Assembly: GCF_030684315.1 (NCBI RefSeq)
Contig: NC_081387.1
Location: 6,738,497-6,802,496, forward strand
DNA: 64,000 nt
Source of the DNA: Stegostoma tigrinum
Taxonomy: Eukaryota
Reading direction: 5' to 3'
The notes under the pieces were generated by a model that searched no databases, had not been told where the DNA came from, and saw nothing but the letters and a program-made list of their open reading frames with translations. The position numbers were made by a program, and so were the translations under genes. Positions 1 through 64,000 of this stretch are shown piece after piece (the stretch's first letter is position 1; every line of letters starts with the position of its first letter).

Positions 1-515
1 TCTCTTCCCTCACTTCCCATAGCAACCTTAGGTATATCCCACCTGGTCCAGGGGACTTACCTATCCTCATGTAATTCAAGATTTCCAGCACGTCCTCCTT
101 CCTAACAACAACCTATTTGAGCATTTCTGCTTGTTATTTGCTGTCCTCACAAATGCCAAGGTCCCACTCACTGGTGAATACTGAAGCAAAGTGTTCATTG
201 AGGACCTCCCCTACCTCCTCTGACTCCACACACAGGTTCCCTCCACTATCCCTGATTGGCTCTTCCCTCACTTTGGCCACTCTCTTGTTCCTCACATAAC
301 TATAGAAAGTCTTGGGGTTTCCTTTGATCCTACCTGCCAAGGTTTTCTCATACCGTCTTCTAGCTCTCCTAAGTCCATTCTTCAGTTCCTTCCTGGTTGC
401 CTTGTAGACCTCTAGAGCCCTGTCCGATCCTTGCTTCCAGAACTTTAAGTAAGCTTCCTTCTTCCTCTTGTCTAGGTGTTCATCATGCCGTGTCACCCAA
501 GGTTCATTCACCTTG
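1..515 (-). mobile_element. CR1 LINE ORF2 fragment
   Basis: ORF 134..511 KGNPKTFYSYVRNKR...VGEVLNEHFASVFT is typical of the CR1 ORF2 linker. Confidence 0.85.
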
Positions 516-1699
516 TGACTTGAGGAAGGGTCACCGGACCTGAAATGTTAACTCTGTTTTCTCCTTCACAGATGCTGCCAGACCTGCTGAGCTTTTCCAC
601 CAACTTTGTTTTTGTTCTAACCTTTCTCACTGTCCACTATACCACCAATTTTGATGCCATCTGCAAACTTACAAAACCATTGCTTCCTCATGGTGATCTC
701 AGATGATACAAGAATTGAACCTACACTAGTACAATCAATCTGTTGTGCAAACTAGCCCTTGACTGACTGTAGCAAAACTTTGTGAGTGATCGTTTGTGTC
801 CCTTTAGCATATTAAGGGCGAGTCCCTTTTGGCTTCTGCACATGGCCATTTTGATGATACGTATGTTTGCCCGGTAAGCATTCTGTAGGAGTGATGTTGA
901 TGTTGCAAAATGCCGTGTTGTTCAGTGCTCTGAACTGGGATAAGCTTCCACCTCCCACTATTTGCTTTAAAAAAAAGTGAGGAGATACTAAGAAATGATG
1001 CAAAAAGCCACATCCTGTGCAGATGCATGAAATGTAGGAACATGCAAACTAGAAATGTGTGCGTGTCTCTGTGTGTAAAACAACCTGACCGAAGGGTGGC
1101 TGGCCATGGATGTCCCTGAGCTCATAAAAGGATGCGCTAAAGTGCTGAAGTGATGTATCAGTTGGTCCAAAAGCAGACATGGTGAAGTGATGAAGCTGGT
1201 GGTTTGCTGTTAGTGACTTGCTTGGAGGAAGGCATTGTCCATGGAGCAGGTGACAGAGACAGAGTGGGATGAAGGCTCAGAGAAGTAATTGATGAGCTGG
1301 TAATTGCTGTGACTTTCATTTTGAGAACTAGTTTCTCACGGAAAGAGAGAAGAATTGGAAGCTGCACAGAACTGAAGTGGAGTGGGGTATTAATGAGATG
1401 TAAACATCCAGAAATAAAGTAAACAACACTCATTAGTGAGATTTTAAACTTGCCACTTTAAATCTTAAGAGGTGCTTCAGAATTTTATCTTTTGATATTG
1501 GTAATCTGATTTCTTTTCCATTTTTGACATATTTTCCCACGTTTTTCCCCTTCTCTTATGCTGCTCGAGGGAGTGAAAAATTTGCCCATTTTCCTTCCTA
1601 CGGCCTCACCTATTGCTTTAATAAGCTCCATAATCACATGATCCTGCACATCAACTCCCTTTTACTGGTGCATGTTAATTTCTAATCATCATTATCCTC

Positions 1700-2340
1700 A
1701 GTAGTCCCTTGCGTACGAGGATCACTCTCTTCCACTCTCAGGGTGAGTCTGTAGGTGGATATACAGGTCAAGACGGCTACCTCAGGCTATGCTACACTTG
1801 GGGCAGAAGGTGGTAATGGGTATGGATAGGCAGGGCATTGGTGTGGAAACATGCTCCTCACGCTATTTTCACCTGGCCTCTGCTTTTTCCCAATGGCATG
1901 TCTCACGGTGTTTGACGCCTCCCGGATGGATAAACATATGGATGATAATACAATAGTGTAGATTACATGGACCTCAGATTGGTTTCACAGGTCGGCGCAA
2001 CATCGAGGGCCGAAGGGCCTGTTTTGTGCTGTAATGTTCTGTATTCTATGTTCTCATCTTCCACTTGGGATGGTCTTGGGCCAGTGATTCCCGGGTGTCT
2101 GTGGGAATGCTGTACTTTGCCGGTGAGGCATTGAGAGTATCCTTGAAACATTTCCGCTGTCGATCTGGGGCTTGCCTGCTGTTTCAGAGCTGGGGGTAGA
2201 GAACCTGTCTGGGCAGTCTTCTACCGTTCATACAAATGACATACCCAGCCCATTGTAGCCAATCAAAGGTGGTCAGTGTTTCAATGCTGGGGATGTTAGC
2301 CTGGTCGAGGCCAGTATGGTGCATCTTTCTTCCCAATAGA
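1700..2340 (-). mobile_element. RTE-clade LINE 3' fragment, interrupted by a CR1 3' tail (~1927-2053, +)
   Basis: ANIPSIE...LQWAGYV..M...RLPRQVLY is the RTE RT C-terminal motif; the nested piece ends in (ttctatg)n. Confidence 0.7.
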
Positions 2341-2729
2341 TTCGCAGAATCTTGTGCATAAATATCTAAAGAGTGTACAACTTTGGGTTTTATTTCATTA
2401 ACTGTCACCTTTTCCAATTTTGCTGGTCTATCTACCACCCCTACAAACTCCAAAACTGTGAGAAAAAAGGGTCCATAGCCAGGGAATAAAATGCCTTTAC
2501 ACAGCATGTAAACATACACAGTTTAAAAAGTATGAGCCAAATGGAACAGAAACTGCAGGAACTTTTGATAAAAGGACTGGGGTTTCTCCAGGGGATTATA
2601 ATGAGTGAAAGATAATTACATAAATGTACACCCTGTTTATCAATCTCAGTCACTTACAGCATTGTAGCTCCAGTCATGAGTGACATCCTATCATGTTTAG
2701 TGGTCAAATTACACAGACATTTATCATCC

Positions 2730-3100
2730 CATGGGGTTATGTTCTGAGTCAGAAGGTGATGGGTTCAATATCAGACTGCAGGCATTGCAGAAATGTTACG
2801 CAGTTGGAGGTGTCACCTTCCAGATGAAATGTCAAATCTGCTCGATTAGGCGAGTGCATAAAAACAAATGGCACTGTTTTGAAGAAAAGCAAGGGATTTA
2901 TTCCTGGTGTCACAACCAATATTTATCCCTCAATTAACATCACAAAAACAAATTATTTGTTGATTATCATATTGCTGTTTGTTTGAGTTTTCAGTGTGAA
3001 AACTAGCTTCATTATTACAGTGACTATACTTTGGATAAACTTCATTGGTGTTGAAGTGGTTTGGAATGTCCTGTGGTATGGAATGTGCACCATATGCATA
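2730..3100 (+). mobile_element. Deu-domain SINE (SacSINE1/AmnSINE-like), degenerate
   Basis: gaagaaaagcaaggg...ccaatatttatccctcaa...acagtgactatactt...cattgg, recognised from memory as the Deu domain and tail. Confidence 0.6.
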
Positions 3101-4289
3101 TTCCCTTCCAAACTACACCACATCACAGCTTGGGACTCTCTTCACAGTTGGAACTTGAAACTTCCAGGAAGTTAGCATGCTAGTTCAGTGGGTAATTGGG
3201 AGAGAAAGTTGGACGTTGGCCTTTATTGCAAGGGAAATGGAATACAAAAATAAGGAGGTTTTGCTGAAACTGTACAGAACACCAGTCAGAACACAAATGG
3301 AAAGTTGTGAAATGTGTGAGGTCCCTGATCAAAGGAAATTTAACTCCACTGGCACTGAAGGGTATCCAAACAAGGTGGACGGCATTATGAGGAAAGGTCG
3401 AGTAGACTAAGCCTTGAATTATAAAAGAATCAATGACTACCTTCTTGAAACATGCAAGATTTTTAAGAGGACTTGGAAGAGGAGATGTTATTTGTGAGAT
3501 TTGGGAGAATCAAGGACCAGAGGGCATAATCTTACAATAACAGGTCACACATTTAAAACAGAGATGAGGAGGAATTTTTCACAGAGCATTGTGAATCTAC
3601 ACATTGTTTACCTCAGAGGCTGAGTCATTAAGTATGTTCAAGAGTGAGATAGACAGATTTTTTAATTAATTAGGGAATGGTGAAAATATTATTGGGTAAA
3701 AGGCAGGGAGGTGGAGTTGAAGATTATCAGATCAGCCATAGTCTCATTGAATGGTAGGGAAGACTCGATGCCCTGTTTCTGCTTCTCTGTCTTATGGTTT
3801 TTTGGTTCTTCCCTCACAGTACTGTTGTAGTAACAAAACAAAGTTGCTGGAAAAGCTCAGCACGTCTGGTAGCATCTATGGAGGAGAAAACAGAGTTAAT
3901 GTTTCGGGTCTGGTGACCCTTCCTCAGAACCTTCCTCCGTGGTAGTTCCCACTCCACACGGACTGCAGTGGTTTAAGAAGGTGGTTTACCAAAACCTTCT
4001 CAAAGCAAGTTAGGAATTGCACCAAATGCTGATATTGCCAGCCATGCCCACATCCCATAAGAGAATAAGTAGAACTAAAAAATATTAGGCATTCTTCAAT
4101 TTCCATGCTGGCTGTGAAAGAATGTTAACTATGGGTAATACAATGACTTGTTGGTCATACTCTGTGTCTTTTATCTTTGAATTTGAAGACACGTGAATGC
4201 ATTGCTGTAATTCTAAACTCCAACTATTTAAAGCAACAAAAGACAAATTGGAAAAAGATGCATTTTGACAGGCCTGCTTCCATTTTCAG

Positions 4290-4385
4290 GTCCAGCTGCA
4301 ATCCTCCTTGGATTCCATGGAGGACAGAAAGGAAAAGAAAAATGAATTGAAGCGTCAGCAGGAGGAGAAGATTTCAGAACTAGAT
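4290..4385 (+). CDS. TRIM exon, coiled-coil 1 (96 bp)
   Basis: ttttcag|GTC...GAT|gtaag; VQLQSSLDSMEDRKEKKNELKRQQEEKISELD. Confidence 0.88.
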
Positions 4386-7300
4386 GTAAGCCAAAACAGT
4401 CTAATGTTTGAACAACAGATAGAAGTAAAAATTGGTTTGCGGTGTTAAAGGACAGGATTGTGTCAGCTGGTGTCTTTCCTCCGTCCTCCCTGGACCAACC
4501 TATCCCCTTCCCAACTCCCCACCTCACTCATCTTTACTGGCTTCATCTCTGCCTCCTTGACCTGTCTGTCTCCTCTCCACGTATCTTCTCCTTTATCTAT
4601 CTTCCATCCGAAACCCACCTCTCCCTACTTATTTCAGAATCTCCTTCCCCTCTCCCATTTCTGAAAAAGGGCCTAGACCCTTAATGTCAGTTTTCCTGCT
4701 CCTCTGATGCTGTTGGCCTGCTGTGTTCATCCAGCTCCACACCTTGTTATCTAGGATTGTGTTGCAGATTGTTGCACTAGATGTTGATTGTTTTCAATAG
4801 AATTGGCTATCTTTTGATATTCAATGAGATGCCGGCAGTTTTGCATTTCCAGCCAGCATTCATGTACGTGTGCCTCAAACAGAACCCACTTACGTTTTCT
4901 CTCACCAACTTAGAAACTCGGAGGATCCCTGGAGCAACACATCTCTGAAATATTTGCCAAAATTCAGCAATATCTTGAAGACAAAAAGGCACTCTTAATC
5001 AGAGAACTTCAAAAGCAACAGGAAGAAGATTTTAAATTAATGGACAGAAGTTTGATAATAATTAAAAAAGAATTAGAAACACTTGAAGAGGATGTATCGA
5101 AACTTCAAGCTGTCATTCACCAGGAAGACAGTATCACTTTTCTCAAGGTACCACTTTATAAGCCAGAACCATTCCTGTTCCTGCAGGCACTGTCAGTGAT
5201 CAGTGGGTTCAGGTGATTATGTCAGCATTAAGGGGAAAGAACTTCTGTTTCAGGTTTGAAGGACACCTTACTTTCACAAGGTTTCAATACAAATCTGCAG
5301 ACAATGTAGAAGTGAATTCCATTGCAGCCAACTGAATCACCAGTTTATTAAGCACCGATACTGGGGACAGTAATATAAATGCCAACAATCATGTTTGAGT
5401 CTAGGTGAGCTCCAGTACACTTGTGGGCTGGAAGTTGACATGGCAATTATCCAAACCTTTAGTCACCTTGTTATGACCAAGAATATAATACTGATAGGGT
5501 TCTTGTGACAAAGTGACAATAGAGTCATAGAGTCATACAGCACAGAAACAAGTCCTTCGATCCAACTCGTCCATGTTGACCAAGTTTCCCAAACTAAACT
5601 AGTCCTACTTGCTGTGTTGGTCAATAACTCTCTATTCATTCATGTAGCTGTCCAAAATGTCTTTTAAATGTGGTAACTGCATCTGCAGGAATCACTTCCT
5701 CTGGCAGCTGAACCACCCTCCAAGTGAAAAAGTTGCCCCTCAGGTCCCTCTTAAATCTTGACCCCATCTGTCAGCCAGGCAGCTTGGGTTCATGTCCCAC
5801 CTGCTCCAGAGTTGTATAATAATATTTCTGAAGAGGTTGATAAGGAAAATATTTACATTCTAGCCACTCCCAGTTCACAGTGCACACAACCTTGGCTATG
5901 ACTTTGGATCCTTTATCTGACTCCATACGATGACAGAATTGCATGAATTATTTCACACCAGAATTTGCTAATTGTAGAGTCACAGAGTCATACAGCACCA
6001 AAACAGATCCAACTGGTCTGTGCCAATCTGATACACTCCCGTTTGCCAGAATTTGGTCCATATACTTCTAAACCCTTCCTATTCATACAGCTGTCCAGAT
6101 GCCTCCTAAATGTTACAATTGTCTCTGCTTGCGCTACTTCCTCTATTATTAGGCATTCAATAGCATAATTTGTTCCATTATAAACGTGCAAACATGCATA
6201 CATACAAAATAAATGGAAGTAGACTGCTTGGCACTTCAAGCCTGCTCTTGCCATTTAATAAGATCGTGACAGCTATGTTTGTGTTTCCTACATTTTAAAA
6301 AAAGGTATTGATCCTGCCTCCACTGCATTCTGAGGCAGAGAGTTCCAAAGTTGCACAACTGTCTAAGAGGTAAAAGATTCTCTTCATCTCTGCCCTGAAA
6401 GGTCAACCATTAATTTTAAAACAGTGCTCTAGATTTCTAGACTTACCATCATAAAATACCTACAGTGTGGAAATGGGGCATTTGGCCCAGAAAGTCCACA
6501 CCCACACTCCAAAGAGCATCCCACTCAGACTCGCCCTCACCCCCCCACCCAACTCTATTCCTGTAACCCTGTATTTTCCATGGCTGAGACACCCATCTAC
6601 ACATCCCTGGATACTATGGGCAATTTAGCAAGGTCAATCCACCTAACCTGAACATCTTTGGACTGTGGGAGGTAACCAGAGTACCTGGAGGAAACCCACG
6701 CAGACATAGGGAGAATGTGCAGACTCCACACAGACAGTCACCTGAGAGTGGAATCAAACCTGGGACCCTGGCGATGTAAGCCACTGTGCCATCCCAAGAG
6801 GAAACAAAGCTTTCCACTGACAAAATAAAAACCGAAAGAACTGCAGATGCTGTAAATCAAGAACAGAAACAAAGTTTCTGGAAAAGCTCAGCAGGTCTGG
6901 CAGCATCTGTGAAGGAAAAACGTTTCGAGTCCCTTGACCCTGCCTCAAAACTTGTGGAAGGGTCACCAGACCTGAAATGTTAACTCTGTTTTCTCCTTCA
7001 CAGATACTGCCAGACCTGCTGAGCTTTTCCAGCAACTTTGTTTTTGCACTTTCCACTTAGACCTTGTTGAAACCATTCAGGATCTGATACACTCTAATCA
7101 CATCACTCCTCCAAACTCTGGTGGAAGCAAGTCCAGCCTTTCCAGCCTGTCCTCCTAAGCCATACAATTCATTCCAAGTGTTAAGCTAGTCAACCTCCTG
7201 TGAGCCATTTCCAACACATATAGATCCTTCCTTAACTAAGGGGACTAAAACTGCACACCATTCTGATATCGTCTCACCAGCATCTGTACAATTGAAACAC

Positions 7301-10300
7301 AACATTCTTACTTTTATGCCCAATCCATCTCAACAAAGGATAACATCCTGTTAGCCTTCTTGATTACATACCATACCTATATTCTAACTTCTTGTGATTC
7401 ATGTATTACAACACCTAAATCCCTTGCATCTTGAAATTCCACAATCATTTTCTGCTTATGAAACACTCTGCATTTTCATTCTTCTTGCCAGAGTGAGCAA
7501 CTTCGAACTTTCCAGGTTTTGCACACTCAGCCCACTTCAATCTGACCGCAGCCTCCAATATCTTCTCCACAATACCTTTCCTACCTTAATTTTTCTAAGC
7601 CATTGATCAAATTTTTAAATGGTTGATGCCCTGAATAGTTTCCAGCAGGTCTCCACTCATCACATTCTGCCAATCGGACAAAGACTTATTTATGCATACC
7701 TTAACAATATTTATGTTCATCCTGTAATGTGATACCGATAACTGAACATAATACTTGAAATGGAATCTAACTAGAGGTTTTTATAAATGTAATGTAATTT
7801 CCTTTGTAATGAATCTCTTTGATAGATAGACCAATATTCCAATTGGTTTTTAAATTGTTTTCTACCCCTCTACTAACTTTTAGGTCAGTTCTCTATATTG
7901 ATTCATAAATCTTTCCAGTTATCCAGTTCCTAGCTTCTCACAACTTCAAAAATACTTTTTCTTAGAATTAAAATGATGAGTTCATGTTTCCGAAAGGGTT
8001 CTGATGAAGGGTCACCGGACCCGAAACATTAACTCCGTTTTCTCCTCCACAGATGCTGCCAGTCCGGCTTAGTTTTTAGAGAAACTTTGTTTTTTGTTTC
8101 CGATAGCACTGTTTTTGTCTACTGACTTGACCTATCAATGTTCCTGTATAATTACTTATTCCCATCAACAGTATTTCCCATACCATGTATCTTAGTGCCT
8201 TCAGCAAGCTTGGATGTTCCTTCATTTAAGTTGCTCATTAAAGCAATAAAAAGCTAAGGCCCCAGTTTATACCAATACAGTAAACCACTAATTACACTGT
8301 GAGAGTTTAAATTTAGCTACATTATCTGTAATGTCTAATTCCAGGTTAATCCACTTTTGGTGTCAGTAGGTTCTTTCAAATTTCAGTGCGATCACATTTT
8401 TGCTAGTAGTCAGTTGTGTAGAAATCTTACTGAATGACCACTTAAATAGCATCCAGAGAGTCTTCGTCAGTATGCCTATGAAAGTACATTTTGGTAAACG
8501 AGACACCAATTAATCATGTAAATCCATACTGTCTGTCTCTGAACAGTTCATAAATAAGTTACGGATAAATGTCATTTATTGTTGGGCAAAGGGCCCAGTA
8601 CCTGAATGAATAGCAATATCGTTTATTGCTACAAAGGAAGCTAGTTTAAAATTGCCAAAACCATTGATCCAAATTTCACCATTCATCCAAATTTCCTCCA
8701 CAATGATCGGTATCACATTACAAGATGAACATAAATATTGTTAAGGTATGCATAAATAAGTCTGTCCGATTGGCAGAATGTGATGAGTGGAGACCTGCTG
8801 GAAACTATTCAGGGCATCAGCCATTTAAAGGTGAGACCAGCAGATCAAGTTGTGTCAACACTGTGAATCTGACTTTTTGAAGCTATTATTTCAAACCACA
8901 TTAAGCATCTTTTAATCCATTAATATTTATAAAATTGATCCAAATTTCCTCCACAATGATTGAAGTACATTGTAAAGTGGAACTTGTGCCATAGATAAAA
9001 CAACCCAATTCACATTATTGTTATTTTCTTTTTATACAGGAAATGAAAGGTTTGCCAGGGAGGTGTGTATGATTTAGATCCATGCATTTATACATATTGA
9101 GCATATGACATTATTTTCAGAAATTAAATCAATTTGTAATTCCAATTCAGATGCCTTGGGAGTGAAGAAAGTGAAAGTCAACAAGAGAGAAGTGATGATG
9201 TTGGGGAAGATGATGACAAAAGTGAAGGTGACGACAACGATGAAAATGATAACAACGATGGAAATGAAGACGATGAAAATGATGATGATGATGAAAATGA
9301 CGATGCTGATGAAAATGACGACGATGAAAGTGACGGCGATGAAAATGACGATGACGATGAAAATGATGACAACGATGATGATGATGAAAATGAGGGAAGC
9401 GGTGAAAGAAGCGAATGTATATCAGAAGAAAATGGAGAAGATGTGGTGGAATTCAGTGAGCTGATACTGGGAATGTTCAGGGGACCTTTACAGTATGCAA
9501 TATGGAAGGAAATGAAACAAATCCTCTCTCCAGGTAAGACATGACCTATTGTTTACCACATGGCGCTCGTTTTGCCTAATAGAAAATGGCTATCATATGT
9601 TTGAATTAGGGTGAAGGATTTGCAGCTTGTGCTGTCTGTGATTTTAAGATTTAGATACTGGCTCCATTGACTTGAATATAATTAGCTCTTAGGCAGGGTA
9701 TATCACAGTTGGTACATGGAATAGACTTACCTGCTTAGCATTATAACATTTAATCTCTACCCTAGGCTGTTTCAAATTCTAATTTCTGGTATCATTTGTC
9801 TTTTAGGAGCTCAAAGTTCAAACCTTCTTCATGTAGGAAATTGGTGTAAGGCCATTTTTAAAGTGCTGTAAAAAATAAATATTAATTTCCCTTGATTGCA
9901 AAACAATCCTGTCTCGGTCGCTGGCATGAACTATCCATTTGACATCAGCGCATAATTCAGTATTTAGACCGATTGAAATGAGTTGGTATCTGTAACAGGT
10001 CCAACTCTACCCATTTAACACCCAAATTGAATTTCTACATGGAATAAAAATTTCAGAGATATTTATTTATGCTCAGACAGATGGAGCGTGGAATCTTATT
10101 GCTGCTGTGGAGAAAGAAGGGGTGAGGGGCTTGGGTTTCTGAGGGGGCTATGATGAGATTTCTGGTGGAATGAAGTGAAAATTCTCATAAGGCCCCTCCT
10201 GCTGTTGGAATTATCTCACTGCATCTTTTATGCTTTTCACAAGTGGTGAGGTGAGTTTTTTCACTGGGAAATAGCAAGCATCAAATTAAGAGTGATTATA

Positions 10301-12398
10301 TGCTTATTGGCCATCTTGTTAATGGTCCAATGTGCCTATCTTGCCAATCTTACCAAACTAGTTAGACATTGAGAGATTTTGACATGAGAACTCGAACAGA
10401 TACCTGGTGAATGCAGACAGTTCTGAAAGATCTTCATGTTGGAATCCACGTGCCAACATCTCAGCGCATGCTCTGTGGACATGGACCATGTACATCAGAT
10501 CCATAGATATTGGCATCTGCTATGCTGCAGCAAGGACACTGTGTGCTCAGGGACACAGACCTAGCTCATGGATCAGGCTGTACCTCTGGGCTGTTCACTC
10601 AGTGTCACAGCAGACACTCACTCTTAGCTTCACTGGCCACCCACAGCATCCTTGCCTTGCATGACCCTTATCTGCTTTCCCCCCTCTCCCTTAGGTCTTG
10701 CCCTTCCTGTTTAGTGCAGACACATAGAAAGAAGGCTTACAATGATTGTCAGGAGGCCTCAGTCAAATCAAGGGACTAGCCTTGGTTTCAGGGGTCCTGT
10801 CCACACTAAGTCAAGGGTAGCCTCTGATACCCATCTAGGGGCTTGGAAATGGTCAGCATCAATGACGGGTTAGTATTCTCTCCACCAGCCATTTTGTGGG
10901 ATGTTTCCTTCTGGAATGAGAGAGAGGCAGGTATAAGCGAGATGAAAGTGGGTGACATGGCTGTCACCTTTTGATGCAGGTAGGGAGGTGGCCTGAGTGA
11001 GTGAGAAGCCAGTACAGGGTTCATGACTTCAGTTGAACTGAGTGACAACACATAAGAGATGTTGCAGGGAGATGGTGGGAAGTGTGTTTAGGAGCAGAGA
11101 TGGAGTTAATGTGAGGTGTCGGAGAGAAAATGGTAGCGTTTACACAAGCACGATGGATTATGTCATTGACCTTTCCTGTATATGATTCTGCAATCCTCGA
11201 GATTGGCTGAGATTGCTTTAAGTTGAGTGGTCAGGCTAGTCCTGGCCTGATGTCCTGTGTCAGCACCACCCGCTCCAGTAGAACCTTCAGGTCCCCGAAC
11301 ACAAAGTGAAGCACCAGGTTCCCCATGTCTGTCATTTCTAAAATGAGCAAATGTACAGGGCAGTGCTTGTCTTGGTACAGAATGGGCTTTTAATGGTAGC
11401 AAGGGGTACAAGGGATACTGTTGAATTTTGGGAAATATACTGAGTGGTGACTTGTTTTGGGAACAATGCAGGGTTAGATGAGGCTGGAGTTGAATGTGAG
11501 GGACACTCTAGGTGCAGGGTAGGTAGCTATTGAAGGGAGTTTGGTAAGATATGCCGAGGAAACCTGTTCGACCTCACCATGGAATTTCATAGAAAAAAAC
11601 CCAACGTAACTTAGACTTAGCAAAAATGTCTGTGATTCAGACTTAAGTTTATATTACACGAGAATGACCAAATCAGACTAAAAGTGAATAACCATTCTAT
11701 TATAAGTTAGCATGTGTGAAACCTCATTTTTGAGTCCAGAAGTTCTGGCCCAGATATCAATGCTACATGACAGTTTGGACGTCGTTCCACTGAATATACT
11801 ATTCCTTTATGACACTAACTAATAACAAAATCACATGATCCCGGTCACTTAGAATTCACACACCCTAGGGTCAGTCTCAAGTGGTCAATCCATCAAAAGA
11901 TTTCCTCTTGTGTGTTCTGACCAATTGACCTAATTGCACTTTGCTGCTGCAGCCACGAGGCATTTGCAGTTTTATTTCTCATACGTTTTTCTATCACTGT
12001 GCCATATCGGGTATTATCTATCATTTTGGCAAATGTAAATACTTTTCAATTACATCGCTGTCCTTTTTGAAGTCATGACCGATGTACTTCTCTCTGGAAT
12101 CTCTTCAAGTTTATCCTTGGCTGTCTGCAGTCTTTATTTCCAACTCCATTATCTTTATTTTCACAGAAACAACAGGCCCCAGTTCTTGAACATTGTGTTT
12201 TTTTTACTTAACAAAAATCTGATTATCAGTTCTTCAGTGAGAATGCCAATTTCTTCTTTGATGCCTGTCCATGAGATAAGCCAAATACCACAGAACTTTA
12301 CCACAATCTTAGTGTTCATTAGGAGGAAAGAAATTAAGGCACATTTGTGTAATTCAAAGTGATTAATATGTGAGAAAAAATGCATTGTCTTGCAGAGC

Positions 12399-12453
<55 letters not shown>

Positions 12454-13008
12454 GACTTACACGTGTGTAGCTTTTAACTTGTGTAATTTTATTTCTTCCA
12501 AGCTCCAGCTCCACTGCTGTTTGACCCAAGCACAGCACATTCTCAGCTGATCGTGTCTGAAGACCAGATGAGCATAGAGCCCAATGGCATGTACGGTTTG
12601 GAGCATCTTTATGTCCTGGGATCAGAAGGATTTACATTTGGCAAACACTACTGGGAGGTGGTAGTGGGAGACATCTCTGACTGGCTTATTGGTGTGGCCA
12701 CTGAGTCAGCCACTGAAGAGGAAATGATAGATCCTCTCCCTGAACATGGCTATTGGACTCTGCTATTGAGAAATGGAAATGAATATGAGGCTGATGGTAC
12801 TCTTGAACTGAGTGTGAAACCCAGGACCATTGGCATTTATCTGGATTATGAGGGAGGACAGGTGTCATTTTACAATGCTGATGATATGTCTCATCTCTTG
12901 ACTTACACTGACACATTCACTGAAACACTCTTTCCGTATTTTGCTCTTCAATGTAACGATAATGTTGAAAACAATGAGCCTCTCAGGATGCGCCATTTAC
13001 TAATATGA
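4290..13008 (+). CDS. TRIM-B30.2 protein, TRIM69/nuclear factor 7-like (5'-partial); join(4290..4385,4914..5147,9040..9062,9151..9533,12503..13008)
   Basis: Five GT-AG exons with consistent phases (0,0,2,1) give 413 aa plus TGA. The 96/234/23-bp exon series is typical of TRIM coiled-coil regions. The LGMFRGPLQYAIWKEM motif resembles TRIM69, and the last exon is PRY/SPRY. No RING/B-box exon found in the window. Confidence 0.9.
4914..5147 (+). CDS. TRIM exon, coiled-coil 2 (234 bp)
   Basis: acttag|AAA...AAG|gtacc; KLGGSLEQHISEIFAKIQQYLEDKK...IHQEDSITFLK. Confidence 0.9.
6461..6793 (-). mobile_element. HE1-like tRNA-derived SINE (V-SINE)
   Basis: Reverse complement of the tggcacagtgg...gactgtctgtgtggagtctgcacattctccc head and CR1-like tail. 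Confidence 0.8.
6822..7046. mobile_element. Penelope-derived hairpin (inverted pseudo-LTR pair)
   Basis: ctggaaaagctcagcaggtctggcagcatctgtg...cacagatactgccagacctgctgagcttttccag inverted arms. Confidence 0.75.
7614..8829. repeat. Inverted duplication, arms 7614-7739 and 8706-8829
   Basis: ~125-bp arms, about 97% identical by eye. Confidence 0.9.
7996..8036 (+). ncRNA. Minimal hammerhead-ribozyme-like motif in a Penelope pseudo-LTR
   Basis: CTGATGA-a-GGGTC-accg-GACCC-GAAAC-ATTA-actcc: conserved core and stem II; stem III imperfect. Confidence 0.55.
9040..9062 (+). CDS. TRIM 23-bp micro-exon
   Basis: tttatacag|GAAATGAAAGGTTTGCCAGGGAG|gtgtgt; EMKGLPG(R); a 23-bp exon is typical at this position in TRIM genes. 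Confidence 0.82.
9151..9533 (+). CDS. TRIM linker exon with a long acidic (D/E/N) low-complexity insert
   Basis: aattcag|A...CCAG|gtaag; 383 bp open frame CLGSEESES...(DEN repeats)...FSELILGMFRGPLQYAIWKEMKQILSP. Confidence 0.88.
10080..11530 (-). mobile_element. Degenerate PIF/Harbinger-like element (Myb/SANT gene relic)
   Basis: Minus strand near 11150-11180 reads GKVNDIIHRA followed by gtaa, resembling the RKKVNDL end of Harbinger Myb/SANT exons; boundaries approximate. Confidence 0.4.
12401..12452 (+). repeat. (GT)26 microsatellite
   Basis: Perfect dinucleotide run 50 bp upstream of the B30.2 exon acceptor. Confidence 0.98.
12503..13008 (+). CDS. TRIM terminal exon, PRY/SPRY (B30.2) domain
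   Basis: FDPSTAH, VLGSEGF, GKHYWEV, IGIYLDYEGGQVSFYN and FTETLFPYF motifs; matches ORF 12553..13008. Confidence 0.95.
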
Positions 13009-15016
13009 GACATTAAACTATAGAGGTTGATGAGCATGGAAGAGAAATAAACACCTAGATTTTCCACTGAATTAGACACTTGTTATTCCAATGAAGTTGC
13101 AAGTTGCATATGGGAACACCACACAGTCCGCATTGTAACACACTTTGAAGGAATTTCCTGGGAAAATTGAATTTTCTCTTTGGCAATTCCTCTATGACAG
13201 GAACCCTCCAAAAGTCTCAATTTGGGTCTCTGTTGAACTGATGAAATTAAATAAAGTAGGGACTTAGGAAATGTTAGACTATTAAATATGTTGTCTAACT
13301 CTGAGGAATTATTCATCAGAAACCAAATTTAACTAAGATATTACAACTACACCACCCCCAGACTCAACATTCCCTACCCCCTCACCACTAAAATCTAGCT
13401 CCCACTGGACCTGACCTCTTCCTCCACCCCCTTGCCAGATCCCCTCCAACGCCTGCAGACCTTTCTTGTTTCACAACCCCCTGGACTTGAACTCCACAAA
13501 TTTATGCTATCTACCCTGCCCAGCCCCTTTCAGACCTGATTTCCCCACTGGTACTGAGCTACCCTGAAGATGGCATCCCTTACCTTGCACCCTGGCAACT
13601 CTACCCCCTACTGATCTGATATCACATCCCTTCCAACTTACTTCATGTAAAACTTACCTGACACCCTACGAACATGGCACTGCAGTCCCAAGTCATCTGG
13701 CATTCTACTCTTGACATGATACACCATCTCCAGCTGGCACCTGGCACCCTTTCCGTCGTACCCATCTGATTCCCTATCCTCCCTGCACCCTAACATCACA
13801 CTTACGACAGCAGACTGCTGTGCCTTCTTCTGACTACTGTGCCTATGATCGAACTGTCAGAAAGGAAGCAGAGCCCTGCATTTCTGAGGATGTCGTCAGC
13901 AGAATCTTCTTTCAGAAATCTGGAGCTCCCTCTTTCATTAAAAAATATAGAAGGAGTGGAGTGGCATTCTGCGTGAGATTGCCATCCCTTGGAAAATCTA
14001 AATCTTAGTTCTCTTGCTGCAACTTCTATAATCTTACAATAAAGCAGGGAATTAGAAACACCAGCATGTGCCTACTGTGTTCCATTCAGCGAGAATGACA
14101 CAGATTGATAACACATGGAAGAACACCATTGGGTTAAATCTGTATAGATCATTTTCAGTACGTAGTTTGTAAAACAGCCCTGATGTCTGCTAAAATTTTA
14201 CTTCTACTTATTTCTCAATATTCTTGTGACAGTATTTTTCAAACTTTCACTGTTAGATGAAGATATTAAATCAATTTTAATACAGTGACAATATAATTTC
14301 TGATTAATATTGATTTTACTTTTAAAAACTGAGTAGTTTAGTTAGTAGATTTGTGTGTATTTTGAAGAGTTTTAATCATTTGTTTGTAAGTTAGTTCAGC
14401 AGCAGGAAACACCTTTAAACAACTTCCTGCTTCAGAAGAGGAGGATGTGGTTTGGAATTGTACAAATGAGTGATGAGAATTTTCTCTCAGTAAAGTAGGT
14501 ACAAGCAATAAAATATTAATAGGATAGTGGAGAAAGGAATCAAACTAGTCTACGGAAAAGTAACTCTTTGAGACATTATTGTTGAGGGATAATGGACATG
14601 AAATCTACTCAAAAACCACTTAAAATATAACTGTGGCGAACAATGAAAAGTCTTGTAGAAAATATGGGAGAAACATGAAGAAAATGTAAAAGAAACTAAA
14701 TTACCTCTTAAAGTACGTTCAACATGGGCATCGGAACTCAATGAAACTTGTAAGCTTTCATTGTAAGTAATTGTATAGAATATACAATTGTACAACTGCA
14801 TATGACTTAATCGTATGTTTAATTACAATATTCTTGATAAATACTTTATGACATTAATATGTTATGAACCTGGCTGAGAGAATATAATTTATAAGTAGCG
14901 TGCACTCTTTTCCACCTTATATCATTATGACAATTGAAGTTTAAAGATTAGAGCTTTTTTTTGATATTGTGTCTAATTGTCAATTTAGTCAAATTTTAAT
15001 CAGGTGAAATCTCCAT

Positions 15017-16350
15017 GATTGGTAGTGTGGAGGTGTAGAGGTTATCAAGAACAAATAATGGAAGATGTTCCATGCAACAGTGAGAGTGGTTGAGTATGAG
15101 CTTTGGAGGGAGATTGGTGCGGTGGCAGAGTTAGGGTGAGTATAAAAGTAGCAGAGAGAAGATGGTGGTATTTACCATAGAGGGGCAGAAAAAGTCACAG
15201 ACTTACTTTCTACTTTGCTAGGTGTTCCCCAAGACCTGAGGCTGCTGTAACCAGGGTGGCATCCTTTGCCATTCCCTGGGGAGAAGATGATGATCTTCTT
15301 CTATGCTACCCTATCCGCCAGGAAGTTCAGATGCCTGTCTGGGAAGGAGGATACCAAATTTCCCTCATCTAACGCAAATGCCAGGAACCATGCAGGGCAA
15401 CACTAAACTGAGAAGACACACAATGGCTTCATTTAAAAATGGCACCAGCAATGCCGGTCCATTTGGGACATCCTGGCAATGTCAAGTTCTTTGGTCTGTG
15501 TCCATTGGCAGAATTGGGCTTGCATCTGAAATGCAAGCGAGCTTTCTCACTCTTCTCTCAGCAAATTCGCCTTCATCAATCACCTCCCCCACCACTATGG
15601 TGCCTCTTCATAGAAAAGACTATATACAGTGTGGACGCAGCCCATTTGGTCCATTGAGTACACAACGACTCCACCCTCCCTCCCGAAAGGCAACCCAACC
15701 AAATGAACCCTATCTCCATAATCCCACATTTTCCATGGCTAATTCACATTACGCACAAATCCTGGGCACTATGGGCAATTTAGCATGACCAGTTCATCTA
15801 TCCTGCACATCCTTGGACCGTGGGAAGAAACCGGAGCATCATTTCAGATCAAGCCCAATTCTGCCAATGGGCACAAACCAAGGAACTTGACATTGCCAGG
15901 ATGCCCCAAATGGACTGGCATTGCCGGTGCCATTTTTAAAAGAAGCCATTGTGTGTCTTCTCAGTTTGGTGTTGTCCTGCATGGTTCCTGGCATTTGCGT
16001 TAGATGAGGGAAATTTGGTATCCTCCTTCCCAGACAGGCACCTGAACTTCCTAGCGGATAGGGTAGCATAGAAGATCATCAACTTCTCCCCAGGGAATGG
16101 CAGAGGATGCCACCCTGGTTACAGCAGCCTCAGGTCTTGAGGAACACTAGCTAAGTAGAAAGCATGTCTGTGACTTTTTCTGCCCCTCTATGGTAAATAC
16201 CACCATCTTCTCTCTGCTACTTTTATACTCACCCTAACTCTGTCACTGCACCAATCTCCCTCCAAAGCTCATACTCAACCACTCTCACTGTTGCATGGAA
16301 CATCTTCCATATTTGCTCTTGATAACCTCTACACCTCCACACCACTAATC
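15017..16350. repeat. Inverted duplication, arms 15017-15533 and 15840-16350
   Basis: ~515-bp arms; ORFs 15303+ and 16069- give near-identical peptides; the spacer holds a truncated HE1-like SINE (~15622-15838, -). Confidence 0.92.
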
Positions 16351-16642
16351 TTTCGTGACCTCTGCACTGCCTACCCACTTACCCGGGACAACTCATTGTT
16401 TTCTCCCCTCACCTCTACCAGCACTATCAGTTATGCTGCCTGCTTTCATTTCCCTCTCGTCCTGTAAGCAAATGGCCCACATTGGAGCACGAGGAGTCAA
16501 GAACAGGTAGAGGGCTGGCAATATTTAGCTCCTTGCCCTTACAAGGAGAGCATCCTGACTGTGACTGCCCTGAGCTGTTGGCTGACTGAATCTGAGCATA
16601 TGGACAGGGAATGAAGGCTGCCCTTGAGGTTCTGCTAGAGTA

Positions 16643-16950
16643 GCATGTGGCTCAGTGGTTAGCACTGCTGCCTCATAGCACCTGGAACTTGGCTTTGATT
16701 CCACCCTCAGGTGACTGTCCGTGTGAAGTTTGCACATTCTCCCCATGTTTCATGGGTTTCCACTGGGTGCTCCAATTTCCTCCCACAGTCTGAAGATGTG
16801 CAGGTTGAGCAGATTGACCATGCTAAATTGCCCATAGTCTCCAGGGAAGTACAGACTAGTTTTATTAGCCACGGGAAATGCAGGGTTGTGAGATAGTGTA
16901 GGTGGGTGTGAGTGGGTATGGATTTGATGGGCTGAATAGCCTGCTTCCCA
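16643..16950 (+). mobile_element. HE1-like SINE
   Basis: gtggctcagtggttagcactgctgcctca head and tttgcacattctcccc core. Confidence 0.8.
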
Positions 16951-18116
16951 TAAGTCTACAATATTAATACTAGGAACCCCTGAATGCAGGAATAGACAGA
17001 GCTTGGGAGACAGAAATGATGTTGATGTAAAGAAAAGATATTAACTGTAATTGAAAGTGATGGATTAATTTAATTAAGAATGACAAGAATGAACCGGGAA
17101 TAGAGGGAAAGATACAATGACAAATAGAGGGAGAACAGTCAGAGCCTGTGAAGTATGGGGGCAAGTCACAAAATAGTCCTTTGTCTGCAACAAAAATAAT
17201 ACAAATGAACTTGGTCCCTTGTCCCTCATCTTTTTGAAATTCTGTGCAGCGACCAGCTTGTTTTTAACCTTCTGTTTGTATCTAGCAGATTAGCTTCTGA
17301 TGGTTAATGCATAACTAAAACAGGGACAATGGTCCATTATATTTCTGGCTAATCATTGGCTTTCTATCCAGTTGTGATTCTCCATGTGTTGCCTGTCTGC
17401 ACTCAGTGCTCAGGTTTAAATAGGCAGAATTATTCTTTACCACAATTTTGGAGGGTGGGAGGATGGGAGCAGAAAGAGAAATTCAGTTTTTTATTCAACA
17501 GATTGAATTCAGTCATTTATGTTTTTACTTTTTTCAACACATTGCAATACAACCGGTTCAATCCAGAGAAATTATTTACGTTAACACTCGCCAGGTTTGG
17601 GGTTGTGGAAAGGTCACATTACAGCCGACACAAAATTAGAAACTGTGGGTTGAAGATTTCACAAACCATGCTGATGCTTACATCAGCTGCAAGCGTTCCC
17701 ACAAACAAAGGATCAGATCTAAGTTCTGTAGTTCTGCCAAGTTCAGTTTTGAATAGTGGTGGACAATTAAAGAATTCACTGGAAGAGGAGGATCCAGAAA
17801 TATTCCCATTCTCATGAAGGAAGAGCCCAGCACATCAGTGCAGAAGATGAGGTTGAAGCATTTGCAACAATCATCAACTAGAAGTGCCAAATATATGATC
17901 CAACTCAGACACCCCAGCCTCACAGTTACCAGTCCAGCCAATTTGATTCACTCCATGTGATATTAAAAAAAATGGTTGGAGACATTGGATACTGCAAAGG
18001 CTACAAACCCTGATAATATAAACACAAGATTGAGAACTGATTCGATAAAACTCATTAAAATTATGTGGGCTGAATAATAGATTTATTATCTAAATCTAAT
18101 TGTTCACTTTTGGAAG

Positions 18117-20212
18117 TGAGGTTGTTGATTTGCTCGCTAAGCTGGCTGGTTCTTGTTCAGACATTTTGTCACCATGCTAGTTGACATCGTCATTGGAGTC
18201 TCCAATGAAGCGATGTTATTCTACTTTGCTTGGAATTTATACAGTCTGGTCCATTATGGTGAGTTGTGTCATTTCTGGTTTTGAACTATATAGGTTTGTA
18301 TATGGGGTCCAATTCTATATTTGTTGATTGCATTACAGGTGGAGAACCATGCATCTCGGAATTCCCGTGTGTGTTTGTTTGGCTTGGGCTGCCTTGTCCC
18401 AGTTAAACTGATAGCCTTCATTTTCTGAGTATACCAATATTAAGGAGAGTTCATTGTGCCTTTTTGCTGCTAGTATTCTGATGGCTAGTTTCCTTCCTGT
18501 CTGTCCAATGTCATCATTGCAGGGCATTTTGTAAACCATGTTGGCTCTGCATGTTGTGGGGATGATATCTTTAATCCTTGTTAGTGTTTTTCCTAGAGTG
18601 GTTGTGGGATTGTGGGCCACCATGATTTCCAGTGGTCTTACGAGTCATGTTGTCATATGTTCTTGATATAGGGCAGTGTGGCCAGTGTGTTAGGGCATAC
18701 TGTGTCCTCCTGTTGTTGTCTATTTAATAGGCATCTGCAGATGAAGTTATGGGGATATCTGTTTATAGGAGGATTTTGCACAGATGCTCTTCCTCTTTTC
18801 TGCCTAGTTCCGCAGTATTGCAGTGTGCCTTGGCCTGTTTAAATACTGTCCAAATGCAGTTTTGTGGACACTGGGGTGGTTGCTGTGAAGTTGAGGATTT
18901 GATCAGTATGGGTTGTTTTTCTGTACACTGAGGTTTGGAAATCCCTGTTGGTCATACACTCAACGCTAACACCCAGAAACGGAAGCTGATTGTTGTTCTC
19001 GTTTCCCTTGTGAATTTAATCCCTGCAAATACACTGTTGATATGGTGGTGGGTCTCTTCTAATTTGTTGCATTTAATAATGACAGATGTGTCATCCATTT
19101 ACCGGATCAACAGTTTAGGTTGAACGCAGGGGAGGGTGGTGTGTTCTAGTCTTTGAATGACTGCTTCTGCAATGAGTCCTGAGATGGGTGACTCCACAAG
19201 AGTACATCAGTGGGGTTACCCATCCCAGGACTCATTGCAGAAGCAGTCATGCGAAGACTAGAACACACCACCCTCCCCTGCGTTCAACCTAAACTGTGGA
19301 TCTGGTACGTAAATGACACATCTGTCATTATTAAACACAACTAATTAGAAAATCCTCAACTTCCACAGTAATCACCTCAATGTCCATAAACAAAGCTGCA
19401 TTAGGACACTATTTAATTGGCCAGGACACACTAAAATACTCTGGAACTATGCAGGAAAGAGGACGAGCACCTGTACAAAATCTTTGCTAGAAACAGATAT
19501 CCTTGTAACTTCATCTGTAGAAGCCTTTTAAGCAGACAACAACAGCAGGACACAGTACACCTTAATACACTGGCCACTGTGCCCTACATCAAGAACATAT
19601 TGAAACTGACAACAAGACTCCTAAGTTCAACAGGAATCATGGTGGCCCACAAGCTCACAGCCACTCTATGACAAAATGTAGATTAAAGATATCATTCCCA
19701 TGACATGCAGAACCAATATGGTTTACCAAATACCATGCAACGACTGCCATACACATTACATCAGACAGGCAGGAAGGAAACTAGCCATCAGAATACATAA
19801 ACATCAACTAGCAGCAAAATGGCACAACAAATTCTCCTTAATATTGGTACACTCAGACAGTGAAGGCCATCAGTTTAACTGGGACAAGCTAGCCTTGGCA
19901 GCCCAAGCCAAATATAGACACGCACAGGAATTCCTACAGACATGGTTCTCCACCTGTAATAAAATCAACAAACATATAGAATTGGATCTTATCTACAAAC
20001 CCATACAGATAAAAACTGGAAATGACACACCTTTCCGTAATGGACCAGCCAGTATGAATTCCAAGCAGAATAGAACAACATCACTTCATTAGAGGCTCCA
20101 CTGATGATGTCACCTAGCATGGTGATGAAATATCTGAATGGGAACAAGCCAGCTCAGTGAGCAAGTCAGCAACCTGACCTATAACTTGAGCTACAGGTCT
20201 TTGCCAAATCTT
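18117..20212. mobile_element. Head-to-head palindromic pair of 5'-truncated Penelope (Poseidon-like) elements
   Basis: GIY-YIG-like peptides NMVYQIPCNDC...YIRQAGRKLAIRIHKH on both strands; symmetry centre at the 12-nt spacer 19198-19209. Confidence 0.88.
20097..20137 (+). ncRNA. Hammerhead-ribozyme-like motif at the Penelope 3' terminus
   Basis: CTGATGA-t-GTCACC-tagcat-GGTGAT-GAAA-tatc. Confidence 0.5.
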
Positions 20213-20684
20213 TAAACATTTGCAAGTCCCAAATGTGGGGCCATAAATATACAATGGTCACTAATAAGTCCACAAAGGAATTTAAGTGAAATATCTTTAC
20301 ATAGAAAGGTCACGAGAATGTACAATTGGTTTCCAAATGGCGTGTTTGAGATAAATAGGATAGGTAACATTTACATATCTCATCAAAAACTGTTGTTCTT
20401 AATGAAATTATTCAGACATGTTGTGATGCATCTCAGGGATTTTCTAACCCAGAGGTATTGATACTAATACTGTTTCACAAAGCGGCAACAGATTGAGGAT
20501 TTAGAGATAGTAATATTGTTAAGTCTCAAGGAGAGGTTGAAACTGATTATTTCCTGTCAGTGTGTGCAGCATGAATATTACTTGAGAACTGTTAGCTTTA
20601 GCCTGAATTTTGTCTAGTTCACAAGACACAGAAACTTCAGTATTTGATGTATTGTGAATGGTACTTTGCAGTTATCAGCAAGCA

Positions 20685-21040
20685 GGGCAGCTCAATGGCT
20701 CAATGGTTCGCAATGCTGCTTCACAGCTCCAGGAAACCAGGCTGGGTTCCAGACTTAGGTGACATTCTGTGAGTTTGCATGTTGTCCCCATGTCTGTGTG
20801 TGTTTCTGCTGGGTAATCCAGTTTCCTCCCATAGTCCAAAGAAGTGCAGGTTAGGTGGATTAACCGTGCTAAAAAAAATGCACATACTGTCCAGGTATGT
20901 GCAAGCTAGGTGGATTACCCGAAGTAAATATAGGGTTACAGGGATAAGATGAGGTGTTTGGTTTGGGCAGAATGCTCTTTGGACCATCAATACAGACTTG
21001 ATGGGTTAAATGCCCTCTTCTGTACTGTCATGATTGTATG
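20685..21040 (+). mobile_element. HE1-like SINE
   Basis: tRNA-like head plus CR1-type tail. Confidence 0.75.
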
Positions 21041-21164
21041 ATTCACCTCTTCATCCATGGTGTTTGGTTTGGGCAGAATGCTCTTTGGACCATCGATACA
21101 GACTTGATGGACCAAATGCCCTCTTCTGTACTGTCATGATTCTATGATTCACCTCTTCATCCAT
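20953..21164 (+). repeat. Tandem duplication, 2 x 106 bp
   Basis: ggtgtttggtttgggcag...cacctcttcatccat repeated at 20953-21058 and 21059-21164. Confidence 0.95.
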
Positions 21165-21389
21165 TGTGATGGAAGGAAGTTAATTAATGAAGCAGGTAAA
21201 AATGATTTGGATGAGGGCCCTTCTCTCAGGACCTGCTGGTACTGAGATGGTTTGCCTCCAATATTCACAACCATCACTTTCCTCATGTTCGCTATCACTA
21301 CAGCCAGTGAAGAGTTTTGCTCATGCATGCTAGTGACTTGGATTCTGTGTGTATCACTTCATGCTCCTCAGTGCTGCTTTAAGGAAGAC

Positions 21390-23447
21390 TTAGGAAGAGG
21401 GACATGACGGATGTGGAGGTTAGGGATAGATGTTTGATTACTCTAGGTCAAGTCGGCATAAGGAAGGAGGAAGTGTTGGGTATTCTAAAAGGCATTAGGG
21501 TGGACAAGCCTCCAGGTCCGGATGGGATCTATTCCAGGTTACTGAGGGAAGTGAGAGAGGAAGTAACTAGGGCCTTAACAGCTATCTTTGCAGCATCCTT
21601 AAGCATGAATGAGGTCCCGGAGGACTAGAGAATTACTAATGGTGTCCCCTTGTTTAAGAAGATAGCAAGGATAATCCAGGTAATTATAGACAGGTGAGCC
21701 TGATGTCAGTGCTGGGGAAGCTGCTGGAGAAGATACTGAGGGATAGGATCTATTTACATTTTGAAGAAAATGGGCTTATTAATGATAGGTAGCATAACTT
21801 TGTGCAGGGAAGGTCATAGCTTACCAACTTGATAGAATTCTTTGAGGAAGTGACAAAGTTGATAGCTGAGGGAAGGGCTGTGGATGTCATATGCATGGAC
21901 TTCAGTAAGGCATTTGATAAGGTTCCTCATTGTAGGCTGATGAAGAAAGTGAAGTCGCATGAGGCCCAGGGTGTACTAGATAGATGGATAGAGAACTGGC
22001 TGGGCAACAGGAGACAGAGAGTTATAGTTGAAGGGAGTTTCTCAAAATGGAGAACTGTGACCAGTGGTATTCCATAGGGATCTGTGTTGGGACGATTGTT
22101 GTTTGTGATTTTCATAAATGATCTGGAGGAAGGTATAGATGGTCTGTTTAGCAAGTTTGCAGATGACACTAGGATTGGTGGAGTAGCACATAGTGAAGGG
22201 CACTGTCGGAGAATGCAGCAGAATATAGGTAGATTGGAAAATTGGGCTGAGAAATGACAGATGGAGTTCAACCCAGGCAAATGCGAGGTGATGCATTTTG
22301 GAAGATCCATTCAAGACCGAACTATATGGTAAATGGAAAAGCCCTGGGGAAAATTGATGCACAGAGAGATCTGAGTGTTCAGGTTGATTGTACCCTGAAG
22401 GTGGCAACACAGGTTGATAGAGTGGTCAGGAAGGCAAATGACATGCTTTCATTCATTGGACAGGGCATTGAGCACAAGAGTTGGCAGGTCATGTTACAGT
22501 TGTATAGGACTTTGGTTCACCCACATTTGGAACAGTTCTGGTTGCCACATTATCAAAAGGATGTGGATGCTCTGGAGAGGGTGCAGAGGAGGTTCACCAG
22601 GATGTTGCCTGGTGTAGATGGTGCTAGCTGAAGAGAGAACAAAGAACTAAGGAAATTACAGCATAGGAACAGACCCTTCGGCCCTCCAAGCCTGTGCCGA
22701 TCCAAATCCTCTATCTAAGCCAGTTGCCTATTTTCCAAGGATCTGAATCCCTCTACTCCCTGCCCATTAATGTATCCGTCTAGAGGTTGAGTAGGTTAGG
22801 ATTATTTACATTAGAAAGATGGAGGTTGCGGGGTGATCTGATTGAGGTCTACAAAATCATGAGAGGTATAGACAGGGTGGATAGCAAGAAGCTTTTTCCC
22901 AGAGTGGGGGACTCAAGTTCAAGGAAGATGAACCAAAGTCCTATACAACTGTAACATGACCTGCCAACTCTTGTACTCAATGCCCTGTCCAATGAATGAA
23001 AGCATGTCATATGCCTTCCTGACCACTCTATCGACCTGTGTTGCCACCTTCAGGGTACAATCGACCTGAACACTCAGATCTCTCTGTGCATCAATTTTCC
23101 CCAGGGCTTTTCCATTTACCATATAGTTCGGTCTTGAATGGATCTTCCAAAATGCATCACCTCGCATTTGCCTGGGTTGACAAAGTGAGAGCAGAAAAGT
23201 TTAAGTGGAAAGTTTTTTACTCAGAGGATGATGGATGCCTGGAACGCATTGCCAGCAGAGGTGGTAGAGGCGGGCATGACAGCGTCATTTATGATATATC
23301 TAGACAGATACATGAATGGGCAGGGCGCAGAGGGATACAGATCCTTGGAAAATAGACAACAGGTTTAGATAGAGAATCTGGATCAGCGCAGGCTAGGAGG
23401 GCCGAAAGGCCTGTTCCTGTGCTGTAATTTTCTTTGTTCTTTGTTCT
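21390..23447 (+). mobile_element. 5'-truncated CR1 LINE (RT region to 3' tail) with two internal inverted insertions
   Basis: DKPPGPDGI, MDFSKAFDKVPH and KFADDT motifs with stop codons; (ttctttg)n tail; antisense CR1 tail at ~22636-22782; inverted self-copy at 22929-23180. Confidence 0.92.
22268..23180. repeat. Inverted duplication, arms 22268-22519 and 22929-23180
   Basis: 252-bp arms with about 4 substitutions. Confidence 0.95.
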
Positions 23448-26229
23448 TGCTGGGTGAAGCACAAATAGTGTCAGTGAGCAGATGAGTCTGAGTTGGGTGA
23501 TTGGACTTTCAAAGACAAATTCAATGACTTTTTGGGTGAGCAAGGCATTAGCCACATTGACATTTTTCTGCATTTCCTGCACAGGAGAGACCGAGACAAT
23601 TCTCCGATTCTTTGAAGGTTTAGAAACATGGATGTCCATATCATTAAAAAGTAATAATGCAACCTTAAGTCCTCATGAGATAATAAAAGAAATATTATTT
23701 CTGAGCTGTAGACTGTCTTTACATGACAGAACATATTGAAATACAGGAGAAAGTGCAGAAAATATTTGCAAGGAAATTATTAGATTGGAAGAATGCAACA
23801 TTGGGAGAAATTGGGCAGCTATTGGATGTTTGTTGTTGCTACTTGACAGTTCAGGTAAAAAATTTTCAAGATATTTTGCTATGGACAATGTAGTGAGAAT
23901 TTGAAATCACTAGTACATGGAGTAATTGAAGAATATCTTCTTCTTCATAATTTGGTTCTGACTAGCCATCCAGCCAACTGAGACAAACAACCTCGTCAAG
24001 GCATCTGAGTTACTGTGGCAATACACTGCACAAACCTTTTTTGTCATTTTGTAGCCAGGAGCTATGGGTAACGATGGTAGAGGCTTCCATTTCTCTCCAC
24101 AACATGGCTAACAAGGAATGTTTCCCACTCTTCTTACCTGCTATTGGGATATGTTACCAGGATACTCAGATTAATACTCCTAGTGAATGCACATTCATTG
24201 ATCATTGGGTTTCAGAATGGGCCTTAAATCTATAGGCAGGGCACTACCTATATATTGATCGGCGCAGGCTTGGAGGGTTGAAGGGCCTGTTCCTGTGCTA
24301 GCTTTTGTGCTCCTGAGATGCTGCTTGGCCTGCTGTGTTCATCCAGCTCCACACTTTGTTATCTTGGATTCTCCAGTTTCTGCAGTTCCCATTATCACTG
24401 TAATTTTCTTTGTTCTTATAGTGCCAATAAACCACGTTAAAGCATATGTTGCCATTCTAACATACATAAACGTGAGGTTACTGCATATCAAAGGGAAAAG
24501 CGAACAGAGGAATGTTTGATAGTGTGGATGAATAAGTAGATTGGAACAGCGTCTATATGACATATGGATAACATCATAGTTCAGTTAGTTCAATAGTCCG
24601 TTTCTAATGTGGATGCTGTATGTGTTGTCGGCTGATCTGTAATTGGTTCTGACAAGACGGATATAGAAATTTAGATCCAGCCTATAATATATGTAGAATG
24701 AATAATTCTAGTCACTTTATGCCACTGTTGTTTCTCTCCAATGGAAATTCACAAAACAGCTTAAGTTAATCATGGTAGCTATTGTTTAGTTGGAACTGGA
24801 AACTTATGGGAAAACTGTAACTGCTCAAGTTTGATGAATACAATGTAAATTGCCTTAGGGGAAGTGGGAAAACAGAGAGGAAGAATCTCACAAATTCTAG
24901 TCGTTCAGTCACTACTCAAGACTAACGTGTTTTCCATTTGTTGAAAAATATCAGAATATAGTGATTTTCTAATGGTCAATATGAAGAAAAGGCCACAGTT
25001 TCCAATGGGGGCATATATCTCTATTTCTCGAAAAGTTAGACAAGTCAGCTGCACTATCTGATTTAAAAGGAGGTAATGCTGTGAGAAATGTTAGCAAGCC
25101 AGTTTGGTTTTTACACTTTCTCTTGGACTTCCTTTTTCAGTTCTTTGATATTAATATCCTTGTCATGACTCAGTTAGGAAAAATGTGCTGAGAATTGAAT
25201 TTCATAATTCAGTTGATTTTCTCTCCTACTGCATTACCTTATCCACTGTCTGTCTGCACTTGCCATCAGGTTTGGACAGACAGAACTGCTGGCAACAATT
25301 TTGGAAGGAGGCAAGATGGGGACAGAACTAGCAATTCAAATTTTAATCACTAGATTGAATTCACAAACTTTTATGGTTTTACAGGATTAACAAATTGCGA
25401 TATTAAGTACAACAGGTCTAAGTGAAAGAAATTATGTTACATAAACACTTTGGGTTGTGGAAAGGTCAGATTATAGCTGACACAAAATGAAATACTGTGG
25501 GTTGAAGGTTTCACAGGCTATGTTGATGCTCACGTCCGTGGTTTCACAAGCAACAGATCAGTGTGTCCAGCTGTCCTGCTACATCTACTTGAGGAATGAT
25601 TTTGAATGGTTTTGAACAATTAAACAACTCACTGGAAGAGGTGTATCCAAAAATATTCCCATTCTCAATGATGGGGCAGTCCAGTACATCAGTGCATGTG
25701 GTAAGCCTGAAGCAAAATCCTTCAGACAGAAGTGTCAAATGGATAATCCATCTCAGCTTCTCCATAACGTCTAGAGTATCACAGATGACAGTCTTCACCA
25801 AATTTGTTTCAGTCCACGTAATGTGAAAAACAGTTGCAGACACTGGATACCATAAATGGTTTGGGTTCTCACAACATTCCAGCAAAAATACTGAAAACTT
25901 GTGCTCCAGAACATGCAGAACCCCTAACCAAACTGTTGCCATATAGCTAAAATATTGGCATCTACCAGACAATTTGGAAAATTGCCCACACATGCCCTGC
26001 CTATGAAAAGCTTTACAAATCCCACCCAGTCAATTACTATCTCTATCAAACACCTCTTGACTTCCAGTAAAGTGATAGAAAGTTTCATCAACAGTGCAAT
26101 CAAGTAACGCTTGCTTAGTAGTAACCCATTCATTGACAACCAATTTGGGTCTAGCCGGGCCACACAGCTACAGATCTTATTTCAGCATAATTCCAAGGGA
26201 AAAAAGGGGTTAAGTTTTATTTTACCAAG

Positions 26230-27720
26230 CTCTGATTTACTTTATTCATGTTTCCTGCAGTCACAGTAGTGTTTACCAGCTGTTTTGTAGTTAAAGCCAA
26301 ACATTGATCCATGGTATTCTCCTTCTGAGCTTCGTTTTTGGACTCACTGTTGTAAATACCAATGTATCAAATGAGCTTCGTTCATAACTACAGAAATCTG
26401 AATGAAGTTGTCTCACTCTATTACAATTGGAGTACTTTAGCATTTGATTTTCATCAGCACCTTCCTTTCTAGTTTGAGGAAGAAAATTTTGAGGCTTTCC
26501 CACTTGACTCTTCTTCACCCTTACTACTTCCCTCCCTTTATTTTTACACCTTATATTTTTCTTGAGTTTATAGCAGTCATGGTAAAATGTATTTACTTTT
26601 ATGGGTCAGTTCATAGTCATCAGGCTATATCTGCTGCAATTCTAATCGCTGCAAATCTCTTGTCAATGTGGATTCATAAAGTTGTACAGCATAGAAGCAG
26701 ACTTTTTGATCCAACTTGTCCACACTGACCAGATATGGTAACTCAATCTAGTTCCATTTGCCAGCATTTGGCCCTTATCCCACTGAACCCTTCTTATTAA
26801 TGTACTCATCCAGATACCTTTTAAATTTGTATTTTTATCAGCATCCACCACTTCCTCTGGCACCACTCTCTCATGAAAACATTGTCCTTTTGTAGATCCC
26901 TTTTAAAACCTTCCCCCTCTCAATTGCAATCTACGTCCTTTAGTTTTGGACTCCCCTACTATCGGAAAAAGACCTTGGCTGTTCACCTTATCCATGCCTC
27001 TCTGATTTTATAAACCTCTCAACCTGGATGTGGGCCAGGAGCAGGCAAGTAGGACTAGTTTGGGATTTGACCACTTGTTTATTTTTCTTTTTGTTGTCAA
27101 ATGACAAAAAGAATGATTCAACATCCTGTTTTGCTGCAATTTTAGGTACGGTCTGTATAAATTTAAATAAATCCTCACTGGACTTTTCATTGTGATGGAT
27201 CTTCTTCAAAGCTGTAATGATATCCAAAGTCTTTTTTGTTTTGGGATGCATTCTCCTAAGCTGGTATTCTTTTCTCAGTTTCCTCTCTTTATCCTTTTTT
27301 TCCCTTTCCTAAATCTCTACTTCCATCAGATTAAATGTTTTATTTATCTTTCTCCTCTCTGAATTTCAAACCCACTAAATTACATTATCAACTGTATTTC
27401 AATCTTCCAAATTCTTTCTTATGTTCAAGTTCTTTTCATTCTTTCTCATGTTTAAGCTGCTTTAACTGCAGTTGAATTCTAATTAAAGTGATTCATTGCA
27501 ATAAGTTCCTCCTGCATTTCTATCAAACCTAGATGCTTTGCCAATATTTCAATTACTTTACCTTCTTAGTTCTGGGAAGCAATTCTACATCTAATTATTT
27601 GCAAATTACATCAGCTTTGTTTTTGTTAAATACTTTAAATTTATTATAGATACCACTTCGAACTACATGATGGCAGCTGTTAATGCCATCTTATTTTAAA
27701 GTATGAGAAATCTTATACCT
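26230..27720 (-). mobile_element. Degenerate Gypsy (Gmr1-like) gag relic, interrupted by a CR1 tail (~26670-27020)
   Basis: DLFKFIQTVPK...DVESFFLSF, DDYELTHKSK and an eroded zinc knuckle (CNRVRQLHS) recall Gmr1-like gag. Confidence 0.5.
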
Positions 27721-27869
27721 GTTCTTGTATCACATACTAACTACACATTTAATCTGTTGCCTTCATTCAAAGGTTTCTGAACTGGAGCCCTCAGAGTGTC
27801 ATCATGACTCAATTGGAAAGAATGTATCATTAATGGAGTCCCGTTACTCCACAGGAATCATAAATCAAA

Positions 27870-28133
27870 TTTTTAAGTTGAGAGGGGAAAGACATAAAAG
27901 GACCTTAGGGGTGCTCTTTCACACAGATGGTGGTGCAGGTATGGGATGAGCTGCCAGAGGAAGTGGTGGAGGCTGGTACCATTACAACATTCAATAGGCA
28001 CCTGGATGGATACATGAATAGATGGATATGGGCCAATGCTGGCAAATAAGACTAGATTAATTTCGGATATCTGGTTGGCAATGACAATTTGGACTGAAGG
28101 GTCTGTTTCTGTGATGAACAACTCAATGACTCT
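27870..28133 (+). mobile_element. CR1 LINE 3' end
   Basis: gagctgccagaggaagtggtggaggctgg...atgactcta tail. Confidence 0.8.
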
Positions 28134-30689
28134 AAATGTGTACCTGCATGAATAAACCACCAAGATGATCAATTTTCCAGATGGATTGTAATTCAGGACA
28201 AAAGGTAATTCATGCAAAGTTTAATCATTATCAAGAAAACAACTCTATTTAGTTCAAACAAAATTATTTAACAATCGATAAAATTGGATTTTCTATTATA
28301 GGACTTTTAGTATACCACTTTTGAACCTCATATGTATATTCATAAATAAACAACAGACAAAACCCACACAGATGTCATGGATGAAACATTACAGAAAAGG
28401 GAAATCAAACATCAGTGAGTCAAAACTGGAACAGCAAGCTTGGAAAGCTATTTCTTACAGTTCTTTTAATTTTAGCAATGATAACAGAATTTTGTATGCG
28501 GAATGATTGTCAATCTTTGATTCAATAACTGATTAGGTGGACCTCGGCCTTTTCTTGTCTTCAAAGTCTTTCTTTCCATTCTCAAGTTTTTTTTAAAAGT
28601 TTTTCACTTGTTTTTAAGGCTTCTAGATGTCCCTGAGTTCTGTACAGATACTTTCCTGATCAACCCATTCAGAAATGCTGTTACCCAGCTCTGGAGCAGA
28701 AGTGATTTGAATGCAGGTCTCATGATTCAGAGGTAGGGGCACTAACAATTGAAAAAAAAACAGCCCTTACAGCTGAACACTACAGATTTTCTTCTAAAAA
28801 CAGTCTGTTCAGGCAAGTCATCATACATCTCAGGGCTCCTGGTTCAGAGGCAGGGACACTATCACTACACCACAACAGCCCCTTGACTGAGCACTATACT
28901 CACAGACCTGTAACAATCTGCAATCACACCAATCCAAAAATGAGGTCATTTTTCCTGAACTCAAAAGCTCCTGGTGCCTCCCTGTCTCAAAGTATCTACC
29001 TCACTGCTTTGGAAAGCAATATAGTCATGTATAATTAAAGTGGACATCAAAGATCCAACTTGATTAATAACTTGCAGGAAAAAAAAACTTTTTCCTGGTA
29101 TCTTTTAGCTACATTGCAGTTCAGAGACAAATAACACAGATATGTGGTCACTTGCAATCCAGAAGCAGTCATGTGCGATGGTCACCCAAAGTTCCGGAGG
29201 TAATCATTGTCTTTCCAATTTAGTTGAAGAGCTCTCTAACTTTTTTTTTTGAAGCCACACAATGAGAATCAGCTTGATATTTCACAATGAGGGGCACCAT
29301 AGGCTGATTCAAAATGTGCACACAAAAAGCTTCTACTGGGTGAAGGTCTGGCAGTTAGTGCCTCAGCTGCAGAAAAATAATTCCAGTCACACATTCTAAT
29401 TTTGGATGAAGTGAGCAGCCTCAGCCACAATATAATGGCAACTGTAAAACAAAACAATATTTCTCATGTCACATGGCATTGTAAACATGTGAAATGCCAA
29501 AAGTTAGCTTTTTCATCTTTAACTTGCAGATGTTAATCTGCACTCAAGAAGAACTGAGTAAATCTATTTCTTTTGCAGAAATGCACCAGCACTACAGCTC
29601 CCACCCTGATTCACTTTGCATTAAGCATTTAGCGGAAGTGTATTAGTTCTGTAAGGCATGTACTAAGATTGGGGAAAAACTGACCAAAAGATGCCAAAAA
29701 TTCCCATAAGCCTGTAATTTGTTCTTTTTGCCTTTATAACATATACGTGCTTATCACAGTAATAGGCCCTTTGGCCCAACATGTCTGCGCAGACCATGAC
29801 ATATATATAAATAACTTATGTAGTATTTTCTGTACTTCATAAATAAAAAGTAGATATTGTTGAGAAATGTGGCTTCACCAGATATACTACTCATCACATT
29901 CCAAAGTTCTATACTTTACATGGTTCCAATTTTTACATACTTTCATTTGATTGTATATCTTCCAAAAACAGTAGAATCACAGTCAAATGGCTCATCAGGA
30001 GGCAATTACCTATATTTAGCTCATGTAAGCTCTAAATGGAACAATCCATTTCCCATCCTCACATCTATTGCCACGATATTTTGTTTTAAATATTAGTATC
30101 TATTGAAAACATTCAACGTCTCCTCTTCCATTAGCTTCCTGGGCAACAAGTTCCAGGCCATTGCCACTCAACAAGCAGAAGAAACGTTCCCATTCATAGT
30201 TCTACCAGATTTCTTACCCCAAACCATATCTGTGCCCCTTAGCCTTTCTATCTTTAACGACTGAGAACAGCTTATCTCAACCTGTCATAACCTTGCACAT
30301 CTCTATCAAATCTCTTATTTTAATAAGAACGTCACTTCCTCATTTTGGCACCGGAGTTAAAAGTCGTCATCCATTGCAGTTTCTCCAGAGAGAGTCTTCC
30401 TAATCTGGTGACGAGAACACAAGAATATTAGACGTGACCCATGAGAGCTTTATACAGTTTCAGCAAAACTTCACTTGCTGCTGGGTTCGAGACTTAGATT
30501 TACGAAACCCGTAATATCACACTCCTTTCAATTTGTCCCTAGAGTTAAACTTCTGAGCAACGCAAACTAGTGCAACACACATAACTGAGAACAGTATGAA
30601 TAATATATTCATTTCCAAGTATTACTACTCGGCTTTTCCCTCGAGGTTCCTATCCCTAAATTACGCTGGGCCTGTACAGGCCAGAACTG

Positions 30690-30910
30690 CAAAAAAAATT
30701 GCTGAGAAATCTCAGCAGGTCCGGCAGCATTCTGTGGAGAGAGAGAAAGCAGAGTTAACGTTTCGGGTCTGAAGTAGGAACTGAAGAAGGGTCATTGGAC
30801 CTGAAACGGTAACTGCGCCTTCTCTCTCTCTCTCCACAAATGCTGCCGGACTTGCTGAGATTTCCCAGCATTTTATGTTTTTGTTTCTGATTTCCAGCAT
30901 CCGCAGTTTT
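30690..30910. mobile_element. Penelope-derived hairpin
   Basis: Inverted arms gaaatctcagcaggtccggcagcatt / aatgctgccggacttgctgagatttc; ctgaagaagggtcattggacctgaaac core. Confidence 0.75.
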
Positions 30911-31539
30911 TTCGACGTTTTATTCAGGTAAATCTTAGGGATGGGGGAAAAGGAAAAATCCCCTTCCAAGTGGTCAGTGGGCGCATCCAGGATGAATTAA
31001 TTGTAGGAGGTGTTTGCAAAATTGTAGGGAAGTGAATACTTTTCTCTTTACTGTAGAACAGTTCACATAAATTGTTAACATGTTACCAGTCACCTCTTAG
31101 TATGGTGTTTGTCATTGTTTTCCGAAATACCTGAAAAGTTGATGTGGGAGAATTGAGTAAAGTTTCAATAGGAGTCCTGGAAAATAGAATTAATGTATCG
31201 ATAATCAGAACAAGAGGGTAGTTAGAAACTAAAATAGAGGTTGCAGGAAAAGCTTCAGCAGGTCTGACAGCAGCTGTGAAGAGAAATCAGAGGGAGCGTT
31301 TCGGATCCAGCGACCCTTCCTCAGTCCCTTCGTATGAAAGGCATTAATAAAAATCTCTTAATAGACTTTTTCTTTGTATACGCTGTGTTACTTCGGTCTG
31401 TTTTGTTTTGAGTGGGCGAACTCATTTAATCCTGGGTCAGAAGAAGTCTATGGCGACCTGCTCTTGATTAACAAAATGCATGATGCTTGGAAAATGATCT
31501 CTAATGCCGTTTGTCACTTGCGTAATGTTGAGCACAACC

Positions 31540-31745
31540 GCAGCGCGGAACTTGAGTGAGAGTTTCTACTCGCAGCCCCTCCCCGAACCCTCGGACGACC
31601 AGTTACGAATCCGTATCTCTTCGTTGCAATTGCAAGATGAACTCAATTGGAGAACACTTGTGAGTGAAATTCAGTTTCCCGCCCCCGCTTCCTGCAAAGG
31701 ACTCTCTTTAAGTTTGCCGCCAGCAGATAACAAATTTAAAGAGAA
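31540..31745 (+). promoter_or_regulatory. Putative MHC class I proximal promoter
   Basis: CpG-enriched; ISRE-like agtttc motifs (~31561, ~31673), inverted CCAAT attgg 31646-31650, GC box ccgccccc ~31679-31686 and Ets-like cttcctg directly upstream of the ATG. Confidence 0.45.
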
Positions 31746-31818
31746 ATGGCAAGAGGATCCCACGGCGTGTTGCTGTCACTTGTACTAAGTTTCTACCGAG
31801 TACAACAATGCCTGACCG
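31746..31818 (+). CDS. MHC class I exon 1, signal peptide
   Basis: ATG in aaATGG context; MARGSHGVLLSLVLSFYRVQQCLT + G|gtgagt; 73 bp, phase 1; G+AC restores D of DSHSL; lies in a CpG-richer region. Confidence 0.82.
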
Positions 31819-34800
31819 GTGAGTACCCCTGATTGAGTTTACAAGAGACTGCGCGCTCGCCGCTTCTGACCTGAGGCTGTATTGGCATGCAGGTTTCACC
31901 AGTTGTTTTATAAAAGGGGATGGAGTTGTAAAGCTATAAAACCTGTCCTGTTTGTTGCATGTAAGCAACATTAGTTGCTTTGTTTTTGTTCTGTCACTGA
32001 CTGTCCGTTTCCTCTCAGCTGTCGCCTTCCACCGACCAAAGTAAACATCCTGCCGACATGACCAGAGGTCAGAAAGCCAAGACCGACTCTATTGGTTCCT
32101 AAATGTAAGCCGTGATAGCATTGCCCCTTCCCGGCCTCACGGTGCTCCGTGGACAAGAAAAAGTGGACAACTTGCCTTCAACTAGCGCCTTTTGCGACGT
32201 CAGGGCGCCCTGAGGAACATTACAGTTCGGCTCTCGACTCTCTTCACCCACCACCACCCCCTCCCCGCGTCCACATATACTTCGCTCAAAACATTTGCAA
32301 GCATAGATTACAAAGTGTGAAGCTGGATGAGCACAGCAGGCCAAGCAGCATCTCAGGAGCACAAAAGCTGACGTTTCGGGCCGAGACCCTTCCTCAGAGA
32401 GCTCAGAGAAGGGTCTAGGCCCGAAACGTCAGCTTTTGTGCTCCTGAGATGCTGCTTGGCCTGCTGTGTTCATCCAGCTCCACACTTTGTTATCTTGGAT
32501 TGTCCAGCATCTGCAGTTCCCATTATCACATTTGCAAGCATAGAGTTATGCATTCGTAAGAGCATGGAAACAGACTCTTTGGCCCAACCAGTTCACGCCG
32601 ACAGTGCTCCCAAACTGCCTGCGTTGGGCCCGTATCCCTCCTAATATTTCTTATTCCTGTGCTAATCTAAATGTTTTTTAAACGTGGTAACTGTACAGGC
32701 ATCCACCACTTTCTCTGGAAGTTCATTCCACACAGGAACCATACTCTAGGTAAAAAAAATTGCCTTTTTTTACAACTTTGTCCTCTCTCACCTTTACAAA
32801 TATGCCCCTTAGTCTTGTAATCCACCCTCCTAGTGTAAAGACAGCTGCCATTCACCTTATTTATAACCCGCATGATTTTATATACCTCATTAAGGTCACC
32901 GCTATACCTCCTACACTTCAGTGAAGTTCCAGCTGACCCAGCCTCTCTCCATAACTCAAAGCCTTCATGCTTTAAAGCAGATCTGTAGCTCGACTTGCGG
33001 TTGGAGTCGTTTGTTGGTTCGCTGAGCTGACTGGTTTTCATGCAAACATTTTCGTCTCCCTTCGAGGTGACATTGTCGGTGCTGCGTAGCCTTCTTTGAA
33101 GCGCTGTTGACTGTCGCGCTCTGTTTGCAGCAATTAAGTCTTAGACTTAGCCTCTTGTACATTTACACACTCACTGTCACTCTTGACTCTGGGTGTGTGA
33201 AACTACTATTTTTCTCACTGTCTCTCTCACACTGGATGGTCACCTGGTCTCCACCTCTTGCCATGCTGGTCTCCTCAGAAGATTCTAAGTTCTAAGAGGG
33301 TCATCTTTTATTGGATGGTTTTCTGAAACTTTCTGATTTTCGGGCCAGTTGGGGAGATACACTTAATAGCTTGAAACAGAGGCAACTTTTTGCAAGGCGT
33401 GGGACTGTCAATTTCTTTGTGTAGCAGGACCTGGTGCCTTTCTACCCAGATCCTCCTTTTATTCGGTGGTTAAATTGCCTTTTGTATTAATGTAATGTCA
33501 TCAGCACCTGGCTACTGTGTTTGCACCAGGATTGGTGTGTGGGCTTTGTGATTTCAGTGTTTTACTTGACCAATATACCCAGCATCTCTTACTGTTTCCT
33601 CAACCGAGGATTCCCCAGCTCCGTTGTCGACAGGGGCCTCAACCAGGTTCAACCCATCTCCTGCACTCCCAGCATCATCCCTTCTCTTCCATCCTGCAAC
33701 AGCAATGGGGTTCCCACCATCCCACCAGCATCCACATCCAGTAGACTTTCAGATGCCATTTCTGCCACCTCCAGCAAGAAGCCACGACCAGACACATAGC
33801 CCCCTCCCCTCCCTTGTCTGCCTTCCACAGGGACCGTTCTGTCTGGGACATCATAGTCCACACTTCCTTCAGCCCAACACCTCCCACAGCCCTACGGCAC
33901 CTTCCCCTGTAACCGGTAAAGGTGCAACACCGACCCATTCACCTCCTCCCTCCCCAGTATCCAAGGGCTCAAATATACCTTCCAGGTGAAGCAACACTTC
34001 ACCTGCACTTCCCAGAATCTAGTCTACTGCATTCGCTGCTCACAATGTGGAATGCTCTACACTGGGGAAATGAAGTGTAGACTTGGTGACCATTTTGCAG
34101 AACATTTACGTTCTGCTCGCAAAAAAAGACCCTGAACTACCTGTTTCCTTGATTTGCCACTTCAATGCACCACCCTGCTCCCTGGCCAACATCTCTGCCT
34201 CTGGCTTGCTACAGTGTTCCAGTGAAGCCCAATGCAAGCTGGAAGAACAGCACCTCATTTTGCACTTGGGGACCCTACAGCCCTCTGGGCTCAATATTGA
34301 GTTCAATAATTTCAGGGCCTAAACTCTTCTGTGTCCCAGCCCTCCACCCCACACACCAGGCCTTGTTACCACATAACCTGCCATTATACATCCCCTGCTG
34401 TTAGTCACTAACAGTCCCCATTAAAAACCACTCACCCTCCCAGCCTGATCGTTAGCAACTCCTTTGTCTGTCCTACTGTCTTTCTCTCTCTTTGGGCTCT
34501 ATCCTATCGTTTACTCCCTACCCCACCCACCTCCCAATTTTCTGCATATAAACTGACATTTTCCCAGACACTATCAGTTCTGAGGAAGGGTCACTGGACC
34601 TGAAACATTAACTCTGTTTTCTCTCCACAGATGCTGCCAGACCTGCTGAGTTTTTCCAGAAACTTTGTTTTTGTTCCTGATTTGCAGCATCTGCAGTTCT
34701 TTTGGTTTTTATCGCTTACTGTTTGGTGACATTAGTAATCTAACTGCATTTTAATAGCCAGGAAGCCGTTACAAGTGGTACTTTATTGAAGTACTACTGA

Positions 34801-37800
34801 CAAAAAGACTGAATTGTCGCTTTCTGTTCTAACTTTTTTCTGGTTCTATTGTTCCAACAGTTATGAAGTAATACAAGGGAAGCGCAAAGGCAAATATATT
34901 TAACTGGAAAAGGGCTAATCAATCACTTTAGAAAATGATCTGGTCTGAAATCACAAAGTATGTAGGGTCAGGTTAATTAAGCATAAGAAAACCTGAGGAC
35001 ATCTAAAGTTACATCTCCTTGGATAACTAAGCACGTCAAGGTGATATTGAATCAAAAAAGGTCTTTATGATAAATATTATATCTACAACTGAGCTGAAAA
35101 TAATCTGAATGTAGATTATAAAAAGAAGGTAACAATGATAGAATATATATGTCTGAAATTAAAATAATAGGGAATCAAAACATTTTTCAAAAAAATCTAT
35201 AAATAGCAAAAGGGAAATATGCCTGTTTAACTGGAGAGAATGGCCAGAGTATTAAGTGAACTCTCTTGCATTTGTCTTCACTTAAAAGACATACTACTAA
35301 TATAAAAGTAAAGAAAGGCAAAGCAAAGTTATTTGGTGGAATTGTAATCAGTAATGAGGTTGCAATCAATACCTCCAAAATTTCGTAAAATGTAAAACTA
35401 TATCTGCTCTGGTTTGGACACAGCATATGTTACTGAGGGATGTAAGGGCAACATCCTCGAGGATTATATGAGCCCTTTTAGGTATGCGAGTGTGGCCAGA
35501 AGTATGAATTATTGCAAACGATAATCCTTTGTTCAAGATGAGCTGGTGGTTGGAGTGGGGCAGAGTATTGAACAGATAAATCTGGCAAGTGTAGGCTTCT
35601 CAGCCTAACTTCTGTTTAGAAAAAAAAACTCTTTGAGATCTTAATCCATTAGAAATTAGTCTTGAGGAATGGTGGAGCAATCGATGAAAACTGAAGGAAA
35701 TTGTTCAAGGCAAATCATGTTTGACTGGCTTGATGAATATTTGTTGCAAGCTAGCTGAAGATTGGTTCATATTGTTCACAGTGGGTTCATGTACTTTAAA
35801 AAGGTGTTTGAAAGAACACTATAATAGACTTGCTAGGAATATTTAAACAAATGGAATTATAGAGACATGGAAGAATGAATGCATAATTGGCCTAGGATAA
35901 TAAAGTAGCAAGTCATGGTGGGAGGACACTCTTCAACTTGATACAAAGTCTAAAGTACTTTCCCCACCAGTCAGTATTAGGACAGGCTATTTTTGACATA
36001 TTAATGAACTCCATCTGTGTCTTAGAGCATTATTTGCAGGTGACATAATCTAGAAATTTAGTATGTAAAGAAGGCAACAGGATTCTTCTTCTGGAGTGCC
36101 CAAGTGAAATAGAAAGACATTTTGTTGCTGACATTTGAGGTTTGGGAATGATGTTTTTGTCAGGAAAGTTGTAGACATGTATATAGGCTACAAATTACAC
36201 TTTTTTAAAGGTTTGCAGGAACACAGGGAGCTGCATTGCATGTGATATGGGGAAATCTGTCAGAGTGGCAAGATAATTTGAGGTCACTGTTTATGAAAAT
36301 TTTTTATTGATTTCAAGGCTTTATTATTATAACAATAGGGTGCAAAAACTAAAAGGTTATGCTGAAACTTTACAAATAATTGATTAGTGCTGAAATGGAA
36401 TTGTGTTCAATTCTGGCTATCAAGTTTGACCAAGAAATGTGTCAAGGAAATAGAAGAACCACTCCAGAGATGGAGGGTTTTGGTTAAACGAGTGACCAGA
36501 GAAGATGTGCCTGTTCTCTCTGATTCAAAAACCTCAAGAGGTCATAGTTGTAGGCAATGATAGACTTTATGAGAATAAATCTGAAAAGTAATTTACTCAG
36601 AACGTCAATAAATTTGCCAAACTAAAAAGTGAAATTAACCAAATATTTTGTGATATGTTGGGATTTACCTTCGCTAGTGCTTTCAGTCTGTGTCTCAGTT
36701 TCCCACAAGTTTTAAGTTACGCTGCAGTGTATTGTTTACTAATCTAGTTTTGCTCACAACTAATTCTGCAATTAGAGGTCTGGCAGTCCAGACGAAATTT
36801 TACTGTTGTAAGTTAGCAAAAGAATTGGACCATTTTTTAAGTTAAATGAGTTGAAATCGCAATATGATAGCTGAGAAATTTAAAATCCATTCATTATCAA
36901 ATGTGGAATGGGAATCCATTATTTTAAATGGACACCATGCCACTACTAGATGTGATGAAAACCTATTTGGTTCATTAATCAGCTTTGAGGAAGTTTGACA
37001 TACCTTTTCAGCCTCGTGGAAAACTGTGACTTGAAAAGTATTTAAACTTAATCAAAATAAATTTGAGTTGAAGCAAGCAAAACACAATTCTGATTTGGGA
37101 TTATTTGACTGGCCTTTCATTGTTGTTGTGTCATACTCTGGGAACTCCCTTGCTTAAGCACTGTGGGAGTTCGTACACTTGAAAGATTGCTGTGGTTTAA
37201 GAAGGTAGCTCACTGCCACCTTCTCAGGGCCAATTCATGTTGAGCAGTAAGTTCTGGTCTGAGCAGTGAATGATCAAATAAAGATAGCCAACTGATACTT
37301 ACCCACCAGTTTTCTGCTGAGTGTGGAGAATGGCAATTAGTCACAAAAGATTGATGGTGGGATGGATTTGGTGGTGCAGTTTGTAAGTTGTCTGACTTGG
37401 TTTAGAAGTCAGGGAACTAAAACAAAAAGATTTCTGTACTTGTTAGTTGATTCCCAAATGCCAGTTTAATGATGGGAGACTGGTTGAAAAACTACCAAAC
37501 CGTGATTTCAAGTAAAACAAGGAATGAGTCTTAGAGAGATCCATTGAAAGAGGCCCTTTGACCCACCATGTTCTTGCTGACCAAGAAACACCAACCTACA
37601 CCAATCCCATTTGTCTGCACTTGGTCTTTCGCCTACTGTGCCCTGAAGTTTTAAGTGTTCAGCCAGATGCTTCTTAATGGTGTGAGAGTCATTGCCTCCA
37701 CCACCCTCACTGGCATCATACTCCTTATTTATCATCCTCTGGGTGAAAAACATCTTTCAGTCGGGTCTCCTTTAAATCACTTGCTCCTCACCTTAAACTG

Positions 37801-40800
37801 ATGCCCTCTGGCCTAAGATATATCTATGATGGTGAAAAATTCTCCTGATCTAACTTGACTATGCCTCTCATAATTTTAAAATACCTTAATCACTTAATCA
37901 GCTTCACCCCACCACCTTCCTCCCTGATTCCCCTCTGCTTCTAAAAACAAACTCTTCCCATCTCTCCTCATAATTGAGAACTTTCATTCCAGGTTGCATG
38001 TTGTTGAATGACCCCAAACCCTCTCTGGTGCAATCACATCTTTGATTGTATGATGACCAGAACTGCACATAGTATTCCATTTGTGGCATATTCATTGTTA
38101 ATAAAGTTGAAACAAACTTTTAACTTCTCAGTTGTGAATGAGGCATTGAATTATATCAGGAAGAAAGACACCGAGTTTCATTTCTGGTGAGAGATGATCG
38201 AGGTGACTTAAGTTTGTGAACTTATTCTTGCATGACAACATTTCCCTACCCCTCAGTCTAGGACACCAGGAAAAATAATACCCCTCAGTCTAGGACACCA
38301 GGAAAAATAATACATCAGAATTTCCATTACTGATCATTGGTAAATTAAGTTGTGAAAAGTTTTTGTGCACAAAGAATGCTTGAGTTCAATATTTCTCTCT
38401 TGTTTTGAAGAGACTGCAACCCATTAGTTTTCCAGATTATGTAGGAAATGACTGTATTGAGATATTTGGTTATTCATTTGAGTGATTTGTGTTGTAATGG
38501 AAATCTCTGGGTAGGATTATTCATCAACTGAACCAAGTAGAAAATAATCAGGATGCAGTTCCCACATTTACATTTACTTCTAATCACTTCCTTGAGTGTC
38601 AATGACAGGCATCAAAACTCTGATCTATTTTGTCCTCACCATACACATGCCTAAATCATTGATGTCAAATTTGTGTCAGAGGTAGCAAGTAATTGGCCGT
38701 ATCCAACAAGGTAGAAGCTACCTACCTCACCTTTGACATTCAATGGCATCGCCATTGTTGAACCTCCAATTATCAATAGCCCAAACAATACTATGAACCA
38801 GGAATGCACCTGAATTAACTGCAGACACGATGGCCATAACAACAGGTTAGATGCTTGGCATTCTGTGGTAGAAGCACACTGCCCGTCTACAAATGCCTTT
38901 CTAACATCTACAAGGCATACAAGAAGAGAGTGGTGGAATGCTCTGCATTTGCCTGGATGAGTCTAGCTCCAGTAGAAGCTGGACATCATCCAGGATACCA
39001 TTTCTCACTTGATTGGCACTACATCTACCACCTTTAAACACAAATTCCTTCAATCATAAATGTAGAGTGGCAGTGGCGTGAACATTTACAAATCTCATGA
39101 CAGCAACTCATCAATACAGAGAGTGGTGGTAGGGGGGGTGCTTTTCAGACTGGAGGTCTGTCACCAGTGTTGTTCCACAGGGATCAATTCTGGATTCTGT
39201 TTGTTTGTCATTGCTATAAATAATTTGTATGACAATATCAAAGGCATGGTTAGCAAGTTTGCAGACAGCATCAAATTCAGTGGCATAGCAGATAGTGAAG
39301 AAGGTTTTCTAAGAATACAAAGGAATCTTGATGAAATAGTGCAATGAGCTGAAAAATGGCAGATGGAGTTCAATTTGGATGAATGCAAGATATTGCATTT
39401 TAGTGGAAAAACAGGGACAGGACCTATACAATTAATGGTAGACTCTTGGGTATTGTTGCAGAACAGAGGGACATAGAGGTTCAGGTATGTAATGCTTTGA
39501 AGTTTGTGTCACATATCGACAAGGTGGCTGGAAAGGCGTTTAGCATGCTTACCTTCATTTATGAGTCCTTTGAGTATTGGAGTTGGTAAATCACGTTGAT
39601 GTTGCACAGGACATTGGTGAGGCCCCTTCTGTGGTACTGTGTCCAATACTACAATAGGACAGATATTATTAGGCTGGAAAGGATTCAAAAGAGATTTATC
39701 AGGATGTGGTTGGGAAGGTAAGGTATCAGTTATAAAGACAGGCTGGATAGATTTTTTTCACGAGTGTACAAAGTTGAGACGTGATGTTATAGATGTTTAT
39801 AAATCATGAGGGGTATTGATAAGTTAATAGTGGGTGTCTTTTCTGTATGATGGGGGATTTCAAAACTGAGGGTATATTTTTAAGGTGAGAGGAGAGAGAT
39901 TTTAAAAAAAAGACACAAGGGGCAAAATGTTTTTACAAAGAGGGTGGTTTGCATGTGGAATGAACTTCTTGAGGAAGTGGTGGATGTGCCAGGCACAGGC
40001 AGGCAGGACGAGCTCAGTTTGGGATTATGTTTGGTGTCAACTGGTTTGACCAAAAGAACTGTTTCTGTGCTGTATGACTCTAAGGTTCTATAAGCCTCCT
40101 CTGACAGTACCTTTGAAGCCCACAAACTTGGCTGTCCTGTTTGCAAAGGCTAAGGAAGCAGACACTTGGAAAGGCCATTGCCTGCCTGTTCCTGTCTATG
40201 CCGTACACCGTCTAACCTATACTGCCATTCCTTTGTTGTCACTCGATCAAATTTCGTTAGCTGCTTTCAACAGCGCACATTATCATAAAATAGGATTTTT
40301 GGAATATATTTCTCAAATTTCTTCTTAATGTATACAGTTTATTTCTCAGGCTCTTTGTGCCTATATTGATTGAACAATATAGGCACAAAGTAAGGACTTT
40401 TATTTTCAATGTAATGTGTTATGATTGGCTTATCATTTCAAGTCTTTCAGTAAGCTGCAATCAGCTGTGAGGAAGGGTCACTGGACTTAAAATATTTAAC
40501 TTTGTTTTCTCTTCACAGATGCTGCCAGACCCACTGAGTTTCACCAGCAATTTCTGGTTTAGTTTCAGAACTCCAGACTCTGAAATTTGTTGTTTTGTTT
40601 TAGTTTTGTGATATTTTCAGTGTTTGATTTGCCAATAGTGAGGATTTTTTTTCTTTTTCTCTTCTAGACTCTCATTCTCTGCTGTTTCAGTACACCTTAA
40701 ATCATGGGAGACCTGATTTACCAGAGTATAGTGTCCTGGGGATTTTGGATGGCTGCGAGATATACTATTTTGACAGCAATATGAAAATAACCGTTCCAAG

Positions 40801-43800
40801 GCAAAAATGGATGGCGGAAGCATTTGACAAGACTTACTGGGAACAGTGCACTATCACTAATGCTGGCTTCCATGGCATCATTAAGGGACAGGCTGATGAA
40901 TGGCTCCAGAAAGAAAACCAAACATCAAGTGAGTTTATTCATTTGAAGTGAAGGCAGTGAATGACAGGTGATTTTATGTTGGATGGGAACTGTGCAACAG
41001 GAGTGTTGAACCATTCTGCTATCTGCTAGACCTTTCCTGCCAATGTCATTTGATTTTCCTTTACTCTTTCCCTTTTGTTTTTTATAAATTGCCCTGTGTT
41101 TGTGCACCACAGGCTGAGCTGCATTTACTGCATGTGCCTAGTTGCCCTGGGAAAGTGGTGGTGAGCTGTGTTATTGAGTCACTGCAGCGTATGTGTTCTA
41201 GCTGGATGCAAAATGTCCTTGGAGAGGGAACGATAGGACTTTGATCCAGTGGCAGTGAAGAAACAGTGATATATTTCCAAGTCAGGATGGTGAGTAGCTT
41301 GGAGGAGAGCTTGCAGATGTGGCTGTTTCCTTGTATCTGCTGCCCTTGTCCTCGAGGGTAGCAGTGGTTGGCAGTTTGGAAGTTGCTGTCTGAGGATCTT
41401 TGGTGAATTTCCGTGGTGCATCTTGTGATTGTAGCAGTGTGTACTGAGTGTCAATGGTGGAAGCGGTGGTTACTTCTGGATGTGTTGCCAAACACATGGG
41501 CTGCCTAGTCCTGATGGTGTCAAGATGTTTTTTTTGTATTGCTGAAGCTGCACCCACCTAGGGAGCGTATTCCATCATACTCCTGACTTGACTATGTTAG
41601 ATGATGGAAATGCTTCGGGAATTCAGCAGGTGAGTTACTTGCTGCAGTATGCTTTACCTCTGATCTGTTATTGGAGCCACTGTATTTATATGGTGAGTCC
41701 AGTTGGTTTTCTTGTCAATGGTACTTGCTAGGTGATAAAGAATGGGAGATTCAGTGATGATGACAGCATTGAGTATCAAGGGATGGTGGCTATATGGTCT
41801 CTTATTGGAGATGTTCATTACCTGGCATTTGTGTGGTACAAATGTTACTTGCCAATCATCAGCTCAAGCCTGGATATAGGTCAGATCTTGTTACATTTTA
41901 ACATGTATTGGTTTCTCATCAGAGGAGTCTCGAATGGTGCTGAACATTGCACAATCATCAGCGTACATTCCCACTTCTGATCTTGTGATGGAGCGAAGGT
42001 CATTGATGAAGCAGCTGAAGATGTTTGGACCTTGAACATTACCCTGAGGAACTCCTGCAGAGATATTCTGTAGCTGAGATCACTAACCTCCAACAAGAAT
42101 GGCACAGTGGTTAGAGATATGCAGTAGCTCAGTGGTTGGCACTGCTGCCTCAGTACTAGAGACCCATGTTTGATTCCACCCTCGGGTGACTGACTGGAGT
42201 TTGTGCATTGCCATTATGCCTGCGTGGGTTTCCTTTGGAAGCTCCAGTTTCCTCCCATATTCCAAACATGTGCAGGTTGGGTGTTCGCCATGGAAAATGT
42301 GGGTTACAGGGCCAAGGTAAGGGGATGGGTCTGAGTGGGATACTCTTGGGAGGGTGATGGGCGAATAGCCTGTTTCCACACGGTGGGCATTCTATGGCCT
42401 ATGATTTAAAGAACAGCTACCTTCCTTTCTGTAAGTTATGACTCCAATCAGCGAAGAGATTTCCCACTGATTCCAATTGTTCTAGACATCCTTGATTTCA
42501 TGCTCGGTCAATCTCACCTCTGGAAATGTCCATGTTTCAGCCAAGGCTGTAATGAGTTCAGAAACCAAGTGGCCCTGGTGGAATGCAAACTGGGCATCAC
42601 TAAACAGATTATTGCTGAACATGTGCTGCTTGATAACCCTGCCAGAGATATCTTCCATCAATGATTGAGGGTAGACTGATGGGGGTGGGATTTGATTGCG
42701 TTGGATTTGTCCTGCTTTTGTGTACAAGACATACTGGGCAATTTTCCGTAGTGTCAGGGGATGCCAGTGTTGCAGCTATGCTGGGACAGCTTGACTAAGG
42801 GAGCAGCACAAGTCTCTGGGCCACAAGTCTCCAATATTATTTCAGAATGTTGTCAGGGCCTAGAGTCTTAATAGTATCCAGTACTTCCAACCTTTTACTG
42901 GTATCACTTGGAGAGAAATAAATTGGCTGAAGACTGAAATCTGTAATGATGGGAATCACCAGATGAGACCAAGATGTATGATCTACTCGGGACTTCTGGT
43001 CAACGACTGTTGTGAATGCTCCAAGTTTATCTTTTTGCACTGGCATGTTGGGCTTACCTGTCACTGAGGATGGGATATTTTGGTGCCTTCTTTCTCCAGT
43101 CAGTTATTTAATTGTTTACCACCATTAGCAACTGGACGTGGCAGGACTGCAGATCTTAGATCTGATCAATTGGTGTGGGACTGCTTAGCTGTGGATATCA
43201 GCTTATGCTGTTTGGCATGCAAGTAGCACTATTTGGTAATGTCACCACATTGACAGCTCATTTTTAGGTGTGCCTGGTGCTTCTCCTGGCATGCCTTCCT
43301 GCATTCTCCATTGAACTAGAGGTAACCCCTGGCTTAGTGACTATAGTCGAGTGAGGGATATTGCAAGCCATGAGGTTGCAGACTGTTTTGGAGCACAGTT
43401 CTGCTGCTGTTGATTACCCACACTGCCTCACGGAAGCCCAGTCTTGAGTCACTTAATCTATTCAAAACCTGACCCAATTTGCATGATTGTCATGCCACAC
43501 CACATGATGGAGTGTATTATTAACGTGAAAGGGAGACATTATCTCCAAGAGGACTGTACGGCGGTCACTCTTTCTGGAACTGTCATGGACAGATGCACCT
43601 GCAGCTAGCAGATTGGTAAGGATAAGATCAAATATGTTTCTCCCTTTTTGTTGGTTGCCTTACCCCATGCCATAGACCCTGTCTGACAGTGATGTCCTTT
43701 CGGACCCAACCAGCTTGATCAGTAGTCGTACTACTGAGCCACTGTGGGTGGTGGACATTGAAATCGGGCACCCAAGTGCATTCTGTGCCCTTGCCACCCT

Positions 43801-46800
43801 CTGATTCTTCCAGGTGCTTTCAACATGGAGGAGCATATGACTGTATACCACTGTGCTGTCATCTTTACTGGCTCTGCCCTGCTGGTGGGAAAGTACCTAT
43901 CCAGGGATGATGGAGGTGTTGTTGGTTTCATTGTTTAAAAGGTATGATTCCATGAGTATGACTATGTCTAGTATGACTAGTGAGAGACAGCTGACCCAAT
44001 TTTAGCACAAACTCCCGACTTAGTAGCGAGGACTTTGCAATGCTGACAGGTCTGTTTTTGCCATTGTCATTTCCGGTCCTTAGGTTGATGCTCCAGCCTG
44101 TTGCATTTCTTTATTATTATGTTACTACAGTAATTTATTGTTATGTGTTCATGAAAATGTGTATAAGCTGCCACCATTAATCCAGCACTATCTTAATTGT
44201 ATACACTATAAAAGAGAAACAATGCAAACAAAGTGAAGAAAAATTCCACTTTTTGCTCCAACCATGGATTCTTGATTTCATAAGTAGCTATGAGTTATGC
44301 CTTCCTCAACATCCAGCAAAGTTGGCCCTGAGGCCGCAACACTGAGGAGGAAGCGTGCTGAAGCAGCGTGCACAGTCGCCAACCAGACCCAGGATGTCAC
44401 CTCTACCAAAGCTGCCTCATGGCTACCGATACTGCACCTGCCACCAGACATGGAGGCTGTCCCAAATCTTGAGGATTGGGGCCCATTCTCAACTTCCAAG
44501 GACCGAAGGACCATCCAAGTGAACTCCTGAGGATTGAGCGATAGTTCACTCTGCCTCTGAAACTCCAACGGAGAAGAACTAACCCCAAGCCATCAAGGGT
44601 TCGACAGTTGCTCAAGCCACAATTGCCATGGCCATGAAGAATGGACTGGATCAGCTGCTCAGCCGCTATCCCCAACCTCTCCTCACCACTACAGCCAGAG
44701 ACAGAAGACAAAATGAATTTGATTCAACAGTCAAATGAAGTAAAGTTAAAACTTTTGCAAGAAGGTGCAGTTGGTCATGTGAATAGAGGAGGTAGGAGCT
44801 TGAACACCTGTCCTAGCACCCCCATCTTCTTTGTTGAGACTTCATAGTGATTGATTACTCCCAAATGGCTTCCTGGGCCATTTCAGAGGGCTGTTGAGGG
44901 TCAACCACATTACTGTGGGTCTGGAGTCACGTGTAGGCCAGACCAGGTGGTGAGAGTTTTATCTCCTTCCCTGAAAATGTTAGTGAATAGGTGGGTTTTT
45001 CATGAATTGACAGTGACTTCCTGATATTTTGGTTGAATTCAAATTCAAACATCTGCCTTGCATACCCAGAACATTAGCTGCACTTGTGGATTAATAGTCT
45101 AAAGAAACTATCATTCCTCCTCCTCACGTTTGCAACTCAAACTGTCGCTGAATAGGGTGCATGGCTGTCTGATTGTGCTCACTGATTTTTCAACTTGGTT
45201 GAATTGGAACTTAGCTACCAGGAGACATTTTAATTTTAACATCAGGGAAATATGGACAGCAGATTGCAGCATTACACCTGAAACAATAAATGGATATATG
45301 GGACTCTGGCCTAAAGAAAACCTCAGATGCTCTTTTATAATCCTGCAAGTGGTTTGAGAAACTAAGCAAGAATACTTGCTGCAGAGGAGTGATCCAATTG
45401 GAAGGAGGCACTGTATTGTAGTTGTGAAGTCAAATGTATTTTCACAGAAATAGATGAATTCAAATGTTTAATAAAATTAGATAAAATCAGAGACTGGGTA
45501 TTTCCCAGGGTCAGCTGATTATTAATAAGGGACATGCCTGACACTTGAGAGTACCAGTGAAAATCTGGATTATTTTAAGAAAATTCTCCCAAGTATCAAT
45601 TGTATGATTACTAAAACTATTGTTGCAACACTATTAAGAACTGAACATAATGCATGCATTCATTTAGCAGAGGAAAATCACTGCAGACAGCAGTTTTGAG
45701 CCCAACTATGCAATGTAATACATGGAGGAAACCATTGAACCAGTCCTGCTCCTCCATCAATGAGATTATGAATGAGCTGGTTGTGGCTTTAACTGCACTT
45801 GTCTTTCAAGTGCTACATCCACCCCCATCCTCGCATTCCATCTCAAACCCCCGCTCCCACCTCCTGCCTTTCCGTACCCTTGGGCTCTCTGTGATGGCAA
45901 ATGTTAAAGCTCTCGCTGTTGTGCTGTACTTCTATCATCCTGTGTAATAATGCTTGTACACTTGTTTAATGTACTGCTGGATATGAAGGATCAAATGAGA
46001 AACCAAAATTGTCAGATTTGTTTTGATCAGATGCAATGAATATTTAAGGGCTCATTGACTGAATTAATGTTTAGGTACCCATTACCTGCAAGGACTGTTT
46101 GGCTGTGAGCTGCATGATGCCAATCCGAATGAAGGGATTTTGAAGTTTGCGTTTGATGGCAGATACATCCTCAGTTTTGATAAAGATACATTGGTGTGGA
46201 TTATACATGATAAGTTTGCAAAAGAATTCAAAGAGAAATGGGATAAGGAAACAAAGATGAACCATTATTTCAAGAGCCTGTTAGAAAATGACTGTCCAGA
46301 TCTATGGAAGACGTACTATTCAATTGGAAATGCCTCTTTAAGCAGAAAAAGTAAGTCAATAAAAATATGATTGTAGATTTGCTTGTTGGTGTGCAAGGCA
46401 TTGGCTTACATGCGAGAACTGTAAACACATACATTTTAACTAGTGGCTAATTCAGTTTTAGAAAAGGAGGAAAAGCGAAATGTAATTTCCTTGACTCCAA
46501 TAATGCACTGTGTGATTTGTGTGGACGTTGAAATAATTATCTTTCTTTCATACAGCTCCCCCTGAGGTCTCCATTATTGCCAAGAGTGGCAGCTACTCTT
46601 TTCTACAATGCATTGTGATTGGATTTTACCCACAGCCCATCAACGTGACCTGGTTGAAGAATGGAAAACCTGCTCATGAGACAAACTCTACTGGGTTATT
46701 GCCCAATGAAGATGGGACGTTCCAACTAAAGACAACCCTCCAATTCGACCCATATGATGGCAGCCAATATGCCTGTCATATTGAGCACATCAGCTTCCCA

Positions 46801-49800
46801 GGCGGAAAGACTGTCCTTTGGGGTAAGCACTATTGCTGGATCCTCCTTCAACTAATGATTATTGTGTTGCCCACAGACCCCAAAGCAATCGGATCTCTGA
46901 AAGCTGATCAGAGCGCGGTCAACTCTGCTTCTCCTACAAATCTTCAAAATTTTTCATTTAGGCTCTGGTAAGTAACCATAGAACTTCCTAAACGAAATAA
47001 ATCCTGAGCAACTCCTGTGTTTCTCCCTCAACCCCATTAATTGTTAGTCCATTCTGTTTGGAAGAATAACAATTCCATATTATCTGAATCATGAAATACA
47101 GAGGGATCCAGGTATCCTAGTGCATGAATCACAAAGGATTAGTATGCAGATGCAGTAAGTTATTAGGAAAGCTAACGGAACATTTTCATTTATTGCAAAG
47201 GTGATTAAATGCAAAATTGAGGAGGTTGGCCTTTAGTTATTGCAGTTCAGATTACTAAAGGAAGTTGCTCAGAAACTATTAGATGTATTGGTGGTCACCT
47301 TCCAAAATTCAATTGACTCTGAAACAGATCCGACAGATGGGAGAGTGTCAAATGTAACCTCATGACTTAAAGAGAGGGGAAAGAAAGAACAGAATTGGAG
47401 ACCAATTAAGCTAACGTCAGGAGTGGGTAAAATGTTGGAATCTGTTATTAAAAATGAGTAAAGAACATAAAAGCATGAACAGGATTGCAAAAAGGTAGTA
47501 TGAGTTTATGAAATGCAAATTATATTTAACAGATCTGCTGGAGTTTTTTGAGGATGTAATTAGTAGAATAGATCAGCAAGCAATCGGGTGTATTTGGATT
47601 TTGAGAAAGCTTTTGATAAGAAGTAGGTAAGTTTGTTTAGATTATGAGATGGGGGTAGGGCTAATATTGAGCCATAGAGCTGCAAAGCACGGAAGCAGAT
47701 CCTTTGGTCCCTCTCGTCCATGCCAACCAAATATTCCAATTAATCCATTTGCCAGAATTTGGCCGATCTCCCTCTCAAACCCTTCCTATTCGGGTACCCA
47801 TATAGATGCCTCTCTAAATGTTGTAATCATACCAGCCTCTGGCAGTTCATTCTATGCACACACAGCCGTCTGTGAAAAGAATTGCCCCTTACATCCCTTT
47901 TATATCTTTCCCCCTGCTCATTAAACCTGTGCTGTCAGGTTTTGGAACTCCCCTACACTGGGAAAAGATCCTATACTATTTATACTATCCATGTCCCTTA
48001 TGATTTTATAAACCTCAAAGGTTACCCTTCAGCCTCTGATATTCAAGTGAAAATAGCCCTCGCCTCCCCATAGCTCAAACTCTCCAACCCCAGCAAGATC
48101 CTTTGTAAAAGTTTTCTGTGCACTTTCAAGTTTAACTGCATCTTTTCTACAGCAAGGAGACCAGAACTGAATTCAGTATTCTAAGGCTGGCCTAACCAAT
48201 GTCCTGTACAGCCACCAACATGACCTCCTAACTCCCATTCTCAATTCTCTGTTCAATAAAGGCACATACCAAATTCCCTCTTCAATACACTCTCTACTCC
48301 TGACTACACCTTCAAGGAAGTATGAATGTGCACCCCAAGGTCTCTTTGTTTGGTAACACTTCGCAGGACACGACCATTTAGTGTGTAATTCCTGCTCTGA
48401 TTTTCCTTACAAAAAATCAGAAATCCAACATTTATGTCAATTAAATTCCATCGACCACTTCTCAGTCCACCGCTCATCTGATCAAGCCCTGTTGTCCTCT
48501 GAGGTAATCTTCCTCATTGTCCAGCACACCACCAATTTTGGTGTCGTCTGAAAATTCACTAACAATTCGTCCTAAAATCTCATCCAAATCATTTACATAA
48601 ATGACAAAAAGCAGTGGACCCAGCACCAAGTCATTTGGCACACCACATGTCACAGGCCTCCAGTCCAAAATAAAACAGCCATTTACCACCACCTTCTGTC
48701 TCCTACTTTCGAGCCAATTTTGTATCCAAATTTGCGAGCACTCCCTGACTCCACGTGACCTAACTTTGCTAACCAATCTCCCAGGCTAAACCTTGTCAAA
48801 TGCCTTGCTGAAGTCCATATGGACTATGTCCACCCCTCTGCCTTCGTCAGTCTTCTTTGCTGCATGTTCAAAATACACAATCAAGTTAGTGAGACACGAT
48901 TGCCCACGCAAAGTCATGTTGACTATCTTTACCCAGTCCTTGCCTTTCCAAATATATATAAATCCTATCCCTCAGAATCCCCTGCTACAGTTTTCCCATG
49001 ACTGACTTCAGGCTCACCAGTCTATAGCTCCCTGGCTTTTCCTTACCACCTTTCTTCAGTAATGGTACCACATTAGCCACCATACAACCTTCTGGCACTT
49101 CACCTGTGGCAACTGATGATACAAATATCTCAGCAAGGGGCCCAACAATCACTTCCTAGCTTCTCACAAAATTCTGGGATACATTTGATGAGTTCCTGGG
49201 GATTTATTCACCTTAATGTGTTTCACCTTCACTGTAATAATGACACTTTTTCCATGCGATCACATTTGTGTCTCCAAGTTCTTTAGCTTCCATATCTTTC
49301 TCCACAGTAAACACTGAAATGAAACAGTTGTTTATTATCTCACCCATCTGCTGCGGTTTCACACATAGACAGTCTTGATATTCTCTAAGGGACCCCATTC
49401 TCTCCCTCGTTACTCTTTTGCCCTTAATGTATTTGTGGAATCTGTTTGGATTCTCCTTAACCTTATTGTCAAAGCTATCTCATATCTCCCTTTTTCCCTC
49501 CTGATTTCCCCCTTGAGTATACTCCTACTGCCCTTATACTCATCGAGGAATTCATTTGATCCTTGCTGTCAAAACTAACCATATTCCTCTTTTTCTTGAC
49601 CAGAGTATTAATTTCCCTAGTCATCCACCATTCCCTGCACCTACCAGCCCTGCTCTTCACATTAACAGAAACATTCTGACTGTGAACTTTCATTACCTCA
49701 GTTTGGAAGGCTTCCCCCTTTCCACCTGCCCTTTCACCTGAGAATAACCTCGCCCGGTAAGCTTTTGAAAGTTCTTGCCGAACACCATCATAATTGGCCT

Positions 49801-52800
49801 TATTCCAAATTGGCAATGATTAGGAATTAGTTGATAGAAAGGAAACACAGTGTGAAAAAATGGGTCTTGTTTGCTGAATAGAAGACATTGATTCACGTAG
49901 TGTAGCAAGGCTCGGTACTCAGCCTCAGTTATTCACTATATATTAAAGATCTGGATGAGCGAAACGAATGCGTCATTTCCAAGTTTGTTGCCAATGCAAA
50001 ATTGGATGGGATTGTGAGTTGTGAGGAAGATGCAAAGAGGTGTCAAGGTTATTTAGACAAGTTGAGTGAACAAAGCACATGACCAATGTATAAATGTGAT
50101 AAATGTGACGTCAGTGTGAAAAACCGAAAGAAAAGTAGTACTTAAATGGTATATTGGGAAGAGTGGATGTAAGAGAGGATTTGGGTGTCTGACACAGCTA
50201 TCAATGAAAATAGGCAGGTGCAAGAGGCAAAAGCAAATGCTTCATTGCAAAAGGATTTGATTTCAGAAGTTGTGACGTTCTGTTGCAATTATGATGTGGA
50301 GATGCCAGTGTTGGACTGGGATGGACAAGGACAGAAATCACGTGACACCAGGTGAAAGTCCAGCAGGTTTACTTGAAAACACCTTCAAATAAATCTGTTG
50401 GACTATAGCCCACTACAGTTATACACGGCATTGGTGAAGCCAAACCTGGGCTTTGCATGCAATTTTGGTCTCCCTACCTATGAAAGGATATATTTGCCAT
50501 AGAGAGAATGCAGTGGAAATTTACTCAGCTGATATTGGGGAATGTCAGGACTGCCATTGGTGGTTTGACTAGGCATGCAGAATAAAGAACGAGAGGAGAT
50601 CTTATTAAAAACATAAAATTTTAACAGGCCTGAAATGACTGGATAATTTATTCTAGATGGAGAGTTTCCAACCGATGGACACAATCTGAGGATAAAGGGT
50701 ACACCATTTCGGACTGATTTGGGGAAACATTTCTTCACTCAAGGGGACCTGAACCTGTGGAACCCTCCATTACAAAAGGCTGTGGAGAGCAGTCACTGAA
50801 TATACTCAATAAAGAAAGAGAGGCATTTTTAGATTTCGAAAGGATCAAGGGGTTTGGGAAGAATGCAGGAATCTGGCAGAGAACAGGCATCTTCACATTT
50901 CAGAGTGGAACATGCTGAAAGAGTTCAATGACATATTCCTGCACATAGTGCGTAGTATCCAGGCCACAGGAGAAACCACACTTTGGAAACTGCACATTTA
51001 CGGGTCATGTTATTTATGGAAGGATGTAAATGGGTTGGTGACAGTTGAAATAAGATTTCCCTGACCAACACCTGGAATAAGTCCAAATAAAAGCAAAATA
51101 CCGTGGATGCTTCAAATCCTAATATTTATATTTTAACTGCTGGAGAAACTCAGCAGTTCTACCGGAATCTGTGGAAAGAGTAAGAATGTTAACATTGAGT
51201 CTAGTGGCTCTTCCTTAGAACCAAATTGATTGTTTTTGTGCATGTTGATAAAAGTGGGCATAGAGAAAAGTTGAACAGATGGTAAAGGGTGATTGTATCA
51301 AAAGACAAGGTGAGTGCTTATGGTAGTAAAGGAGTGATTGAAGTGCGATATAGACATTGGATAGGAGAAAATAATTTGCACCTCTGAGTCACATCCAGCA
51401 AGACACAAACAGGGGGAATGTGGTTGGGTGATGTGATCAAAATGAAGGACAGTGTTTATGCTCTGAAGTTATTGAACTCAATTTGAATCCTGAATGCCGT
51501 AAAATGCCTGAGTGTAGAATAAAATGCTGCCCCTCCAGCTCACATTGAGCTTCAATGGAACAAAGCAGGCCTCTCATTGAAATGTTATCTTGGGAGCAAG
51601 ATCATTTATTGATTTGACTGATTTCTCCACCAATGCTGTGACATTAGAGGAGTCTCTTTAACATGTCTGGAAATAAATGGAGTGTCTCATTGAGATCAGT
51701 TGAACAGAGTCGTCTCGTATCTTCTGCACGTTAAAAGAGTAAGTGATGATGTGATTGCAACATATATAAGGTCCTATCAGATCATGATAAGTTTGATTTG
51801 GAGCATATGTTCCCTTTTCTGAGGAATTGAGATCTAGAGCTCACTGTTTTGGAAAATAAGACATCAACAATTTAACATGAGGTAAATTTATTTTTCTCTT
51901 GGACGGTCACAAGTGTTTGGTATTCTCTTCCTGAAAAGGTAGTGGAACAGAGTCCTTGAATATTTTTACGGCAGGGATGGTTAGATTCTTGTTCAGCCAG
52001 GGACAGAAAAGTTATCATACTGAGCCATTGTGCTGATTTCTCATTGCAGTCAGATAAGCTATGATCTTGTTCAGCAGTGGAGAACGTTCAAATGACTGGC
52101 ATACTGCTGCACCTTCTTGATAGGTTCTGATTCAACAAGCAGATTGTGTCATCTGTTGACCTTCTCTCACGCAGTGTGAACATTTCAGAGTTTGCAGATG
52201 TGCCCATTGCACAGAGAAGTGCGTGTCATTCATTTGAGTTGAGAAGCTTTTTTTGGCCGATAAAATTGTACCTCCTCCTCCATTTCTGTGTCCCTTCATT
52301 TGTTGCTTCCCCTCTTTTTGTTTCTTTTTCCTTTTCTGGCCTTATCCTCCCCATCTTCTTCTTTTAATTTCTACCCTCAGACTTATTCTCCCTTCCCCCT
52401 CCCTTGTTTCTAAGTACAGTAATAAATTGTGTACTTCATGTCATGGGAATAGAAATCATATTAAACATTCCCATTACTTGAGCAATGTTATGACTATATG
52501 ATTATGTATGTCATTGACCTTCCATTCAAAATTTTAAAATCAAAAGTGCTGTATAATATTTTTCAGAAGGAAAAGTGAAGAACAGCAAAAATGTGGGGCT
52601 GATTGTCTTGGGTGTACTGGTGTCACTGGCAATTATTCTTATCATATTTATATGGTGGAGGAGACAAAGAGGTAGGCAAGTTTTTCTTTAATGTATCACA
52701 GAGTAACTTTGCAAAAAATATTTTCTCACCCATGTGCATGATTATGCTTGATTTTACAACATTCAGAAATGGTAGTGACGGTGGCTCAGTAGGTAGCACT

Positions 52801-55800
52801 GCTGCCTCACAACACCAGGGGCCAAGGTTCAATTCTATCCTCTAGCAACTCTCTGTATGGAGTTTGCACATTCTCCCTGCGTCTGTGTGAGTTTCCTCTG
52901 GGTGCTCTGGTTTCCTCCCAGTGTCCAAAGGTGTGCAGGCGTGGTGGATTGGGCATGCTAAATTGCCCATATTGTTCAGGGAAGTGTAGATTAGAGGGAT
53001 GGGTTTGGGTGGCTTGAGTTCACTGTGGACTTGTTGGGCTGAATGGCCTGTTTCCACACTGTAGGGATTCTGTGCCGTTTTCTCAAGGAAAGATTTTCTC
53101 ATGAAAGTTTGTTTCATCAAAAATAAAACAATAAAATTCAAAGTAATGGTGGACTGTATCAAAAAAGACTTGATACAAAGTAAGTTAGAACACCATAGGA
53201 AGCTTGTTCTGAGTCATCTTCAGTTATTCAAGGTAACATATAATGGACATGAAGGTTTTTGTAAATGCGAACAATTGACAGATGGAATTTAATGCTGAGA
53301 AGTGTGAAGTTATATATTTTGGTACTAAGAATGAGAAACGATAATAAAACAAAGGCAGAATTCTAGAAAGGGCAAGGGTAAGCAGGAAACCTGGGATATA
53401 TGTGCACCAACATTTGAATGTTATTGTGTGGGCTGGAAAAGGTGTTAGAAAAAGATGAGCACTATTGTGCACTGGAAACTGGAGTGCAGAACAAATAAAC
53501 AAGGAATTTGTGAGGGAATTTTATAAAGACGCAGATTTGGTTTCAAGACAGAATTGTGTCCTGTTGCACCCACCTTTTTCCTTCTTGGAGGAAAACTTCA
53601 CAGAGGCCACAGAAAGGTTTGTGAGAATGTTTCTAGCAATGAGTGAGTTCTCTTATGTTACCTGAAAAAAAAAGGAATGTTCTACTTGGAAGTGTCTATA
53701 CAGAGAAGTAACTGGATAGCAGTGATTGAAATAATGCTATGCCTAGACAGATACTGAAAGGAAGAAACTGCTCCAATGGTGGATGGGCTGTAAATCAATG
53801 ATCACTATTATGAGGCTAATTAATGGCAAAATAGCCAACAACAACATGAGGATACCTTTCCACTTCAGCTAACAGAGCGGTGTAAGACAGATTCAGTTGT
53901 GACTTTCAAAGGGCCTGTGGATATATGGCTTCAGAGAAAACATTTCCAAGAAAGGACAGGAGTGTATGACGAGTTGAGTTCCCCTCAGACGGCCAGCCTC
54001 CTTAAGTGCTGTGACCGTTTAATTATTCCATAAACCTATATCACTGTCACCTAAATTTCAAGATTGCAGTCTGAGCGAGTGAAACATCTGCCAGAGGCTT
54101 ATCTCTGACACATGAGGACATCAATCTGTACTGGTGAATAAATCTGACTTGTAAACTGAGCTGCTCAACCCATAATTCTGCCCATTGTGACAATACTTTG
54201 ATCTTGGAATGGAGCCGAGGTTCGGGTCACTGAACCCTGAACGCTGACCTAGCTTCAAATCAACAATGTCCACCAGTGATCATCAAGCCTCCAAGTAAGA
54301 TTGAAATGAATCAATTGTATTCTGGGTGTATGCCAGTGTCTGATTTGAATATTTTTTCTTCTGGCTTTTGCTGTTCAGTTTGAGTAATTTCAGCATGGCA
54401 TAAACAGCCCCACAAAAGCAGGACATTGTCAGCTGCTAACAGCTAAAGTGTACAATCTTGTATAAGGTATGTATTAAGATATCTCTGATACAGCTGCATT
54501 TGTCGTTCACACAGCAAGCAGGATTGTATGTGTTTCATGAACAATGCACAATATCATGAAATGGAATATAATAACATGGAATTGGACCATAGATATAAAA
54601 AGAGTTTAAAATTTGTTGGACATTATAAGTTCATTGTTATATAGCATGGAAACAGGCCATTTTGGTCCAACTTACCCATGCTGACCAGCTTTCCCAAACT
54701 GAACTAGCCCCATTTGCCTGCGCTTGGCCCATATCTCTCAAAATCTTTCTTTTCCTTGTACCTGTTTAAATGTCTTTTTAATTGCACCAACATTTACCAT
54801 TTCCTTTGGCAGCTTGTTCAACATACGCATCACCCTCTGTGCAGAACAGGTTGTGCGTCAGAACCTTTTAAATCTCTCGCCCTCTCAACTTAAACCTATG
54901 TCCTCTAGTTTTAGACTCCCCTACCCTGGGGTAAAAGACCTTTTGCTAATTACCTTATCAGTGTCCCTCATGATTTTATAAACCTCTATAAGGTCACACC
55001 TCTCTCGGGGGGGGAAAAATGTCCCAGCCTATTTGAACCTCCCATCACCATTAAATGTTCCAGTCTCAGTTATATCCTTGAAAATCATTTTTTGCATTTG
55101 AAAGCGTGAACCACTTTGATCTACTTTGTCAACACCGTATTCTTGGCAACTTGGTGATTCCCATGGAGTCACTGCTCTTGGCCTCTGCTCTGAGGAGCCA
55201 CAGTAAATTTGTATTCTGATTTCTTCAGACCTCAGGCCAGGGGATTCCTACAGGATTGACTGGATGGCCATGAGTTGCATCCCTCTGCTTCATACTCCCT
55301 CAGCTTTTAACTTCTCAGCCCAAGAGCTACCGCCAGCGTACTCTCGTGTTGCAGAGTTGCCTGTGGCAGTCTTCTCCCCACCGAGAATTTTTCTATGAAT
55401 GCATTTCCCTGCAATAATTACAATACTGGACTCTCTTTACTGGAATTCAAAGACATCACTGGTAGGAAGTGACAGGTTGTAGTCAAATATTCACAAATGA
55501 TGTATCATTCAAATTACTTTTAAGCAGTGTTTGCAGTTTTTGATCTCCGATGTCCTGTCAATGACTGTGACTGGCTCACTTTCCCAAAGGTGCATGAGAC
55601 CAAATAAGAGTATTAAAGTTGTGAAAATATAATTTTGGTGGATGTTGATGTGTTGGGAAATGGTCTTATAAAAATTGCACTCTTGTCGATAATGTTTGGG
55701 ATCTATTGTGAAAAGAGAATGAATACATTGCCTCATTTACTACACTACACTCTTCAGTGTTTGTTTTTCTGGATTTTCTAACATTTATTTTCCGTTCTCT

Positions 55801-55819
55801 AGGTTACAATGTTATTTAA
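31746..55819 (+). CDS. Non-classical MHC class I heavy chain, 332 aa; join(31746..31818,40668..40928,46075..46350,46556..46822,52567..52671,55803..55819)
   Basis: Six GT-AG exons, all phase-1 introns, total 999 bp with no internal stop: leader, alpha1, alpha2, alpha3 (Ig C1), TM and cytoplasmic exons. Confidence 0.92.
32306..32527. mobile_element. Young Penelope-derived hairpin insertion with target-site duplication
   Basis: ~90-bp near-perfect inverted arms; flanked by acatttgcaagcataga at 32291-32307 and 32528-32544. Confidence 0.88.
32370..32397 (-). ncRNA. Hammerhead-ribozyme-like core
   Basis: Minus strand CTGAGGA-a-GGGT-ctcg-GCCC-GAAAC-GTC; canonical GUC triplet, weak stem I. Confidence 0.5.
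32545..32975 (-). mobile_element. CR1 LINE 3' end
   Basis: GDLNEVYKIMR motif in ORF 32667..33041. Confidence 0.8.
33585..34710 (+). mobile_element. Penelope-like element 3' part (GIY-YIG endonuclease and pseudo-LTR)
   Basis: FLNRGFPSSVV; FTCTSQNLVYCIRCSQCGMLYTGE..RLGDHFAEHL; CKLEEQHLILHLGTLQPSGLNIEF; pseudo-LTR with ctgaggaagggtcactggacctgaaac near 34580. Confidence 0.85.
34870..36650 (+). mobile_element. Old, highly degenerate CR1 LINE
   Basis: Eroded RT motifs in collinear order (ggcaaatcatgtttgact, tttaaaaaggtgtttga, tttgcaggtgac). Confidence 0.6.
38247..38313 (+). repeat. Tandem duplication, 2 x 32 bp
   Basis: tacccctcagtctaggacaccaggaaaaataa repeated perfectly. Confidence 0.95.
39115..40083 (+). 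mobile_element. CR1 LINE 3' part
   Basis: MVSKFADSIK-like RT motif through to the tatgactcta tail. Confidence 0.8.
40668..40928 (+). CDS. MHC class I exon 2, alpha1 domain
   Basis: Polypyrimidine tract + ag; DSHSLLFQYT...LDGCEIYYFDSN...PRQKWM...TYWEQ...ENQTS; conserved NQT glycosylation site; gtgag donor. Confidence 0.95.
41130..44100 (-). mobile_element. Degenerate non-LTR retrotransposon (endonuclease + RT) in class I intron 2, with an HE1-like SINE at ~42100-42405 (+)
   Basis: LDTIKTLGPDNI and NLFSDAQFAFHQGH peptides; same family as pieces at ~17690-18010 and ~25545-26190. Confidence 0.7.
46075..46350 (+). CDS. MHC class I exon 3, alpha2 domain
   Basis: 276 bp; THYLQGLFGCEL...FAFDGRYILSFDKDTLVW...KEKWD...ENDCPDLWKTYY; C101-C164 pair present. 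Confidence 0.95.
46556..46822 (+). CDS. MHC class I exon 4, alpha3 Ig C1 domain
   Basis: PPEV...LQCIVIGFYPQPINVTWLKNG...LPNEDGTFQ...YACHIEHISF...VLW; G|gtaag donor. Confidence 0.96.
47670..49820 (-). mobile_element. CR1 LINE nested inside an older + strand CR1 (~47230-47650 and ~49820-50950)
   Basis: WIQNWLESRRQKVVV, LGPLLFVIYVNDLD and EFSDDTKIGG motifs; the host CR1 resumes after 49820. Confidence 0.85.
52567..52671 (+). CDS. MHC class I exon 5, connecting peptide and transmembrane segment
   Basis: tttcag|AA...; EGKVKNSKNVGLIVLGVLVSLAIILIIFIWWRRQR; G|gtagg donor. Confidence 0.9.
52779..53072 (+). mobile_element. HE1-like SINE
   Basis: cggtggctcagtaggtagcactgctgcctcac head and ctgtagggattct tail. 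Confidence 0.82.
54635..55100 (-). mobile_element. CR1 LINE 3' end
   Basis: ctcatgattttataaacctctataaggtcac is the reverse of the GDLIEVYKIM-coding sequence. Confidence 0.8.
55803..55819 (+). CDS. MHC class I exon 6, cytoplasmic tail (G)YNVI*
   Basis: Branch-like tctaac plus polypyrimidine tract ttttccgttctctag|GTTACAATGTTATTTAA; phase matches exon 5. Confidence 0.7.
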
Positions 55820-55974
55820 CCAGGGCCTGAGATGGTGAAATGCTTGAGTGGAATTGGCAGCAAGACAGACTGAAATTAATAATTTCTTTGTAACTACAGC
55901 TGTTTTAATTGCATAATCATTTTAAATGCATTTTATATTTCTAATAATTTTACTAAAATATTAATTATTTGCTC

Positions 55975-56185
55975 AAAAACAAAAAAGTAGTTGCTGGAAA
56001 AGCTCAGCAGGTCTGGAAGCATCTGTGGAGGAGAAAACAGAGTGAACTCAGAGTTCTGAGGAAGAGTCACTGGACCCTAAAAGTTAACTCTGTTTTCTTC
56101 TCCACAGATGCTGCCAGACCTGCTGAGCTTTTGCAGCAACTTTGTTTTTGTTCCTGATTTACAGCATCCACAGTTCTTTTGCTTT
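55975..56185. mobile_element. Penelope-derived hairpin in the probable class I 3' UTR
   Basis: gttgctggaaaagctcagcaggtctgg / ccagacctgctgagcttttgcagcaac inverted arms. Confidence 0.8.
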
Positions 56186-56562
56186 TAATTATTTGCTCAA
56201 CTTTGGAATGAGTAATGCCATGTTTGATCTATAATTGCATAAACTGATTCTATATATTACATAATGGCAGCAATGAATTCAAAAGCATGTGCGGTCAATA
56301 TTATTCCTACATCCCAGAGATGTACTGGATGTTGGCCTCAGGTTGAGGACCTGCACTTGTCGGATTAGGTAATGGGTATAGAAGTTCTGTTCAACCAGTG
56401 GGTGCACAACTGAGCATCACAAACTTTATCAAAAGTTACTACTCACCTATTGTATCCATGCAACATTGGCGAGGAAAACCCAACGATGATACTTCCCTCT
56501 ATAAGTGAAGAGATTGATGTTGATGTAGCATGTCTGCTGTTAACAGGATCATTCTAAATGGG

Positions 56563-56568
56563 AATAAA
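56563..56568 (+). promoter_or_regulatory. Candidate polyadenylation signal of the class I gene
   Basis: First AATAAA seen downstream of the class I stop codon. Confidence 0.35.
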
Positions 56569-56942
56569 ACTAAAAGACCTTGCCCAACTGGCATGTAATC
56601 TTTACCTGTCAGCATTAAGTGAAGCACATCTCCATAAAGTTCATGCAAGGTGTAAAGGTATTTTCAGAATATTTTAGAGGGAAGTTTTAACAGTGGCAAG
56701 GGATGACCGCAAACCTTGGACATGTGGACTTTGCCTCTGTCAGAGACTTTTGTTCCACCTTATGAAGGAAACTATTCTCAACACACGATTGAAAAAGTAC
56801 TGTACGACATTAGTCCTTATTAACTCCCATCACGTATCCCACTCAATGTTAAATTTCATTGATCTCTGGAAAAAAAACTGCTGTTTGTGGCATGTAACAG
56901 GTTATATCTGCTTACTCCTATTTTGCGCAGCTATTGTGGGAG

Positions 56943-57880
56943 CTATTCATTTTGAACTCGGGACCCATTAAAGCCTAACCTATGTGTTATTTCCCGAAGA
57001 TAGATAGTGACTAGATTCAATGGATATTTGAGTAGATTTTTTAACTGCTCTCTGAATTTTGTTTGGGAAACTGCATAAATAATGGTGTTTGTGCAGGAAC
57101 TCAAGTGTTGCAGCATGTATCCTGTTTGCTCCATAATGGTAAAAGGATTACTGTAATCTGTGTGCAAGTATTCAACATCCATAACTTGTACACATATATA
57201 ATGAGTAAATGTGACTATCCACAGCAGTATGAAGCTACCAGATATGGCCAATAGTAAAACAATGGATTTTCTTCGGTTTTCCATTTCAGTGTCTTTGTCA
57301 CTACCCCGGAGACCCTTCCTGATCCTGCTTGTCAGTAGAATATGCCTGATGGTCAGGCCATTGAATATAAGGATCAAGAGAAAAGGAATAAAAGGCATGA
57401 AAGCTATATCAATCCATAAGAATGTAACCCACAGAGGAACAGTGTACAAGCTTAATTTTATATTGCAGAACCATGATATATTATTAATTATTATGCGTGG
57501 TTCAAACGTAAAGTAAATTGGTATGTTTTCCAGGATGCTCAGCACCCATATCATGGTGACAACTATTGCTGCCGACTTTTCAGTGCAATATTGTGTTCTT
57601 GCTTTTTGGCAACAAATAGCAACAAATCTGTCAAAGGTGAAAGCTACAGTCAACCAGACAGAGCATTCAATAAAAGCAAAAATTAGGAAGAAATTCAGAC
57701 TGCAAATGGGTGTATAGTCCAAGAAGGAATCTGGGAAATAAACTTCATTCATCTCGTAGAGAACCACATCAAATAGGAGGACCAGTAAATCTGCTGCTGC
57801 CATGGATACCAGGTAAATTGTGATGCATTTAGAGAGGCCACATTTTCCACGGGAGAGAATCGCAATTGTTACCAAATTGG
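56943..57880 (-). CDS. GPR139/GPR142-like class A orphan GPCR, main coding exon (end of TM1 to C-terminus)
   Basis: NLVTIAILSRGKCGLSKCITIYLVSMAAADL, SVWLTVAFTFDRFVAICC, ENRRKSIVLL and SSCTNTIIY motifs; acceptor ttctccatgtacag|CC AAT (phase 1). The first ~15 aa of the listed ORF are intronic; the short first coding exon was not identified. Confidence 0.9.
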
Positions 57881-58790
57881 CTGTACATGGAGAAGAAATG
57901 AAATAGATCAGTACAGTATATTTCAAAAGAGAGCAAAATAAATGACAATGACCAAGGTTTTTTTCCCATTAACTCTCATCCAAATAATTTTGATAATTCT
58001 GAGGATGCATATCAGCAAAATATCATTTATTGTCAAAGTCAGTCAAGCAACAAATTAGAGATTTAAGCACCAATTTTCAGAACACCTCATTAAAGTTTCT
58101 AATTTGTTCATACAATTTTAGAGGCAAGCAATGAAGTTAGGGATTTATTGCAGCACATTTACAGATTTAGTGCATCACTTACAACTTTCTCAATGTTACC
58201 ATAAACCGCACAAAATAAATGTTCCATTCCTTGTGAAGACTAGCATTCATAGAATCACGGTCACTTCTGGCACAAATGGAGTTCATTCAGCTCTTCATGG
58301 AACAATCTATTAATTCCTGTTCTGCTGCTCAGTCTTAGTATGCCTGTGAGGTTGTTTAATTCAACTGTCGATTCAATCTTCTCTAGAAACCATTGATTAT
58401 TTCTACCGCCATCCCATCAGAGAATTACAACTCACTATCTCAGAAAAAAAACACTGTTTCTTGTTGAAGATACTAAATCTGTGTCCATTAGTGCTTCTCA
58501 ATTCATGAGAAGAGTTTTTGTTTGTTGGTCTTTTTCCAATTAATCACAGCAGAATTTTAGAATCACAGTTACTTTGGCACAGAAGGGCATCTTTCCACCC
58601 ATTTTATGGGCTGTTGAGTGAATTTGTGTCTTCTGCTATTTGTCTTCCCATCTGCCAGTTCCCTTTGAATTGTCGTGTCACATCAATGTCATCTCACCTT
58701 ATTTCTTTTAGTTCAAAAATATATTGCCAGAAATTCTTTTACATTGAATTCCATATACAACTTATCAACAGATTCTATTGCCTTTACCCT

Positions 58791-59517
58791 TGAGATGTTA
58801 TTGGGATAACAGCCCATTGATTTCTATACTTCTATAAATTAATGTCCTTTATCTGCCTACACACAGGTATGCAGGCACTGCCTTAAAGCTTCCTGCCCAA
58901 CGAGGAATTCGGTGTAAGACTTTGTAACTCCTTATCTTCCTACATATCGGTATGCAGACACTGCCTTAAGCTTCCTGGCTGAATCGATTTAGAATTAAAC
59001 TGTCTCAAATAAGGTTAAGTGAGAAACATTTGTAAAGGTGTGAGGCTTCTGAAGTATGTAACTTCTGTCTCTAACAAAGAGGCCAGGGCACTGACTTTGT
59101 TCCAGACAGACACATCAGCAACTTGAAATTACAATCTGTCTCGTTGACAACTTGAAATCGCCTCCTGCCATTAGCAGTCACTTCATGAACGATCTATACT
59201 ATATCCTGGTCTTTTATGTTCTTGGTGTAATAATTGTTTTGTATCCTGCCTTTGTCTGTTGTAATAATTGTTTCATGTATCATGTCATTGTGAGAAGTGA
59301 AATTGTTTTATGCATTATGTACCTAGTAAAGTATAAAAAGCGGAGATTGCTGCTCGGGGAGAATTACTTACGAGACTCTGCACTCTGTGCTGGGCTAAAT
59401 ACAATGATTCTCCACAGCTTGTACTTGCTTGGTAATAAAGGATTTGTGTTTTTTTAAACAGGTCAGTGTCTTGTTATTGCATCACGTCTGTGAGGGTCTC
59501 CGAAAACGAACCTGACA
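58791..59517 (+). mobile_element. Solo LTR (ERV/Gypsy type), 727 bp
   Basis: TG...CA termini; 4-bp TSD CCCT (58787-58790, 59518-59521); internal ~28-bp direct repeats at ~58869 and ~58951; TATAAAA near 59332; AATAAA 59434-59439. Confidence 0.78.
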
Positions 59518-59929
59518 CCCTGTTCCAGGCAACTGTCAACATTCTCACTGTTTGTTCCTCCTATGTTTTGCGATCATTGCAAAAAATCAAAATTTTCCTC
59601 CAAATCAAAGTTTTAAGTCAACAAAATATAATGGAAAATGCTTCATAATTTGCAATCAATCTGCTCTCTTCTAATCTACCCCTAACATCAAAAAAGAACA
59701 ACAACTTTGGCAATGGATATGCTTGATGGTGTTGTAATACCAGTCTGGACAGGATTAAAATTGTCTTATTAGCACTGTAAAAATTCATGATTACTGGATC
59801 AGTCAATAAGTGTTTCTGCAGAACTGTAGTTTCATTTTAGGCCAAGCTACACATACCATCACAATTTTAAAACTTTTTTTTCCCCTGAATAAATGTTACT
59901 TTCATGCATATGACTAGTGTGGGAACTAA

Positions 59930-60275
59930 GTGGTATACAAGACAATGAGAGGCATAGATAGAGTTGATAGCCAGAGACTATTTCCCAGGGCAGAAATGGC
60001 TAGCATGAGGGGTCATAGTTTTAAGCTGGTTGGAGGAAAGTATAGAGGGGATGTCAGAGGGGGGTTCTTTACACAGAGAGTTGTGAGAGCATGGAATGCG
60101 TTGCCAGCAGCAGTTGTGGAAGCAAGGTCATTGGGGTCATTTAAGAGACTGCTGGACATGCATATGGTCACTGAAATTTGAGGGTGCATACATGAGGATC
60201 AATGGTCGGCACAACACCGTGGGCTGAAGGACCTGTTCTGTCCTGTACTGTTGTATGTTCTATGTTCTTTGTTCT
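59930..60275 (+). mobile_element. Young CR1 LINE 3' end
   Basis: Uninterrupted VYKTMRGIDRVD...FFTQRVVRAWNALP...FKRLLD; (ttctatg)n tail. Confidence 0.9.
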
Positions 60276-60699
60276 ATAAGTGGTGTCTCTGAATGAGCAA
60301 CCTGGAAACCCAAGCAAAAATTGCAAGGATATGAGTTTTAATCATATCATTATGGCAAAGTTTAATTCAATAAAAAAAGCTATGTTCATGTAACCACTGA
60401 CAATTAGTGTACCCAGATGACTTTTGTCCTGTAGTTAACCTTTCATGATCTAGCATATATGTAATTCCAGATCCATAGTAACTTGGTTAATACTAAACTA
60501 CCCTAACTTAGGAATGGACAATAAATGTTGGTACATGTCAGCAATGCACACATGCAGTGAACTGGTTTCTAAAAAGGAGAACCATAATATCTGTCAACTG
60601 CTGTAATCGTTAACGTTTATTTTCATGGGTTAAATCTGAGAAGAGACCTCTCCTATGGGCAATGATGCAAATTGAGGTATATGGGTATAACATACCACT

Positions 60700-63215
60700 A
60701 GCCAAAGAAGCATTTGCCACATTTCTGGAGATCACAGAAAAAGTGCTTTCAAACATCTGCATCAGCAAGGACAACATACTCACTCTTCTGGACCTATGCC
60801 TCACCACACACTTCATACTTAATGGCCAAATATACAAACAAATCAATGACACACATATGGGGTCAGTCAATTCAGGACTTATTGTACAGACAGTCCTGCA
60901 AAGACTGGAACTCGCTCCCCCTCCCCCTCATGCAGCCAAAACTGTGGATTCAAAATGTGGACGACACATTTTTCATCATTAAACACACCTAGTTAGAAGA
61001 AACTCACCATCTCATCAACAATGCTGCCACCGTGATCAGGTTTACAAGAGAAGAGGAAGACAACAATCAACTTCGATTCCTCGATGTCTATTTCTCTATT
61101 TCAGTGGCTGGAGTCATCAGAGCATGAGCTGGGGCAGCTGCGAAGGTAAATTTGTGTAGACAATACTTGCCTCATGAATAGTCGGAGCAAAGGCTGAGCA
61201 GGAACAAATGCAGACATGGGGACTGCTGGGTAAATAAACTGATATGTTGGGGCAGTGGCTAAACCTGAAACACTACACGTGTAGTGTCACCCACTCATCC
61301 TCCACCTCTAACGAGACAGAATGACTCTGTGTGGAGAGTCAGTAAGGTGATGGCTTTTCTTTTTTTGTTTCCTTTTTTCTTTATTTCTTTTGGCAATTTA
61401 GAGCAGAGGGCATGGAAGCTCAGGCATTTGTATGCTCCTCTTGTAGGCTGTGGGAGAAAGGGTCATTGCTGGTGTCTCCTCTGACTTCACCTGCGAGAAG
61501 TGAACCCAACTCCAGCTCCTCACAGACCACGTTAGGGAACTGGAGCTGGAGCTGGATGAACTCCGCACCATTCGGGAGGCTGAGGGGGTGATAGAAAGGA
61601 GTTTTAGAGAGGTACTCACAGGATAAGTTACAGGACAAAAGTAGGAGGGTGACCATCAGGAAAGGGAAAGCAGACAGTGCAGGAGTCCCCTGCGGCAAAT
61701 TCCCATAATAATAAAGATGCCACTTTAGATAATATAGGGGGGTTGACATACCAGTAGAATGCCATTGTGGCTAGGATTCTGGCACTGAGCCTGGCTCTGT
61801 GGCTCAGAAGGGAATGGGGGAGAATAGGAGAGTGATAGTGATAGGCGATTCAATGGTGAGGGAAACAAACAGGAAATTCTGTGTTCATGAACAAGGCTCC
61901 TGGATGGTGTGTTTGCTGGCAGGTGCCAGGTTCAGGGAGGTCTCAGGTTTACTCTACAGGGTTCATAAGGGGGAGTGTGAGCAACCAGAAGTCATGGTGC
62001 AAAGTGAGTGATGGATGCATGGAATGCATTGCCAGTGGTGGTAGTAGAGGCAGATACATTAGGGGCATTTAAGCGACTCTTGGATAGGCACATAGATGAT
62101 AATAATATGAAAGGTATGCGGGGTAGCTTGGTCTTAGAGTTGGATAATAGGTCGGCACAACATCGTGGGCTGAAGTGCCTGCACTGCACTGAACTGTTCT
62201 ATGTTCTATGATCTATATCGGGGTAGAAAGAATGACCAGAGAGGAGTTCCAAACCACAGTATGCAGGATGGCAACCTACAGTGACCAATTCCTGAATTTC
62301 CACAGCAATCACCTCAATATCCACAAACATATTTTGTGTTAGGACAGTATTCAGACAAGCCACAACACACTGCAACACGACAGAACTACACAAGAAGGAG
62401 GAAGAGAACATACACGAGGTACTTAATAACAACAGATATTCCAATAAATTCAGCTGCAGGTGCCTACTAGATAGAGAATGCCAAAAGGATACAGCAGGCC
62501 CCGAGACACTGGCCACACTACCAGATATCAAGAACATATCAGAACTGACGAGACTCCTACAACCACTTGGAATTACGGGAGCACACTGACCCACAGACAC
62601 ACTATGACAAACACTCACGAGGACCAAAGGCTCCATACCCATGACATGCAAGACCAACAAAATACTTTGCAATGATTGCAACAAACATTACATTGCCCTG
62701 ACCGGAAGGAAACTAGCCCTCAAGATACACAACACCAGCGAGCTGTAAAGTGACACCATGAGCTTTCCCTCATCTCAGTGCACTCTATAAAGGTCTTTAA
62801 TTTAACTGGGACAACTGAGTTTCCTAGCTCAGGCCAACCACTCACAGCATGGGAATTCCTCCAGGCCTGGTTTTCAACCAGTTATGGAGTTGACAAGCAT
62901 GTGGAATTAGACCCCAGATCCAGGATGCTGTCCCTGGAGCAGAGGACAGGTTCTTATGAGGAAAGGATATGGAAGCTTGAGCTTTTCTCATTGGAACGAA
63001 GAAGGATGGTTCTTGCTTCTCACAACTGTCTATGACAAATCCCAATTTAACAGACAATTACTTAATCCCAAGTGGAGTAGATCAACGTCTTTTATCAGAG
63101 CCCTCACTGATGACGTTACCGAGAATAGCGGCTAAACGTCTGTAGGATAGCCAGCCAATTGGGCGAGCAAACCAACGTTCTCGTCCACAACCCGAAGCTA
63201 CAAATCTTCGTAAGA
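60700..63215 (+). mobile_element. Penelope (Poseidon-like) element interrupted by a CR1 at ~61090-62215
   Basis: LLDLCLTTHFILNGQIYKQINDTHMGS and VDDTF RT motifs; GIY-YIG relic; terminal ctgatga hammerhead remnant near 63107. Confidence 0.82.
61090..62215 (+). mobile_element. Internally deleted CR1 (5' UTR and ORF1 joined to the ORF2 3' tail)
   Basis: LQLLTDHVRELELELDELR and esterase-like VIVIGDSMVR motifs, followed at ~62005 directly by AWNALP...FKRLLD and the tail. Confidence 0.75.
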
Positions 63216-64000
63216 GCCTTATACCTCCAATGTTGTGAAGATGAGCAATTTAGAGCAAACCAGGCTCTAGACACAAGCTTTTGCAAATGAAAATGTGAAT
63301 CAAATGAAAGCAAAATCAGGCAAGGCATGTAACGAGGGAAATCGCTGATCTTACTTTCACGTCCATTGCTAAAATGACTGCAATCTCTTGGAAATAAAAT
63401 GTAAGTAATTAGGAGGAACAGATCAGAAGCCCTCATGTCTGTTCTCTGGTTTTTCTTCATAATCGGAGGCTTCGACGACTCATCTGCGCTGTTGCGACGA
63501 CCCCGCTATAAGCTGACCTTTACGAGGGAAACAAGACCCAAGTATCTCTTTTAAACCGAACTTCAACCAGGCCTCGTTCCACAGATCCATTTGAGAAGTC
63601 AAATGCTTTGTTGACACACACAACACTCAGCCTGAAAAACTCCTGCTGTTGGTAATTAAGCAGCTCCGACAGTGGCATCCCTCTCTAATTCAAACTTCAA
63701 TGTTTCACAACAGTCATGTGTGAATGAGCTGTGCTATCCCTCGCTGCCACTACCTCGCTAATAAAGGCTCTAAAAACAAATGTCAAAAGACTCCGAGTTA
63801 TAGTCGACTGTCATGGGCGGGCTGCAGACTTACTCTTCTCAGTCCAACCTCGCAGCGGAATAGTACCCTGCAAAAAACTGTAAGCCGATATATCGGGAGA
63901 ACGTAAATTCTGGTAGCTCACAGAAAATTGCACTGAATCTACGTTATTGAGATGTAGTACTTGATTAACGCGTTAACAGTGTATCAAATGCCATTTATAC

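Follow-up and report, generated by a model that had tools for sequence, protein, structure and literature searches.

The window analyzed here is a 64,000-nt stretch of the zebra shark (Stegostoma tigrinum) contig NC_081387.1 (6,738,497–6,802,496), and a gene for an MHC class I heavy chain occupies positions 31746..55819 on its + strand. The gene consists of six exons with a CDS of 999 nt, which encodes 332 amino acids with no internal stops, and all five introns have GT..AG boundaries and are in phase 1. The product is identical in sequence to the S. tigrinum RefSeq protein XP_059495352.1 (P0001), and the complete 332-aa class I ORF described in an initial annotation of this DNA is thus an intact gene. 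The encoded protein is composed of a leader, the alpha1, alpha2, and alpha3 domains, a transmembrane helix, and an 11-residue tail, and matches the Pfam families MHC_I (E 2e-23) and C1-set (E 4e-17), both past their cut-offs. Exon 1 (31746..31818, +) runs from the ATG to a GT donor in phase 1 and encodes a signal peptide of 24 aa, of which 23 residues match the whale shark ortholog. The alpha1 domain is encoded by exon 2 (40668..40928, +), with F7, Y9, Y59, C63, N67, F70, W81, and K84 in HLA numbering, and the alpha2 domain by exon 3 (46075..46350, +), with G97, F99, K115, Y122, F143, K146, W147, L159, and Y171 in addition to the C101–C164 pair. Exon 4 (46556..46822, +) encodes the Ig C1 domain of alpha3 (Pfam C1-set, E 3.6e-17), and exon 5 (52567..52671, +) the connecting peptide, the transmembrane helix (300–327 in the structure model), and a basic stop-transfer sequence. 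The acceptor of exon 5 is the sole one with a hydrophobic reading within 46850–56500. The last exon (55803..55819, +) supplies the C-terminal YNVI, a motif of the YxxPhi type, and the stop codon.

RefSeq also annotates an isoform X2 (XP_059495353.1), whose N-terminus (P0018) maps to an alternative first exon at 14741..14762 (+), followed by GTAAGT; this exon does not encode a proper signal peptide. A regular expression scan of 31001–31760 identified a putative inverted CCAAT box at 31646..31650 (+), 100 nt 5' of the ATG, while no match to simple patterns for kB or ISRE sites was found in the same region. The first AATAAA past the stop codon (56563..56568, +) is a candidate poly(A) signal.

The gene neighborhood includes a TRIM gene upstream (coiled coil at 4914–5213 and PRY-SPRY at 12487–13005) and a single-exon GPR139-like receptor gene downstream on the – strand (56946–57968), the product of which is 59% identical to the GPCR adjoining the UGA gene of the little skate. 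In the MHC table published for sawfish (PMC10751288), genes of the TRIM/PRY-SPRY and GPR139-like kinds are found around MHC-Ib genes. Both families are multicopy and the window contains no core MHC genes; the surroundings fit an MHC-Ib cluster without proving one. A tblastn search of the 64-kb window revealed no further class I gene or gene fragment.

The gene is the zebra shark UGA, an ortholog of nurse shark UGA and a typical representative of a lineage already described. For both groove exons, the top match in the PDB was 9CH4_A, with E 1.3e-51 for the alpha1 exon (runner-up 9e-12) and E 2.4e-51 for the alpha2 exon (runner-up 1.3e-14), a lead of more than 36 orders of magnitude over the second entry in each case. 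The entry 9CH4, released on 2026-03-18, is titled ‘Crystal structure of shark nonclassical MHC CLASS I, UGA’, and by-eye comparison indicates that its alpha1 and alpha2 stretches are those of the sequence ‘Gcirratum_UGA’ in supplementary file 10 of PMC10751288. As far as that publication was available, its text mentions UFA by name, and UGA appears solely in the supplement. The gene was therefore already known, in that it is annotated in RefSeq under a generic name and its lineage has been both named and crystallized. A literature search on zebra shark MHC class I gave nothing relevant, and a search that took in few subscription journals returned no primary paper on the UFA and UGA structures, although one may exist.

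Orthologs of UGA were identified in 19 named shark and ray species. The alpha1-alpha2 region is 62–92% identical to these orthologs (20 rows scored, with 97% for a second zebra shark record) and at most 40% identical to 122 other class I ectodomains. In a quick IQ-TREE maximum likelihood tree of 57 rows hand-picked from 143, among which nurse shark UGA, UFA, UEA, CD1, and MR1 were not included, the 21 UGA rows of sharks and rays grouped together (SH-aLRT 99) and branched approximately in the order of the species, and the zebra shark copy was placed beside the whale shark and the second zebra shark record. The group was separate from the classical, UBA-, UCA-, and UDA-like rows, the last three labels having been assigned by eye against the supplement of PMC10751288; by the same kind of comparison, the sequence P0050 resembles the little skate UGA given there.

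A structure model based on a 90-sequence alignment (mean pLDDT 87.8), which superseded a 10-sequence model (pLDDT 55.5), is in agreement with this assignment. The model aligns with 9CH4 over 268 residues without gaps at 88% identity (Z 29.9, rmsd 1.4 Å, target TM-score 0.96). Zebra shark and nurse shark UGA have G97, F99, K115, Y122, F143, F156, and L159 in common, whereas the zebra shark protein has F7, V24, N67, and W168 where nurse shark has Y, I, E, and L. Similarity to the shark classical molecule 6LUP is much lower (32% identity, Z 25.8), and lower again to shark UFA (8GM8; 28% identity, Z 20.9). The latter shares with UGA the nonclassical character, the fold, and a description as a CD1-like lipid-binding molecule (PMC12562908), but constitutes a separate lineage, and the zebra shark gene did not prove orthologous to nurse shark UFA. 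The model scores against chicken CD1-1 (25% identity, Z 24.7) and human CD1d (20% identity, Z 22.1) are below the Z of 25–27 obtained for classical and YF1-type class I molecules, although an alignment-driven model leans toward the class I average. That the model resembles CD1 no more closely in fold than it does classical class I is one observation against a lipid ligand.

To compare groove residues, HLA numbering followed the alignment with HLA-A2 given in supplementary file 10 of PMC10751288, and the same mapping recovered all eight canonical peptide-terminus anchors in one Triakis and one Mobula class I protein as controls. The zebra shark copy keeps four of the eight (Y59, K146, W147, and Y171) and has F7, K84, F143, and L159 in place of the others. 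The replacements listed in the initial annotation (Y7F, R/Y84K, T143F, Y159L, E63C, and W167L) are all present in this mapping, which confirms F7, K84, F143, L159, C63, and L167 as well as G97, K115, and Y122. Its list of hydrophobic groove residues is also correct apart from L24, as position 24 is a valine and the leucine is at 25, while the polar residues T66, N67, Q77, E80, K84, K146, and D163 had been omitted from it. Across 35 groove positions drawn from the HLA pockets, the zebra shark copy has 22 hydrophobic and 7 polar or charged residues, compared to 15–16 and 12–13 in the Triakis and Mobula controls. The mean hydrophobic count in the 122 other class I ectodomains is 17.3, and because 8 of the 122 reach at least 22, groove hydrophobicity alone does not appear unusual among nonclassical molecules; judged from its residues, the groove is nonclassical and hydrophobic but not extreme.

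Most of the substitutions listed in the initial annotation characterize the whole lineage. G97, F99, L114, K115, F156, and L159, along with I74 on the groove, occur in 26 of 26 UGA rows and Y122 in 25 of 26, and H71, Q77, Y155, and D163 are invariant polar residues of the helices. The Y7F replacement is not lineage-wide, as Y7 is kept in 24 of the 26 rows. A disulfide between C31 and C63 was considered and dropped, since C63 occurs in only 10 of the 26 rows and whale shark has Ser at position 31. Residues related to CD8 and beta2-microglobulin (beta2m) had also been described as altered, and K115 and Y122 are indeed present. D122 is presumably a beta2m-contact residue, where a Tyr could weaken the contact. 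The accompanying hint of altered beta2m binding is nevertheless weak, because Q96, D119, and G120 are invariant in UGA rows and the Triakis protein with eight anchors likewise lacks Q115, having R instead.

The 11-residue tail terminates in YNVI, a YxxPhi-type motif on which the initial annotation had not remarked. Among 28 UGA rows, retained from 56 stored rows by removing near-duplicate isoforms and copies, 19 have a YxxPhi motif after the basic stop-transfer sequence, corresponding to 17 of 19 species; it is absent in whale shark (YSLT) and in three sawshark models. The same rule matched only 3 of 60 other class I proteins, in which the median tail length is 33 residues. Shark classical UAA (6LUP; Triakis allele cluster P0101) resembles UGA in domain layout and fold, and classical and UBA-like shark tails have a Tyr at a similar place. 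The UAA tail is 33 residues long, and in both kinds of tail the hydrophobic residue at +3 is missing, which suggests that the UGA motif may be convergent with that of CD1. CD1B, C, and D have short tails that end in such a Tyr motif (PMC5002281), and the skate UGA tail YQNI is the same as the CD1B motif. A CD1-type motif at the end of the tail leads to the prediction of endosomal recycling with lipid exchange for UGA. No such YxxPhi-based prediction was encountered in the available portions of PMC10751288 and PMC12562908.

Taken as a whole, UGA is probably a low-copy nonclassical class I gene conserved in sharks and rays. Its zebra shark product likely pairs with beta2m and likely has a lipid as its ligand instead of a peptide, and the YxxPhi motif predicts recycling through endosomes in a CD1-like manner. 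A 2025 review (PMC12562908) mentions, as a personal communication, that a crystal structure and mass spectrometry suggest binding of CD1d-comparable lipids by UFA and UGA. This gives second-hand support to the non-peptide, possibly lipid, ligand proposed in the initial annotation, with which the groove composition is consistent. Under the preferred reading, the UGA heavy chain would be paired with beta2m, as is assumed from the invariant Q96, D119, and G120 despite Y122, and a lipid would be held by the hydrophobic groove floor and helices (G97, F99, L114, I74, F156, and L159). The complex would recycle through endosomes via the C-terminal YxxPhi motif, where lipids might be exchanged, and UGA-lipid could then be recognized by invariant-type T cells. 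Conservation between species is similar for alpha1 (68%), alpha2 (69%), and alpha3 (69%), a pattern that a fixed ligand would predict and polymorphic peptide binding would not. Within alpha1-alpha2, conservation is marginally higher in the groove columns (0.83) than in the rest (0.76; p 0.03 without correction for phylogeny), which also agrees with a fixed ligand. CD1 (human CD1b/c/d and chicken CD1-1) is comparable to UGA in that it has a hydrophobic groove and a short tail with a four-residue Tyr motif at its end, and probably also in being low in copy number, but the two differ in that identity is 20–25% with Z 22–25 and that UGA keeps class Ia anchors; the score for Pfam MHC_I_3 (PF16497) is 29.8 bits, below the cut-off of 35.

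Some observations run against a lipid ligand. The published lipid claim for UGA takes the form of a personal communication within a review (PMC12562908), and the kept Y59, K146, W147, and Y171, together with Y7 in 24 of 26 rows, could hold the end of a peptide or lipopeptide. UGA may be compared with chicken YF1*7.1, which would imply binding of a lipopeptide or acylated amino acid, with Y59/Y171 and K146/W147 for the polar end and the floor residues G97, F99, L114, and F116 for the chain. The anchors kept number four in the window copy and five in most orthologs, the helices carry the invariant polar residues named above, and the YF1*7.1 structures, among them complexes with N-myristoylated or N-palmitoylated glycine, are scored above CD1d (Z 25.4–25.8, rmsd 2.0–2.2 Å). 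This explanation is improbable, however, in view of the CD1d-comparable lipids reported for UGA (PMC12562908), and the fold match is unspecific as YF1 is scored no better than classical chicken class I. The groove might also contain a structural lipid or be empty, with UGA serving as the ligand of a receptor, whether of the NK type or another, or itself being a transport receptor in the manner of FcRn, HFE, or ZAG. K115 (26/26) and Y122 (25/26) are lineage-wide, as if a different partner had been fixed, a recycling receptor could likewise make use of a YxxPhi tail, and the model is similar to ZAG (Z 24.8) and HFE (Z 24.0), but we know of no partner and the groove columns are conserved at least as much as the rest, and such a role seems less probable still.

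A peptide-presenting function, either as a classical UAA molecule or with a restricted set of peptides, could be argued from the four retained anchors and an overall fold near classical class I. It is very improbable given that the controls keep eight of eight anchors, that identity to 6LUP is 32%, that the gene is placed apart from the Triakis/Mobula group in the tree, and that alpha1-alpha2 is conserved between species. Membership in classical UAA is excluded by the tree, the anchor count, and the identity to 6LUP, and the earlier description of the gene as non-classical is supported. The suggestion in the initial annotation that the gene is UEA-like or represents an undescribed sublineage could appeal to the generic RefSeq name and to the available part of the PMC10751288 supplement, in which UEA had 0 matches, so that no UEA sequence was compared. 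It is scarcely credible and was abandoned, as the protein is 88% identical to a named and crystallized UGA and is nested in the UGA group in species-tree order. Given the UGA match, membership in UEA itself appears unlikely.

Copy number, as estimated from RefSeq records, varies amongst UGA-bearing species, with two loci in zebra shark, one in most sharks, 10 records in Rhinoraja, and three clusters in sawshark. The second zebra shark UGA (XP_059495376/7) is 97% identical to the window copy in alpha1-alpha2, and the two records may be true duplicates or uncollapsed alleles. The leader of the second locus has a weak match to the window at 1851–1898 (E 3.2), to which no weight is given here. Beyond the leader, the two records differ at seven positions, including positions 7 (F in the window copy vs. 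Y) and 67 (N in the window copy vs. E). Of the 26 UGA rows, one has N67 and two have F7, and the pairing of Phe7 with Asn67 is found in the window copy alone. In HLA, positions 7 and 67 line the B pocket. A speculative and rather doubtful extension of the preferred reading makes UGA an MHC-linked lipid presenter of the CD1 kind, with an endosomal-sorting tail that sharks and rays have both retained and that originated separately from CD1 through shortening of a class Ia tail at the conserved Tyr; a recent duplication in zebra shark would then have re-cut the B-pocket side (Y7F and E67N), with the two copies presenting different lipid head groups.

The zebra shark gene itself adds little, being annotated in RefSeq and belonging to a lineage already named and crystallized. 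The zebra shark pair of copies nevertheless forms a natural system for examining which groove residues set the ligand, and the conserved YxxPhi tail provides a simple, testable prediction of CD1-like trafficking. More broadly, the UGA lineage is relevant to the question of whether jawed vertebrates have presented lipids for as long as peptides.

The UGA gene of the zebra shark, an MHC class I gene, lies between a TRIM-type gene on the forward strand (4914-13005), with a coiled coil and a PRY-SPRY domain, and a single-exon GPR139-like 7TM receptor gene on the reverse strand (56946-57968), which is arranged tail to tail with it. Between the coiled coil and the PRY-SPRY domain, the TRIM-type gene contains a long tandem tract (approximately 9200-9390), putatively read as Asp/Glu/Asn-rich. 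In little skate RefSeq models (P0038), the UGA alpha1-alpha2 region is fused to a receptor of the GPR139-like type, and this fusion probably represents neighboring genes joined by the gene model.

The RefSeq isoform X2 uses an alternative first exon on the forward strand (14741-14762), just behind the TRIM-type gene and 26 kb 5' of exon 2, which would be predicted to yield a chain without a signal peptide. The alpha2 splice acceptor region (46050-46074) has a poor polypyrimidine tract, despite which this acceptor is the one used in the RefSeq model. The second zebra shark UGA record (P0014/P0015) has a modelled leader that differs from that of the gene described here and is almost the same as those found on UDA-like and UCA-like proteins from other sharks. 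Its first exon may be a borrowed one, or the leader may be an artefact of the gene model.

The elephant shark protein P0112 (Callorhinchus milii XP_042202284.1) resembles, in a by-eye comparison, the protein that the supplement of PMC10751288 lists as elephant shark “UGA”. Its alpha1-alpha2 identity is only 31%, and it fell outside the shark and ray UGA group in a quick maximum likelihood tree (57 rows chosen from 143), where its long branch makes the placement unsure. In the same tree, a little skate protein encoded outside the window (P0069, XP_055486430.1; 40% alpha1-alpha2 identity) was sister to all UGA rows (SH-aLRT 97). P0069 keeps two of the eight peptide-terminus anchors and has hydrophobic residues at 24 of 35 groove positions, and the YxxPhi motif was not found in its tail. 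Its accession number adjoins that of a skate UGA record. P0069 is thus a diverged relative of UGA and may represent an unnamed sister lineage. In Rhinoraja longicauda, 10 near-identical UGA records (P0009 and P0027-P0035) share one contig, which suggests a local expansion of a gene otherwise described as single or low copy.
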